The notes beneath the pieces are model-generated. The model had not been told where the DNA came from and made no database searches. It saw only the letters and a program-made list of their open reading frames with translations. Shown here one piece after another: positions 1 through 41,681 of a stretch of DNA of 41,681 bases. Source of the stretch: Archangium sp. (lineage in GTDB: Bacteria; Myxococcota; Myxococcia; Myxococcales; Myxococcaceae). The translations under genes were made by a program, and so were the position numbers. The stretch lies in NCBI GenBank assembly GCA_043737315.1, contig JAYTAT010000911.1, positions 1 through 41,681 on the forward strand, read 5' to 3'. Position 1 is the first letter of the stretch. The number at the start of each line of letters is the position of its first letter.

Positions 1-515
1 ACCGCGTAGGCGAGCCGGGACGAGTCGACGTGCGTCTCCGAACGCTGCAGGTCGGCGAGGATGAACGAGAGCGTGTCGCCTGACTGCCCTTTGGGCTGCG
101 TGGCCGCCTCGGCGTTCTCACGGGCGGCCACCTTCCTGGCTTCTTCGCCTGAGGCAGCAGCAGACAGAAAATAGGTCTCGATGCCCTGGTTCAACTTTCG
201 CTGCTGCGCGGTGGGCATCGAGTTGGCGTGAATGGAAATGAAGAGCTCGGGGCGCTTCTTATTCGCCAGCACCACCCGCTCTGACAAGTGCACCAGCGCG
301 TCGCGGTCACGGGTGAGCACCACGGTCGCGTGCAGCTCTTTCTCGAGCAGCGCCTTGAGTTTCTTTGCAATCGACAGCGCGAGGTTCTTCTCGAAGATCC
401 CCTCGGGGCCCGAAGCACCTTCCTGCGCACCGCCGTGTCCGGGGTCGAGCACGACCAGCGGCCCTCCCGCAAAGGAGCGAAAGGCGATCAGAAGAATCAA
501 CAGGCCCACACGCAT
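1..515 (-). CDS. N-acetylmuramoyl-L-alanine amidase (Amidase_3 / AmiC-type), N-terminal part only; the 3' end runs off the left edge
   Basis: My translation from ATG at 515 gives MRVGLLILLIAFRSFAGGPLVVLDPGHGGAQEGASGPEGIFEKNLALSIAKKLKALL...ELFISIHANS...GIETYFLS. It has a signal-like N-terminus and the DPGHGG / SIHAN / ETY motifs. It is missing from the ORF track because no stop lies in the window. Confidence 0.8.
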   Translation of the reverse strand, partial: MRVGLLILLIAFRSFAGGPLVVLDPGHGGAQEGASGPEGIFEKNLALSIAKKLKALLEKELHATVVLTRDRDALVHLSERVVLANKKRPELFISIHANSMPTAQQRKLNQGIETYFLSAAASGEEARKVAARENAEAATQPKGQSGDTLSFILADLQRSETHVDSSRLAYA

Positions 516-579
516 CGCTGGACATCTTACCCGCTCTGCCTGCGAAAGCGGCGAGAGGGCCAGGGGTGAAGGGGCCGGC

Positions 580-1614
580 CTACTGCACCGCCACGCCCTT
601 GCCCTTCTCGAGGTACCCGATGGCCCAGGCCTCGACACCCTTCTTCTCGAGAGCCTTCATCGCCTTGACGAGGTGCTTCTCAGGAATCGCAGCCAGCAAG
701 CCCCCATTGGTCTGAGCATCGGCCAGCACGAACTTGATCGCGTCCGGCAGCCCTTCGGGGAACGTCGTCCCCTTCTGAGCGTGCTCGAGGTTCGTCTTCG
801 TCCCACCGGGGATGACGCCCCTCTCAGCCAGCTGCGCAATCTGCGGCATCAACGGCACGCGCTCCAACTCGAGCACCGCCCTCACCTTCGCGCCGCGAGC
901 GACCTCGAGCACATGCCCCAGCAGGCCAAAGCCGGTCACATCAGTCAGCGCGTTCACCTTGAACTTCCCGCTCGCAAACACTTCACCGGCCGCCTTGTTG
1001 AGCGTGGCCATCTGCAGGGTGACGAACTTCACCAGCTCCTTCGAGGCCAGCTCGCGTTTGAGCGCCGTCGTCGCGATTCCCGTGCCGATGGGCTTGGTGA
1101 GCACCAGCACGTCTCCCGCCTTGCCGCCTGCGTTGGTCAGCACCTTCTTCGGGTGCACCGTGCCCGTCACCGCCATGCCGTACTTCGGCTCAGGCGACTG
1201 AATGGAGTGCCCACCCAGAATCGGAATACCGGCCTCTTTCGCCTTCGAAGCACCGCCCGCGAGGATCTCTTTCAAGATCGAGATCGGCAGCTCCTTGGGG
1301 AACGCCACCAGGTTGAGCGCGAAGATCGCCCTGGCCCCCATCGCCCAGATGTCGCTCATCGCGTTGGCTGCGGCGATCTGACCGTATGCAAACGGGTCAT
1401 CGACCACGGGCGGGAAGAAGTCGACGGTCTCCACCACCGCGAGGTCTTTGGTGAGCTGGTAGACGGCAGCGTCATCGCTGGTCTCGAAGCCCACCAAGGC
1501 GTTCTTCACCTTCACGTTGGAAATACCGGCCAGCAGCTCGCCCAGAAGATCAGGGCGAAGCTTCGCGGCGCAACCAGCACAATTCGAGAGCGAGGTCAGT
1601 CGGGGGGCGTTCAT
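580..1614 (-). CDS. selD: selenide, water dikinase (selenophosphate synthetase), Cys-type
   Basis: 344-aa ORF. The N-terminal loop LSNCAGCAAKLRP matches the SelD catalytic Cys/Lys loop, with Cys rather than Sec. PurM/AIR-synthase-like body (DDAAV, ILGGHS, TDVTGFG). The start overlaps the upstream stop by 4 nt. Confidence 0.88.
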   Translation of the reverse strand: MNAPRLTSLSNCAGCAAKLRPDLLGELLAGISNVKVKNALVGFETSDDAAVYQLTKDLAVVETVDFFPPVVDDPFAYGQIAAANAMSDIWAMGARAIFALNLVAFPKELPISILKEILAGGASKAKEAGIPILGGHSIQSPEPKYGMAVTGTVHPKKVLTNAGGKAGDVLVLTKPIGTGIATTALKRELASKELVKFVTLQMATLNKAAGEVFASGKFKVNALTDVTGFGLLGHVLEVARGAKVRAVLELERVPLMPQIAQLAERGVIPGGTKTNLEHAQKGTTFPEGLPDAIKFVLADAQTNGGLLAAIPEKHLVKAMKALEKKGVEAWAIGYLEKGKGVAVQ

Positions 1615-2579
1615 GCCCCGCGCAGATAACCCCGCTGGAGGAGCGCGGCTACCGTCGTGGCAATGGCCACGTCGTCCTGGCTGGCGTTGTCGAACACGCC
1701 CTGGAGCGAACCCCAGTTGATCACCAGCTGCAGCACGTCGAGCTCTTCGGGCGAAAGATCACGCAGCGCAGGCTGCAGGGGCACCGAGATGGTGAGCGTC
1801 TCATCCATCGGGGGCAACGAGCCCTGAATGCGGCGAAGCTCGTCGAGCTGGCGCAGCGCATCCATCAACAGGTGCTCGGTCGACTCGTCGAGCTCCGTCA
1901 TGAACTCCTGGTTGTCCGGCGGCCTCAGCTCGAACTCGCCGATTTCCCAGGTGATGATGCGGTTGAAGCTCTTCTGCGGCCCGAGGTCGTGATTGTCGTT
2001 GATGACCGCGTAGTAGACCTTGCCCTGGCGCAGGTAGATCTTGGCCTCGTGCTGGTTGTTCACCACCAGCACGCCGTTCTTCTTCGAGGTGTGGAAGAGC
2101 TGCAGCAGGTCGGGGAGCGGGACTTCTTCGATCTTCCCGGTCATCGCCGTCTTGGTCTGCCGCTGGCTCTGCACCACGGCGACCTGCTCGAGGTTCTGCT
2201 TCACCTGAGCGTCAGACAGCTCGATCGCGTTGGCGCCGGCCTTGACGAGCTTGAGGATCGACGTGCCGACCAGGATGCGATCGCCCTCTTTGAGGCGCCA
2301 GGTCTTCACCTTCTCGCCGTTGACGAAGGTGCCGTTGGTCGAGCCGAGATCCTCGATGGTGATCTTCCCGCCCGAGAGCGTGATCTTCGCGTGCTTGCGC
2401 GAGACCATGTCTTCCACGAGCACGATGTCGAGCTCGCTCGAGCGGCCGATGATCAGCTGCTTGTCGCCTTTGAGAGGGAATTCCCCGCCCTGGTACTTAC
2501 CGGAGATGAATTTGAGCGCATACACGTCAGACAAGATCGCGACTCCCGGAGGCGCCGAAGCGCGCTGGCCTTGCAGCAT
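1611..2579 (-). CDS. FHA domain protein with C-terminal DUF4388 (PATAN-like) domain
   Basis: FHA core IIGRSSELDIVLVEDMVSRKHAKI...GSTNGTFVNGEKV, then LPDLLQLFHTSKKNGVLVV...IYLRQGKVYYA...WEIGEFEL. ATG 2579 shares 1 nt with the upstream TGA (TGATG). GTG 2582 is an alternative start. Confidence 0.8.
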   Translation of the reverse strand: MLQGQRASAPPGVAILSDVYALKFISGKYQGGEFPLKGDKQLIIGRSSELDIVLVEDMVSRKHAKITLSGGKITIEDLGSTNGTFVNGEKVKTWRLKEGDRILVGTSILKLVKAGANAIELSDAQVKQNLEQVAVVQSQRQTKTAMTGKIEEVPLPDLLQLFHTSKKNGVLVVNNQHEAKIYLRQGKVYYAVINDNHDLGPQKSFNRIITWEIGEFELRPPDNQEFMTELDESTEHLLMDALRQLDELRRIQGSLPPMDETLTISVPLQPALRDLSPEELDVLQLVINWGSLQGVFDNASQDDVAIATTVAALLQRGYLRGA

Positions 2580-3331
2580 CACTCAACCGCCCCTCCATTT
2601 GCAGCCTCTTTATTCAGCGGAACCGTGGTGCCCATGTCGCGCACCAGATTCAGGTACATCTCGGCACTCTTGTTACCCGGATTCCGGCCCAACACGTCCT
2701 CCCACACGAGGATGGCGTCAGCCCGGCGCCCCGCCGCGTAGAGCGTGATGCCGTAGTGCACGCGCCCGGGAAGGTAGTTCGGGTTTTGCTTCAAGATTTG
2801 TTCGAACTCGGCGAGCGCACCCGCGTGGTCGTTCTGATCGCGCATGACGTTGGCCAGCTTGAGCCGAATGTCCACGAACCCGGGCCCCAGCTCGAGCGCG
2901 CGGCGGTACTCGATGACGGCTTCTTCCAGCATGCCCGTCGACGCGTAGACGTTGCCGATGTCGGCGTACATGTTGGCGATCTTCCCCTTTACGAAGGGGT
3001 CCATGCGCTGGGGGTTACTGCGCTGGCGGTTGAGGGCGGCGGCATAGACCTCCCTCGCCTCCCGGTACCGGCCCATGTCGTTGTAGATGATCGCAAGGTT
3101 GAGGGCCGCGTCGGTGTACGCGGGGTTGATCCTCAGCGCCGCTTCGAAGGCCCGCTGCGCCCGGGCGAACTGACCCTGGTCGTGATAGACCACGCCGAGC
3201 ATGTTGTAGACGTCGGCGAACGATTGGTTCTGCTCCACGACCTGCGTCAGATAGCTCTCGGCCTCCTGAAACTGCTTCTTTTCGAAGTAGCCGCGGCCGA
3301 GCGTGAGCAACTGCCTGAGGGCGTCATCCAT
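2579..3331 (-). CDS. TPR repeat protein
   Basis: 251 aa from ATG 3331 (MDDALRQLLTLGRGYFEKKQFQEAE...). Several 34-aa TPR-like units. The 88-aa upstream extension in the track is Arg/Gly/Pro-rich and runs into the neighbouring gene, so I trimmed it. Confidence 0.75.
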   Translation of the reverse strand: MDDALRQLLTLGRGYFEKKQFQEAESYLTQVVEQNQSFADVYNMLGVVYHDQGQFARAQRAFEAALRINPAYTDAALNLAIIYNDMGRYREAREVYAAALNRQRSNPQRMDPFVKGKIANMYADIGNVYASTGMLEEAVIEYRRALELGPGFVDIRLKLANVMRDQNDHAGALAEFEQILKQNPNYLPGRVHYGITLYAAGRRADAILVWEDVLGRNPGNKSAEMYLNLVRDMGTTVPLNKEAANGGAVE

Positions 3332-3365
3332 CGGTGCTCTGACCTCGCTAATGAAGGCCGCCACC

Positions 3366-4037
3366 CTACAGGATCCCGTCGGGAAAGCTAAACAACCCCG
3401 TGTTGCTGTCTTCGTGAAGTGAAAGCCGCCGGGTGGCCTTCTCGTCGACGGGCCGGTCGGGCGCCACACCTTCGAAACGAAAGTCTTCCGACACCATGAC
3501 GTCTTCCCGCTCGCTGCGGATGTACCAGGCCAGCCCCCGGTACCTGCGGCGCGTGACGCCCTCGAAAGGAACGCCGCCATCAGGCTGGGTGTCACCCCGC
3601 TCGAGGGCGAGGCGCCTTCTCTCCAGCGTGTCGAGGATGGTGAGCAGGCGGGGAAAGTCGGTCTTCTCAGCCGCCCACTCGCCCTCGATCAGCCGGTAGC
3701 GCGCACGCTCGAGGCCCAGCGATGAGACGCGGGTGCCGGCGTTGCCAGGCCTTCGCAGCTCACCTGTGAAGTCGAGGGTGGAGGTCACGGTGGCACCCTG
3801 CCCGTCTGCGTCGAGCACCACCGAGATGCGCTCGAACTGAAGCTTCGGCCCCAGCAGCTTCCCCCAGGGCAAGTCGTGCTCGGCCCCGTCGCGCTCGAGC
3901 TTCTTGAGGTGCGTGATGATCGCGCCGTCAGCGCCACCAGCCGAGCCCAGAAAACGCGCACCGAAGACTGCGATGACCAGGCCCAGCGCCGCCGCAGCAG
4001 CCAGGAAGCCCAGGAAGCGGCTGAGCTCGCGGTTCAT
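3366..4037 (-). CDS. hypothetical membrane-anchored protein
   Basis: 223 aa. N-terminal hydrophobic anchor FLGFLAAAAALGLVIAVFGA. No domain recognised. ATGA overlap with the bamD stop suggests co-translation. Confidence 0.6.
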   Translation of the reverse strand: MNRELSRFLGFLAAAAALGLVIAVFGARFLGSAGGADGAIITHLKKLERDGAEHDLPWGKLLGPKLQFERISVVLDADGQGATVTSTLDFTGELRRPGNAGTRVSSLGLERARYRLIEGEWAAEKTDFPRLLTILDTLERRRLALERGDTQPDGGVPFEGVTRRRYRGLAWYIRSEREDVMVSEDFRFEGVAPDRPVDEKATRRLSLHEDSNTGLFSFPDGIL

Positions 4038-4861
4038 GACCCCGCGTCGGGGGGAGCGGCGGCAGGCGGGGCAGCGGGCAGGCCGGCGATGAGCTTGAGC
4101 GCCTTCTTGGCGCCAGGCGCATCGGGGAACTTGTCGACGTACTTCTGCAGCACGTCTTTCGCCTTCGCGGGCTCGTTGAGCTTCACGTACGCGTCATAGA
4201 GGCCGAACGACACGCGCTCGTCCAGACCGATGCCGCTGAAGTCCTTCGCCACCACGCTGAGCCGAGTGACCACCGCGGGCCACCGGTCACGCCGCGCGTA
4301 GAAGTCGGCCACGTAAATCTCATGTTCGGCGAGGCGAAGGCGCACTTCGTCGAGCACCGTTTTCGCTTCCTTCACGTACTCCGAGGCGCTGTACCCGCGG
4401 AGGAAGTCGGTCATCGCCGAGGCCGCATTCCGCACCTCGACCTGGTCCTTCTCGGAAGCAGGCGGGAGCAGGAAGAAGTCGCTGGGGATTTCTTTGTAAT
4501 GCGTCAACGCTGCGCGGAAAGCGGCGTAGTCGACCTTCGGGTGCGTGGGGTGGAGGCGCACGAAGTTCTGGTACCGATCGCGCGCTTCAGCGAAGCGTTC
4601 ACGCTCGAACTCGGCATCGGCCAACCGCAGCTCGGCCGTCTTGGCGAGGTCGAGGTACACGTACTTGGTCTTCACGAACTCGAAGAAGCTCGCCGCTTCG
4701 GCGTAGTTTTTCGCGTTCATCGCGTCGTCGCCCTTGCGCATGTTCGTTTCGGCGTCGGCGGCGAACTCGACCTCGCCCCCCTCCTGGCCGGCGAACGTTC
4801 CGATCGAGGCACACGCCGAGAGGGACAACGCCAACGAAGCTGAGACGACGCGAAAGTTCAT
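4034..4861 (-). CDS. bamD: outer membrane protein assembly factor BamD (YfiO-like lipoprotein)
   Basis: Start at ATG 4861 gives MNFRVVSASLALSLSAC (lipobox). TPR-like body with the BamD-typical ...HPTHPKVDYAAF...YVADFYARRDRWPAVVTR... The Gly/Arg-rich 83-aa extension in the track is rejected. Confidence 0.78.
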   Translation of the reverse strand: MNFRVVSASLALSLSACASIGTFAGQEGGEVEFAADAETNMRKGDDAMNAKNYAEAASFFEFVKTKYVYLDLAKTAELRLADAEFERERFAEARDRYQNFVRLHPTHPKVDYAAFRAALTHYKEIPSDFFLLPPASEKDQVEVRNAASAMTDFLRGYSASEYVKEAKTVLDEVRLRLAEHEIYVADFYARRDRWPAVVTRLSVVAKDFSGIGLDERVSFGLYDAYVKLNEPAKAKDVLQKYVDKFPDAPGAKKALKLIAGLPAAPPAAAPPDAGS

Positions 4862-4872
4862 CGGCGCGCACC

Positions 4873-5319
4873 CTACCTTTCGATCTCTCCAGTGCCAATC
4901 ACGCGCTCCACCAGATCTTCCTCGTAGCCACGGCCCGCCAGAAACCGCGCCGCCTTCGCCCCTTCGATCTGCCGTGACGCCACCAACGCGCGAGCGGCCT
5001 TCAGCGCGTCCCAGCCCGATTCGGCGATCGCCTCCTTCACCGCCGCGCGGGCAGTCGACTCTTCCAGACCCGAAGCCAACAACCGGCCCAGCAGCGCTTC
5101 GCCCGCCCAACCAGCCTGGAGCTCGGCGCGCGCCTTTCGATGAGCCACGCGGTTGTCGTCGAGGTACCCCAGCGCCTGAGCGCGCTCGACGGCGGTTTCG
5201 ATCTCTGATTGCGAATGGCCGCGGCGCTCGAGGGCTGCGACGAGCTGGGCGCGCGTCTTGTCGGTGGCGGCGAGCAGCCGGGTGATCTGGGTGAGCGCGT
5301 CAGGCTTGTGAGGTGCCAC
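4873..5319 (-). CDS. recX: RecA regulator RecX
   Basis: 148 aa made of three-helix repeats. The LGYLDDNRVA and ...FLAGRGYEEDLVERV patterns are typical of RecX. Confidence 0.75.
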   Translation of the reverse strand: MAPHKPDALTQITRLLAATDKTRAQLVAALERRGHSQSEIETAVERAQALGYLDDNRVAHRKARAELQAGWAGEALLGRLLASGLEESTARAAVKEAIAESGWDALKAARALVASRQIEGAKAARFLAGRGYEEDLVERVIGTGEIER

Positions 5320-5354
5320 GAATTTCTTGAAGCTACTGTGCTACTCGCGGCGCC

Positions 5355-6146
5355 ATGCACCCGTTGATCGCCCGCTTCATCGATTTGCCTGCAGCCCTCC
5401 TGGCCCTCGAGAAGGAGTCGGCTGACACCACCCTCGACACCGACGAAGCGGCGCTGATCGCAGCGGCCGTGGCGTTTCCCAAGGCCAGGGCCAGCGTCTT
5501 GAAAGCGCGCGGCGCGAAGAGCCCGTCTTCAGACGCGCAGCAGCAATTGATCGTGCTCGCCACACGCGCTGCCGCGATACGCATCTCCATCGATCCCGTG
5601 CTGGGGCCCCGGGTGACCTCGGCGAAGGCGGCGCTCCAGGCCGAAGGCGCCAGCGCGTCAGAAGCCGACGATCTGATCGCCCAGGCCGTGCTGGAAGAAG
5701 CGTTCGGCTACGCCGAAGATCCCGAAGTGTTCGACGCGGACTACCTCGCCGAGACGCTCGACTCACTGGTGCACCTGGCGAAGGTCACGCAGGACAAGCT
5801 CGACGACTGGCTCGAGGCCTTCGCACGCGGCGGGTCTGCGGGCGATCGCGCGCTGCGCCTCAAGGTGGCCGAGGTGCTGCTCGAGAGCGCGTGGAGCGAA
5901 GGCCCCCAGCCCATCACGCCCGAACACCTCGATGATGCGATCGAGCAGCTCGCCGACACCGTGGCCGAGTCGGAGTTCACCAGGGCGGCGCAGACCTTGA
6001 GCCTGTTCCTCGGGTTCCTCGCGCAGCAGCACCTGGTGGGTGCACAGCGGAAGACGCGACTCGAGCAGGTGCTCACCAGCGCCACAGCTCGCGGCGCCGA
6101 GTCGGAAGACGACGACGCCGAAGCGGGCGAAGACGACGACGAGTGA
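5355..6146 (+). CDS. hypothetical acidic protein
   Basis: 263 aa, helical and acidic, with C-terminal ...ESEDDDAEAGEDDDE. Good third-position G/C bias. No domain recognised. Confidence 0.55.
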   Translation: MHPLIARFIDLPAALLALEKESADTTLDTDEAALIAAAVAFPKARASVLKARGAKSPSSDAQQQLIVLATRAAAIRISIDPVLGPRVTSAKAALQAEGASASEADDLIAQAVLEEAFGYAEDPEVFDADYLAETLDSLVHLAKVTQDKLDDWLEAFARGGSAGDRALRLKVAEVLLESAWSEGPQPITPEHLDDAIEQLADTVAESEFTRAAQTLSLFLGFLAQQHLVGAQRKTRLEQVLTSATARGAESEDDDAEAGEDDDE

Positions 6147-6268
6147 GGCTCAGTCGGGGCTGCGGCCCTCGAGCTGAAAGACCCACGGGAAGGTGATGGC
6201 GACCTCCTGGCCCCCCGCTCTCGACGTCTCGTTCTGACACGGCCCCCCTGAGCGGTTAGGCATGCGCA

Positions 6269-7255
6269 GTGAGCGACCAACGCAAGTCCCGACGGGTACT
6301 GGTGACCGGAGCAACCGGCTTCGTGGGCAAGGCCCTCGTGCCCGCGCTGGTCGAGGCGGGCTGCGAGGTTCGCGCCACCACGCGTGGCCGCCCACCCCAA
6401 AACGCAGCGGGCCTCGAGTGGGTGACGTGCGACATCAGCCGGCAGGCTGACCTCGATCGCGCCCTCACCGGCGTCGACGCGGTGTTTTTCCTGGTGCACG
6501 CGATGGGCGGTGGCTCGCAAGACTATGCGCAGACGGAGAAGCGGGCCGCAACTCAGCTGCGCGATGCAGCCGAACGTGCGGGCGTGACACGACTCATCTA
6601 CCTGGGCGGCGTCGCACCCGCGGCCGAGCCCTCCGAACATCTGCAGAGCCGGCTGGCAGTCGGCGAGGTGCTCCGCGCAGGGGCGGTGCCGGCGCTCGAG
6701 CTGCGCGCCTCGATGATCATCGGCAACGGCAGTGCGTCGTGGCTCATCGTGCGCGATCTCGCGATGCGGCTGCCGGCCATGTTGCTGCCCTCGTGGACGG
6801 CGTCACGCACCTGCCCCGTCGCCATCGAGGACGTGGTGGTAGCGCTGGTACGGGCGCTCGAGGTGCCGCTGCCGGTGAGCGCCTGGTACGACATTCCGGG
6901 GCCCGATGTGGTGAGCGGCCGGCAGATCCTCTCCACCATCGCTTCGCTCAATGGGCGGCGGGTGCCGAGTGTGCGCGTGCCCTTCTTGAGCGTCTCGCTT
7001 TCGTCATGGTGGCTCAAGCTGGTGACCGGGGCCGACTTCTCGCTCGCGCGAGAGCTGGTGCTCGGCTTCAAGACCGATCTGTTGCCGGCCGACGCCCGGT
7101 ACTGGGCTGAGATCGACTACCAGCCACGCTGGAGCTTCGAGGCGGCGGCGAAGAAGACGCTGCTGGCTGAAGCCTGGCGCCCGGGCTTGCGAGGCGTCGC
7201 GGGCAAACTCGAAGAGGCACTCGTGCAGCTGGTCTCACCCCGGCTGCGCAGGTGA
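6269..7255 (+). CDS. NAD(P)-binding Rossmann protein (atypical SDR / NmrA-like epimerase family)
   Basis: GTG start. VLVTGATGFVGKALVPALVEAGCEV glycine-rich dinucleotide-binding motif. 328 aa. Confidence 0.75.
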   Translation: MSDQRKSRRVLVTGATGFVGKALVPALVEAGCEVRATTRGRPPQNAAGLEWVTCDISRQADLDRALTGVDAVFFLVHAMGGGSQDYAQTEKRAATQLRDAAERAGVTRLIYLGGVAPAAEPSEHLQSRLAVGEVLRAGAVPALELRASMIIGNGSASWLIVRDLAMRLPAMLLPSWTASRTCPVAIEDVVVALVRALEVPLPVSAWYDIPGPDVVSGRQILSTIASLNGRRVPSVRVPFLSVSLSSWWLKLVTGADFSLARELVLGFKTDLLPADARYWAEIDYQPRWSFEAAAKKTLLAEAWRPGLRGVAGKLEEALVQLVSPRLRR

Positions 7256-7269
7256 CCCAGGGCAGGCGG

Positions 7270-7293
7270 GGAAGACGGTGCGCGTCGTCTTCC
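7270..7293 (+). terminator. 8-bp stem hairpin just after the SDR gene stop
   Basis: GGAAGACG-gtgcgcgt-CGTCTTCC. There is no T-tract after it, so it is only a possible terminator. Confidence 0.3.
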
Positions 7294-7595
7294 GCGCGAT
7301 CTGGCTCGGGCTCGAAGACGATCGCGACCCAGCTTCAGGTGACCCTGCGCATCGGCAAGGTCGGGGCGAACGCCGATGTTCTGCACCGTCAGCCGCCGCT
7401 GGGAGAAGCGGGGGGGGGCGCCGCGCGGGCGAAGTACGGCGCACCTCGATGTCGCCCCCACCACCTCCGCCGCGCAGGGTGACGCTGATCGACGAGGGGA
7501 AGTCGGTGGTGGCCGTCAGCCGACTCGCGCAGGGCCCGGTGGTCGCGCCGCGCGGGGGGCACTGTGAGCTCGGTCATCTCGCAGAGGGAGCAACT

Positions 7596-8888
7596 TCAGA
7601 AACGTTCGATCTGAAAATCGTCGTCGGGCTTGGCGCCAGCGGGCTTGGCTGCGGCCGGCGCTGCAGGTGCGGCGGGTTGCGGGGGTCGCTGCTGCGGCGG
7701 CGTGCTCGGCTTGGGCCCAGCGTTGTGGGTCATGTGCGCCACGTAGGCTGCGCTGCCGGGCACAGGGTTCTCTTCGCCCGGTTTACCGTCGAAGTTGTCC
7801 CACTTCGCATCCGACGTCGAGCTGACGCCCTGAAAACGCAGCGCGAAGTCGTCTGGGTTCGTCGCCTGCCGCAGGGCCTCCTGGTAGGTGATGACGTTCG
7901 TGCGCACCAACTGCATCAACGACTGGTCGAACGTCTGCATGCCGTAGCTGATCTGGCCCTGCGCGATCGCGTCGGGGATCTCTTTGGTGCGATCCTTGTC
8001 CTCGATCATCTCCTTGATGCGCGAGGTGGCCTTCATGATCTCCACCGAAGCCACGCGGCCCTTGCCGTCGGCGCGGGGCACCAGGCGCTGTGAGACCACG
8101 CCCTTGAGCACCGAGCCCAGCTGAATGCGAATCTGCTTCTGCTGGTGCGGGGGGAAGGCCGAGATGATGCGGTTGATGGTCTCCGAGGCGTCGAGGGTGT
8201 GCAGCGTCGACATCACGAGGTGACCCGTCTCAGCAGCGTGCAGCGCCGTCTCGATGGTCTCGATGTCTCGCATTTCGCCGACGAGGATGACGTCAGGGTC
8301 TTGCCGCAGCGCGCTCTTGAGCGCCTGGCTGAAGGACATCGTGTCCACACCGACTTCGCGCTGGTTGATGATCGACCGCTTGTCGCGGATGAGGAACTCG
8401 ATCGGGTCTTCGATGGTGATGATGTGGTTCGTCTCGGTCGCGTTGATGTGATCGATCATCGCGGCCAACGTGGTCGACTTGCCCGAGCCGGTCGTACCCG
8501 TCACCAGAATGAGGCCACGCTCCTCGAGCGCCATCTTCTCGAGCGCCGGGGGGAGCATCAGCTCTTTGATCGTCATGATCTTGAAGGGGATCACGCGGAG
8601 CACGGCGCCGATGGTGCCGCGCTGCTGAAAGACGTTCACGCGAAAGCGGCCCAGGCCAGGCACCCCGTAGGCCAGGTCGACCTCGTTGCTCTGCTTGAAC
8701 TTCTCTTTTTGAAACTCATTCATGATCCCGAAGGCCATGCGCGCGACTTCCTCGGGGGGGAGCCGTTTGCCGTCCTTCAAGGGCACGAGCTGGCCGTCGA
8801 CCCGGAACATCGGGGGCAGGCCGGCTTTCAAGTGAATGTCTGAGGCGCCGCCACGCAGCGCGATGGTCAGGATCTCGTTGAGTTCCAT
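7596..8888 (-). CDS. pilT: type IV pilus retraction ATPase PilT family, with Pro/Ala-rich C-terminal extension
   Basis: 430 aa. ASDIHL, Walker A GTTGSGKSTT, the PilT-typical ...RQDPDVILVGEMRD..., HLVMSTLHT and AIAQG...GMQTFDQSL. About 70 extra C-terminal residues. Confidence 0.9.
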   Translation of the reverse strand: MELNEILTIALRGGASDIHLKAGLPPMFRVDGQLVPLKDGKRLPPEEVARMAFGIMNEFQKEKFKQSNEVDLAYGVPGLGRFRVNVFQQRGTIGAVLRVIPFKIMTIKELMLPPALEKMALEERGLILVTGTTGSGKSTTLAAMIDHINATETNHIITIEDPIEFLIRDKRSIINQREVGVDTMSFSQALKSALRQDPDVILVGEMRDIETIETALHAAETGHLVMSTLHTLDASETINRIISAFPPHQQKQIRIQLGSVLKGVVSQRLVPRADGKGRVASVEIMKATSRIKEMIEDKDRTKEIPDAIAQGQISYGMQTFDQSLMQLVRTNVITYQEALRQATNPDDFALRFQGVSSTSDAKWDNFDGKPGEENPVPGSAAYVAHMTHNAGPKPSTPPQQRPPQPAAPAAPAAAKPAGAKPDDDFQIERF

Positions 8889-8965
8889 GCGACGCGAACG
8901 GTACGCGCGTTCTCACGCAACGAACAGCGCGGAAACCAACCAAAGGGTGGGACGCGGAAACACAT

Positions 8966-8999
8966 CGAGCCGCCACTCCATTTTCGGGAGGGCGGCTCG
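8966..8999 (-). terminator. hairpin downstream of rpsI (probable terminator of the rplM-rpsI operon)
   Basis: CGAGCCGCC/GGCGGCTCG 9-bp stem extended by CTCC/GGAG, with a 7-nt loop. On the minus strand it is followed by a T-containing stretch (TCGATGTGTTTCC). Confidence 0.5.
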
Positions 9000-9023
9000 G
9001 GTGACCTGCAGAAAACGCGAGAC

Positions 9024-9425
9024 TTAGCGCTTGCTGAACTGGAAGCGGCGACGGGCGCCGGGCTGGCCCGACTTCTTACGCTCGACGGAGCGCGAGTCGC
9101 GGGTCAGGAAGCCGGCCTTCTTCAGCGGCGGGCGGTATTCGGGGTTCAGACGAGCGAGCGCACGCGAGAGGCCGTGGCGAATCGCACCGGCCTGGCCCGA
9201 GAGCCCGCCGCCGCGAACGTTCACAGTCATGTCGATCTTGCTCACCTGCTCCAGCACCTGAAGGGGCTGGTTGATGATCATGATCGACGTCTCACGCCCG
9301 AAGTACTCATCGAGGGGGCGACCGTTGACGAGCATCGCGCCCGTACCGGTCTTGATCCAGACGCGCGCAGTGGCTTCCTTGCGGCGGCCGGTTGCGTAGA
9401 AACCATCAGTGCCAGACTTGGCCAT
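9024..9425 (-). CDS. rpsI: 30S ribosomal protein S9
   Basis: 133 aa ending ...[19 protein letters not shown]...[27 protein letters not shown]. Confidence 0.95.
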
Positions 9426-9449
9426 TTTCGTGTCCGTTCTTCGAAAAAA

Positions 9450-9899
9450 TTAAGCGTTGACCTGCATGGCAGCCGGCTTCTGAGCCGTGTGCGGGTGCTT
9501 GTCGCCGGCGTAGACGCGCAGCTTGGTCATCATCTGGCGGCCCAACGCGTTGCGGGGAAGCATGCGGCGCACCGCGTTCACGATGATGTCTTCCGGGTGG
9601 CGACGCTGAAGGGTCTCGTAGTTCGAGCTCTTCAGGGTGCCGGGCATGCCGGGCACGCCCATGCGGTAGTACATCTTCTGGTTGGCCTTGTTGCCCGTCA
9701 CCTTCACCTTGTCGGCGTTGATCACCACGACGTGATCGCCAGTGTCGATCGACGGCGTGTACATCGGCTTGTGCTTGCCCTTCAAAAGGGAAGCGATCTG
9801 GCTACAGGCGCGACCAAGCACTTTGTCGGACACATCGATGATGTGCCACTCGTGCTTGATGTCTTTCGCCTTCGCGCTGTACGTACGCTGGTGCGGCAT
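9450..9899 (-). CDS. rplM: 50S ribosomal protein L13
   Basis: Start at ATG 9899 (MPHQRTYSAKAKDIKHEWHIIDV...GDHVVVINADKV...). The canonical rplM-rpsI pair. Confidence 0.95.
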   Translation of the reverse strand: MPHQRTYSAKAKDIKHEWHIIDVSDKVLGRACSQIASLLKGKHKPMYTPSIDTGDHVVVINADKVKVTGNKANQKMYYRMGVPGMPGTLKSSNYETLQRRHPEDIIVNAVRRMLPRNALGRQMMTKLRVYAGDKHPHTAQKPAAMQVNA

Positions 9900-9933
9900 G
9901 GGTTTGGAACCTCGATCAGAAAGGGCGGCCCTG

Positions 9934-12006
9934 CTACCTGTCGTTCCGCTGAGTGTCAAGGCCTGATCCACTCGGCGCGACTGCTTCTTTCTCGGTCTTG
10001 AGCTTGTCGCGCAAGCTGCTGAAGAAGCTTTTTTCCTTCACGGTGACCGGCCCCACGGGGATCGCCGCCAGTTCGACAACATCACAGAGTTGTTCGGGAA
10101 TATCGGCCAGGAACCGGCTGGGCATGCGGGCCATTTCTTTGCCCCGTTTGATGCGTGTCGCAGCCCGGGTCATCACCAGCCGATCTCGCGCCCGGGTCAT
10201 GCCCACATAGCAGAGCCGCCGCTCCTCTTCGGGGTTGGGCGCCTCGCCCTGCATGCCGCTGTGCGGCAACAGGTCTTCTTCCACGCCCACCATGAAGACC
10301 AGCTTCCATTCGAGCCCTTTTGAGCCGTGGTAGGTCATCAAGGTCACCCGCCCGGCGTGGTGGTGCGGCTCGTCTTCTTCCGACTTGGTGTCGAGGGACA
10401 GCCGGTTCAGGTACGTGAGCAGGCTCGCTTTGGGGCCTTCCCGTTTCTCGTAGTTCTCCAGCGACTGGATCACGTGGGCGATCGCCTTGGCCTTCCGATC
10501 CCCTGAGGCCAGCGTGGGGGCCGAAGCGCGCGCGCTGCCCACGAAGTCGACCTCGGCTATCAGCTCGCGGGTGAGCTGCGAGAGGTTGCCCCTGTTGAAG
10601 GCCTTCCGGTAGCGGTCGATCAGGCTGACGAACTCGAGCACTTTCTGCGCCGCGCCCGGGGGCAGCGTTTCGATCTCGTTCGCGCGATGCATCGCCTGCC
10701 AGAGGTGAACTTCCTGGCCCAGGGCCCACGCGGTGAGCCGCTCCATGGTGACGTCGCCGATGCCGCGCGAAGGCGTGTTCACGATGCGCAGCAACGAGAT
10801 CTCGTCTTTGGGGTTCGCGATCGCCCGGAAGTACGCGATCACGTCTTTGACTTCGCGCAAGTCGAAGAACTCGGTGCCGCCCAGCACCTCGTAGCGGACC
10901 TCGCGTTCACGCAAGAACTCCTCGAGGAAACGCGACTGGCCGTTGACCCGGTAGAGAATGGCCACCTCGTCGCAAGAGATGCCCTCCACGATGGCCCGCT
11001 TCACCTCAGAGGCCACCCAGCGCGCTTCGTCTTCTTCAGAAGGCGCGCAGCACAAAGTGATGCGGGGGCCCGCCTTCACTTCGCTCCACATGCGCTTGGC
11101 CCGGCGGTCGGGGTTCTTCTCGATCACCGCGTTGGCCGCGTCGAGGATCACCTGGTTGCTGCGGTAGTTCTGCTGCAAGCGCACTTCTTTGCCGCCGGGA
11201 AAGAGCCGCTCGAAGTCGAGAATGTTGCGCACCTCGGCGCCCCTCCACGAATAGATGCACTGGTCGTCGTCGCCCACCACGCACACGTTCAGGTGCGAGT
11301 CGCCCAGGTGGCGCAGCAGATCGAGCTGCGCCTTGTTCGTGTCCTGGTACTCGTCGACCATGATGTAGCGAAAACGCTTGGCGTAGTGCTCCTTCACCTC
11401 GGGGTGCTTCTCGAAGATGCGCGAGGGGAAGACGATGAGATCGTCGAAATCGACCGCGCCCTGGGCCTTGAGGGCGAGCTGGTAGAGCGGGAAGACCAGG
11501 TGGGCGACCAGCTCGATGTCGTCGTTCTCTTCGCCGTTGGGCTGTTTGTACGGCGGCTCGGTGCCCGAGCTCTTCGCCCGGGAAATCAAGGTGAGCACCT
11601 TGCGCGAGTCGAAGACCTTGTCGTCGATCTGCCGCTCCTTGATGGCGCGGCGCACCAGCGCTATCTGGTCACCCGTATCGACGATGGCAAACTTCTTGGG
11701 CCAGCCGAGCTTGCTCAAGTGTTCCTTGAGCACCTCGGCGCCGAACGCGTGAAAGGTCGAGAGCGTCACGCCGAGCGCGCGTTGCCCCGCCATCTGCACC
11801 ACGCGCTCCTTCATCTCGGAGGCGGCCTTGTTGGTGAAGGTCACCGCGAGGATCGAACGGGCGGGCACCTTCTTGTCGAGCAGGTGGCAGATGCGGTGCG
11901 TGATGACGCGCGTCTTGCCCGAGCCTGCGCCAGCGAGCACGAGCAGCGGCCCTTCGGTGGTGAGCACCGCTTCGCGCTGCGGGGGGTTGAGATGCGACAG
12001 ATCCAC
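9934..12006 (-). CDS. uvrD: ATP-dependent DNA helicase, UvrD/PcrA/Rep family
   Basis: GTG 12006 gives VDLSHLNPPQREAVLTTEGPLLVLAGAGSGKTRVITHRI... Motifs TFTNKAA, VDEYQDTN, QNYRS and TYHGSKGLEW are present. The 91-aa upstream extension in the track overlaps the SLT gene and is not helicase-like. Confidence 0.9.
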   Translation of the reverse strand: MDLSHLNPPQREAVLTTEGPLLVLAGAGSGKTRVITHRICHLLDKKVPARSILAVTFTNKAASEMKERVVQMAGQRALGVTLSTFHAFGAEVLKEHLSKLGWPKKFAIVDTGDQIALVRRAIKERQIDDKVFDSRKVLTLISRAKSSGTEPPYKQPNGEENDDIELVAHLVFPLYQLALKAQGAVDFDDLIVFPSRIFEKHPEVKEHYAKRFRYIMVDEYQDTNKAQLDLLRHLGDSHLNVCVVGDDDQCIYSWRGAEVRNILDFERLFPGGKEVRLQQNYRSNQVILDAANAVIEKNPDRRAKRMWSEVKAGPRITLCCAPSEEDEARWVASEVKRAIVEGISCDEVAILYRVNGQSRFLEEFLREREVRYEVLGGTEFFDLREVKDVIAYFRAIANPKDEISLLRIVNTPSRGIGDVTMERLTAWALGQEVHLWQAMHRANEIETLPPGAAQKVLEFVSLIDRYRKAFNRGNLSQLTRELIAEVDFVGSARASAPTLASGDRKAKAIAHVIQSLENYEKREGPKASLLTYLNRLSLDTKSEEDEPHHHAGRVTLMTYHGSKGLEWKLVFMVGVEEDLLPHSGMQGEAPNPEEERRLCYVGMTRARDRLVMTRAATRIKRGKEMARMPSRFLADIPEQLCDVVELAAIPVGPVTVKEKSFFSSLRDKLKTEKEAVAPSGSGLDTQRNDR

Positions 12007-12052
12007 GGCGGGGGCTCTTACACCGTTCCAGCGACGAGCAGTCGAGACCGGG

Positions 12053-12730
12053 TCAGGCCGTCTCGTAGTCGATGCCGCCGCCCCGAATCGGAGTGCCCTC
12101 TTCCGACTGCAGGGCGACCGGCTTGGGCGCGGTCGGCTGATAGCTCGAGGCCAACATCTCTTCAGGCGAGGCAGCGCCGGAAACGACGCGCGGCACGGCG
12201 TGGGCGATCTCTGGAATCCGCGCGCGAATGAGCTGCTCGTAGTGCCTGGCGTGGGGCCGGTTGCGGCCGCCGTTGCCACCGTGCCAGGCGCGCACCGCCT
12301 CCCACTCGCGGCCTCCGAACTTCGCGGTGAGCTGGTCGAGCTTCATCGCCAGAAACTCGATCTGCTTCTCGGGCGCGATGGTGCTCGCGTTGTGGCCACG
12401 GCCGACCCGAACGCCGCTCCACTTCTCGAAGTCGGGCAGCAGACCCGCGTCATCCAGCCCGATCAACCCGTGACCGGTGCCATCGCGGTGCACGCCGTGG
12501 TTGACGAAGCTCGACTCCTGCGCGACCACCGCGGCGACGATCTGCGGGTTCACGCCGTACTTCTGCGCGTACTTCGCGATCCACGGGGCGAGCGTGCTGA
12601 CGTCGATTTCCGCGTCTCGCGCGCGCGGCAAGCTGGGCAACGGGCGAGGTCCACCGATTCCGGTCGTCACGGCGCTGATTGTCGCGAGCTGTGAGGGCAG
12701 TTCGCAAGGGTCATGAAAGATTCCTCGCAC
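12053..12730 (-). CDS. lytic transglycosylase, SLT domain protein (start uncertain)
   Basis: YGVNPQIVAAVVAQESSF is the catalytic Glu-Ser motif context of SLT family 1. No ATG lies near the 5' end; GTG 12730 is the most upstream start. No signal peptide is visible. Confidence 0.7.
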   Translation of the reverse strand: MRGIFHDPCELPSQLATISAVTTGIGGPRPLPSLPRARDAEIDVSTLAPWIAKYAQKYGVNPQIVAAVVAQESSFVNHGVHRDGTGHGLIGLDDAGLLPDFEKWSGVRVGRGHNASTIAPEKQIEFLAMKLDQLTAKFGGREWEAVRAWHGGNGGRNRPHARHYEQLIRARIPEIAHAVPRVVSGAASPEEMLASSYQPTAPKPVALQSEEGTPIRGGGIDYETA

Positions 12731-13236
12731 GAACGCAGGCCTTGCGGCTTACTCCCGCCGTGGCGCGCGAAACGCGGAAGCAGACCGACCCGAAGGAAGC
12801 CCGGGAACTCGTTTCGTCGCTCGACAAGCGACGTTTTCTCGAGGAGCTGGGGCGGCTCACCAACACCTTCGCAGCCGATCCGGGCAACCCCGGCAGCTAC
12901 GCCTGCACCGACTGTGTTCGTTGTGCTCAGTGCATGTTCAGCGTCGAGTGCGAAGGGTGCTACGGCTGCACGCACTGCATTCGCTGCGAGCTGTGTAACA
13001 ACTGCACGCACTGCGTCGACTCGCGCTCACTCAACGCGTGTGCATACTCGGTCGAGAGTGAGAACTGCGCCAACAGCGCGTACGTGTACTTCTCGCGCAA
13101 CTTGTCGGACTGCACCTACTGCTTCGGGTGCGTGGGCCTGACCAAGAAGGACTTCCACATCTTGAATCAGGGCTTCAGCCGCACCGAGTACTTCGAGCTC
13201 GTGCTCAAGCTGAAGCGTGAGTTGAACGTCAAATAG
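12679..13236 (+). CDS. cysteine-rich CxxC-repeat protein of unknown function (start unresolved: TTG 12679, TTG 12742 or GTG 12760)
   Basis: There are 17 Cys between nt 12904 and 13131: C-TD-C-VR-C-AQ-C, then C-EG-C-YG-C-TH-C-IR-C-EL-C-NN-C-TH-C, then three more sites. Good third-position G/C bias. Confidence 0.65.
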   Translation: MSRAVRAVRKGHERFLARTQALRLTPAVARETRKQTDPKEARELVSSLDKRRFLEELGRLTNTFAADPGNPGSYACTDCVRCAQCMFSVECEGCYGCTHCIRCELCNNCTHCVDSRSLNACAYSVESENCANSAYVYFSRNLSDCTYCFGCVGLTKKDFHILNQGFSRTEYFELVLKLKRELNVK

Positions 13237-13243
13237 CGCGCCG

Positions 13244-14485
13244 CTACTCCAACCCGCGAGCCGCCAACTCGGAGTCGTCTTCACCGCGCAGGTGACCCAC
13301 TTCGTGCAGCAAGGTCACGCTGATCTGCTCCACCAGCTCGTCCCGGGTCTTCACCGCCCGGGCCAGGTTCTTCCGGTACAGCGCGATCGATCGGCACGGC
13401 GAACCCGGCTTCGCGTCCGGCTCCAGCTCGCACGGCTCACTCAAAGGCGTGCCGCGAAACAACCCCAGGATGTTCGGCGAAAGCGGCGGATCACCCGAGG
13501 TCAGATCGAGCACCGCCGGAAGATCCTCCATCGCCACCGGCACGCCCTTCAGATCCTTCCGCATGTCGGCCGGCAATTGAGAGATCGCCTTGTCGAGCTC
13601 TGCCTGGAATTCTTCCTTCGAGAGCAGCACCGGCGTGGGGAACGCCTGCAGGTCGAGCGCGCGCGCCTTGCCGAAGTGAACCTGGGCTTCCTGCTCCTTG
13701 CCTTCCCGCTCGAGCAGCAGCGCCAGGTGGTGGTGCGCCCAGGCTGCCCGTTCGGCGTCTGCCAGCAGGCGGGTGAACGCGGTCTTCGCGTCAGCGAACC
13801 GGCACAGTTCGAACAAGGCGACGGCCCGCTCGTAGAGTGCTTCGGGGTCGTCCTTCTCCCGGTGCAGCACCCAGTCAGCCCGATCAAGAGCGTCTTGCGG
13901 CTGCCCGGTGTCGTTGAAACCCATCGCCGACAACCGCGCGAACGACAACGCGAACGGCTCATCATGTTGCGCGGTGGCGAGCTCAAAGCCGCGTTCGGCA
14001 TACGCACTGCCCAGCTCATCGAGCTCACGGCTCGAAGGCATCAGCACGATGTAGAAGTGCGCCGCGCCCGCGAGCGCATCGAGGGAGTCGGGATCGATCG
14101 CCAGCGCCCGCGCATACGCGAGCACCGCCTCGTCGTTGCGCAGCAGCTGCGCCAGCGCATTGGCCCGCTCGGTATGCGCCAGCACGTCACCTGGCGAAAG
14201 CGCCGCTGCCTGAGCTGCGCATGACAACGCCTTTTCATATTCGCGCGCATCGAAGGCCTCGCGCGCGGCATCGAGCGGCAGTCGGCCCTTGCCTTCACAC
14301 AACGCCAGCGGGTGCACGTGAGGGGTGGCCGCGGTGGGCTCCTGCCGCACGATGTTCTTGGGCAGCGCGTGGCTCACCTCGGGCTGCGCAGCGCACGCCC
14401 CCGCGTCGGTCATGGGCGCGACCGCAGGGCCGCGGCACGTGCAGCCGTAAATCATGAGGGTGAAATAGAAGAAGAGGCACCGCAT
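13244..14485 (-). CDS. TPR-containing lipoprotein with C-terminal zincin-like (DUF1025/MtfA-like) HExxH metallopeptidase motif
   Basis: N-terminus MRCLFFYFTLMIYGC (lipobox-like). TPR-like central part. C-terminal ...VTLLHEVGHLRGEDDSELAARGLE. Confidence 0.65.
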   Translation of the reverse strand: MRCLFFYFTLMIYGCTCRGPAVAPMTDAGACAAQPEVSHALPKNIVRQEPTAATPHVHPLALCEGKGRLPLDAAREAFDAREYEKALSCAAQAAALSPGDVLAHTERANALAQLLRNDEAVLAYARALAIDPDSLDALAGAAHFYIVLMPSSRELDELGSAYAERGFELATAQHDEPFALSFARLSAMGFNDTGQPQDALDRADWVLHREKDDPEALYERAVALFELCRFADAKTAFTRLLADAERAAWAHHHLALLLEREGKEQEAQVHFGKARALDLQAFPTPVLLSKEEFQAELDKAISQLPADMRKDLKGVPVAMEDLPAVLDLTSGDPPLSPNILGLFRGTPLSEPCELEPDAKPGSPCRSIALYRKNLARAVKTRDELVEQISVTLLHEVGHLRGEDDSELAARGLE

Positions 14486-14508
14486 CGCTGTGACAGGAAC
14501 CTACCTGC

Positions 14509-15792
<1,284 letters not shown>

Positions 15793-15897
15793 TGACGTCC
15801 TCCTCACAAGGTGTTGGCCCAACTGTAACGCCTGAGCCGGGGTGGATTGCAATCTAGCAACCCCCGACCCACTTCTCACAAAAGAGTCCCTGCCTCT

Positions 15898-16527
15898 TCA
15901 GGCGTCCGCTTCCGCCCTCGCCGAGACCAGTTCTTCCAAATCGCTTGCCAACGCGTCGGCCCGATCCCGAATCGCCGTCGGCACCTTGCGGTTCGAGTGA
16001 AGTTCGGCCGCCAGGCGCTTCGAGGTCGCCCACAGCCTCTTGAGCTCTCCGGTAGAGTCGACCTTGACCTCGGGCGCGGGGAACTTCTCAACCAGCTCTT
16101 TCTTCAGCTCGCTGGTGGGTTTTTCCTGGTTCCAGATGGAGTCGCGGATCGACTTGTACTCGGTGGCGCTGAGCTGACCCCGCGCCTCAGCCTGAGCCAA
16201 CACCTCGATCACTTCGAAGGCGGGCGCCGCTTCCGCCAGCTCTGGCGTGCGCATGACCTGCGGTTCGTGCTTTTCCAGGAACCCAAAGTTGCGCGTGAGC
16301 TTGTCGGCCGTCTGTTTCTTGATGCGCAGCTCTGACAGGCAATAGGCATCGAAGGTGGGATAGCCCCACTCGGTGAAGGTGCCATCGTTGCGCACCTTTG
16401 CCAGCAGCTTGCCCAGCTCGACCCATGACGACTTGAAGCGCTTGGCCGCCAGCAGCACCGTCTGACGGAGGCTGCCTGGCTCGACCTCAGACATGTTGCG
16501 GCTGATCACTTCTTCGACGGGTGCCAT
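15898..16527 (-). CDS. hypothetical protein (helical; possible DNA-binding, family not recognised)
   Basis: About 209 aa from ATG 16527 (MAPVEEVISRN...). ATG 16566 is also possible. Consistent coding bias. Confidence 0.5.
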   Translation of the reverse strand: MAPVEEVISRNMSEVEPGSLRQTVLLAAKRFKSSWVELGKLLAKVRNDGTFTEWGYPTFDAYCLSELRIKKQTADKLTRNFGFLEKHEPQVMRTPELAEAAPAFEVIEVLAQAEARGQLSATEYKSIRDSIWNQEKPTSELKKELVEKFPAPEVKVDSTGELKRLWATSKRLAAELHSNRKVPTAIRDRADALASDLEELVSARAEADA

Positions 16528-16587
16528 GCGGGCCTCGCTTCTTTCAGCGCGGCCTCTCGACGGCAACTCAAAAGGCTGAAACGCCCG

Positions 16588-17451
16588 CTACCCCTTCTTC
16601 CCGACGTTGAAGGACAGGTTGACCGAGTTACCCGAGTGACCCGACTTGAAGGGCCACTTCTGCAGCTCCTTGAGCAGGCACTCCTGCAGGCCGCTGTCTT
16701 TCAGATCAGGGTTGTCGACCCACACCTTCGAGACCTTGCCCGCTTCGGCAATGGAGAACTCGATGGGGATCTTCAGGTACACGCCGGGTTTGGCGACGGT
16801 CTTGATGCAGGGAATCAGGCTCGACTTGTTGCGGGCGACCACCGCGTTGATGCCCGCTTCGTCGACCTCGCCCATCGACATGCCATCGGGGTCTGAGTTG
16901 CCCAGCGGCGGCTTGGTGGTGGGGTTCCTGGGCGGGTTGTTGCCCACGGGCGACCGGTTCGCGATGGGCGCGTTGCCCACCGGCGGCTTCTTGGTGGAGC
17001 CCTGGTAGTCGACCAGCTCGTCATCCACCCGGCGCTTGGCCTTGGAGATCGAGGGTGCGTCGATGGTGATGTCGCCCCAGGCCAGCTCTTCGGCGGTCTT
17101 GCCGTTGGGCGTGTGCACGGCCAGGTAGCTGCCCAGCACGGCGACCACGATGCCCAGGGTGACCAGCACGCCTGCGCCGATACCCAGCGCGCGGGTGAGC
17201 TTCTTCTTCTGTTCTGACTGGTGCTCGTGGGCGTGCGCGTCGACGCGCTTCTTGGCCTCTGACTTGGCGACGTGCACCTTGAAGTCGGCGATGTCAGAGA
17301 CCTTCTGAAACCGGCCCGAACCCAGCTGCTGCACTTCGCTTTGCGCGAGCAGCTCACCCGCGTACAGCTTGTCGATGATCTGCTGCGAAGCAACGGGACC
17401 CAGGATCAGGTCACCTTCGCGAAACAACCAGCCTTGATCATTCGGCCCCAT
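16588..17451 (-). CDS. GYF_2-domain / single-TM / TonB-C-like (AgmX/PglI-type C-terminal domain) protein
   Basis: N-terminus GWLFREGDLILGPVASQQIIDKLYAGELLAQSEV (GYF_2/DUF4339 pattern). TM segment ALGIGAGVLVTLGIVVAVLGSYL. Pro-rich linker. C-terminal about 90 aa ...VYLKIPIEFSIAEAGKVSKVWVD...LLKELQKWPF... Confidence 0.65.
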   Translation of the reverse strand: MGPNDQGWLFREGDLILGPVASQQIIDKLYAGELLAQSEVQQLGSGRFQKVSDIADFKVHVAKSEAKKRVDAHAHEHQSEQKKKLTRALGIGAGVLVTLGIVVAVLGSYLAVHTPNGKTAEELAWGDITIDAPSISKAKRRVDDELVDYQGSTKKPPVGNAPIANRSPVGNNPPRNPTTKPPLGNSDPDGMSMGEVDEAGINAVVARNKSSLIPCIKTVAKPGVYLKIPIEFSIAEAGKVSKVWVDNPDLKDSGLQECLLKELQKWPFKSGHSGNSVNLSFNVGKKG

Positions 17452-17505
17452 GGAGACCGCATTGTGGAGTCGGCGAACCAGAGGCGCAACTGGCGAAAGC
17501 AGCGA

Positions 17506-17670
17506 TCAGTCGTTCAACTTCTCTTCGTACTTTTCCAGCAGATCGCTGATGGCCTCACGGAGGTATTCGCTCTGACGGATTCGCGTCTCTTTCGAGAGAT
17601 CCTTGAGCATCTCGAGGCGGTCACGGTTGAGACGAAAAACCACCGAGGTGAGACGGGCGTTGTCGTTCAT
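17506..17670 (-). CDS. ribbon-helix-helix (CopG/Arc/MetJ-type) DNA-binding protein
   Basis: 54 aa from ATG 17670: MNDNARLTSVVFRLNRDRLEMLKDLSKETRIRQSEYLREAISDLLEKYEEKLND. This is the beta-strand / helix / helix pattern of RHH proteins. Confidence 0.65.
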   Translation of the reverse strand: MNDNARLTSVVFRLNRDRLEMLKDLSKETRIRQSEYLREAISDLLEKYEEKLND

Positions 17671-17693
17671 GTGCACACATGGTCTCACATGAA
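17666..17693 (-). promoter_or_regulatory. candidate RHH operator: three CATGTG/CACATG hexamers spanning the RHH start codon
   Basis: Plus strand has CATGTG (17668-17673), CACATG (17676-17681) and CACATG (17686-17691). The outer arms extend to the 8-bp inverted repeat TTCATGTG ... CACATGAA. Confidence 0.4.
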
Positions 17694-17721
17694 ACAACGT
17701 GGTCAAAAAAACACGCGTTCC

Positions 17722-17735
17722 TGATCAGCTGATCA
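17722..17735. repeat. perfect 14-bp palindrome TGATCAGCTGATCA overlapping the stop codon of the beta-barrel gene
   Basis: Read directly from the sequence and self-complementary over all 14 nt. On the minus strand it is followed by ...GTGTTTTTTTGACC. Confidence 0.6.
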
Positions 17736-18287
17736 CTCGAAGACGTAGGTCCGAAACTGGACACCGGCCATGACTTCGAACGAGAGCCGCAACGAGGTCG
17801 CGCCTCCGAGCTGACCACCGAGCTGCGCGTAAACGCCCATCACCGGCAGAAAATCGAACTGCACGCCGAACGCGCCGCGTACGCCGAACGCGAGATAGGG
17901 CGTGAGGTGCGCCGCGAGCTCGAGGTCGAAGAACGTCTTCCACTGGTCGTAGCCGATGCTGTTGCGAAGGCCTGCGTAGAACGACCCCCCGAGCGCGGTG
18001 AGCGGCCCCACGCCCGGGCTCAAGCGGCCGGCGATACGAAGCTCGTTGTGATCGCTCAGCGAGAGCGTGCCACCGACCTCGATGGGCAGCCGCACGCCCC
18101 GTTCCCCATTCGCGGTGGTGGTGACCGCGGCGACGACCTCTCCCCCGAAGGCCACGGTCAGGCCCAGAGAGCCGCGGTGGTCGTACCGGTCTTCAGCGAG
18201 CGCAAGGCCCGACGCGAGCAGCGCCACCCCGAAAAGACCAACCGTTCCCCTCGAACGAAGTCGAGGGGCCACCAGCGTGGTGAACAT
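17733..18287 (-). CDS. small predicted outer-membrane beta-barrel protein
   Basis: ATG 18287 shares 1 nt with the upstream TGA (TGATG). Signal peptide ...GLFGVALLASGLALAEDRY. Alternating hydrophobic strands rich in G/A/L. Aromatic near the C-terminus (...QFRTYVFE). Confidence 0.6.
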   Translation of the reverse strand: MFTTLVAPRLRSRGTVGLFGVALLASGLALAEDRYDHRGSLGLTVAFGGEVVAAVTTTANGERGVRLPIEVGGTLSLSDHNELRIAGRLSPGVGPLTALGGSFYAGLRNSIGYDQWKTFFDLELAAHLTPYLAFGVRGAFGVQFDFLPVMGVYAQLGGQLGGATSLRLSFEVMAGVQFRTYVFE

Positions 18288-20851
18288 CAGCTGCGGCGAC
18301 GGCGCAACAACGCGAGCGCTCCGAGGGCGAGGAGCTCGAGACCCCCGGTCGAAGAACAACCGGCGCGCTGCGTGGCGCCCGGCAACGCCTCCACCACCTC
18401 AGGACGAACGGCGACCTGTGCTGAGCGGTAGATGGACTGGCCCACGTTGCCGAACTCGTCGCGGGCGAACACGGTCACCCCGCCCTGCACTTCGATGGCA
18501 GACAACGAGATGTCGCGCGCCGGGCCGAAGTCAGAGGTCTGGCCTTCACCGACCCGGTAGGCGAACTCGAGGCGGTCGGCCGAGATGACGTCGCGCGCGG
18601 TGACCACCAGCAAGTCGTGTTCGAGATCGGGGCGCAACGAGAGCTCAGGCGCTTCCCAGTCGACCATGAAGCCCACGTCTTTCTGCGACGAGATCGCGTG
18701 CGGATCTTCAGCGATGCGCGAACGCACGTGGATCACGTGGTGGCCCTGCATCAGGAAACGGGGGTGCGAGACGGTCAGCTCGTTGGCCTGCGCGGGCACG
18801 AAGTCGGTCCACATGCCGTCGTCGATTTTAAAGGAGTACTCCGGGCTGCCAGACGCGCCCAGCGTGCGCACGTCGAGCACCGCTTCGGGCCAGGGCAGCG
18901 GGTGGCCGGCCAGGCGCATGTCTGCCGACCTGGGCATGCGGCTGTGCTTGAGCGCCACGGCGACTTCCGGCGCGGCCACGGCGCACATGCCATTGAGCGG
19001 CATCAGCGTCGCGTAGATGCCCAGGTGATTGTACGCCTCGGTACCCGTGATGCGGCCGATGCCCTTGACCTCGTTGACCTTCAGCTTGAACGAGCCCAGC
19101 GCCGGCAATGCAAAGCCAGACAAGCCACCGGCAAGCGCAGGCTCTGCAAGGCCAATCACCGCGGGCACCAGGTCTGCGAGCACCCGAGGATCTTCAGCGA
19201 GGATCTCTGCGTTGGCCGTGCGGATGTTGGTGATGAGCGAGCGCAGATCCCCCAGCGCCGGCGCCACCGAGTCGCAGCCGTCGAAGATGAGCGAAATGGG
19301 CAACGAGATGTCGGCGGTCAGGGTGAAGAGCCGCGCGTAGCGGTCATCGATCATCGCGTAGAAGTCGATGCTCAGGTCAGGCAGGGTGATCAGCAGCAGC
19401 GGCTTTATCGGCTTCTTGGTGACCGGGTCGTACGTGCCCTCGCCCACCACCACCTGCGGCGAGCGCGCGGGGCGCAGCACCACCATCATCGGAGCATCCT
19501 TGCCGTCGCGGGTGGCCAGCTTGCCCAACGAAGGCAGGAACGTCTTGAACAGGCCGGTGTTGATGAGCCCCACGCTCTCGGAAGTGAGGTTCAGGCAGAG
19601 CGCGCCCGACTGCTGGGCGGCCCAGAAGGCGTTGTTGAGGAAGTTCGACGAGACGCCCAGACCCACGTGGTAGCCCGAGTTCGGCGTGGCCTCTGCGTCG
19701 AAGTCGGGGAAGGCCACCATGGTCATCGGCGGCGCGGTCTGCGGCGGCACGCAATCAGAGATCGAGTTGGGCTGAATGCCCACGCGCGTTCCGAAGCTCA
19801 TGCCCGCGTTCATCTGCACGCTGGCGCCCGCCGCGAGCGAGAGCTGAATACCCGCTCCAGCCGGGGCCCCGAAAGAACCCAGCAGCGCGCCCATGTTCAT
19901 GGTGCCTTCGACGCCGAGGAAACGCGGCACGCACTGCGCGCTGGTGCCCAGCAGGCAGACCTTCCGAGAGCCGTCGCAGGTCGAGGCGACGTTGGTGCCG
20001 TCGGTGGTGCGCGGACAATCGGCGCTGGTCTGACAGGGCCAGCAGGTCTGACCGGCCACCGCCGCACGAACCTGGTTCTGCAGCGGGCCCGAGATCTGCT
20101 GGAGCACGAAGGTCTTGATGGGATCCCAGTCGGCGCCATCGCAGGCAAAGCTGCAGAAACCACCCTCAGAGCTGAGCGCGAGGTCATCCGGGTCGAGACA
20201 CGAAGGTTTGGCTGGTGCACCGCTGGCGCCGCAGATCTGCGTGCCGTTGATGGTGGTGACCTCGAAGGCGAGCAGCTTGTCGAAGCGCGTGTCGATGCTG
20301 AACTTCACCGTCGCGGTGAGGCGGTTGTCGTTGGGGTTCGCGCGCGCGGTGTTGAAGTCGATGCTGCACTTCAGGTCGCACAGGCGGTGCGGGTTGGTCA
20401 GGTAGATCTTGCCGGTGTTGATGTTGAGCTGAACGGTGGCGTCGAGCAGATCAGGCGCACGCGGCGCGAGCGAGAAGCCGGTCATCGTCACGGCCACGTT
20501 GGCGGGCAGATCCTTGTTGTCGCAGCGCGCGTCGTTGCGGCCGCCGTTGGGGCCACCCTGATCGGAGATGTACACGTCGCCGATCACCGAGACGTTCTGC
20601 ATGCTGCAGGGGATCGGCAAGGCGAGCACGCCGCCCGGCGCGAAGGCCTGAATCAGCGTCCGCCAATTCGAATTGAGGTAGTTGATGCCGCCGGCCGACA
20701 GGCGAATGTTGATCGCGTTGTCGGTCTTCGGGCCCGTGTAGCGGGTGCCCGCGGGAAACGGCGTCAGCGTGGAGCAGCCCGAGCCCGTGCCTGAACAGCT
20801 CAGGCCCACGAGCACCAGCAACACCAGTCCTGATCGGGCAGACCTATGCAT
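18287..20851 (-). CDS. large secreted Cys-rich protein with MYXO-CTERM sorting signal
   Basis: ATG 20851 is preceded by GGGAGG 8 nt upstream. Signal/lipobox-like MHRSARSGLVLLVLVGLSCSG. C-terminus ...GCSSTGGLELLALGALALLRRRRS, that is Cys, a hydrophobic helix and an Arg cluster. Confidence 0.8.
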   Translation of the reverse strand: MHRSARSGLVLLVLVGLSCSGTGSGCSTLTPFPAGTRYTGPKTDNAINIRLSAGGINYLNSNWRTLIQAFAPGGVLALPIPCSMQNVSVIGDVYISDQGGPNGGRNDARCDNKDLPANVAVTMTGFSLAPRAPDLLDATVQLNINTGKIYLTNPHRLCDLKCSIDFNTARANPNDNRLTATVKFSIDTRFDKLLAFEVTTINGTQICGASGAPAKPSCLDPDDLALSSEGGFCSFACDGADWDPIKTFVLQQISGPLQNQVRAAVAGQTCWPCQTSADCPRTTDGTNVASTCDGSRKVCLLGTSAQCVPRFLGVEGTMNMGALLGSFGAPAGAGIQLSLAAGASVQMNAGMSFGTRVGIQPNSISDCVPPQTAPPMTMVAFPDFDAEATPNSGYHVGLGVSSNFLNNAFWAAQQSGALCLNLTSESVGLINTGLFKTFLPSLGKLATRDGKDAPMMVVLRPARSPQVVVGEGTYDPVTKKPIKPLLLITLPDLSIDFYAMIDDRYARLFTLTADISLPISLIFDGCDSVAPALGDLRSLITNIRTANAEILAEDPRVLADLVPAVIGLAEPALAGGLSGFALPALGSFKLKVNEVKGIGRITGTEAYNHLGIYATLMPLNGMCAVAAPEVAVALKHSRMPRSADMRLAGHPLPWPEAVLDVRTLGASGSPEYSFKIDDGMWTDFVPAQANELTVSHPRFLMQGHHVIHVRSRIAEDPHAISSQKDVGFMVDWEAPELSLRPDLEHDLLVVTARDVISADRLEFAYRVGEGQTSDFGPARDISLSAIEVQGGVTVFARDEFGNVGQSIYRSAQVAVRPEVVEALPGATQRAGCSSTGGLELLALGALALLRRRRS

Positions 20852-20941
20852 GAAGAACGACCTCCCAGCGGCCGATGAAGAAGAGCACGCAGCGTAGCAG
20901 CACCCGCCCCCCACAAGCGCAAGACCGCCTGACTCAATGCG

Positions 20942-21841
20942 TCAGGTGAGCACGGGGAGCGCCACGGACCCCGCCTTGAGGACGTCGTTGAGCCGGCCCG
21001 ATCGGAAGGGCTCGAGATCCACGGCCACGAAGGTGAAGCCCTGCGCCTTGATGGCCGTGTTGACCGCCTCGCGCGTGCTGGGGTCGAGCATGCGCGAGAG
21101 CTCTTCCGCACCCAACTCGAGGCGCGCGACCTCGTGGTGGTACCGCACGCGGAAGTTCACGAAGCCCAGCGTACGCACGGCTTTTTCGGCCGCACCGACC
21201 TGCTTCAAACGCTCGACCGTCACCTGCGTGCCGTAAGGCAATCGCGACGCAAGGCAGGCCATCTGCGGCTTGTCCCACGTGGGAAGATCGAGGCGCTTCG
21301 ACCAGGCGCGCACCTCGGCTTTGGTGAGCTGCGCTTCAGCCAGGGGGGAGCGCACCGCGTGCTCGGCCGCTGCCTTGTGACCGGGGCGGTGATCCTTCTT
21401 GTCGTCGGCGTTGAAGCCATCGAGCACCACGGCGAGGCCCAGCTCTGCACGGTGTTTGCTGGTGATAGCGTAGAGCTCGGTCTTGCAAAAATAACAGCGG
21501 TTCGAAGGGTTCGCGGCGTAGCGGGGATCGTCGAGCTCCTTCGAGTCGACCAGCACGTGCCTCGCGCCGATCTTCGCCGCGAGCTCCTGCGCCTCTATCG
21601 CTTCGTCGGGCGCGACCGAGGCCGAGATCGCGGTCAGCGCGACCGCCCGTGCGCCGAGTTGTTCGACGGCCAGCTTGAGCACCAGCGTCGAGTCGACGCC
21701 TCCCGAAAAGGCGATCAAGGCCGAGCCGTGCGCACGCAGCGCTGCTCTGAGGCCCTCGACCCGGTCAGCAGACTGGGCGCACAGCGCATCAACCTGTGCG
21801 TCCGAGAGAACAGGCTGCTGAGGCATGGCTTGTGACGACAT
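20942..21841 (-). CDS. larE: PP-loop ATP pyrophosphatase, LarE-type sulfur transferase family
   Basis: SGGVDS PP-loop, NRCYFCKTELY (CxxC) and KPQMACLASRLPYG (the LarE-type Cys motif as I recall it). 299 aa. Confidence 0.65.
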   Translation of the reverse strand: MSSQAMPQQPVLSDAQVDALCAQSADRVEGLRAALRAHGSALIAFSGGVDSTLVLKLAVEQLGARAVALTAISASVAPDEAIEAQELAAKIGARHVLVDSKELDDPRYAANPSNRCYFCKTELYAITSKHRAELGLAVVLDGFNADDKKDHRPGHKAAAEHAVRSPLAEAQLTKAEVRAWSKRLDLPTWDKPQMACLASRLPYGTQVTVERLKQVGAAEKAVRTLGFVNFRVRYHHEVARLELGAEELSRMLDPSTREAVNTAIKAQGFTFVAVDLEPFRSGRLNDVLKAGSVALPVLT

Positions 21842-21918
21842 GCCGGGGGGATAGCGAAGCGGCGCTGGAGAGTCGAGCGCGACTGCTCGTCAGCTTCGAG
21901 GAAGTCGGTTTTCCGGCT

Positions 21919-22608
21919 TCACTTCTTGCCCTTCTTCTTCGCAGGCTTGGCGGCCTTCGCAGGCTTTGGCGCCTTGACGGGAGCAGCCACTTTGGCGGGT
22001 TTACCCGGCTTGACCTTCTTGGGGTTCGGGTTCGCCTTCATCTTCGTGCCCGTGATGACCTTGAGCTCGTCGGCGGTCATGTACGAAAGATCGAGCAGCG
22101 ACTGGAACACCTTGAGGCCGCCCTCCTCGATGCTCTCGGTGTTGGTGTGCACGATGACTTCAGCCGAGCTGGGCGGCTGGTAAGGCTCGGTGATCCCGAC
22201 GAAGTTGGGGATCTCGCCGGCGAGCGCCTTCTTGTACTTGCCGGTGGTGTCGCGCTTGATGAGCTCGTCCGTGGGGCAGTCGACGTAGACCTCGATGTAG
22301 CGCTGAATGCGGCGGCGGTTGTCGTCGCGCGATTGCTTGTCGGGGCTCGCACAGGCGACCAGCGTGGCCACGCCGTTGCGCGTGAGGGCATCGGCGACGA
22401 AGCCCAGGCGGCGCGCGATGACCATGCGCTCTTCCTTGGTGTCTCCTTCGATTTCCTTCCAGAGATCGTCCTGAAGGTCGTCTTCATCGAGGATCTCGAC
22501 CTTCCGGCCGACCTGGCGCATGCGCGCTTCGATGTACTGGGCCAGCGTGCTCTTCCCCGCCCCCAACATGCCCGTCAGCCAGACCGTGAAGCCCGTCTCT
22601 TGCGCCAT
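21919..22608 (-). CDS. cysC: adenylyl-sulfate (APS) kinase family protein with Lys/Pro/Ala-rich C-terminal tail
   Basis: ATG 22608. P-loop WLTGMLGAGKSTLA, then ...RDTTGKYKKALAGEIPNFVGITEPYQPP. Tail KANPNPKKVKPGKPAKVAAPVKAPKPAKAAKPAKKKGKK. Some canonical APS-kinase positions look substituted. Confidence 0.65.
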   Translation of the reverse strand: MAQETGFTVWLTGMLGAGKSTLAQYIEARMRQVGRKVEILDEDDLQDDLWKEIEGDTKEERMVIARRLGFVADALTRNGVATLVACASPDKQSRDDNRRRIQRYIEVYVDCPTDELIKRDTTGKYKKALAGEIPNFVGITEPYQPPSSAEVIVHTNTESIEEGGLKVFQSLLDLSYMTADELKVITGTKMKANPNPKKVKPGKPAKVAAPVKAPKPAKAAKPAKKKGKK

Positions 22609-22741
22609 TGCTCTCAGCTCCGATGCAGAAAGGCCCCGCAAAACCTTAAGGAATGCCGCTGCGGGCAGAAAAGTTGCGGCCTTATAGTCTAAAGCACTCG
22701 ATTTCTGTACAGGAAAGTGCCCGGCAGCATGCAAATGCTCA

Positions 22742-23266
22742 TTATTGCTGTTGATTTGTCCTGTGCGAGCACGCAGAAACAACGCCGGCTTCGAAGCTTT
22801 CACCCCGCCAATGCACCAGACCAAGGGGGTCGGACCACCCCAGAATCAGCCGTTGCGCGGTCAGGGCGACAAGGCTCCCGATGGGTCCTCCTTCGGGTTC
22901 AAAACCCAGCCCCCGCCGCACCGCTTCCCAGCAGGCGTCACAGCCTTCGGGGCTGCGAAAGGCCACGCCGGCCCCCACCACCACCTGGGTGCGGGCTGTC
23001 GAGGCGAGGCCCAACGGAAGGACATCGAGCACCGGTTCGAGGGCCGATTGATCCCACTGCGTGTGCGAGAGGAACCCGGTCAACTCGCAGTCTGATCTGC
23101 GTTCGATCGGAGTGCCGCCGGCCGAAAGCCAGGCCACTGCGTCGTCGATCGCCGCGCCGCTTCCCCACACCCGCACCGCAGAAACCAGCAGCTTCTCCTG
23201 CCCCTTGCCTCCCACCTCACGCAGCAGGATCTGCCGGCCGTACCGGAGAATCTGATCTTCGCGCAT
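22742..23266 (-). CDS. degenerate, shortened ThiF/MoeB-like (pseudo-E1) protein
   Basis: ATG 23266 shares 1 nt with the upstream TGA. MREDQILRYGRQILLREVGGKGQEKLL is followed by the degenerate loop VRVWGSGAAIDDAVAWLSAGG. There is no DxD...SNLxRQ motif. One CxxC (CDAC) is kept. 174 aa. Confidence 0.6.
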   Translation of the reverse strand: MREDQILRYGRQILLREVGGKGQEKLLVSAVRVWGSGAAIDDAVAWLSAGGTPIERRSDCELTGFLSHTQWDQSALEPVLDVLPLGLASTARTQVVVGAGVAFRSPEGCDACWEAVRRGLGFEPEGGPIGSLVALTAQRLILGWSDPLGLVHWRGESFEAGVVSACSHRTNQQQ

Positions 23267-23538
23267 CAACCACCTGCCATCGCCGCGACCAACACCACCA
23301 GCTCGGTCGCCGTCAGCGCGCGTGCGAGGCCTTCGTCACTGCGTACGTCGTCTTCGCCCACGAAGATGCCCACCGTGCGTTTGAGCTTTCCGCCGAAGGT
23401 GAAGAGCTGCGGCCGCAACTCAGGGTGCGCGCGGCACACCGACTCCAGCGCGTCGGCGACGGTCGCGCCTTCGACGGTGATCTTCGCGCGGCCGGCAGCG
23501 CGGGGACGAAGGGCCGCGGGGAGCTCGACGACAGGCAT
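23266..23538 (-). CDS. ThiS/MoaD-family ubiquitin-like sulfur carrier (C-terminal Gly-Gly)
   Basis: 90 aa ending ...ELVVLVAAMAGG-stop. The start shares 1 nt with the upstream TGA (TGATG). Confidence 0.75.
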   Translation of the reverse strand: MPVVELPAALRPRAAGRAKITVEGATVADALESVCRAHPELRPQLFTFGGKLKRTVGIFVGEDDVRSDEGLARALTATELVVLVAAMAGG

Positions 23539-23777
23539 CAGTGGTGCACCCGTAAGGTGAGCTTCGCGCTGCCGTCTTCCAACGGCTGAATCGAGAGCAC
23601 CTCGTGACCTTCTTCAAGAGCGCTGCGCGGTACGTTGGTCAGTGGCTCCTGGCCGCGCAAAATCACCTCGAGGGTGGCGCCGTCTTCGAGCGCTTCGACA
23701 GCGAGCTTCACGCGCACGTAGGTCATGGGGCAAACCTCGCGGGTGATGTCGATGGTGGTGAGCATCGGGGGCTTCAT
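23538..23777 (-). CDS. TusA/SirA-like sulfurtransferase
   Basis: MKPPMLTTIDITREVCPMTYVRVKLAVEALEDGATLEVILRG... carries the Cys-Pro motif at the TusA position. ATG 23777 shares 1 nt with the E1 TAA (TAATG). ATG 23798 and 23765 are alternative starts. Confidence 0.65.
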   Translation of the reverse strand: MKPPMLTTIDITREVCPMTYVRVKLAVEALEDGATLEVILRGQEPLTNVPRSALEEGHEVLSIQPLEDGSAKLTLRVHH

Positions 23778-24460
23778 TACCGGTTTCCAGGCCCGCATGC
23801 CGAGCAGTCCGCGCGGCGGCGCACCCGCACGCTCCGAAAGGTGAGGCTGCGGCCATCGATTACGTGAAGCAAAGCCATGCCCTCTTCCTCTGTGAAAGGG
23901 TCAGGGTGAGGGCCCACGACCCTCAACGCCAGACTCGCCTGCAGTCCCCCAATCAAGCCGGCCATCGAGCCGAGCACGCCGGCCTGGGCACACGTCGGCG
24001 CGTCATCAGGCGGTGTCTCGAACAGACAGCGCAGACACGGTCCCCCCGGTTCGATGCGCATGGCGAGGCCCTCGAAACGAAGCACGCCGCCGTAGATGAG
24101 TGGGATGCCGGTGCGCACCGAGGTGTCGGAGAGCAGGAACTTGGTCTCGACCCCATCGGTCGCGTCGATCACCAGATCGTGCGAGGTGAACAGCGTTTCG
24201 GCGTTCTGCGGGTCGAGTCGTTCCTGCCGGGCGGCGATCTTCAGCCCGGTGAAAGCGCGTTGCAACTTGGTGGCGGCGGAGCGCACCTTTGGCTGCCCCA
24301 CGTCGGCCGCGTGATGCCAGGGCTGGCGGTGGAGGTTGGTCAGCTCGACCACGTCGGGATCCATCAGAGTGAGCCGCGTCAGCCCGGCGCGCGCCAGCCC
24401 GAGGGAAGCCGGGCAGCCGAGCCCACCCACGCCGACGATCAGCACGTGCTTTGGAATCAC
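23777..24460 (-). CDS. ThiF/MoeB-type E1-like adenylyltransferase lacking the usual N-terminal RYxRQ helix
   Basis: GTG 24460 lies 8 nt after AAGGAG. IPKHVLIVGVGGLGCPASLGLARAG...MDPDVVELTNLHRQ...DATDG...CLRC...CSAC. The rest of the 697-aa track ORF is antisense to the histidine kinase gene. Confidence 0.8.
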   Translation of the reverse strand: MIPKHVLIVGVGGLGCPASLGLARAGLTRLTLMDPDVVELTNLHRQPWHHAADVGQPKVRSAATKLQRAFTGLKIAARQERLDPQNAETLFTSHDLVIDATDGVETKFLLSDTSVRTGIPLIYGGVLRFEGLAMRIEPGGPCLRCLFETPPDDAPTCAQAGVLGSMAGLIGGLQASLALRVVGPHPDPFTEEEGMALLHVIDGRSLTFRSVRVRRRADCSACGPGNR

Positions 24461-24601
24461 CGTCACAGCTCCTTGCCCAGTTCGGCCCCTACCCCGACCC
24501 CTGCGACCCCGCTTCGCAGGGCGGGGGGGATTCACGCCCGACAAGGGGATACACTCTTCAGCACTTTGCAGCACTCCGATGATCGTCGCGCTCGTGTTGC
24601 C

Positions 24602-25819
24602 GTGGTGCTCGAGAAGCGTGGGCTTTCGCGGCAGGTGTCGGCCGCCGACGCCGCGCAGTCGTGGGTTCAAGATCGTTTCAGCGCCCGGGCCCGCGCCCTC
24701 TTCTACGCGCGCATGATGTTCCTCTCGCTGGGCCTGGGCATCCTCGCGGTGCCCATCTGGCGCTACTACTTTCACTTCACCGCGCTCGCCGTCGCCGGCT
24801 ACGTGTTCATGCTGCTCTACAGCGTGGCGAACTACCTGGTGCTCGGTCACCAACGCGCGGGCCGCGTCGTCACGTACGTCACCTTGTGTCTGGATCTGGT
24901 GGTGATGGTGGTGGTGGTGGTCAAGCCACAAGAAGGCGGCGGCCTGGCCAACCCGCTGCTCGCCACGCAGCTGCTGTTCACGATGTTGTTCGCCCTGCTC
25001 TACCCCAAGCCGCTGGCGATCCTCCCGCCGCTGCTGGCGCTGCCGATCACCGCGCGCCTCGATCAGCTGCTCGACCGAAACCCCAGCGCCATCGAGGTGC
25101 TCACCCTCATCTGGTACCTCGGCCTCAACTTCATCGTCATCTACGTGCTGGTCTACCTGAACGAGCGCGAGGTGACGGCGCACCGCGAGGTTGTCGAGCT
25201 GCAGGGCGATCTCAAGGAGCTCGCCGTGGTCGAAGAACGCAATCGCCTGGCCCGCGAGATCCACGACGGCCTGGGCGCGAGCCTCTCTTCGCTCATCATC
25301 CAGTCCGAGTACGTCGCGCGGCTGACCAAGGACGAAGCGGTGAAGAAAGAGGTCGCCGACCTCAAGCAATCGGCTGAAGAGGCGATCGAAGAGCTGCGCC
25401 GCAGCCTGCAGATGATGCGCGAAGACTTCGATCTCGCCAACGGCGTCGAGGACTACGTGAAGACCTTCGGCGATCGCACCCAGCTGCCGGTGAACTTTCA
25501 GAAGAGCGGCACCCTGCTCGGCCGCCTCGCCCCCGAGACCTCGTTGGCGTTGTTCCGGGTGCTGCAGGAGCTGCTCTCGAACGCCGCCAAACACGCGGCG
25601 GCCGCGCGGGTCGACGTGAAGCTGCACTTCGGGCCTGAGTCGGTGCAGCTCGGCGTCAAAGACGACGGCAAGGGCTTCGACCCCGCCGCGCCCCGCCCCG
25701 GGCACTACGGCCTCATCAACCTGCGCGAGCGTGCGATGAAGGCCGGTGGCGACGTCACCATCGACGCGAAGGTCGGCGCAGGCGTGCACATCACCTTCAC
25801 TGTTCCAGTTCATCCCTGA
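24602..25819 (+). CDS. membrane sensor histidine kinase, NarL-partner (HisKA_3) type; start uncertain
   Basis: Polytopic N-terminal half. H-box EERNRLAREIHDGLGASLS. HATPase region LQELLSNAAKHAAA...DDGKGFD...GHYGLINLRERA. In-frame starts are GTG 24602/24605/24635 and ATG 24713. Confidence 0.8.
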   Translation: MVLEKRGLSRQVSAADAAQSWVQDRFSARARALFYARMMFLSLGLGILAVPIWRYYFHFTALAVAGYVFMLLYSVANYLVLGHQRAGRVVTYVTLCLDLVVMVVVVVKPQEGGGLANPLLATQLLFTMLFALLYPKPLAILPPLLALPITARLDQLLDRNPSAIEVLTLIWYLGLNFIVIYVLVYLNEREVTAHREVVELQGDLKELAVVEERNRLAREIHDGLGASLSSLIIQSEYVARLTKDEAVKKEVADLKQSAEEAIEELRRSLQMMREDFDLANGVEDYVKTFGDRTQLPVNFQKSGTLLGRLAPETSLALFRVLQELLSNAAKHAAAARVDVKLHFGPESVQLGVKDDGKGFDPAAPRPGHYGLINLRERAMKAGGDVTIDAKVGAGVHITFTVPVHP

Positions 25820-25836
25820 TTTGACGAGGAGTCGGC

Positions 25837-26556
25837 GTGGAAACCCCTGATGCACTGACGAACCCAACACCCGTGACGCCCATCCGTGTGTTCGTGGTGG
25901 AGGATCAGACGAAGATCCTCAAGAACCAGCTCAAGCTGCTCGAGGGTCACCCCGAGTTGGCCATCATCGGCACCGCGCTCTCGGGAGAAACCGGGCTCGA
26001 AGAGGTGCGAAGGCTCAAGCCCGACGTGCTGTTGCTCGACCTCGGCCTGCCCCGCATGAGCGGCATCGACGTCACCCGGGTGGTGAAAGCCGAGATGCCT
26101 TCGATCGAGATCCTCATCTTCACCATCTTCGACGAAGAGGACAAAGTGCTCGAAGCCGTGAAGGCCGGCGCTTCGGGGTACCTGCTCAAGGGCACGCCCG
26201 CCGACAAGATGGTCGAGGCGATCAAAGAGGTGCACGCCGGCGGCACGGTGATTCAGCCCAACCTGGCCAGGCGGCTGCTCAAACACTTCCGCGTCGGAGA
26301 GCCACCGCCCGCTGCTGCGCCCGGCCCCGCCCACACGCAGCAGCCCGAGCCCGAAGGCAAGAAGCTGTCGGCAAGAGAGACGGAGATTCTTCAGCTGATC
26401 GCCAAGGGCGTCTCGAACAGCGAGGCGGCCACCATGCTCACGCTCTCGAAGGCGACCATCCGCACGCACCTCGAGCACATCTACCGCAAGCTCGAGGTCA
26501 CCAACCGGGTCGAGGCCGTCACCGAAGGCCTGCGCAAGGGCCTCATTCAGATGTAA
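25837..26556 (+). CDS. response regulator, NarL/LuxR family (REC + HTH)
   Basis: GTG 25837 lies 5 nt after GAGGAG. Receiver VFVVEDQ...DVLLLDLGLPRMSG. Pro/Ala linker. LuxR HTH LSARETEILQLIAKGVSNSEAATMLTLSKATIRTHLEHIYRKL. Confidence 0.9.
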   Translation: METPDALTNPTPVTPIRVFVVEDQTKILKNQLKLLEGHPELAIIGTALSGETGLEEVRRLKPDVLLLDLGLPRMSGIDVTRVVKAEMPSIEILIFTIFDEEDKVLEAVKAGASGYLLKGTPADKMVEAIKEVHAGGTVIQPNLARRLLKHFRVGEPPPAAAPGPAHTQQPEPEGKKLSARETEILQLIAKGVSNSEAATMLTLSKATIRTHLEHIYRKLEVTNRVEAVTEGLRKGLIQM

Positions 26557-26588
26557 AAAAAAGCGGCCGGCGTTTCCGCCAGCCGCTT
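26555..26588. terminator. bidirectional rho-independent terminator between convergent genes
   Basis: A8 tract, then AAGCGGCCGGCG-TTTC-CGCCAGCCGCTT (12-bp stem, 1 mismatch). On the minus strand the hairpin is followed by T8. Confidence 0.75.
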
Positions 26589-26614
26589 CGTTCACCGCGT
26601 CGAGCCTCTGCCTC

Positions 26615-28081
26615 TTAGAGGCAGAAGCCGACGCGAGCGCCGGTGGTGCTGGTGACGCGGCGGCAGCTGGTGCCAGCCGCGCAACGGGCGCTGGGCCCGG
26701 TGGCACAGCGGGCCGGGCCCGTGCCGCCATCGGTGGGGTTGCAGTCGAGGTCGCACACCGCCGTGCAGCTGGCAGCCCGGTCGGCGTCGAGCGAGGTGCA
26801 CAGCTGAGCCGAACCACAGGCGGCGCCGCGGAAGGCGTCGGTCTCGAGGCAGGTGGCACCCACGGCCGCGATCAGCGGGCGCTGGGGGATGCAGATGCCC
26901 TCGCCGTTGTTGCTGACCACGAGCTCACCGCTCGCTTCGGTCGGCACGCAGCTCGAGGGCGAGGTGCCCACGTTGGCGCAGGTGTTCCTGGCGGCATCGA
27001 ACACGTTGCACTTCTTCATGCACACGCCGAGCACCGCGTTGGAGTTCGGGTCGGTGTAGCGCAGCGTGTTCACGCAGGCCTCGGCGGCGCCGCACTCGGG
27101 CTGGGGGGGGAAGCCGAGCGCAGGGGGCTGCGCGTTGCACATGCGCAAGCACACGCCGTCATCGCCGCCACGCGTCTTGGTGCACTGCAGGCCCGTCGCG
27201 CACTGAGTGGCGGTGGTACCGGCGCTGAAGTCATCGCGGCAAGCCTGGCCTTCGGCGGCCACGCCAGGGGGGCGGCAGGTTTCAGTCGGGTACACGCCAT
27301 CGTTCCAGAACTGGAAGATGACGTAGCTGCAGTTGCCCGTGCCCTTGCCCTCGGGCTCGGTGAGCACGCCCGCCCCGCTCCTGAGGAGGCAGGTGTTGCC
27401 GACCGTTACGGTCAGACGCAGCGGGGCGCCCGCGTCGTCGCGCTCGAAGCCACCGTCGCGGGCAGGTTTGGTCTGGTTGCACTCCTGATCTCTGAACAGA
27501 CCAGAGGGCAGGCAGCCGACCATCGAGCAGATTTCTCCGCGCTGGCACTGGTTGTCATCCATGCAGGTCTTCGTGCAGACCGCGAGATCATCGCCGAACA
27601 CCGGCTGGCAGGTGAACATCGAGGGACACGGCGAGCTGAGGTCACCCTGCTTGCACTGCTGGAGCGACTTGGGGTTCGAGCAGGTCGCGCCGTTGCACCA
27701 CTTGCCGGCCGCGCGGCAGGTGTCGAGCGCGCCAGAGAGGCTGGAAAGGCAAGCGCACGCGCCGCCGAGGCACGCGACCTGACCCGGGTCGCACAGGTTG
27801 CCGCCACAGGTGATCGCCGCGGTGCGGCACTGGAAGACCCCTTCCATGATTTTCACGCAGGTGCCGCCGTCGCAGCCCCCGCAGGCATCGACGCAGGTGC
27901 GCGTGGCGGTGTTGCAGATCTGGTTGCCCGCACAACCACCCGAGCACGCATCACGCGGCGGAGGATTGCCGGCGTCGAACGCGACGTCATTGCCGTCGGG
28001 CTTGGGGGTGATCGGCGGACATGCGGTCAGAACGAGTGCGAGCGCGGCGATGGAAACGGCGCTCAAGCTGCGGAGACTCAT
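26615..28081 (-). CDS. very Cys-rich secreted lipoprotein
   Basis: MSLRSLSAVSIAALALVLTAC lipobox. My hand count gives about 51 Cys in 488 aa, spaced as in disulfide-knotted modules. Confidence 0.75.
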   Translation of the reverse strand: MSLRSLSAVSIAALALVLTACPPITPKPDGNDVAFDAGNPPPRDACSGGCAGNQICNTATRTCVDACGGCDGGTCVKIMEGVFQCRTAAITCGGNLCDPGQVACLGGACACLSSLSGALDTCRAAGKWCNGATCSNPKSLQQCKQGDLSSPCPSMFTCQPVFGDDLAVCTKTCMDDNQCQRGEICSMVGCLPSGLFRDQECNQTKPARDGGFERDDAGAPLRLTVTVGNTCLLRSGAGVLTEPEGKGTGNCSYVIFQFWNDGVYPTETCRPPGVAAEGQACRDDFSAGTTATQCATGLQCTKTRGGDDGVCLRMCNAQPPALGFPPQPECGAAEACVNTLRYTDPNSNAVLGVCMKKCNVFDAARNTCANVGTSPSSCVPTEASGELVVSNNGEGICIPQRPLIAAVGATCLETDAFRGAACGSAQLCTSLDADRAASCTAVCDLDCNPTDGGTGPARCATGPSARCAAGTSCRRVTSTTGARVGFCL

Positions 28082-28164
28082 GAGATTCCTTAAGGGAAGG
28101 CTGGCCAGGCGAAACGCGGCTTGTAGGGATTCAGGTAGGGAGTGTCAACACACGGAAAGAGGAA

Positions 28165-29613
28165 TCAGAAGCTCGCCGTCACGCCCCAGATGATCGAGTG
28201 AAACGACTCTTCGCCCACGCCGCCACATTGGAGCTCGTTGCAGACGGTCCATTTCTGGCCCTGGCCGTAGTAGCGATCGGTGAAGCCCTGGTAGCGCCAG
28301 CGTACGGTGTAACCGAGCGGCCCCCACACCTCGCCTGAGAGACCCAACTCGAGCCCGAGGCCCGTGGCCGTGGCGCCGCCGGTCGGATCGTTCAGGTTGC
28401 CGTAGCCGACGATCTGATCCGCGGCCGGCCGCGGGTTGAAGAAGTACGAGAGCACCACCTCGACGCGCACGAACTTGTTGACGGGCACCGCGGCGTCGAT
28501 GCCCAGCGTGGGGAAGCCGATGCCCGTGGGATACACGCGCTCGCTCGAGGGCAACGAGGTGCCGGCCTTGGGGTCGATCAAGAAGCTGCGTGACTGCAGG
28601 CCGCCGCGAAGACCGACCCAGCCCACCGGCTGTGGATCGCCGTAGCCCATCTGAAAATGGTACCGCCACGCGAGCTGCGCGGAGAAGCCGATGTCATCGC
28701 TCTTCACCGTCTGCTCGGGCCCCTGCCCTTGCATCGACTCCTCGACGATGCGGGTCTGCGACTGACCGTACTGAAAGCCTATCAACACGCCGAAGCCCTG
28801 GAGAATGCGGTTGTCCAGGCGCGCCAGGGGAAAGACGTCGGCATTCAACGACAGGCCCAGGTACGGAACGCTCGCGGTGAAGTCGATGGAGATGCCGGTG
28901 GGCGGCACCTGCGCGAGGTCGTACGCCTTGCAATTGGCCACCCCCGGCCGCAGGCACTGACTTCGCCAGGTGGTGCTGCCGGCCAGCCACACGCGGAAGA
29001 GCGGCACCGGAACGTGGGTCTGCTTCTTCTTGCGGTTGGGGTCTTCGAGGTCGGTGTCGCGATCTTCCGGGGGTGCGCCGCCGGTGATCACGCCGCGCTC
29101 ACCGGTGCCGTCGGTCTGGGTGAGATCGAGGCCGGGTGATTCTTCCGCAGGCGGCGTCTCTTCTGCCGGAGGCGTGGTGCGGGCTGCGCCTTGCGTGGCG
29201 GCCGCGGCGATGGCGCGCGCGAGCTTGCCGGCGAAGTCTTCGCTGAGCAGCCCCTTCTTGACCGGCAGATCCTTGGCCCACAGCTGCTCGCCGACGCGGT
29301 CGTAGATGAGGACCTTGTAGGTGCCTTCGATCACTTCACCGCCCACGGCCGCGTCGAGGTTGAGGGATTTTGCGGCGCGCGCGATGCCGACCGGGGTCAT
29401 CGCGGCAGCGCCCCTCATCTTCTTCTTCGCCGCGGCGTCCTTGAACGCCTTCAGGGGAATGAGGTCGACCGCGGCGGCTGAACGAACGGCCGCTTCGACC
29501 TGCGCGCGGAGTTTACCCTGGGGATCTCCGTCGAGCTCCAGGATCACGACCTTCTGGGCGAAGGCCGGAGCGGCGAGGAGCATCACGAGCGCGAGGACTG
29601 ACGAGAGGCGCAT
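28165..29613 (-). CDS. outer-membrane beta-barrel protein with N-terminal soluble domain
   Basis: Signal peptide MRLSSVLALVMLLAAPAFA. Acidic/Pro linker. C-terminal about 300 aa of alternating strands ending ...IIWGVTASF (terminal Phe OMP signature). Confidence 0.7.
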   Translation of the reverse strand: MRLSSVLALVMLLAAPAFAQKVVILELDGDPQGKLRAQVEAAVRSAAAVDLIPLKAFKDAAAKKKMRGAAAMTPVGIARAAKSLNLDAAVGGEVIEGTYKVLIYDRVGEQLWAKDLPVKKGLLSEDFAGKLARAIAAAATQGAARTTPPAEETPPAEESPGLDLTQTDGTGERGVITGGAPPEDRDTDLEDPNRKKKQTHVPVPLFRVWLAGSTTWRSQCLRPGVANCKAYDLAQVPPTGISIDFTASVPYLGLSLNADVFPLARLDNRILQGFGVLIGFQYGQSQTRIVEESMQGQGPEQTVKSDDIGFSAQLAWRYHFQMGYGDPQPVGWVGLRGGLQSRSFLIDPKAGTSLPSSERVYPTGIGFPTLGIDAAVPVNKFVRVEVVLSYFFNPRPAADQIVGYGNLNDPTGGATATGLGLELGLSGEVWGPLGYTVRWRYQGFTDRYYGQGQKWTVCNELQCGGVGEESFHSIIWGVTASF

Positions 29614-29672
29614 GGGCGCGCCTTATGCCGTCATTCGCCGCACGTGTTCAACTCTCACACATCGACGAATTC

Positions 29673-30350
29673 TCACGCCGTGAGAATGGGCCAGCCGCGC
29701 GAGAGGCCGTCGAGCACGAGCTGGTTGCGCGAATCGCGGGGAGAAATGACCAACGCGTGCTGCGAGAACGCGAGCATGTCGACGTCGAAGTCGCCGTTGC
29801 CCACGCCGAGCGCGGGCTGAAGTTTGGCGCGCTCGAGCCAGGTGACCTTGCCGGGGCCGACGGGCACGGGCAGCTCGACCTCGCCGGTGAGCTTGCCGTC
29901 ACGGATGGAGCAGGTGACGCCGATCACCTGGTTCACCGGGATGCCCAGGGCGACCGCGCCGGGCACCACCACCCACCGGGGCGAGGCGCTGCAGATCCAC
30001 ACCGGGCAGCCAGCCTCTTTGAGCCTCGCCAGCAGGGGCCGCACGAAAGGGAAGATGCGGCCGACGATGCGCTCGGCGAAGAAGGTGGTGCAGGCCTGCT
30101 CGAGCTCGGTCTGGGTGAGATCGCGCATCACCTCGACGCAGTAGGCGTACGCGCGCGCGTGCGATTGCCCGAGCAACTTCTCGTATCGGTCGTAGCTGGC
30201 CTCGAAGATCCCGCGGTGAATGGCGTAGCGCAGAAAGTCTTCTCCGGCGTCGCCGCGCCAGAGCGTGCCGTCGGCGTCGAACACGACGCTCTGACCTGCA
30301 TGGGCGCGGGCGATGGTGTCGATCAACGCGGTCACAGGCGGGGGAAGCAT
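29673..30350 (-). CDS. HAD-superfamily hydrolase (subfamily IB-like)
   Basis: ATG 30350. Motif I VVFDADGTLW, ...ICSASP..., ...GVGNGDFDVDML. Confidence 0.75.
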   Translation of the reverse strand: MLPPPVTALIDTIARAHAGQSVVFDADGTLWRGDAGEDFLRYAIHRGIFEASYDRYEKLLGQSHARAYAYCVEVMRDLTQTELEQACTTFFAERIVGRIFPFVRPLLARLKEAGCPVWICSASPRWVVVPGAVALGIPVNQVIGVTCSIRDGKLTGEVELPVPVGPGKVTWLERAKLQPALGVGNGDFDVDMLAFSQHALVISPRDSRNQLVLDGLSRGWPILTA

Positions 30351-30381
30351 GGCGCGGGTTCTAGCTGTTACGCTGTGCAGG

Positions 30382-30825
30382 ATGCGACCGACAGCGCTCA
30401 TCACCCTGGTGGTTCTGGCCAGCTGCGGGCCCAACGCTTCGCCTTGCACGACGTGTCCACCCGTCGATGGTCTCTATTCGGTGACGTGGGGCGTCGATGC
30501 AGGCGTGGCTTCGGCCGATGGCGGCATGTGCTCGATCTCGGGGCCACGCGTGCCGACCTGGAGGCTCGAGCAAGCCGGCACACGGGTGACGACCACCATC
30601 GAAGACGTGAACCTCGGCGGCACGATCTACGACACGTTCGATCTGGTGCTGTCGGGGTCGGCCAGCACGCGAAGCTACCGGCTGCGTTCGGTGGTGATCC
30701 CCGAGGGCAACAGCCTGGATGCGGGCATTCGGCTGCAGGGCACCTTCACCACACGCACGCTGCCGATGTCGGGCGAGCCGTGCGAGGTGAATGAGTCGTT
30801 CACCGCCCAGCGCACCTCGCGCTGA
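30382..30825 (+). CDS. small lipoprotein, unknown function
   Basis: ATG 30382 gives MRPTALITLVVLASC (lipobox). 147 aa. Confidence 0.55.
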   Translation: MRPTALITLVVLASCGPNASPCTTCPPVDGLYSVTWGVDAGVASADGGMCSISGPRVPTWRLEQAGTRVTTTIEDVNLGGTIYDTFDLVLSGSASTRSYRLRSVVIPEGNSLDAGIRLQGTFTTRTLPMSGEPCEVNESFTAQRTSR

Positions 30826-30842
30826 AGAGTTTCTGAAACGTC

Positions 30843-30873
30843 GACGGCCCAGCGCTTGGAGCGCTGAGCCGTC
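30843..30873. terminator. 13-bp stem hairpin between convergent genes
   Basis: GACGGCCCAGCGC-TTGGA-GCGCTGAGCCGTC (1 mismatch). There is no clear U-tract on either strand. Confidence 0.4.
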
Positions 30874-30896
30874 AAGGGCGACCCGAAACGGCGGTC

Positions 30897-31019
30897 TTAC
30901 TTCTTCTTCTTGCCGGTGCTGGCGGCCTTCACGGCGGCCTTCTTGCGCTCGGCGCGCTTCTTCCACTTGAGGCGGATCTTGCTGCGAACTCGGCGGTGCT
31001 TCGACTTGCTGTTGGCCAT
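30897..31019 (-). CDS. 40-aa highly basic small protein
   Basis: ATG 31019 is preceded by AGGAG and a 5-nt spacer. MANSKSKHRRVRSKIRLKWKKRAERKKAAVKAASTGKKKK. Confidence 0.5.
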   Translation of the reverse strand: MANSKSKHRRVRSKIRLKWKKRAERKKAAVKAASTGKKKK

Positions 31020-31074
31020 AGGGGCTCCTGAAAAGCTGTTGGAACCGGGTGCGTACCAGAACCTTGGGAAGCGA

Positions 31075-32370
31075 TCACCCCCCTTTGTCGTCCTCTTCCT
31101 TGTCGGGCATCGGCCGGGTGGGAAAAGGCATGCCCTCGGCGCTGCGCACCCGGGTGGGCTGGGCCTCGTCGAGGTTGAAGCCCAGCTGCGATTCCGCCGC
31201 CACATCGTCCGTGGCGGGTACGGCGGGCTGATCGGGCCGCAGCTTCACGGAGGCGAAGATGGGCCGGGTGGCGTCGACGAACCTTCGCACTTCGTCGAGC
31301 GGCAAGGCGGGCACCAGGTGGCCATGGGCCCCTGCCATCTCGGTGGCCATGCACATGGAGTTGAGGATCGCCTCTTCGGTGGCCTCCATGACCGCCTCGT
31401 AGAGCGGATCCAGCCGCGCATCGAGCAGCAGCTTCATCTTGTAGACCATCTTGTTCGTGCGCCGGGGCACCACGTTCGCCGTCGAGAAGCCGACCACGAT
31501 CTCGCCTGAGCCGTGGGCGGCGTAGCTCCCCACCCGGCCGATACCAAGCGCGACGCGTTTGCACAGGCGGTTGATCTGGTGCGGCAACAGCGGCGCGTCG
31601 GTGGCCACCACCGCGATGATCGACCCGTAGCTCTTGATGCGCCGGGGCATGCCGCGGAACTTCTCGGCGAGCACTTCCCCCACCGGCATGCCGGCGACGC
31701 GGAGGTTGTGCATCCTTCCAAAGTTGCTCATCACCAGCACACCCAGCGTGTAGCCGCCGTGCACCGGGGGCAGCTTGCGCGAGCTGGTGCCGATGCCCGC
31801 CTTGAAGTCGCAGGTGATCATACCCGTGCCGCCGCCCACAGCGCCCTCTTCGACCACGCCCGACTTCGCCCGCTTGAGCGCCTCGCGTACGTGCTCTTCC
31901 CTCACGTGCCGGCCCGCGATGTCATTCAGGTAGCTGTCGTCGCACTCGCCCACGACCGGAATGATCACGTCGTGCTCGTCGCCGATGCCCGGGTGGCTCT
32001 CGACCATGGTGCGCGCCAGCGCGTCGCTCACCGCGCCCACGGCCATGGTGTTGGTGAGCATGATGGGGGTCTCGAGCAGGCCCCATTCCACCACCTGGGT
32101 CAGGCCAGAGACTTCACCCGCGCCGTTGAGCACGAAGGCGCCGCCGGCGAGGCGATCCATGAAGATGTTGCCGTCGTTGGGGATGATGGCGGTCACGCCG
32201 GTGCGCACCGGGCCCTTGCCGACTGACAACGGGCCAGGCGCGCCTTCGATGATGGTGGAGTGACCGACGAGCACGCCCTCCACGTCGGTGATCGAGTTGA
32301 ACTTGCCGGGCTTGAAGCGGCCCAGCGGAAGATCCAGTTCGCGGGCACGAACCCGATTGGAGGCCGACAT
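31075..32370 (-). CDS. peptidase S58 / DmpA family (self-processing L-aminopeptidase / D-Ala-esterase-amidase type)
   Basis: ATG 32370. ...NSITDVEGVLVGH...TGVTAI...GAVGGGTG..., with the probable autoprocessing site SYG|SIIAVVATDAPL. Acidic C-terminal tail of about 55 aa. Confidence 0.8.
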   Translation of the reverse strand: MSASNRVRARELDLPLGRFKPGKFNSITDVEGVLVGHSTIIEGAPGPLSVGKGPVRTGVTAIIPNDGNIFMDRLAGGAFVLNGAGEVSGLTQVVEWGLLETPIMLTNTMAVGAVSDALARTMVESHPGIGDEHDVIIPVVGECDDSYLNDIAGRHVREEHVREALKRAKSGVVEEGAVGGGTGMITCDFKAGIGTSSRKLPPVHGGYTLGVLVMSNFGRMHNLRVAGMPVGEVLAEKFRGMPRRIKSYGSIIAVVATDAPLLPHQINRLCKRVALGIGRVGSYAAHGSGEIVVGFSTANVVPRRTNKMVYKMKLLLDARLDPLYEAVMEATEEAILNSMCMATEMAGAHGHLVPALPLDEVRRFVDATRPIFASVKLRPDQPAVPATDDVAAESQLGFNLDEAQPTRVRSAEGMPFPTRPMPDKEEDDKGG

Positions 32371-32460
32371 TTCGCACACTGTACTCGGGACGCCCACCGT
32401 CCGGAGGGAACAGAAGCATGGATCGACGGGAGGCTGCTGATGACGACCTGGCAGGCTCGA

Positions 32461-34518
32461 TCAGGCCGCGTCGGCGTCGGCTCGATCACGACGGCGTGAA
32501 CCGCGTTCTTTGTACCGGCGAATGGCCCCCGAGAGGATCTCGCCGATGAGCGTGTGGTAATCCATGCCGTCGCCCTGGGCGATCAGCACGAGGTCGCTCC
32601 AGCCCGGGGTGAGCCCCGGCAGCGGGTTGCACTCGATGAAGTAGATGCGGCCCGTCTCATCCATGCGGAAGTCGATGCGCGCCACGTCGCGGCAACCCAG
32701 TGACATGAAGGCGGTGCGAGCCGAGGCACGCAGCCGCTCGAGCTGAGCGGGTTCGACCTTCGCCGGCACCTCGTAGCGAATGCGATCGTTCTCTTCGAGC
32801 TTGTCCTCGAACTTGTAGATCGGCGTCTTGTCAGACTTGTCGGTGAAGACGATCTCCATCGGGGGCAACACTTCGGGCCTGCGCTCACCCAGCAGACCCA
32901 CGGTGAACTCGCGGCCGCCGATGTATTCTTCGACCAGCGCGGGCTGCTGGTAGCGCTCGACCAACTCCTTGACCACTTCACGCAGCTCGGTCTCGTTGTG
33001 GCACACGCTCTTGCTGATCACGCCCTTGCTCGAGCCCTCGGCCACGGGCTTGACCATCAAGGGCCAGCGCACGAATTGTTTGTCGAGGCGTTCACGGCCG
33101 CTGCTCATCAGCTGGAAGTTCGGGGTGTCGAGGCCCGCGGCGCGCACCACACGTTTGGCCAGCGCCTTGTCGAGCGCGAGTGACAACGTCGCGGGATCAG
33201 AGCCCGTGTACGGAATGTCGAGCAGCTCGAGCAGCGCGGGCACCTGGCTCTCGCGGTTTCGGCCGCGGAACCCTTCGGCGATGTTGAACACCACGTCGAC
33301 CGGAGTGCTCGCGAGCACCATCGGCAGCTCGGCGGTGGCCTCGAGGTCGACCACCTCGTGACCGTGGCTGGCGATCGCCTCGCGAATGGCCTGCAGCGTG
33401 GTGGGCGAGTCGTACTCGGCTTCGCGATCTTCACCTTCCGCGGTCGGCTTGATGCGCTTGACGTTGAAGGTGAAGCCCACCTTGAGTGGACCCCGGCGCG
33501 TCGGGCGCGAGAGCCCACGCGGCTTGTCCTTGATCTTGTAGCGCTTGGCCGCGTTCTGAATCACCGCGTCGATCACGCCATCGAAGTGCAGCCCTTCGAG
33601 GGCCGCCGCCGCGTAGATACCCGCGCCCTGCTCGAGCGAAGGCAGCGCGTTGATCTCGAGGAAGTACGGCACCCCTGCGTCCGACAGGCGGAAGTCGACC
33701 CGGCCGAGATCCTTGCAGTCGAGCTTCTTGATGACCGTGCGCGCCATCTTGCGAATGCGCTCGCTCATGTCTTCGTCGATGGCCGCGGGGGCTCGCACGC
33801 TGACCGCCTTGTCGCGCGTGGTCTTCAACTCGTAGTCGTAGATGGAGTACCGCCGCGCCTTCGCGATGGCGGGGTCGATCACGTATTCGACGGGGCTGAG
33901 CACGCCGTCGAAGTCGTTGTCGACTGCCTCGAGGAACGGCACGGTCAGATCGCGGCCGACGATGAACTCTTCGACCAGCACGCCCGCGGGATACTTCTCG
34001 AGCGCCTTGATCACCTTGCGCCTGAGTTCGTCGACGGTCTCGGCCACCGAGTCTTGCGTGATGCCCTTGCTGCTGCCCTCGAAGTTGGGCTTCACGATGA
34101 CGGGAAAGTGGAGCTCGTCGGGCTTGAGCTCAGAGACCTTTTCCACGAACTGCCAGCCGGGCGTGCGCACGCCCAGCTCTCGGAGCACCAGCTTGGAGAG
34201 CTGCTTGTCGAGCGTCAACGCCAACGCGTAGGCGTCGCTGCCCGTGTACGGAAAACCGAGCTCCTCGAAGAGCGCGGGGAAGAACGCTTCACGGAAACGG
34301 CCGCGGCGGCCCTCGGCCGTGTTGAAGATGAGATCGGGTGAGAAGGCCTCGAGGCGCGCGACGGTGCGGGAGGCAGGGCCCGAGACCTCCATCTTCTCGA
34401 CCCGGTGGCCCAGGCGTTCGATCGCCGCGGCCAATGCGTTGACAGTCTCTTCCGTGTCGAACTCCGCTTCTTCTTCGGAGTCCGACAACCTCAAGTTGTG
34501 CGTGAGCGCGATGCGCAT
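32461..34518 (-). CDS. tandem-duplicated D-alanine--D-alanine-ligase-like ATP-grasp protein (two full modules)
   Basis: ATG 34518. Module 1 is MRIALTHN...FPVIVKPNFEGSSKGI...GRVDFRLSDAGVPYFLEINALPSL. Module 2 is LKVGFTFN...WPLMVKPVAEGSSKGV...ARIDFRMDETGRIYFIECNPLPGL. Confidence 0.8.
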   Translation of the reverse strand: MRIALTHNLRLSDSEEEAEFDTEETVNALAAAIERLGHRVEKMEVSGPASRTVARLEAFSPDLIFNTAEGRRGRFREAFFPALFEELGFPYTGSDAYALALTLDKQLSKLVLRELGVRTPGWQFVEKVSELKPDELHFPVIVKPNFEGSSKGITQDSVAETVDELRRKVIKALEKYPAGVLVEEFIVGRDLTVPFLEAVDNDFDGVLSPVEYVIDPAIAKARRYSIYDYELKTTRDKAVSVRAPAAIDEDMSERIRKMARTVIKKLDCKDLGRVDFRLSDAGVPYFLEINALPSLEQGAGIYAAAALEGLHFDGVIDAVIQNAAKRYKIKDKPRGLSRPTRRGPLKVGFTFNVKRIKPTAEGEDREAEYDSPTTLQAIREAIASHGHEVVDLEATAELPMVLASTPVDVVFNIAEGFRGRNRESQVPALLELLDIPYTGSDPATLSLALDKALAKRVVRAAGLDTPNFQLMSSGRERLDKQFVRWPLMVKPVAEGSSKGVISKSVCHNETELREVVKELVERYQQPALVEEYIGGREFTVGLLGERRPEVLPPMEIVFTDKSDKTPIYKFEDKLEENDRIRYEVPAKVEPAQLERLRASARTAFMSLGCRDVARIDFRMDETGRIYFIECNPLPGLTPGWSDLVLIAQGDGMDYHTLIGEILSGAIRRYKERGSRRRDRADADAA

Positions 34519-34544
34519 TGGGTCAAGCCCTCTTCCGCCGGGCG

Positions 34545-35090
34545 TCACTCACGCCGCGGCTCCGTCGTCGTCTGTTGCCGCAAACGGGCCCCGGCGCTGT
34601 TCTCTTGTCGCGCCGGAACTCGCTGCGGTTGATCTGCTTGAATCTTGCCGTCGATCACTTGCGTCTGCGCCCACGTATCACCGAGACGAACCCCTTCGCG
34701 ATCACGCAGACACTGCAGGGCCTCGACGCTGCCGATCACCACCAGCCCCGCCAGGAACGCGCGCGGCCCCAGCTCGGGCATCATCGAGAGCAGAACGATG
34801 AGGCCGAAAGGTGCGTTGCGCAGCACGCTGTCGCGATGCCGGGCGCCGCTCTTGGTGGGCACGAAGACCACCTTCACGCCGAAGATCTTCTTCCCCGGGC
34901 TCTGGCCCTGCAGCATGCCGTCGGCGAACAAAGTGTAGAGCATGGCCATCACCACGCCCGCGGGCCCGAAGGACCAGTAGAGCGACCAGGCGATCGCCGT
35001 GTCGACCAGCCGCGCGCCGCCTCGCAGGAGCAACGAGGCCTTGGGGTACCCCGATGGCTCGCCCTCCTTCACGACGCGCAAGGTTCTCAT
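34545..35090 (-). CDS. RDD family membrane protein
   Basis: RGGARLVDTAIAWSLYW... and ...GQSPGKKIFGVKVV...RHRDSVLRNAPFGL are typical RDD-domain patterns. ATGA overlap with the upstream gene. Confidence 0.7.
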   Translation of the reverse strand: MRTLRVVKEGEPSGYPKASLLLRGGARLVDTAIAWSLYWSFGPAGVVMAMLYTLFADGMLQGQSPGKKIFGVKVVFVPTKSGARHRDSVLRNAPFGLIVLLSMMPELGPRAFLAGLVVIGSVEALQCLRDREGVRLGDTWAQTQVIDGKIQADQPQRVPARQENSAGARLRQQTTTEPRRE

Positions 35091-35491
35091 TCGTCGCGCT
35101 CGAGCTTGTCTGCGGCGAGGCCGTGCAGCCGCTCCCAGGCGGTCTGCATCGGATCGACCTCGGCGGTCAGCTTCTGCAGGTGCGCGATCGCTTCGTCTTC
35201 CGAGCGGTGCGCGACCTCGAGGTGAGGCACGATCTCGGGCTGCGGCAACGGGGCGCCTTCACGCGTAAAGAACACGAAGGCCATCGAGGGCCGCTTCGAT
35301 GACTCCCGCATCGCGAATTGAAGGCCATCGAATTTCCAGCCCATGGGAACCCACTCGTTGATCGCTCGCTCCAGCGTGTGCTCATCGACGCTCGAGAGTT
35401 CGACCACTTTGTAATGGAGCGCCCGCTGCGGGGGCATGTCGCGAGCCTCCTCGACCAGGGAGGCCTTTTTCTTCGTGCGCTTGTTCGCCAT
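35087..35491 (-). CDS. DUF4177-like small protein with basic N-terminus
   Basis: ATG 35491. MANKRTKKKASL...LHYKVVELSS...LERAINEWVPMGWKFDGLQF. The upstream part of the track ORF overlaps the neighbouring gene and is rejected. Confidence 0.45.
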   Translation of the reverse strand: MANKRTKKKASLVEEARDMPPQRALHYKVVELSSVDEHTLERAINEWVPMGWKFDGLQFAMRESSKRPSMAFVFFTREGAPLPQPEIVPHLEVAHRSEDEAIAHLQKLTAEVDPMQTAWERLHGLAADKLERDE

Positions 35492-35505
35492 GGAAGAAGG
35501 CAAAG

Positions 35506-36783
35506 TTACCAGACGCTTCGGTAGGTCCGTTTGCCTGAGATCTCCGACGCACCGGGGTTCTCGGCGGCATCGGCCCAGAGCAGGCTCACCAACGTCTTGG
35601 CGCCGATCGCACCGACACCCGCCAGGATGTAGGGGACCGGCGACTGGGTGAAGCCGGTGGTGGGCCCGAGCAACAGGCCCGAGAGCGCCAACACCGCGCC
35701 TCCGACGATCGCGCCGAAGATGTTGGCTCTGATGATCTGGGTGGTGCTGGGGTTGAACTTGAGCGTGGCCAGCGCCATCACGCCGGCGCCGATCGCAGGC
35801 ATCAGCATCACCGCATCCAAACCGCTGCGGGGCGTGATGGCGCCGCCGGTGGTGGCGATGATGGCCACGATGAGCGCGGTGTAAATCGCAGCCCAGGCCG
35901 CGCCAGAGACGATGAGCGTGGCCTTGTTGAGCGCGATGTCGCCGCCGCCCACGATGGCCGCAAGCCAGGCGCCTGCCGAGCTGCCGATCATCGTCATCCA
36001 CATGGTGGCGTAGGCGTCTCCGTGGCCGGTCACGAGGTCAGTGAACCCGCCCAGGAACATGCCGCCGATGAGTGAACTCAAGATGCCGAAGTTCGCCGAG
36101 CGGTGGCTGATCCAGTTGTTGAACTGCCAGATGGCCGCCGAGGTGAAGCCGATGCCGGCGCCCAGCAGCGTGCCCATCAGGTAGGCCAGGCGCGCGTCTT
36201 CGCCCGTGACGATGTCGGAGCAGCTGACCACCTTGCTGTTGGCGCCCAGGTAACGCGGGTCGATGGGAGGACAGCCGCCCGCGGGGATGTCGATCTGGCC
36301 CCGGCGGTCGAGCACGGCCTCGCGTGAAGGGCCGGCGTCGATCGCGCGCGGCACCAACTGGGTGGCGAGCACGCCGAAGCCGGTCATCAGGGTGTGGTGC
36401 AGCAGGAAGGTGAGGCTGCCCGGGCCCGAAAGAAAGGCGCCTTCACGCGGGTGGCCGTCGATCATCGCGCCCGGGCCCGAAGGCACGATCTGCGGCGGGT
36501 TGCGATCGAACTGCTCCGGCAGCGGGGGCGGCGGCGGCAGCGCCTCGATGGTGCGCGTGTCGGGCTGCAGCGGCGTGTCTTGCGGGGGCGGCGGCTGCGG
36601 CTGAGGGATGGGCTCAGGCTGTGGCGCGGGGGGCGGCTGCGCGACGCCGGCATCGTACGGATCGCCCATGGGCACGATGATGACCTTCTCATTCGGAATT
36701 TCAGGAGTGCCCTGAGCGACGGACAACGACGCTGAAAGCACCAGTCCCAACACGATGATCCGCTGCATGGTGTCTTGCAACAT
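35506..36783 (-). CDS. polytopic membrane protein with signal peptide and Pro-rich segment, unknown function
   Basis: MLQDTMQRIIVLGLVLSASLSVAQG (ATG 36783 or 36768). PPPAPQPEPIPQPQPPPPQ linker. The C-terminal half is Gly/Ala-rich TM helices. Confidence 0.6.
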   Translation of the reverse strand: MLQDTMQRIIVLGLVLSASLSVAQGTPEIPNEKVIIVPMGDPYDAGVAQPPPAPQPEPIPQPQPPPPQDTPLQPDTRTIEALPPPPPLPEQFDRNPPQIVPSGPGAMIDGHPREGAFLSGPGSLTFLLHHTLMTGFGVLATQLVPRAIDAGPSREAVLDRRGQIDIPAGGCPPIDPRYLGANSKVVSCSDIVTGEDARLAYLMGTLLGAGIGFTSAAIWQFNNWISHRSANFGILSSLIGGMFLGGFTDLVTGHGDAYATMWMTMIGSSAGAWLAAIVGGGDIALNKATLIVSGAAWAAIYTALIVAIIATTGGAITPRSGLDAVMLMPAIGAGVMALATLKFNPSTTQIIRANIFGAIVGGAVLALSGLLLGPTTGFTQSPVPYILAGVGAIGAKTLVSLLWADAAENPGASEISGKRTYRSVW

Positions 36784-36808
36784 AGCGCGCTTCAGGTAGC
36801 TCCCCACC

Positions 36809-37321
36809 ATGTCGAGTGAAGCCTTCGAAGGTCTGTCACCCATCGTGCACCCCACGGCGTTCGTTCACCCGTCTGCGTTACTCCTGGGTGACGTGAAGCT
36901 CGCTGAGGAGGTCTCGGTGTGGCCGACGGCTGTGTTGCGCGGGGATTGTGGAACGATCCAGATCGGCGCGCGCACCAACATTCAGGATGGCACCATCGCG
37001 CATGCGACCACCGGTTTCAGTCAGACGCACATCGGCGTGGAGTGCACCGTGGGGCACCGGGTGATTCTGCACGGCTGCACCGTGGGAAATCGGTGCCTGA
37101 TTGGCATGGGGAGCATCGTGCTGGATGGGGTGGAGATTGGGGATGAGTGTTTTGTGGCGGCGGGCTCGGTGGTGACTCCGGGCAAGAAGTTCGAGCCGAG
37201 AGGTTTTCTGATGGGTTCACCGGCGCGGCGGGTGCGGGAGGTCAGCGAGCGCGATCTGATGTCGATCGACGCCGCGTGGCGGTCGTATGTGCATTTGCTG
37301 CAGGGGTACTCGAAGCGGTGA
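36809..37321 (+). CDS. gamma-class carbonic anhydrase-like / hexapeptide (LbH) transferase family protein
   Basis: VWPTAVLRGDCGTIQIGARTNIQDGTIAH...VGHRVILHGCTVGNRCLIGMGSIVLDGVEIGDECFVAAGSVV. 170 aa. Confidence 0.85.
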   Translation: MSSEAFEGLSPIVHPTAFVHPSALLLGDVKLAEEVSVWPTAVLRGDCGTIQIGARTNIQDGTIAHATTGFSQTHIGVECTVGHRVILHGCTVGNRCLIGMGSIVLDGVEIGDECFVAAGSVVTPGKKFEPRGFLMGSPARRVREVSERDLMSIDAAWRSYVHLLQGYSKR

Positions 37322-37357
37322 AATGACTCGAGGCCCTCACCCAGGGGGACGCACGAG

Positions 37358-37897
37358 TCACTTCCCGGCGTCTTCCCGATACAGCTCAGCCAGGGCGTGC
37401 GCCTTTTCGACCTCGTCGCGTGCTTGATCGAGCCTCATCACCCGATCGAAGTTCGCGACCTGCGTCTTGAGCGCATCCGACACCATCACGCCCGCTGACA
37501 ACCTCGCCCGCGCGCTCTGCCGCTCTTCCTGCAGCTCGGCCAACTGCCGCGACAGTTCCTCTGCCGCGTCCATCAACAGCTTCGCGTTCACCCCGGCCTG
37601 CGCATGCGCCTCGTGGGTGGTCTCGAGCAGCTGCTGCGCCTCAGACAGATCCCGCTTCAGCGTCTTCTCGATCTTCGGCTCACCCAGCGCGCGCTCGAGC
37701 TTTTCCTTCGTGGTGCCCACCCGCTTCTCGTACTTCTGTTCATCCCGCGCGAGCTCGGCCCGGAGCGCCAGCAACGTGGCCGCCGACTTCCGCACCTCTG
37801 CGCCCTGACGATCGAGCGAGCTGATCACCGCGTCGAACACGGCCAGCGGATCGCTCGACTTGAAGACCACCGGCTTTTTCTTGAAGAACCCGAACAC
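37358..37897 (-). CDS. PspA/IM30 (ESCRT-III-like) family coiled-coil protein, short form
   Basis: GTG 37897 follows GAGGTGG. The N-terminal MFGFFKKK amphipathic start, then SDPLAVFDAVISSLDRQGAEVRKSAATLLALRAEL... and ...NFDRVMRLDQARDEVEKAHALAEL resemble PspA heptad architecture. Confidence 0.55.
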   Translation of the reverse strand: MFGFFKKKPVVFKSSDPLAVFDAVISSLDRQGAEVRKSAATLLALRAELARDEQKYEKRVGTTKEKLERALGEPKIEKTLKRDLSEAQQLLETTHEAHAQAGVNAKLLMDAAEELSRQLAELQEERQSARARLSAGVMVSDALKTQVANFDRVMRLDQARDEVEKAHALAELYREDAGK

Positions 37898-37908
37898 GCA
37901 GGACCACC

Positions 37909-40164
37909 TCAGCAGACCAGGCGAATCCGCGCGACCGCCTTCTGGAGCCTCACCTCAGGCACCTGCACCCAGTCCAGGTATTTCGGCAGCGGCATTCCGT
38001 ACACCTGAAGCAGGTGGGTGAGCAGCGTGACCGCCTCGGCGCGGCGGCCCTCGGTCGGCGCGAGGCTGACGGCTTCGGCGATCGCCTCCAACACGTCGAC
38101 CACCCGGGGCAGCTGCGGCGGCGCCACGGCATTCGCGCGCGGCCTCTCGGGGAACAAGGCATCGAACTGCGAGGCCTGCGTGGCGCTCTTGTGCACGGGC
38201 CTGCCCTGGGCGATCGCCTCGAGCGCTTCGAGGTGCGGCACCAGTCGCTCGAGCGCGTCGCTGGTCACCGCCACGTCAGCCGGCAACAAGGTGCGCCAGG
38301 CCGAGTCGAAGTCGGTGCGCGCGAGCTGAATCTCGGCGTCGGACACGTGGTGATAAAACGCGCGACCGCCTGCATCCCGCTGTTCGACGATGAGGGAACG
38401 CAGGTCGGGGTTCTCTTCACCCAGCGAAATGAAGCTCAGCGCGATCTCCAGCCCCTCGTAGGGCCTGCGCGTCTTCCTGATGAGCTCGAGTTCGACGCCG
38501 TCTTCACCGTCGGTCACCAGGACCACCGTGGCGCGCGCAAGGTACGGGTCTTCACCCCGCGCACGGCCGATGGAATCGAAGGCGGACACCAGCGCGAGTG
38601 AAATATCAGTCTGACCTTCTGCCGGCGACTCCCGGAACAGCTTGTCGATGTGCCTCGAGGCCGCATCACCACTGTCGATGCGCACCAGCTCGGTCGGCGC
38701 GTCGTTGAAGAACGAGAAGTACAGCGGGTCGAACGGCAGGCCTGCCTTCGCCTTCACGCGAATGGCATTGAGCTCAGAGACCACGATGGCGTCACGAAAC
38801 CGCGCGCGAGAGCCGTGCATCGAACCCGACGCATCGAGCACGTAGACCCGCACTGCCGTCTTCTGCGACTTCTTCGGGCGCGGGGGTGGCTCTTCCTCGA
38901 GATACGCGCGCACCATCTGCCGGCCCGAAGCGAGGTCGAGCACCAACGAGCCGGGGTGATCGAGCACGAAGTGATTGAGCTGATCGAGCGAGTTGGTGGG
39001 CTCGTAGGTCATCAACTGCGTGGGGTAGGGCACGCGTTTCTGCACCGGCCGCGTCGAGCGCACCTCTGCTTCGACGATCTCCTCTGACAACGAGTCTTCC
39101 ACGTCGAAGTACCGCGCGCAGCCTGCCGCCAGCTCGAGGGCCCTGCGCTCATCGTCGTCGAGCTCGAAGGCGAGCTGGGCCAACTCGGAGGCGAGCTGAT
39201 CATCGAGCCCCTTCCGACCCCCTGGAGCCAGGCGGTTCGAGGCGAGTTCCTGTCGCGGCCCGTCCCTCCAGCCGATCGACCGCATCGCCTCGGCGCGGTC
39301 GACCGCGGGGGCAAGCGCGCCTCTCTCGCTGATGGAAAGCAGCGCCGCACTGGCGGTCTGCGCAAGCTCGGAGTCACCCGCTTCGATCGCCCGTTCGTAG
39401 AGCGCCCGCAAGCTGCGCCACGCCGTGGAAGGATCGCTTCGAGCGGAGTGACGCACGTGGCGGATCAGGTCATCGAGCGAACGCACCGCGGGCGACGCCC
39501 TCACCCGCTCACGCGCAGCCCCCAGCTCGAGCCGCAACTGCCGCGAACGATCGCGGTCACCCTTCGCGTCGGCCCCCATGCGCAGCACGATTTCGTACGC
39601 GAGGTCGAGATCGCGGCGCTTCTGCGCGGTGTCACCCGTCTGGCGCTGGGCCCTTTCAGAAAAGAACTCTGCGAGTGCGAGCCGGGCACTGGTGGGCGCG
39701 AGCCGCTCAGCCGTGCGAGGCCGGCTGAAGATCTCGAACGGCACGTTCGCTGCGGCGAACACGGCGGCCACCTTCACCACCCTGCCCAGCCGGCGGAAGT
39801 CGACCTCGAGCGTCGAGCGCAGTTCAGCCGGAAGCACGCCCAGCGCCGCCATGCGCTCTGCTTGATCGAGGGCGAGCTCGAACTCCGTCAGCGAAGCATC
39901 AGCCCGCGCACGCAGGCCCACGCTCAGCTTCCCCAGCTTGCCCTTCGCCGAACCCAGCTCGCGCAGCAGCCGCGCGTCAGCCACCGTGTGCACGCCCGCC
40001 CGCTCGAGCTCGGTGTCGAGTGCACGCAAGCCGTCGAGGGCGACCTTCCCGTCGTCGCGCAAGAACATCATCTTGGCCCGGCTCAACAACCCCAGCGCAG
40101 GCGGGCGCCCTTCGCGAAGTGCGTCGAGCCGGTCTTTGAGCTGGTTGAACCGGTCGACCGTCAT
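37909..40164 (-). CDS. large helical protein with C-terminal-half von Willebrand factor A (vWA) domain
   Basis: VRVYVLDASGSMHGS (DxSxS), ...EGQTDI... and ...VVLVTDGEDG together give a complete MIDAS set. About 430 aa of helical N-terminal region. ATG 40164 lies 3 nt after the upstream stop. Confidence 0.75.
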   Translation of the reverse strand: MTVDRFNQLKDRLDALREGRPPALGLLSRAKMMFLRDDGKVALDGLRALDTELERAGVHTVADARLLRELGSAKGKLGKLSVGLRARADASLTEFELALDQAERMAALGVLPAELRSTLEVDFRRLGRVVKVAAVFAAANVPFEIFSRPRTAERLAPTSARLALAEFFSERAQRQTGDTAQKRRDLDLAYEIVLRMGADAKGDRDRSRQLRLELGAARERVRASPAVRSLDDLIRHVRHSARSDPSTAWRSLRALYERAIEAGDSELAQTASAALLSISERGALAPAVDRAEAMRSIGWRDGPRQELASNRLAPGGRKGLDDQLASELAQLAFELDDDERRALELAAGCARYFDVEDSLSEEIVEAEVRSTRPVQKRVPYPTQLMTYEPTNSLDQLNHFVLDHPGSLVLDLASGRQMVRAYLEEEPPPRPKKSQKTAVRVYVLDASGSMHGSRARFRDAIVVSELNAIRVKAKAGLPFDPLYFSFFNDAPTELVRIDSGDAASRHIDKLFRESPAEGQTDISLALVSAFDSIGRARGEDPYLARATVVLVTDGEDGVELELIRKTRRPYEGLEIALSFISLGEENPDLRSLIVEQRDAGGRAFYHHVSDAEIQLARTDFDSAWRTLLPADVAVTSDALERLVPHLEALEAIAQGRPVHKSATQASQFDALFPERPRANAVAPPQLPRVVDVLEAIAEAVSLAPTEGRRAEAVTLLTHLLQVYGMPLPKYLDWVQVPEVRLQKAVARIRLVC

Positions 40165-40167
40165 GGC

Positions 40168-41681
40168 TCAGCGCCGCGCAGCGCGGCTGTCGATCAACCG
40201 CCGGGAGAACCTCGAGAATGCCTCCTCGCACTTCCTTGATTCGTCGAGCAACGACCCAATGTACTCAGCGCGCTGGCCACTCTCCTGACTCAAGCGCGCG
40301 ATCGCCGAACCCAGCCGAACGAACTCGCCTTCGCGCGTCACCAGCAACGGAAAGCGGCTCTTCACCAGGCCATCGAAGGCCTTGTCTGCGTCAGCCGGCT
40401 TGAGCTTGTCGAGAGGGAGCGCGGCTTCCACCAGCCCCCACCAGCTCGACAGATACCGCACGCGCACGCCCAGCGACTGCACCTCGGCGTTGGCCACCAG
40501 CTCGCGCGTTTCGGGGGCGAGCGGCACCGCGCCGACCGTTCGCAACAACGCATCGATGCCCCGAAGCGCGTTCAAATCACCTTCGATGGCGTTGGCCGAG
40601 AGCTGCTGCCGATAGAACGTGTACGCCTCACCGCCCAGAACCCGGGCGGCGTCGGGCGCAATGCCCTTCGGCGCGGTGAGCCCCTGGGCGTAGCCGGTGA
40701 CCCTGCGCTCCACCTCGTCGCGGGCGACCCGCAGGGCAGCCGCCGGTGACGCCCCTTCGCGCGTGAGGTTGTCGACCACGCCCTGCATCAAGCGCAGCAG
40801 CTGCTCGAGCTTGGTGAACGGCTGCACCGTCAGCACGTCGCGCGCGTACTGCTCAGCCAGCGGCGCGAGCAGCGTGACGCGCAAACCTGCGTGTGAAGGC
40901 GAGAGCTCCACCAGGCAGCGCTCCAACTCGCGAAGGCGCCGGCTGTCTGTGGTGAGCAGCTCGAGCGGCTCGCCCTTTCGGCCCGATTGGCTCTGCGCAA
41001 ACGTACGCGTCGCGCGACGGCGCAAGGCCATCGCGGTGCGCTCTCGCATGATGGTCAGGTGCGCCCTGACCGGCTCGACCACTTCAGGGACGATGGTGCC
41101 CGCCACCTGAACGAGTTCACCGATGCGCTCGAGTTCCTCTGCGAGGTTGCCGGCGATGCCCGAGACGCCCTCGAGGCGCACGGCGTCGTCGAACTCGGTG
41201 CCCTCGGCAGCCAGCGCGATCATCTCGGCGGCCTGTTTGCTGAAGTCGGCCACGCTGCGCGCGATGTTCAGCAAGCGGCTCTGCAGCTCGGGAACCCGGT
41301 GCGCCAGCTCGAGCACGTCACCAAAGCTGCCCAGCAGCGCCACACCACCCCGGCCTTCGCCCTGCCCCGCCATGCCCCGCGCGCAGCGTTGATCCATCGC
41401 GTGCAGCAACAACTCGGCGGCACGCAGCAGCGGCTTGCGGTTGTCGGGGTGACGTGGACCCGGCACCAGCTTGTTGCGCAGGGCAAGCGCGGTGGTGCTG
41501 GCGACCGAGGCGGTCCACCCGCGGCCCTGACTTTCAGCCGCTTCCACGTCTTCCTGGGCCTTGAGGTCAGCCGCCTCACGCTCGAGCGACTGCTGCAGCG
41601 AGGGCTGGAGTTTGGCGTAGGCCGCCGCGAACGTCTTGTGCTCCACCCGGATGATCTCGAGCTGCGCGCGCTCACGTGGAT
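40168..41681 (-). CDS. large all-helical hypothetical protein, 5' end outside the window
   Basis: The track ORF starts at GTG 41646, but the frame stays open to the window edge (...PRERAQLEIIRVEHKTF...). No nucleotide-binding motif was noticed. Confidence 0.6.
   Translation of the reverse strand, partial: PRERAQLEIIRVEHKTFAAAYAKLQPSLQQSLEREAADLKAQEDVEAAESQGRGWTASVASTTALALRNKLVPGPRHPDNRKPLLRAAELLLHAMDQRCARGMAGQGEGRGGVALLGSFGDVLELAHRVPELQSRLLNIARSVADFSKQAAEMIALAAEGTEFDDAVRLEGVSGIAGNLAEELERIGELVQVAGTIVPEVVEPVRAHLTIMRERTAMALRRRATRTFAQSQSGRKGEPLELLTTDSRRLRELERCLVELSPSHAGLRVTLLAPLAEQYARDVLTVQPFTKLEQLLRLMQGVVDNLTREGASPAAALRVARDEVERRVTGYAQGLTAPKGIAPDAARVLGGEAYTFYRQQLSANAIEGDLNALRGIDALLRTVGAVPLAPETRELVANAEVQSLGVRVRYLSSWWGLVEAALPLDKLKPADADKAFDGLVKSRFPLLVTREGEFVRLGSAIARLSQESGQRAEYIGSLLDESRKCEEAFSRFSRRLIDSRAARR

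Follow-up and report, generated by a model that had tools for sequence, protein, structure and literature searches.

A candidate two-subunit E1-like adenylyltransferase in a sulfur-carrier gene cassette of Archangium sp.

Results

The window analysed in this study, a 41,681-nucleotide stretch of DNA from Archangium sp. (contig JAYTAT010000911.1 of assembly GCA_043737315.1), carries four genes in series on its minus strand (Table 1). They encode a ThiF/MoeB-type adenylyltransferase of 227 aa (E1), a TusA-like protein of 79 aa, a β-grasp protein of 90 aa (Ubl), and a degenerate E1 paralogue of 174 aa (mini-E1). As read directly from the sequence, each gene overlaps the next by one nucleotide, and the layout described in the initial annotation of this DNA was recovered in full, base for base. 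These overlaps suggest that translation of the cassette genes is coupled. Alternative upstream starts would give longer ORFs for TusA (86 aa) and the mini-E1 (175 aa, from a TTG), and comparison with orthologues favours the overlapping ATGs as the probable starts. The frame of the E1 likewise extends upstream, to 25870, as a spurious high-GC ORF that is antisense to a histidine-kinase gene. The order truncated E1, TusA, Ubl (where present) and mini-E1 was found in about 70 Myxococcota genomes; since these are for the most part related genomes that share their synteny, they do not count as independent events. This recurrence, together with the purifying selection that dN/dS reveals on all four genes, makes the cassette more than a chance arrangement.

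Table 1. Positions of the cassette genes, their junctions, and the downstream neighbours in the window
Feature	Position	Strand	Basis or remark
LarE-like PP-loop ATP-dependent sulfurtransferase (SGGVDS; CYFC...C)	20942..21841	-	TIGR00268 1.9e-92, above cut-off
Adenylyl-sulfate (APS) kinase with Lys/Ala/Pro-rich C-terminal tail	21919..22608	-	PF01583 3.6e-39; TIGR00455 above cut-off
Mini-E1, degenerate shortened E1-fold paralogue, 174 aa	22742..23266	-	Alignment, AF2/Foldseek, dN/dS
Junction Ubl / mini-E1, ggtTGATGcgc	23268-23264	-	One nucleotide common to both genes
Ubl, ThiS/CysO/SAMP-like β-grasp sulfur carrier, 90 aa	23266..23538	-	PF02597 24.9 bits; SAMP1 1.1e-10
Junction TusA / Ubl, cacTGATGcct	23540-23536	-	One nucleotide common to both genes
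TusA-like sulfurtransferase, 79 aa	23538..23777	-	PF01206 9.3e-17; start overlaps E1 stop by 1 nt
Junction E1 stop / TusA start, cggTAATGaag	23779-23775	-	One nucleotide common to both genes
Candidate catalytic E1, ThiF/MoeB adenylyltransferase, 227 aa	23777..24460	-	Pfam ThiF 6.5e-60; MoeB 1jw9 3.6e-40
Shine-Dalgarno-like AAGGAG	24469..24474	-	8-nt spacer, then E1 GTG at 24460; read from sequence

The 227-aa protein belongs to the ThiF/MoeB family. It scores 202.7 bits against Pfam ThiF (PF00899, cut-off 28.1), and its match covers only positions 22-237 of the 238 in the profile; in MoeB (1jw9) it aligns with residues 33-248 of 249. The counterpart of MoeB residues 1-32, which include Arg14, is missing. 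Translated from the GTG, its N-terminus reads VIPKHVLIVGVGGLG and begins at Rossmann strand β1. This agrees with the initial annotation, which placed the start 8 nt past the AAGGAG box and noted the lack of the RYxRQ helix; equally, the 340 nt before the start (24461-24800) contain no R[YF]xRQ motif in any frame, and the in-frame sequence there had been described as not E1-like. The complete catalytic set used in MoeB numbering, GxGGxG, DxD, NLxRQ (Arg73), Lys86 and Asp130, is present, as GVGGLG, MDPD, NLHRQ, GQPKV and DATD in the MoeB alignment. Two CxxC motifs (CLRC and CSAC) and the crossover-loop cysteine (PTCAQAG) align with their counterparts in MoeB and ThiF and are invariant in the alignment of truncated E1s (A4). 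The protein is collinear with MoeB and has no insertions, and both a catalytic-cysteine domain and a ubiquitin-fold domain are absent.

A wrongly assigned start, a frameshift or a misassembly can mimic such a truncation, and the frame before the proposed E1 start does stay open, for 470 codons. However, nothing E1-like is read in any frame of this stretch, which lies antisense to a HisKA_3 histidine-kinase gene, and the GTG is preceded by a Shine-Dalgarno box. The orthologues refute an artefact, to which we give practically no credence: the same truncation recurs in about 71 independent assemblies, complete genomes included, and none of these evaluable cassettes encodes RYxRQ, in whichever frame, over the 400 nt that precede the E1. 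Whether orthologous E1s possess a helix of their own is thus answered in the negative for all of these cassettes. Among the nearest E1 homologues, 103 of 120 are truncated like the E1 in the window.

The second and third genes encode proteins of recognizable sulfur-transfer families, as had been proposed. The 79-aa protein reaches 61.1 bits against PF01206 (cut-off 28.6) and contains the active-site Cys-Pro motif in EVCPMTYV. In the Myxococcota cassettes, TusA directly follows the truncated E1, and we propose it as the putative persulfide donor. The 90-aa protein exceeds the cut-off of the ThiS family (22.5 bits), scores 42 bits against NCBIfam SAMP1 (under the equivalog cut-off of 60), and ends in AAMAGG-stop. 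As its C-terminus is already GG-stop, trimming is not needed. The carrier gene is present in many related cassettes and missing from many others. In three related loci (L089-L091), small divergent ORFs that precede the E1 were considered as a relocated carrier and rejected, as they are lipoprotein-like and not β-grasp.

The helix that the E1 lacks is found at the start of the 174-aa protein. Its N-terminal helix reads MREDQILRYGRQILLREVGGKGQEKLL, in which R11 aligns with ThiF Arg11 and MoeB Arg14, and the sole strong sequence match of the mini-E1 is to precisely the E1 N-terminus that is missing from the 227-aa protein. Matches to ThiF/MoeB models are confined to the first ~30-55 positions. 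The score against Pfam ThiF is 12.9 bits (cut-off 28.1; positions 1-30 only), and NCBIfam models give at best 29 bits where the cut-off is 266, with MoeB PRK05690 at 5.8e-7; no curated family threshold in Pfam or NCBIfam was reached, and the protein has no Pfam family of its own. In an alignment of 39 mini-E1 sequences and in the profile alignment to ThiF, the GxGGxG motif (which reads VWGSGAA), DxD, NLxRQ, and the Lys and Asp motifs are all lacking. The core is shorter by about 70 residues, and one CxxC (CDAC) and the C-terminal Cys are kept, so that the helix, dead glycine loop, deletion and single surviving CxxC attributed to this protein at the outset were all seen. The profile of the alignment matches ThiF residues 3-103 and the CxxC region; the CxxC...C and the C-terminal helix/strand region of E1 are retained.

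Conservation within the mini-E1 is uneven. The residues E3, Q5, R8, R11, Q12, I13, L14, L15, G19, G20, G22 and Q23, as well as C109, C112 and C166, are invariant in the 39-sequence alignment (R8, R11 and Q12 in 39/39), and the invariant residues are concentrated in the N-terminal helix that includes R11. By its predicted structure, the mini-E1 is a protein of the ThiF-type E1 fold, which settles in favour of the initial annotation whether E1-fold similarity exists. The AF2 model has a pLDDT of 85.9 and a pTM of 0.81, and in Foldseek searches of the PDB it matches ThiF 1zud (E=2e-5, probability 1.0) and MoeB 1jw9 (8.8e-4, query-normalised TM 0.59); the top matches (ThiF, MoeB, UBA5, Uba4 and MccB) are all E1-like.

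A degenerate, shortened protein that evolves faster than its neighbours and belongs to no Pfam family may appear to be a functionless, decaying pseudogene of a duplicated thiF or moeB. However, dN/dS values of 0.22-0.32 indicate a real gene, and 23 columns are invariant over the 39 sequences at identities down to 34%. Together with the confident AF2 fold, the 85 cluster representatives recovered by the mini-E1 profile at E<1e-30, and the conservation of the protein across Myxococcaceae and Archangiaceae, including cultured Myxococcus, Corallococcus and Archangium species, these observations effectively refute decay, which we consider highly improbable.

The truncated E1 and the mini-E1 co-occur strictly, as the initial annotation had required of a functional pair. 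In an independent metagenome sample, a degenerate helix-bearing partner is encoded downstream of 12/12 truncated E1s and of 0/17 full-length E1s (Fisher p=1.9e-8). Three other truncated-E1 lineages with differing operon layouts each have a degenerate partner, and the same gene order occurs in six further metagenomic contexts. In all, roughly 150 loci were assembled for these comparisons. Split-E1 variants are also found in cysteine/homocysteine thiocarboxylate operons and in a second phylum, in Candidatus Binataceae. The partners from other operon types match the Myxococcota mini-E1 profile over their N-terminal 55-85 residues only, and the N-termini of canonical E1s score similarly. A single family for all partner proteins is therefore unsupported, since the Myxococcota profile recognizes the others only through the N-terminal helix region. 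For the same reason, the 613 matches of this profile at E<1e-10 are likely inflated by canonical E1 N-termini, and the count of 85 is safer.

Gene fusions add Rosetta-stone support for the links between E1 and mini-E1 and between E1 and TusA. The E1 and the mini-E1 are fused in a single reading frame in two assemblies (L086; P0217), and the E1 is fused to TusA in one locus (L082). The mini-E1 part of an E1::mini-E1 fusion comprises little beyond the helix and the first β-α-β unit. In an AF2 model of the P0217 fusion made from an E1-only alignment, the mini-E1 part has a pLDDT of only 31-48; in composite alignments of the same protein, MAFFT sets RYGRQILL onto the E1-internal NLHRQIL motif. Fusions of the mini-E1 to a JAB peptidase domain occur in several lineages (including L138).

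Downstream of the mini-E1, after a 133-nt gap, lies a gene for an APS kinase, which is probably part of the cassette operon, followed by a gene for a LarE-like PP-loop enzyme; synteny shows that both neighbours are kept in related loci. Fuller related operons also contain sulfate-activation genes and encode CysM/MetM-like enzymes that depend on PLP as well as a JAB peptidase, and a PALP sulfhydrylase and a JAB/Mec peptidase are present in five of the related loci (L090, L093, L096, L097 and L105). In profile searches, the cassette in the window has neither a PLP sulfhydrylase (PALP) nor a JAB/Mec peptidase. From the gene content of these fuller relatives, the system derives from protein-thiocarboxylate-dependent cysteine/homocysteine synthesis, and the cassette in the window is a reduced derivative of such an operon from which the PLP enzymes and the JAB peptidase are gone. 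Within the locus, the LarE-like enzyme is, tentatively, the likeliest consumer of the activated sulfur.

An anti-phage E1-E2 system of the CBASS Cap2 or Bil type was also considered and rejected. The PADLOC matches of the E1 extend over just the Rossmann part of the E1-E2 models, at 67 bits or less versus 196 for MoeB, and the other three cassette proteins gave no match. Profile and PADLOC searches found no E2-like protein in either the cassette or the related loci.

Discussion

We regard it as fairly probable that this cassette encodes a two-subunit E1-like adenylyltransferase, in which the 227-aa protein would be the sole catalytic subunit and the 174-aa protein its inactive paralogue, and which together with TusA would thiocarboxylate the carrier. 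The mini-E1 would stand where the homodimers of MoeB and ThiF have their second protomer, and the ATP site of the catalytic subunit would receive Arg11, the equivalent of MoeB Arg14 and ThiF Arg11, from the helix of the mini-E1. The catalytic subunit would have shed a helix that could serve only the dead site of its partner, and the mini-E1 a nucleotide-binding core that serves nothing. The only sensible reading of this reciprocal degeneration is that each protein pairs with the other and not with itself. The heteromer would then adenylate the ThiS/CysO-like carrier encoded next to it at the C-terminal Gly-Gly, and TusA would substitute for the rhodanese domain of MoeZ/Uba4 by passing persulfide sulfur on to form the carrier thiocarboxylate. 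We infer the physical heterodimer, the arginine supplied in trans, the role of TusA as donor, and the identity of the final acceptor.

The existence of a trans arginine finger, noted in the initial annotation for known structures, is confirmed by the literature, as MoeB Arg14 and ThiF Arg11 each belong to the adjoining subunit (PMC13139853). However, the same paper reports that MoeB and ThiF do not depend on this arginine for catalysis and that TcdA lacks it, which makes the argument that the heteromer is obligate because of the arginine finger the weakest link of the proposal. The truncated E1 might consequently work alone, as a self-sufficient homodimer without an arginine finger, and the mini-E1 might be an accessory protein, either a scaffold for the carrier, TusA or JAB peptidase built from the C-terminal half and zinc site of an E1, or a protein that regulates or inhibits its E1 neighbour. 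The mini-E1::JAB fusions fit such a docking role, as does the retention of the CxxC...C and C-terminal region. We consider this alternative possible but rather unlikely, as it leaves unexplained why, in every lineage examined, the E1 has lost and the partner has kept just this helix, and why the invariant part of the partner is the helix; moreover, the E1::mini-E1 fusion keeps little else than this helix and the β-α-β unit that follows. Within the preferred two-subunit reading, the mini-E1 may matter mainly as the structural half of the dimer, and the stoichiometry of E1 to mini-E1 could be other than 1:1.

It is instructive to compare the cassette with known systems. As in MoeB-MoaD and ThiF-ThiS of E. 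coli, the larger subunit has the same fold and catalytic motifs, the two CxxC zinc motifs are present, and the β-grasp carrier ends in GG; the arginine finger that reaches across the MoeB and ThiF dimers is proposed here too. In contrast to these symmetric homodimers with two active sites, the active site and the helix are here on separate polypeptides, and the comparative data speak for a heteromer. Protein-thiocarboxylate synthesis of cysteine or homocysteine is known from MoeZ/MoeZR-CysO-CysM-Mec in Mycobacterium and MetO-MetM-Mec-MoeZ in Streptomyces. Similarly, related loci join a split E1 to a ThiS-like carrier ending in GG plus one residue, and carry CysM-like and ThrC/MetM-like PLP enzymes, a Mec-like JAB peptidase and sulfate-activation genes. 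However, the E1 of MoeZ forms one chain with a rhodanese domain, whereas the present system has a split E1 and, in place of the rhodanese, a TusA that is either separate or fused; the cassette in the window also differs in being without the PLP enzymes and the JAB peptidase.

In the eukaryotic NAE1-UBA3 and SAE1-UBA2 and the single-chain UBA1, an active domain and an inactive paralogous domain support one active site. Both types of adenylation domain are encoded here as well, on separate and strictly co-occurring genes whose products would form a comparable pair. In contrast to the eukaryotic enzymes, the system has no catalytic-cysteine insertion, ubiquitin-fold domain, E2 or E3, it would presumably yield a thiocarboxylate instead of a thioester, and the inactive subunit is much smaller. 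Like the eukaryotic E1s and bacterial BilD, the yeast tRNA ct6A dehydratase Tcd1-Tcd2 of the ThiF family is a precedent for arginine donation by an inactive paralogue. In this enzyme, inactive Tcd1 gives Arg59 to its active partner and receives none in return, although Arg59 was found to be non-essential (PMC13139853). The same asymmetry is proposed for E1 and mini-E1, but Tcd1-Tcd2 is eukaryotic, has two full-length subunits, and acts on tRNA and not on a β-grasp carrier.

Bacterial sulfur-carrier E1s such as MoeB, ThiF and MoeZ are described in textbooks and recent reviews as symmetric homodimers, and the pairing of an active with an inactive domain is treated as a feature of eukaryotes or, since 2023, of the Bil anti-phage E1. 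A split sulfur-carrier E1 had no earlier description in the literature searched, which included Iyer et al. 2006 and had the E1-like survey of Burroughs et al. 2009 outside its scope. The statement in the initial annotation that no prokaryotic split E1 has been described holds to that extent, but BilD, the E1 of the Bil anti-phage system, already combines inactive and active adenylation domains as a pseudo-dimer within one chain (PMC10557695). BilD, however, contains a CYS domain and works with an E2 in protein conjugation, whereas the present system consists of two genes without an E2, resides in sulfur-metabolism operons, and has only generic E1 similarity in PADLOC.

Taking all lineages together, we lean, by a modest degree, towards an obligate heteromeric E1 that is widespread in sulfur-carrier pathways of Myxococcota and Binatota, and probably of other phyla. 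Its catalytic and IAD-like subunits would be encoded by separate but coupled genes and would have degenerated reciprocally, the asymmetry would have arisen perhaps several times in bacterial sulfur metabolism, and the small subunit would also be a docking platform for TusA and JAB. All stages of this asymmetry appear to exist in nature, namely a full-length dead paralogue, forms of 200-230 aa, the 174-aa form, and a fused form of ~95 aa. If true, an asymmetry deemed a hallmark of eukaryotic or Bil-type E1s arose in ordinary bacterial sulfur metabolism. A two-gene E1 would be a simple and tractable model for the evolution of E1 asymmetry, in which the contributions of the trans arginine and of the second protomer could be tested directly. 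Hundreds of genes now called 'hypothetical' or misnamed 'adenylyltransferase', including those of cultured Myxococcus, Corallococcus and Archangium species, would receive a correct annotation, and the finding also matters for reconstructing cysteine and methionine biosynthesis via protein thiocarboxylates in Myxococcota and Binatota.

Results

The four minus-strand genes of the cassette are arranged as the initial annotation had described, and the E1 start, its AAGGAG box and the three one-nucleotide overlaps can all be read in the sequence. The 227-aa E1 matches Pfam ThiF (6.5e-60) over profile positions 22-237 only and aligns with residues 33-248 of the 249-residue E. coli MoeB. In the latter alignment it possesses the glycine loop, DPD, NLHRQ (Arg73), GQPKV (Lys86) and DATD (Asp130), and also retains both CxxC motifs and the Cys of the crossover loop. 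The catalytic core is therefore complete but has no counterpart of MoeB residues 1-32, and the initial proposal that it lacks the N-terminal RYxRQ helix, which bears the arginine finger, was borne out by the points at which both matches begin. TusA (family match 9e-17) and the carrier (ThiS above threshold, SAMP1 1e-10, C-terminus GG-stop) are ordinary family members, consistent with their first identification as a TusA-like protein and a GG-ended Ubl.

The E1 reading frame is open further upstream, antisense to a HisKA_3 histidine-kinase gene, and no E1-like translation was found upstream of the GTG in any frame. This 697-aa frame is a shadow ORF of the kind typical for high-GC DNA, and gene callers could be misled by it. 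Both the kinase and a GerE-type response regulator are conserved divergent neighbours and possible regulators of the cassette. When orthologous E1s were searched for a helix of their own, none of the ~71 evaluable E1s had R[YFHW]xRQ within 400 nt upstream in any frame; two ordinary MoeB genes caught by the same pattern search do carry it. In the E1s of Myxococcus, Corallococcus and Pyxidicoccus (loci L024, L026-L029, L033, L035, L036, L048, L052-L071), the helix is replaced by a conserved His-rich N-terminal extension, MHGHxTDHHPRIPHASRxER, which may serve to bind metal or a partner.

Features of the window and of related loci (L-numbers)
Feature	Coordinates	Strand	Remarks
AIR-synthase-family protein	580-1614	-	begins MNAPRLTSLSNCAGCAAKL; ~20 kb from sulfur cassette
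Secreted/lipoprotein-like protein, 854/875 aa	18287-20914	-	no Pfam matches
LarE-like PP-loop sulfurtransferase	20942-21841	-	TIGR00268 1.9e-92; CYFC…C cysteine set
APS kinase	21919-22608	-	Lys/Ala/Pro-rich, histone-H1-like C-terminal tail, …KANPNPKKVKPGKPAKVAAPVKAPKPAKAAKPAKKKGKK
Mini-E1, 174 aa	22742-23266	-	
Carrier/mini-E1 junction	23268-23264	-	TGATG; stop and next start share one nucleotide
Carrier	23266-23538	-	
TusA/carrier junction	23540-23536	-	TGATG; stop and next start share one nucleotide
TusA	23538-23777	-	
E1/TusA junction	23779-23775	-	TAATG; stop and next start share one nucleotide
E1, 227 aa	23777-24460	-	GTG start 24460; AAGGAG at 24474-24469, spacer 8 nt
697-aa open frame	23777-25870	-	
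HisKA_3 histidine kinase	24659-25819	+	
GerE-type response regulator	25837-26556		
Cys-rich secreted/lipoprotein-like protein, 488 aa	26615-28081	-	no Pfam matches
NIL-domain gene	L093:9266-9526		
NIL-domain gene	L097:9259-9561		
NIL-domain gene	L080 about 1420-1677		
Degenerate ThiF-like protein	L079:221-997		
TusA of L079	1004-1234		

The mini-E1 matches E1 models over their first 30-55 positions only, with scores under every curated cut-off. A word-indexed search gave ~57 homologues, 145-212 aa long, in which Pfam recognises no domain; few sources name them, as 'hypothetical protein'. Across 39 aligned sequences, with identity down to 34%, E3, Q5, R8, R11, Q12, I13, L14, L15, G19, G20, G22, Q23, L26 and L27 are invariant, together with C109, C112, C166 and a few helix residues. 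In the profile of this alignment, R11 aligns to the second Arg of ThiF MRYSRQILL, and the CxxC-helix region to that of ThiF. The most constrained part of the mini-E1 is the helix absent from the neighbouring E1. The AlphaFold2 model from the same alignment (pLDDT 85.9, pTM 0.81; only 62-68 pLDDT for the first 20 residues) gave exclusively E1-fold top matches in Foldseek against the PDB, led by ThiF 1zud (E=2e-5, probability 1.0) and followed by MoeB, PaaA, UBA5, MccB and Uba4, so that the predicted structure agrees with the fold first suggested. Between the window and four relatives, dN/dS is 0.22-0.32 for the mini-E1 and 0.15-0.22 for the E1. Taken together, these results indicate that the mini-E1 is a functional, shortened, catalytically dead E1 paralogue.

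When each species was represented by a single genome, a scan found mini-E1 in Myxococcus, Corallococcus, Pyxidicoccus, Archangium, Vitiosangium, Hyalangium, Citreicoccus and many Myxococcota MAGs. The order in ~70 loci is truncated E1-TusA-[Ubl]-mini-E1-(JAB)-APS kinase-LarE-like, and metagenomic contigs follow the order of the Myxococcota cassettes. Many cassettes keep E1, TusA and mini-E1 and have no Ubl gene between the last two (L003, L004, L006, L015, L022, L030-L032, L034, L041-L047, L089, L091); a JAB peptidase is nevertheless retained in some of these, as a mini-E1 fusion in L089 and as a protein of its own in L091. Two loci with ~70% GC and Myxococcota-like genes, L085 and L087, lie in MAGs that carry the names Klebsiella pneumoniae and Enterobacteriaceae, probably owing to mis-binning.

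The 120 homologues nearest to the E1 domain include 103 without the helix. Three truncated-E1 lineages with differing operon layouts each encode a 177-210-aa partner with RYSRQI..GxxGQ, a dead glycine loop, CxxC motifs kept and catalytic motifs absent. One operon (L093, L097) reads truncated E1-ThrC/MetM-like-ThiS(AGG+1)-CysM-like-NIL-partner, and the L097-type partner is from Candidatus Binataceae, of a phylum other than Myxococcota. In this ThrC-like/CysM-like type, an 86-100-aa NIL-domain protein is always encoded directly upstream of the partner. Another operon (L096), PALP-truncated E1-TusA-ThiS-partner-PALP-JAB-APS kinase-LarE, represents the window cassette in fuller form and shares its chromosomal neighbourhood. 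The expected co-occurrence of truncated E1 and helix partner was also seen in an independent metagenome scan with an E1 motif (80 loci, those with enough flank scored): a degenerate helix-bearing ORF lies downstream on the same strand at 12/12 truncated E1s vs 0/17 full-length ones (Fisher p=1.9e-8), in loci that are not phylogenetically independent but represent several types of operon, with identities of 36-60% and GC contents of 58-73%.

Fusions were found of truncated E1 with a mini-E1 remnant at its C-terminus, both in one reading frame, ...GGLTADEIERYGRQILLREVGGAGQ... (one lineage, two assemblies: L086 and protein P0217), of E1 with TusA (L082), and of mini-E1 with a Prok-JAB peptidase (five cluster representatives and L138). 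Degeneration is seen at several stages: a 258-aa full-length, dead ThiF-like protein in Magnetococcales (L079), proteins of 200-233 aa at several loci in which traces like DDPDEV or VGRP..NPD persist, the 174-aa protein of this window, and the ~95-aa fused remnant of L086/P0217. The L079 protein, with VDDGVVDGARLALEPL replacing DxDxVxxSNLxRQ and TusA directly after it on a 4.7-kb contig that holds no active E1, may represent the inactive subunit at an early stage. As the Myxococcota mini-E1 profile recognises other partner types through the N-terminal region only, it is not established that all partners share one origin. MAFFT superposed the N-terminal RYxRQILL on the internal ATP-site NLxRQIL of E1 (alignments A2, A3), a similarity that can mislead automated alignment when E1 proteins are truncated or partial.

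Discussion

MoeB Arg14 and ThiF Arg11 are arginine fingers donated by the neighbouring subunit (PMC13139853), in line with the initial annotation. In the yeast Tcd1-Tcd2 pair, the inactive paralogue donates the arginine and gets none back (PMC13139853). Reciprocal degeneration could have shaped the bacterial pair: once one site died, the helix serving only that site would be dispensable, and the dead subunit would lose its nucleotide-binding core but retain the helix and the C-terminal half through which dimers form. The enzyme predicted from this is a pseudo-symmetric 1:1 heteromer that has a single active site. The main rival is a self-sufficient E1 with the mini-E1 as scaffold or regulator; the arginine finger has been stressed as non-essential in MoeB/ThiF (PMC13139853), which is in keeping with this rival, but such a reading leaves the strict E1/mini-E1 complementarity unexplained. 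In the proposed split enzyme, judging from family knowledge and the E1::TusA fusion, TusA would replace the rhodanese domain of MoeZ/Uba4 as persulfide donor and the carrier would be converted to a thiocarboxylate.

The context in relatives (CysM/MetM-like enzymes, JAB, ATP sulfurylase, APS kinase, sulfate permease) suggests a route of Cys/homocysteine synthesis that depends on protein thiocarboxylates. Both the PLP enzymes and the JAB peptidase have been lost from the window lineage, whose carrier is already GG-ended; the LarE-like enzyme, constantly linked to the cassette, is the local candidate for sulfur acceptor. As no larB or larC was seen near it, its target is probably other than the nickel-pincer cofactor. 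The APS kinase tail, unusual for CysC, is kept in all related cassettes. The two large secreted or lipoprotein-like proteins lie on either side of the region, and the ~850-aa one, encoded downstream of the LarE-like enzyme, belongs to the block whose synteny is conserved. The AIR-synthase-family protein looks like a SelD-type selenophosphate synthetase.

Bacterial E1-like proteins have been described as homodimers except for BilD, which joins an active adenylation domain to an inactive one within one chain (PMC10557695; PMC12355090). The pairing of active and inactive E1s is known from eukaryotic E1s, Tcd1-Tcd2 and BilD. As the initial annotation supposed, no split sulfur-carrier E1 is described in the full-text literature searched or the 2006 Aravind-group survey, a search that did not cover the 2009 E1-superfamily survey. 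A two-gene sulfur-carrier E1 would be notable for E1 evolution and is directly testable.

Follow-up and report, generated by a model that had tools for sequence, protein, structure and literature searches.

The window analysed here, a stretch of 41,681 nucleotides of Archangium sp. DNA, encodes a 685-aa protein best read as a cytoplasmic ATP-grasp amide ligase and not a peptidoglycan D-Ala-D-Ala ligase. The locus, of Archangium type, is orthologous to the M. xanthus sglS-MXAN_4098-MXAN_4097 operon and also includes a gene for an S58 peptidase. We tentatively propose that the ligase acts outside the cell wall on a basic, possibly a beta-, amino acid and that the S58 enzyme serves as its turnover aminopeptidase; what substrate class is used, how many ligations occur and what the peptidase does are inferences. 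The features of the locus are as follows.

31075..32370, minus strand: S58 (DmpA/BapA-family) self-processing Ntn aminopeptidase, 431 aa (Pfam Peptidase_S58, E = 8e-115; PDB matches).
32371..32460, minus strand: ligase-S58 intergenic spacer, 90 nt (from the sequence).
32461..34518, minus strand: two-module Ddl-like ATP-grasp ligase, 685 aa (ORF, motifs, two Dala_Dala_lig_C stretches, orthologues, synteny).
32464..33492, minus strand: module C, aa 343-685 (alignment to E. coli DdlB; comparison of 17 fused proteins).
33493..33528, minus strand: inter-module linker, aa 331-342, predicted to be disordered (AlphaFold2 pLDDT <50).
33529..34518, minus strand: module N, aa 1-330 (alignment to E. coli DdlB; stand-alone N-type orthologues of 41-57% identity).
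34545..35090, minus strand: RDD-family membrane protein, orthologue of MXAN_4098 by position (Pfam RDD, 3e-07).
35087..35491, minus strand: SglS orthologue (MXAN_4099-like), 134 aa (78/80 loci; core common to the M. xanthus gene).

The ligase ORF runs on the minus strand from an ATG at 34518 to a stop at 32461-32463. All of the motifs quoted in the first-pass annotation are present in both halves in the same order, namely EAEFDTEET (aa 17-25) and EAEYDSPTT (366-374), FNTAEGRRGRFREA (65-78) and FNIAEGFRGRNRES (411-424), PYTGSD (90-95 and again 436-441), VKPNFEGSSKG (142-152) and VKPVAEGSSKG (489-499), and GRVDFR...EINALP (272-293) and ARIDFR...ECNPLP (613-634). A Pfam scan returned two Dala_Dala_lig_C stretches, and the AlphaFold2 model comprises two confident modules (mean pLDDT 86.6) on either side of the linker; since its pTM is 0.51, the model does not fix the placement of one module relative to the other. 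Foldseek searches with this model gave Ddl structures as top matches (TM up to 0.87 on the target), and the best matches by sequence and by structure are all Ddl, VanA or VanG. Two complete Ddl-fold ATP-grasp modules are thus present in this single chain.

That annotation also described the gene as an internal tandem duplication, which is imprecise. The two halves align end to end with 37% identity (E = 9e-63), whereas stand-alone single-module proteins from other organisms share 41-57% identity with the corresponding half. Each half is thus nearer to stand-alone proteins than to its partner, which indicates that the ligase arose by fusion of two non-equivalent Ddl-like paralogues, an N-type and a C-type, that had diverged long before, with no recent tandem duplication. 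Among relatives, the C-type is the module that occurs alone beside a lysine 2,3-aminomutase (LAM) or an S58 gene, and in LAM clusters the N and C modules are either fused or encoded by adjacent genes.

Alignment to E. coli DdlB shows that both modules retain DdlB K97, K144, E148-G-S150-S151, E180, K215, R255, D257, E270 and N272, so that every ATP, Mg and phosphoryl-transfer residue is kept in each. The catalytic residues are K143, EGSSKG 147-152, R273, D275, E288 and N290 in module N, and K490, EGSSKG 494-499, R614, D616, E629 and N631 in module C. There is therefore no pseudo-domain in the window ligase, and judged by these residues both modules look catalytically competent. The C module is likewise intact in 17/17 fused proteins compared, and the N module has all of its catalytic residues in the window and in 15/17. 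In the N module of L088 the equivalents of K144, E148, S150, R255, E270 and N272 are gone, as are most catalytic residues in that of L091, and this loss in two lineages means that two ligations are not universal in the family.

Ddl enzymes are homodimers, and the two modules could represent an intramolecular version of that dimer, in which module C does the chemistry, module N is structural or regulatory and the product is a dipeptide and not a tripeptide. The invariably intact C module beside a degenerate N module in L088 and L091 is consistent with such a single-reaction enzyme, as are lone C-type modules found with S58 (L093, L105) or, at many loci, with LAM. However, conservation of the N-module catalytic residues in the window and in 15/17 fused proteins would hardly be expected unless catalysis is under selection, N-type proteins also occur on their own (L081, L092), and the AlphaFold2 model has no confident packing between the modules. 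We consider a single reaction rather unlikely, and a two-step tripeptide or oligomer product plausible.

Relative to DdlB, the D-Ala site is altered. All 32 intact modules from the 17 fused proteins (32/32) carry the changes His63 to Glu, Glu68 to Arg and Met259 to Arg (DdlB numbering), and in L088 and L091 the degenerate N module departs partially from this pattern. Tyr216 is lost, its position being occupied by Thr, Ser, Asn, Gln, Leu or Phe, and Ser281/Leu282 are changed in the window ligase, Leu282 to Asp being family-specific and present in every C module. An acidic residue aligned with DdlB Glu15, which grips the free amine of the first substrate, is retained in most modules. Reading the pockets from the sequence alignment and from the roles of the DdlB residues, their rebuilding with added acidic and basic residues suggests a charged substrate.

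Further comparison with E. coli DdlB (2dln) and VanA/VanG-type enzymes shows that the window ligase shares their ATP-grasp fold at 23-31% identity but has two modules per chain, each of which falls below the curated NCBIfam Ddl cut-off of 243 bits (160.9 bits for N and 184.5 bits for C); the full-length protein exceeds this subfamily cut-off only because the two module scores are summed. No mur/dcw genes were found among the window ORFs scanned, and unlike ddl the ligase gene lies outside the dcw cluster and is non-essential, as seen for its M. xanthus orthologue. The primary ddl of M. xanthus is likely MXAN_5601, and in an insertion mutant of MXAN_4097 growth, morphology and S-motility show no obvious defect (PMC9108774); the mutant therefore provides no physiological read-out. 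The altered D-Ala site, the module scores, the gene context and these M. xanthus assignments bear out the earlier view that the ligase is something other than the housekeeping ddl.

An alternative D-amino-acid dipeptide ligase (D-Ala-D-X or D-X-D-Y) for peptidoglycan variants or spores, with the S58 enzyme as a D-aminopeptidase or D-Ala amidase, as DmpA was first described, is unlikely. It would fit the uniformly Ddl, VanA or VanG matches, the summed full-length score, the deposition of the closest solved S58 structure (2drh) as a 'hypothetical D-aminopeptidase' and the SLT transglycosylase gene that lies elsewhere in the window. It is opposed by the family-wide exchange of D-Ala-site residues in both modules, the sub-threshold single modules with no mur/dcw genes nearby, the lack of an obvious growth or morphology defect in the M. 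xanthus mutant, with the canonical ddl assigned elsewhere (PMC9108774), and the neighbours of relatives, which are LAM and GNAT genes and not racemases or Mur ligases. We found no pointer to D-amino acids as substrates; the context of relatives points to beta-lysine instead.

Ligase orthologues are 77-99% identical in 80 Myxococcaceae/Archangiaceae loci, and the locus is syntenic with M. xanthus hemB-sglS-RDD-ligase-S58. MXAN_4097 has the same two-module layout (~77% identity), and in M. xanthus the same SglS-like and RDD genes lie upstream, with overlapping ORFs, and an S58 gene lies downstream as well; in the window, by contrast, a gene for a 449-aa membrane protein takes the upstream place of hemB and the S58 gene is only 90 nt away. 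The RDD gene is 26 nt upstream of the ligase, adjoins it in 80/80 Myxococcaceae loci and overlaps the stop of its own upstream gene with its start (ATGA). That upstream gene encodes SglS (78/80 Myxococcaceae loci; described in M. xanthus in PMC9108774), which has an acidic C-terminus, no Pfam domain and a core, YKVVELS...FAMRESSKRP, common to the M. xanthus gene between hemB and the RDD gene. The first-pass annotation knew of no characterised didomain Ddl. The form had in fact been noted, as 'two-tandem DDL C-terminal domains' in MXAN_4097 (Subedi & Wall 2022, PMC9108774), but the claim stands for the biochemistry: that paper reports the dispensability of MXAN_4097 without biochemistry, an S58 link or a wider family analysis.

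The S58 gene starts with an ATG at 32370, exactly 90 nt from the ligase and on the same strand, in agreement with the spacing of about 90 nt first given. The spacer contains no terminator-like site, and in metatranscriptome run X11 a 253-nt contig over 32331-32583 bridges the junction, at low depth and with DNA carry-over possible. The peptidase matches PH0078 (P. horikoshii, 2drh; very strongly, 2e-100), DmpA (O. anthropi, 1b65; 8e-70) and BapA (Sphingosinicella, 3n2w; 2e-68) over their full length, and differs from them in a low-complexity C-terminal tail of ~70 aa and in its conserved ATP-grasp partner. To our knowledge no physiological partner of a characterised S58 enzyme has been described, and a literature search found no paper joining an S58 peptidase to an ATP-grasp ligase. 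The proposed autoprocessing site, YG|SIIAVVATDAPL, is supported by alignment, with Gly249|Ser250 opposite the DmpA (1b65) nucleophile-region stretch RGSIIVVLATDLPL, which holds DmpA's own Gly249|Ser250 site; cleavage is predicted there, with the Ser codon at 31621-31623. DmpA and BapA release beta-amino acids from the N-terminus by hydrolysis, as with carnosine, and are also able to make bonds of this kind (PMC9235088).

In Myxococcaceae an S58 gene is downstream of and co-oriented with the ligase in 47/80 loci, at distances of 30 nt to 7.4 kb (<=500 nt in 19); in 18 loci the downstream flank spans 7.5 kb or more and contains no S58 gene. The association, set beforehand as a test that could refute the pairing, holds and reaches far beyond this family: S58 follows the ligase in 16 of the 24 fused-ligase metagenome loci, and, again outside Myxococcaceae, overlaps the ligase stop in both L090 (fused, 42% identical) and L093 (a single C-type module).

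In metagenome loci of C-type relatives a KamA-family (LAM) gene is adjacent to the ligase in 35/80, and a GNAT gene is present in 12. Of the 24 metagenome loci with a fused N+C ligase only L097 shows LAM linkage, the KamA-family gene lying directly upstream of a ligase with modules 55% and 62% identical to those of the window. The L084 aminomutase and C. subterminale LAM (2a5h) match at 3e-129, and Asp293 and Asp330, which bind the epsilon-ammonium group of lysine, are kept in 39/39 ligase-linked aminomutases. The ligase has no KamA homologue within 8 kb in any of the 80 Myxococcaceae loci, nor in the window; two linked aminomutases used as queries returned no Myxococcaceae protein among their best 120 relatives, and in two Polyangia-type genomes the divergent KamA-like type that neighbours the L088 ligase shows no ligase linkage. 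KamA and S58 never share a locus among the metagenome loci of relatives, and therefore the S58-linked branch, including the window, may use another substrate. In a lichen Nostoc, an 'MXAN_4097-like' ligase, filed with MXAN_4097 by its authors, adjoins LAM as in the 35/80 metagenome loci, and (methylated) beta-lysine was proposed to be passed on to an unknown acceptor (PMC5987646 supplement); no S58 was reported there, whereas the window lacks LAM but has S58, SglS and RDD genes.

RimK and tubulin-tyrosine ligase (TTL) act on acidic C-terminal tails like that of SglS, and a similar modification of a partner protein's acidic C-terminus, for example that of co-operonic SglS, is conceivable. At least three of the last 8 SglS residues are Asp/Glu in 70/78 proteins and the terminal residue is Glu in 45/78; sglS, RDD and ligase form one tightly packed operon in 78-80/80 loci, and the distant ligase-S58 operon L095 also has genes for a RimK-like ATP-grasp protein and an AstE/AspA-type deacylase. 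However, among the metagenome loci SglS and the RDD gene occur only in the seven most like the window (modules 63-79% identical), the ligase-S58 and ligase-LAM pairs being far broader, and the sglS motility phenotype is not shared by MXAN_4097 and MXAN_4098 mutants (PMC9108774). Moreover, retention of the acidic Glu15 equivalent in most modules suggests that the acyl donor is a free amino acid, and an N-terminal aminopeptidase would not undo a C-terminal addition, which makes tail modification quite unlikely.

Under our proposal of an amide ligase paired with a turnover aminopeptidase, each module would phosphorylate the carboxylate of a free-amine amino acid, which a second amine would then attack, the two modules jointly giving an amide or a peptide of two or three residues. 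As substrate a basic amino acid is most likely, which would be beta-lysine in the distant relatives beside LAM. Once self-cleaved at Gly249|Ser250, the S58 enzyme would strip the product of its N-terminal residue, a beta- or other non-standard amino acid, and the RDD protein may carry substrate or product across the membrane. Ligase and S58 would then resemble, by analogy of mechanism and not orthology, the synthetase/hydrolase pairs of carnosine synthase with carnosine-cleaving beta-aminopeptidases and of cyanophycin synthetase with cyanophycinase, in which a non-ribosomal amide bond has a dedicated hydrolase. Carnosine has an N-terminal beta-amino acid and its ATP-grasp synthase is eukaryotic, and the second domain of cyanophycin synthetase is Mur-ligase-like and not a second Ddl module. 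A synthetase and a hydrolase of the same bond in one operon would need regulation against a futile cycle.

ATP-grasp enzymes of the Ddl/L-amino-acid-ligase type also make dipeptide antibiotics, and the ligase might cap a toxic amino-acid analogue that S58 uncaps on activation or export. The membrane protein adjoining the ligase would suit such a secondary-metabolite or pro-drug pathway, as would the natural-product role for beta-lysine put forward for the Nostoc cluster with its efflux pump (PMC5987646 supplement). We regard this as very improbable: inspection of the S58 N-terminus revealed no signal peptide, and the ligase is present at 77-99% identity in every sampled Myxococcaceae/Archangiaceae genus in a housekeeping context (hemB, ClpX, UvrD), a conservation pattern of core physiology and not of a patchy biosynthetic cluster.

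The ligase gene, the S58 peptidase gene downstream of it and a further gene upstream occupy the following positions.

31075–32370, minus strand: S58 (DmpA/BapA-type) peptidase of 431 aa, ATG at 32370, read from the sequence
32461–34518, minus strand: fused Ddl-like ligase of 685 aa, ATG at 34518 and stop codon at 32461–32463, read from the sequence
35506–36855, minus strand: 449-aa gene for a probable membrane protein, no Pfam match

Ligase orthologues of 77–99% identity were found in 80 genome loci from Myxococcaceae, Archangiaceae or unclassified Myxococcota. A gene for an RDD-family membrane protein lies directly upstream of the ligase in every one of these loci, and in 78 of them it is itself preceded by a small gene without a Pfam domain. 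In the window the stop codon of the small gene overlaps the start of the RDD gene (ATGA), and 26 nt separate the RDD gene from the ligase. The M. xanthus locus has, in this order, hemB, a gene for a 184-aa protein, and those for the RDD protein, ligase and S58 peptidase; the 184-aa protein and the product of the small gene share a YKVVELS...FAMRESSKRP core. Subedi and Wall (2022, PMC9108774) describe an apparent operon of sglS (MXAN_4099), MXAN_4098 and MXAN_4097 in M. xanthus, and report the cluster as conserved in Cystobacterineae. Since the window shares both this gene order and the SglS core, we conclude that it holds the orthologous sglS-RDD-ligase operon; the order SglS, MXAN_4098-like protein and tandem-DDL ligase recurs in 78–80 of the 80 loci, M. 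xanthus included. The first-pass annotation knew of no characterised didomain Ddl, and the protein is indeed uncharacterised, but its two-module architecture had already been seen in MXAN_4097 (PMC9108774).

One of the loci, in a record named 'Comamonas sp. KCTC 72670', contains the whole myxobacterial SglS-RDD-ligase-S58 locus at 77% identity, and is probably a mislabelled or contaminated assembly. The SglS orthologue of the window (35087–35491, minus strand) has an acidic tail ending in ...KLERDE, which reads ...LEPEE in Myxococcus and Corallococcus, and 45 of 78 SglS orthologues have a terminal Glu. The 449-aa gene ends 14 nt before the SglS-like gene, stands where M. xanthus has hemB and recurs in 45 of the 80 loci; its product, Pro-rich in the N-terminal and hydrophobic in the C-terminal part, is a probable membrane protein. 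When the window and nine related loci were scanned with Rfam, one tRNA was the only match, with no riboswitch or RNA leader, and a promoter and terminator scan of 30200–37400 gave counts at the level of shuffled sequence, with none in the ligase-S58 spacer.

Pfam matches Dala_Dala_lig_C twice in the ligase, and the two halves align end to end with 37% identity (E = 9e-63); all of the motifs listed for them previously were found, in identical order in both halves. An AlphaFold2 model built with 22 homologues as input contains two confident modules (mean pLDDT 86.6) joined by a disordered linker at residues 331–342. When this model was compared with the PDB using Foldseek, the top matches were D-Ala-D-Ala ligases, with TM scores on the target of up to 0.87, and together with the Pfam matches this identifies the three-domain ATP-grasp fold of Ddl-type enzymes. 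The pTM of the model is only 0.51, too low to predict pseudo-dimer packing or any other placement of the modules relative to each other. Motifs, Pfam matches and structure model, with an S58 gene exactly 90 nt downstream, bear out the earlier description of two complete Ddl-like modules followed by a peptidase.

The first-pass annotation had explained the two halves as an internal tandem duplication. An exhaustive profile search with the ligase against 1.8 billion cluster representatives returned many proteins of about 330 aa that match residues 1–330 or 345–670 at 41–57% identity. Each half of the ligase is therefore nearer to foreign single-module proteins than to the other half, and when these relatives were re-scored against each half they separated cleanly into N-type and C-type groups. 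Related clusters carry the two modules either fused or as two neighbouring genes. Given the separate groups and the alternation of fused and adjacent modules, sequence comparison indicates that the ligase is a fusion of two long-diverged paralogous modules working side by side, instead of a tandem duplication. This N-type/C-type structure, in which modules have repeatedly fused and split and the N module has sometimes decayed, appears to be unreported in the searchable literature. More than two such genes can also occur together: in locus L083 (3928–8973) a run of four overlapping Ddl-like genes, with products of 323, 334, 328 and 331 aa, begins after a KamA-like radical-SAM gene, and a GNAT gene is located about 2.5 kb beyond the run.

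We next consider the active sites. Both modules of the window ligase and 16 other fused proteins were aligned with E. coli DdlB (identical to 2dln/1iov). The DdlB residues K97, K144, the E148-G-S150-S151 loop, E180, K215, R255, D257, E270 and N272 are kept in both window modules, each of which has the complete set for ATP and Mg2+ binding and phosphoryl transfer; the suggestion that one of them might be a pseudo-domain can be set aside. The D-Ala binding residues of Ddl, which we take to be His63, Tyr216 (of the Glu15-Ser150-Tyr216 triad) and Ser281/Leu282, are not retained by the ligase. His63 is replaced by Glu in both window modules, Tyr216 by Thr in module N and Leu in module C, Leu282 by Gly in module N and Asp in module C, and Ser281 by Ala in module N, as in most N modules of the fused set. 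The changes extend across the family: His63 to Glu, Glu68 to Arg and Met259 to Arg are present in 32 of 32 intact modules from the 17 fused proteins, Leu282 is Asp in all of their C modules, and the Tyr216 position of the intact modules is Thr, Ser, Asn, Gln, Leu or Phe. An acidic residue is kept in most modules at the position of Glu15, which binds the substrate amine in DdlB. Extra acidic residues are found at positions 63 and 282, which suggests a substrate carrying a second positive charge. A family-wide replacement of the D-Ala pocket appears not to have been reported in the searchable literature.

Curated profiles give a similar result. Taken alone, module N scores 160.9 bits with NF002378 and 141.1 bits with TIGR01205, and module C 184.5 and 166.3 bits, all below the NCBIfam Ddl cut-offs of 243 and 245.65 bits; the full-length ligase reaches 340.9 bits, which exceeds the Ddl cut-off only through the summing of two stretches. 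No mur or fts genes were found among the scanned window ORFs. In M. xanthus the primary ddl 'is likely MXAN_5601', in a cell-wall and division cluster, and insertion mutants in MXAN_4098 and MXAN_4097 show normal S-motility and no obvious defect in growth or morphology (PMC9108774), so the ligase is dispensable there and separate from the canonical ddl. As the first-pass annotation had proposed, the ligase is very probably not the cell-wall Ddl. It could still serve as an alternative D-amino-acid ligase for peptidoglycan, but this role, which we regard as quite unlikely, is opposed by the substituted residues, by the curated scores and gene context, and by the phenotype of the mutant.

Degenerate N modules beside an intact C module were found in two lineages, represented by L088 (8001–9014) and L091 (8103–8948); losses in the former include K144 to Asn, E148 to Thr, R255 to Gln and E270 to Arg. 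Judged by these residues, the C module is the indispensable catalyst, and the N module looks active in the window though not in every relative. This decay, together with the existence of stand-alone C modules, would fit an enzyme that carries out a single reaction and uses its N module structurally. However, the N-module catalytic residues are all kept in the window and in most relatives, and a purely structural N module is on balance unlikely.

The S58 peptidase matches Pfam PF03576 over profile positions 1–306 of 307 (E = 8e-115; 383.9 bits against a cut-off of 23.9) and so covers the profile at essentially full length. Its best relatives of solved structure are P. horikoshii PH0078 (2drh, 2e-100), DmpA (1b65, 8e-70) and BapA (3n2w, 2e-68). 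In the alignment with DmpA, whose nucleophile stretch falls opposite Gly249|Ser250, 'YGSIIAVVATDAPL' of the window protein is matched to 'RGSIIVVLATDLPL', and YG|SIIAVVATDAPL to RG|SIIVVLATDLPL of DmpA. Autoprocessing is thus predicted between Gly249 and Ser250, with Ser as the putative nucleophile at the new N-terminus, at the site proposed before. The characterised enzymes DmpA and BapA release beta- or D-residues from the N-terminus of their substrates and also hydrolyse carnosine (PMC9235088).

Loss of the ligase-S58 linkage in relatives had been named as evidence against a functional pairing, and the linkage was instead found both within and outside Myxococcaceae. A co-oriented S58 gene lies downstream of the ligase in 47 of the 80 Myxococcaceae loci, at distances from 30 nt to 7.4 kb (at most 500 nt in 19 loci), and is absent from 18 loci that have at least 7.5 kb of downstream flank. 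In L001, whose ligase is 99% identical to that of the window, a gene for a 1126-aa protein with bacterial Ig-like domains (10069–13449) stands between the two. The gap looks like an insertion hot spot, and given the variable distance and this insertion the Myxococcaceae pair is best described as syntenic and not always one operon. An ice metatranscriptome contig crosses the spacer in the window (32331–32583), at low depth and with possible DNA carry-over.

Outside Myxococcaceae the link is tighter. The S58 gene overlaps the ligase stop codon both in L090, which has a fused ligase of 42% identity, and in L093, which has a single C-type module. A metagenome scan with the C-type profile yielded 80 loci, 24 of them with a fused N+C ligase; S58 is downstream in 16 of the 24, and most of the other eight end too early to tell. 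We consider it likely that ligase and S58 peptidase are functionally coupled. All-against-all ORF clustering of 94 loci found nothing recurrent except ligase, KamA, S58 and GNAT. Joint mentions of ATP-grasp enzymes and DmpA exist in the searched literature, none of them on this pair, and the recurrent S58 partnership appears to be unreported in searchable sources. In L095 (5008–11384) a fused N+C ligase and S58 are encoded in one translationally coupled operon together with a 488-aa protein without a Pfam match, a deacylase of the AstE/AspA family and an ATP-grasp ligase resembling RimK, in all three ligase modules and two hydrolases; the last three genes are absent from all other loci, and the extra genes of L093 are likewise unique to that locus.

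A second partner is found in other relatives. A KamA-family radical-SAM aminomutase, resembling lysine 2,3-aminomutase (LAM), adjoins the ligase in 35 of the 80 metagenome loci, and a GNAT acetyltransferase does so in 12 of them. Usually LAM stands before a single C-type ligase, or LAM and two successive ligase modules stand before GNAT (L084, L132, L147 and L159 among others). The L084 aminomutase matches the C. subterminale enzyme (2a5h) with E = 3e-129, and Asp293 and Asp330, which we take to hold the lysine epsilon-ammonium group, are kept in 39 of 39 linked aminomutases. In lichen Nostoc one operon encodes LAM, a SET methyltransferase and a 'MXAN_4097-like amidoligase', and transfer of (methylated) beta-lysine to an unknown acceptor was proposed (Gagunashvili and Andresson, 2018, PMC5987646). 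That operon resembles the 35 metagenome relatives in its LAM adjacency, whereas the window has no LAM. On the combined strength of LAM adjacency, the conserved Asp residues and the Nostoc proposal, there are good grounds for beta-lysine as the substrate of some family members. The 'MXAN_4097-like' label probably derives from Iyer et al. 2009, where the family may already be defined. Our literature search found no paper joining ATP-grasp enzymes with an aminomutase. The L084 GNAT was considered as AblB and rejected, as its NCBIfam match is to rimI alone and weak.

For the window itself beta-lysine is doubtful. Glu 63, Arg 68, Arg 259 and C-module Asp 282 are common to its ligase and the LAM-linked members, and in L097 an aminomutase gene immediately precedes that of a fused N+C ligase whose modules share 55% and 62% identity with those of the window, the one LAM-linked case among the 24 fused metagenome loci. 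However, tblastn with three linked aminomutases found no KamA homologue in the window, nor within 8 kb of the ligase in any of the 80 Myxococcaceae loci. None of the 80 metagenome loci contains both KamA and S58, and database searches with the L097 and L088 aminomutases gave no Myxococcaceae among the best 120 matches listed, mostly unnamed. At the Tyr216 position the C module has Gln in nine of ten S58-adjacent fused proteins, Leu in Myxococcaceae (window and M. xanthus) and Phe in KamA-adjacent fused proteins, of which there are only two. Given the lack of KamA/S58 co-occurrence, the lack of KamA near the Myxococcaceae ligases and this difference in the pocket, the S58-linked branch may use a different amino acid from the LAM-linked branch.

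L088 (6378–7829), L175 and L176 encode a divergent KamA-family protein of 470–480 aa with a weak LAM_C Pfam match, which keeps CxxxCxxC and the equivalents of Asp293 and Asp330; those of its homologues that are named belong to Polyangiales, Nannocystaceae, Kofleriaceae and comparable groups. We did not retain this neighbour as support, since its homologues, which are common in Polyangia-type genomes, do not adjoin a ligase in the two such genomes examined, and its adjacency in L088 may be incidental.

Both Ddl-fold modules of the ligase thus have a full set of catalytic residues and remodelled substrate pockets, and a conserved S58 gene lies downstream. The explanation that we tentatively favour as a whole is an amide ligase acting outside the cell wall, with S58 as the aminopeptidase that turns over its product. 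Each module would convert the carboxylate of a free amino acid to an acyl phosphate and couple it to an amine; the acidic residue kept at the Glu15 position of most modules supports a free amino acid as the activated substrate. Because the two pockets differ, two different ligations may take place, giving a tripeptide or a doubly acylated compound, which S58 would hydrolyse from the N-terminus. The RDD protein may carry substrate or product across the membrane. Beta-lysine is a beta3-type amino acid and, speculatively for the window, would suit an S58-type peptidase. The more specific possibility, that the pair makes and degrades a peptide in the cytoplasm whose N-terminal residue is a beta-amino acid, such as beta-lysine or a related one, through two distinct ligations per chain, is correspondingly doubtful.

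A tempting alternative is that the ligase modifies a protein tail, that of SglS, in the manner of RimK or TTL-type ATP-grasp enzymes, which act on C-termini resembling it. At least three of the last eight residues are acidic in 70 of 78 SglS orthologues, and the distant L095 operon adds RimK-like and AstE/AspA-like genes. This alternative is improbable, however: SglS is confined to the closest relatives of the window locus, disrupting the ligase does not reproduce the sglS phenotype, and a C-terminal addition would not be undone by an aminopeptidase. Less probable still is a pro-drug system of secondary metabolism, against which stands the near-universal, highly conserved and housekeeping-embedded distribution of the locus in Myxococcaceae.

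The tandem-DDL orthologue of unknown function, the LAM link of relatives and the beta-lysine idea are already in print. If the favoured explanation is correct, many widely distributed proteins annotated as 'D-alanine--D-alanine ligase family' carry the wrong label and form a large branch of amide ligases for substrates other than D-alanine; if it is not, the ligase is an ordinary dispensable Ddl paralogue. The pairing would also point to a natural substrate for the DmpA/BapA-type beta-aminopeptidases, which are used in biocatalysis and for which, as S58 enzymes, we know of no established physiological role or substrate. The beta-peptide version would imply a beta-peptide pathway independent of ribosomes and NRPS. 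The LAM and GNAT pairing in other lineages suggests unrecognised small molecules derived from beta-lysine, such as osmolytes, storage compounds or signals. For myxobacteria, two genes of the conserved sglS operon, which is linked to type IV pilus motility, would gain a testable function.

Elsewhere in the window, four successive ORFs without a Pfam match (222, 287, 208 and 875 aa; 15898–20914, minus strand) lie downstream of a ClpX-like gene. At 20942–22824 (minus strand) a PP-loop ATPase-like gene, with weak N-terminal matches to Asn_synthase, NAD_synthase and Arginosuc_synth, adjoins an APS-kinase-domain gene that carries an N-terminal extension of about 75 aa.
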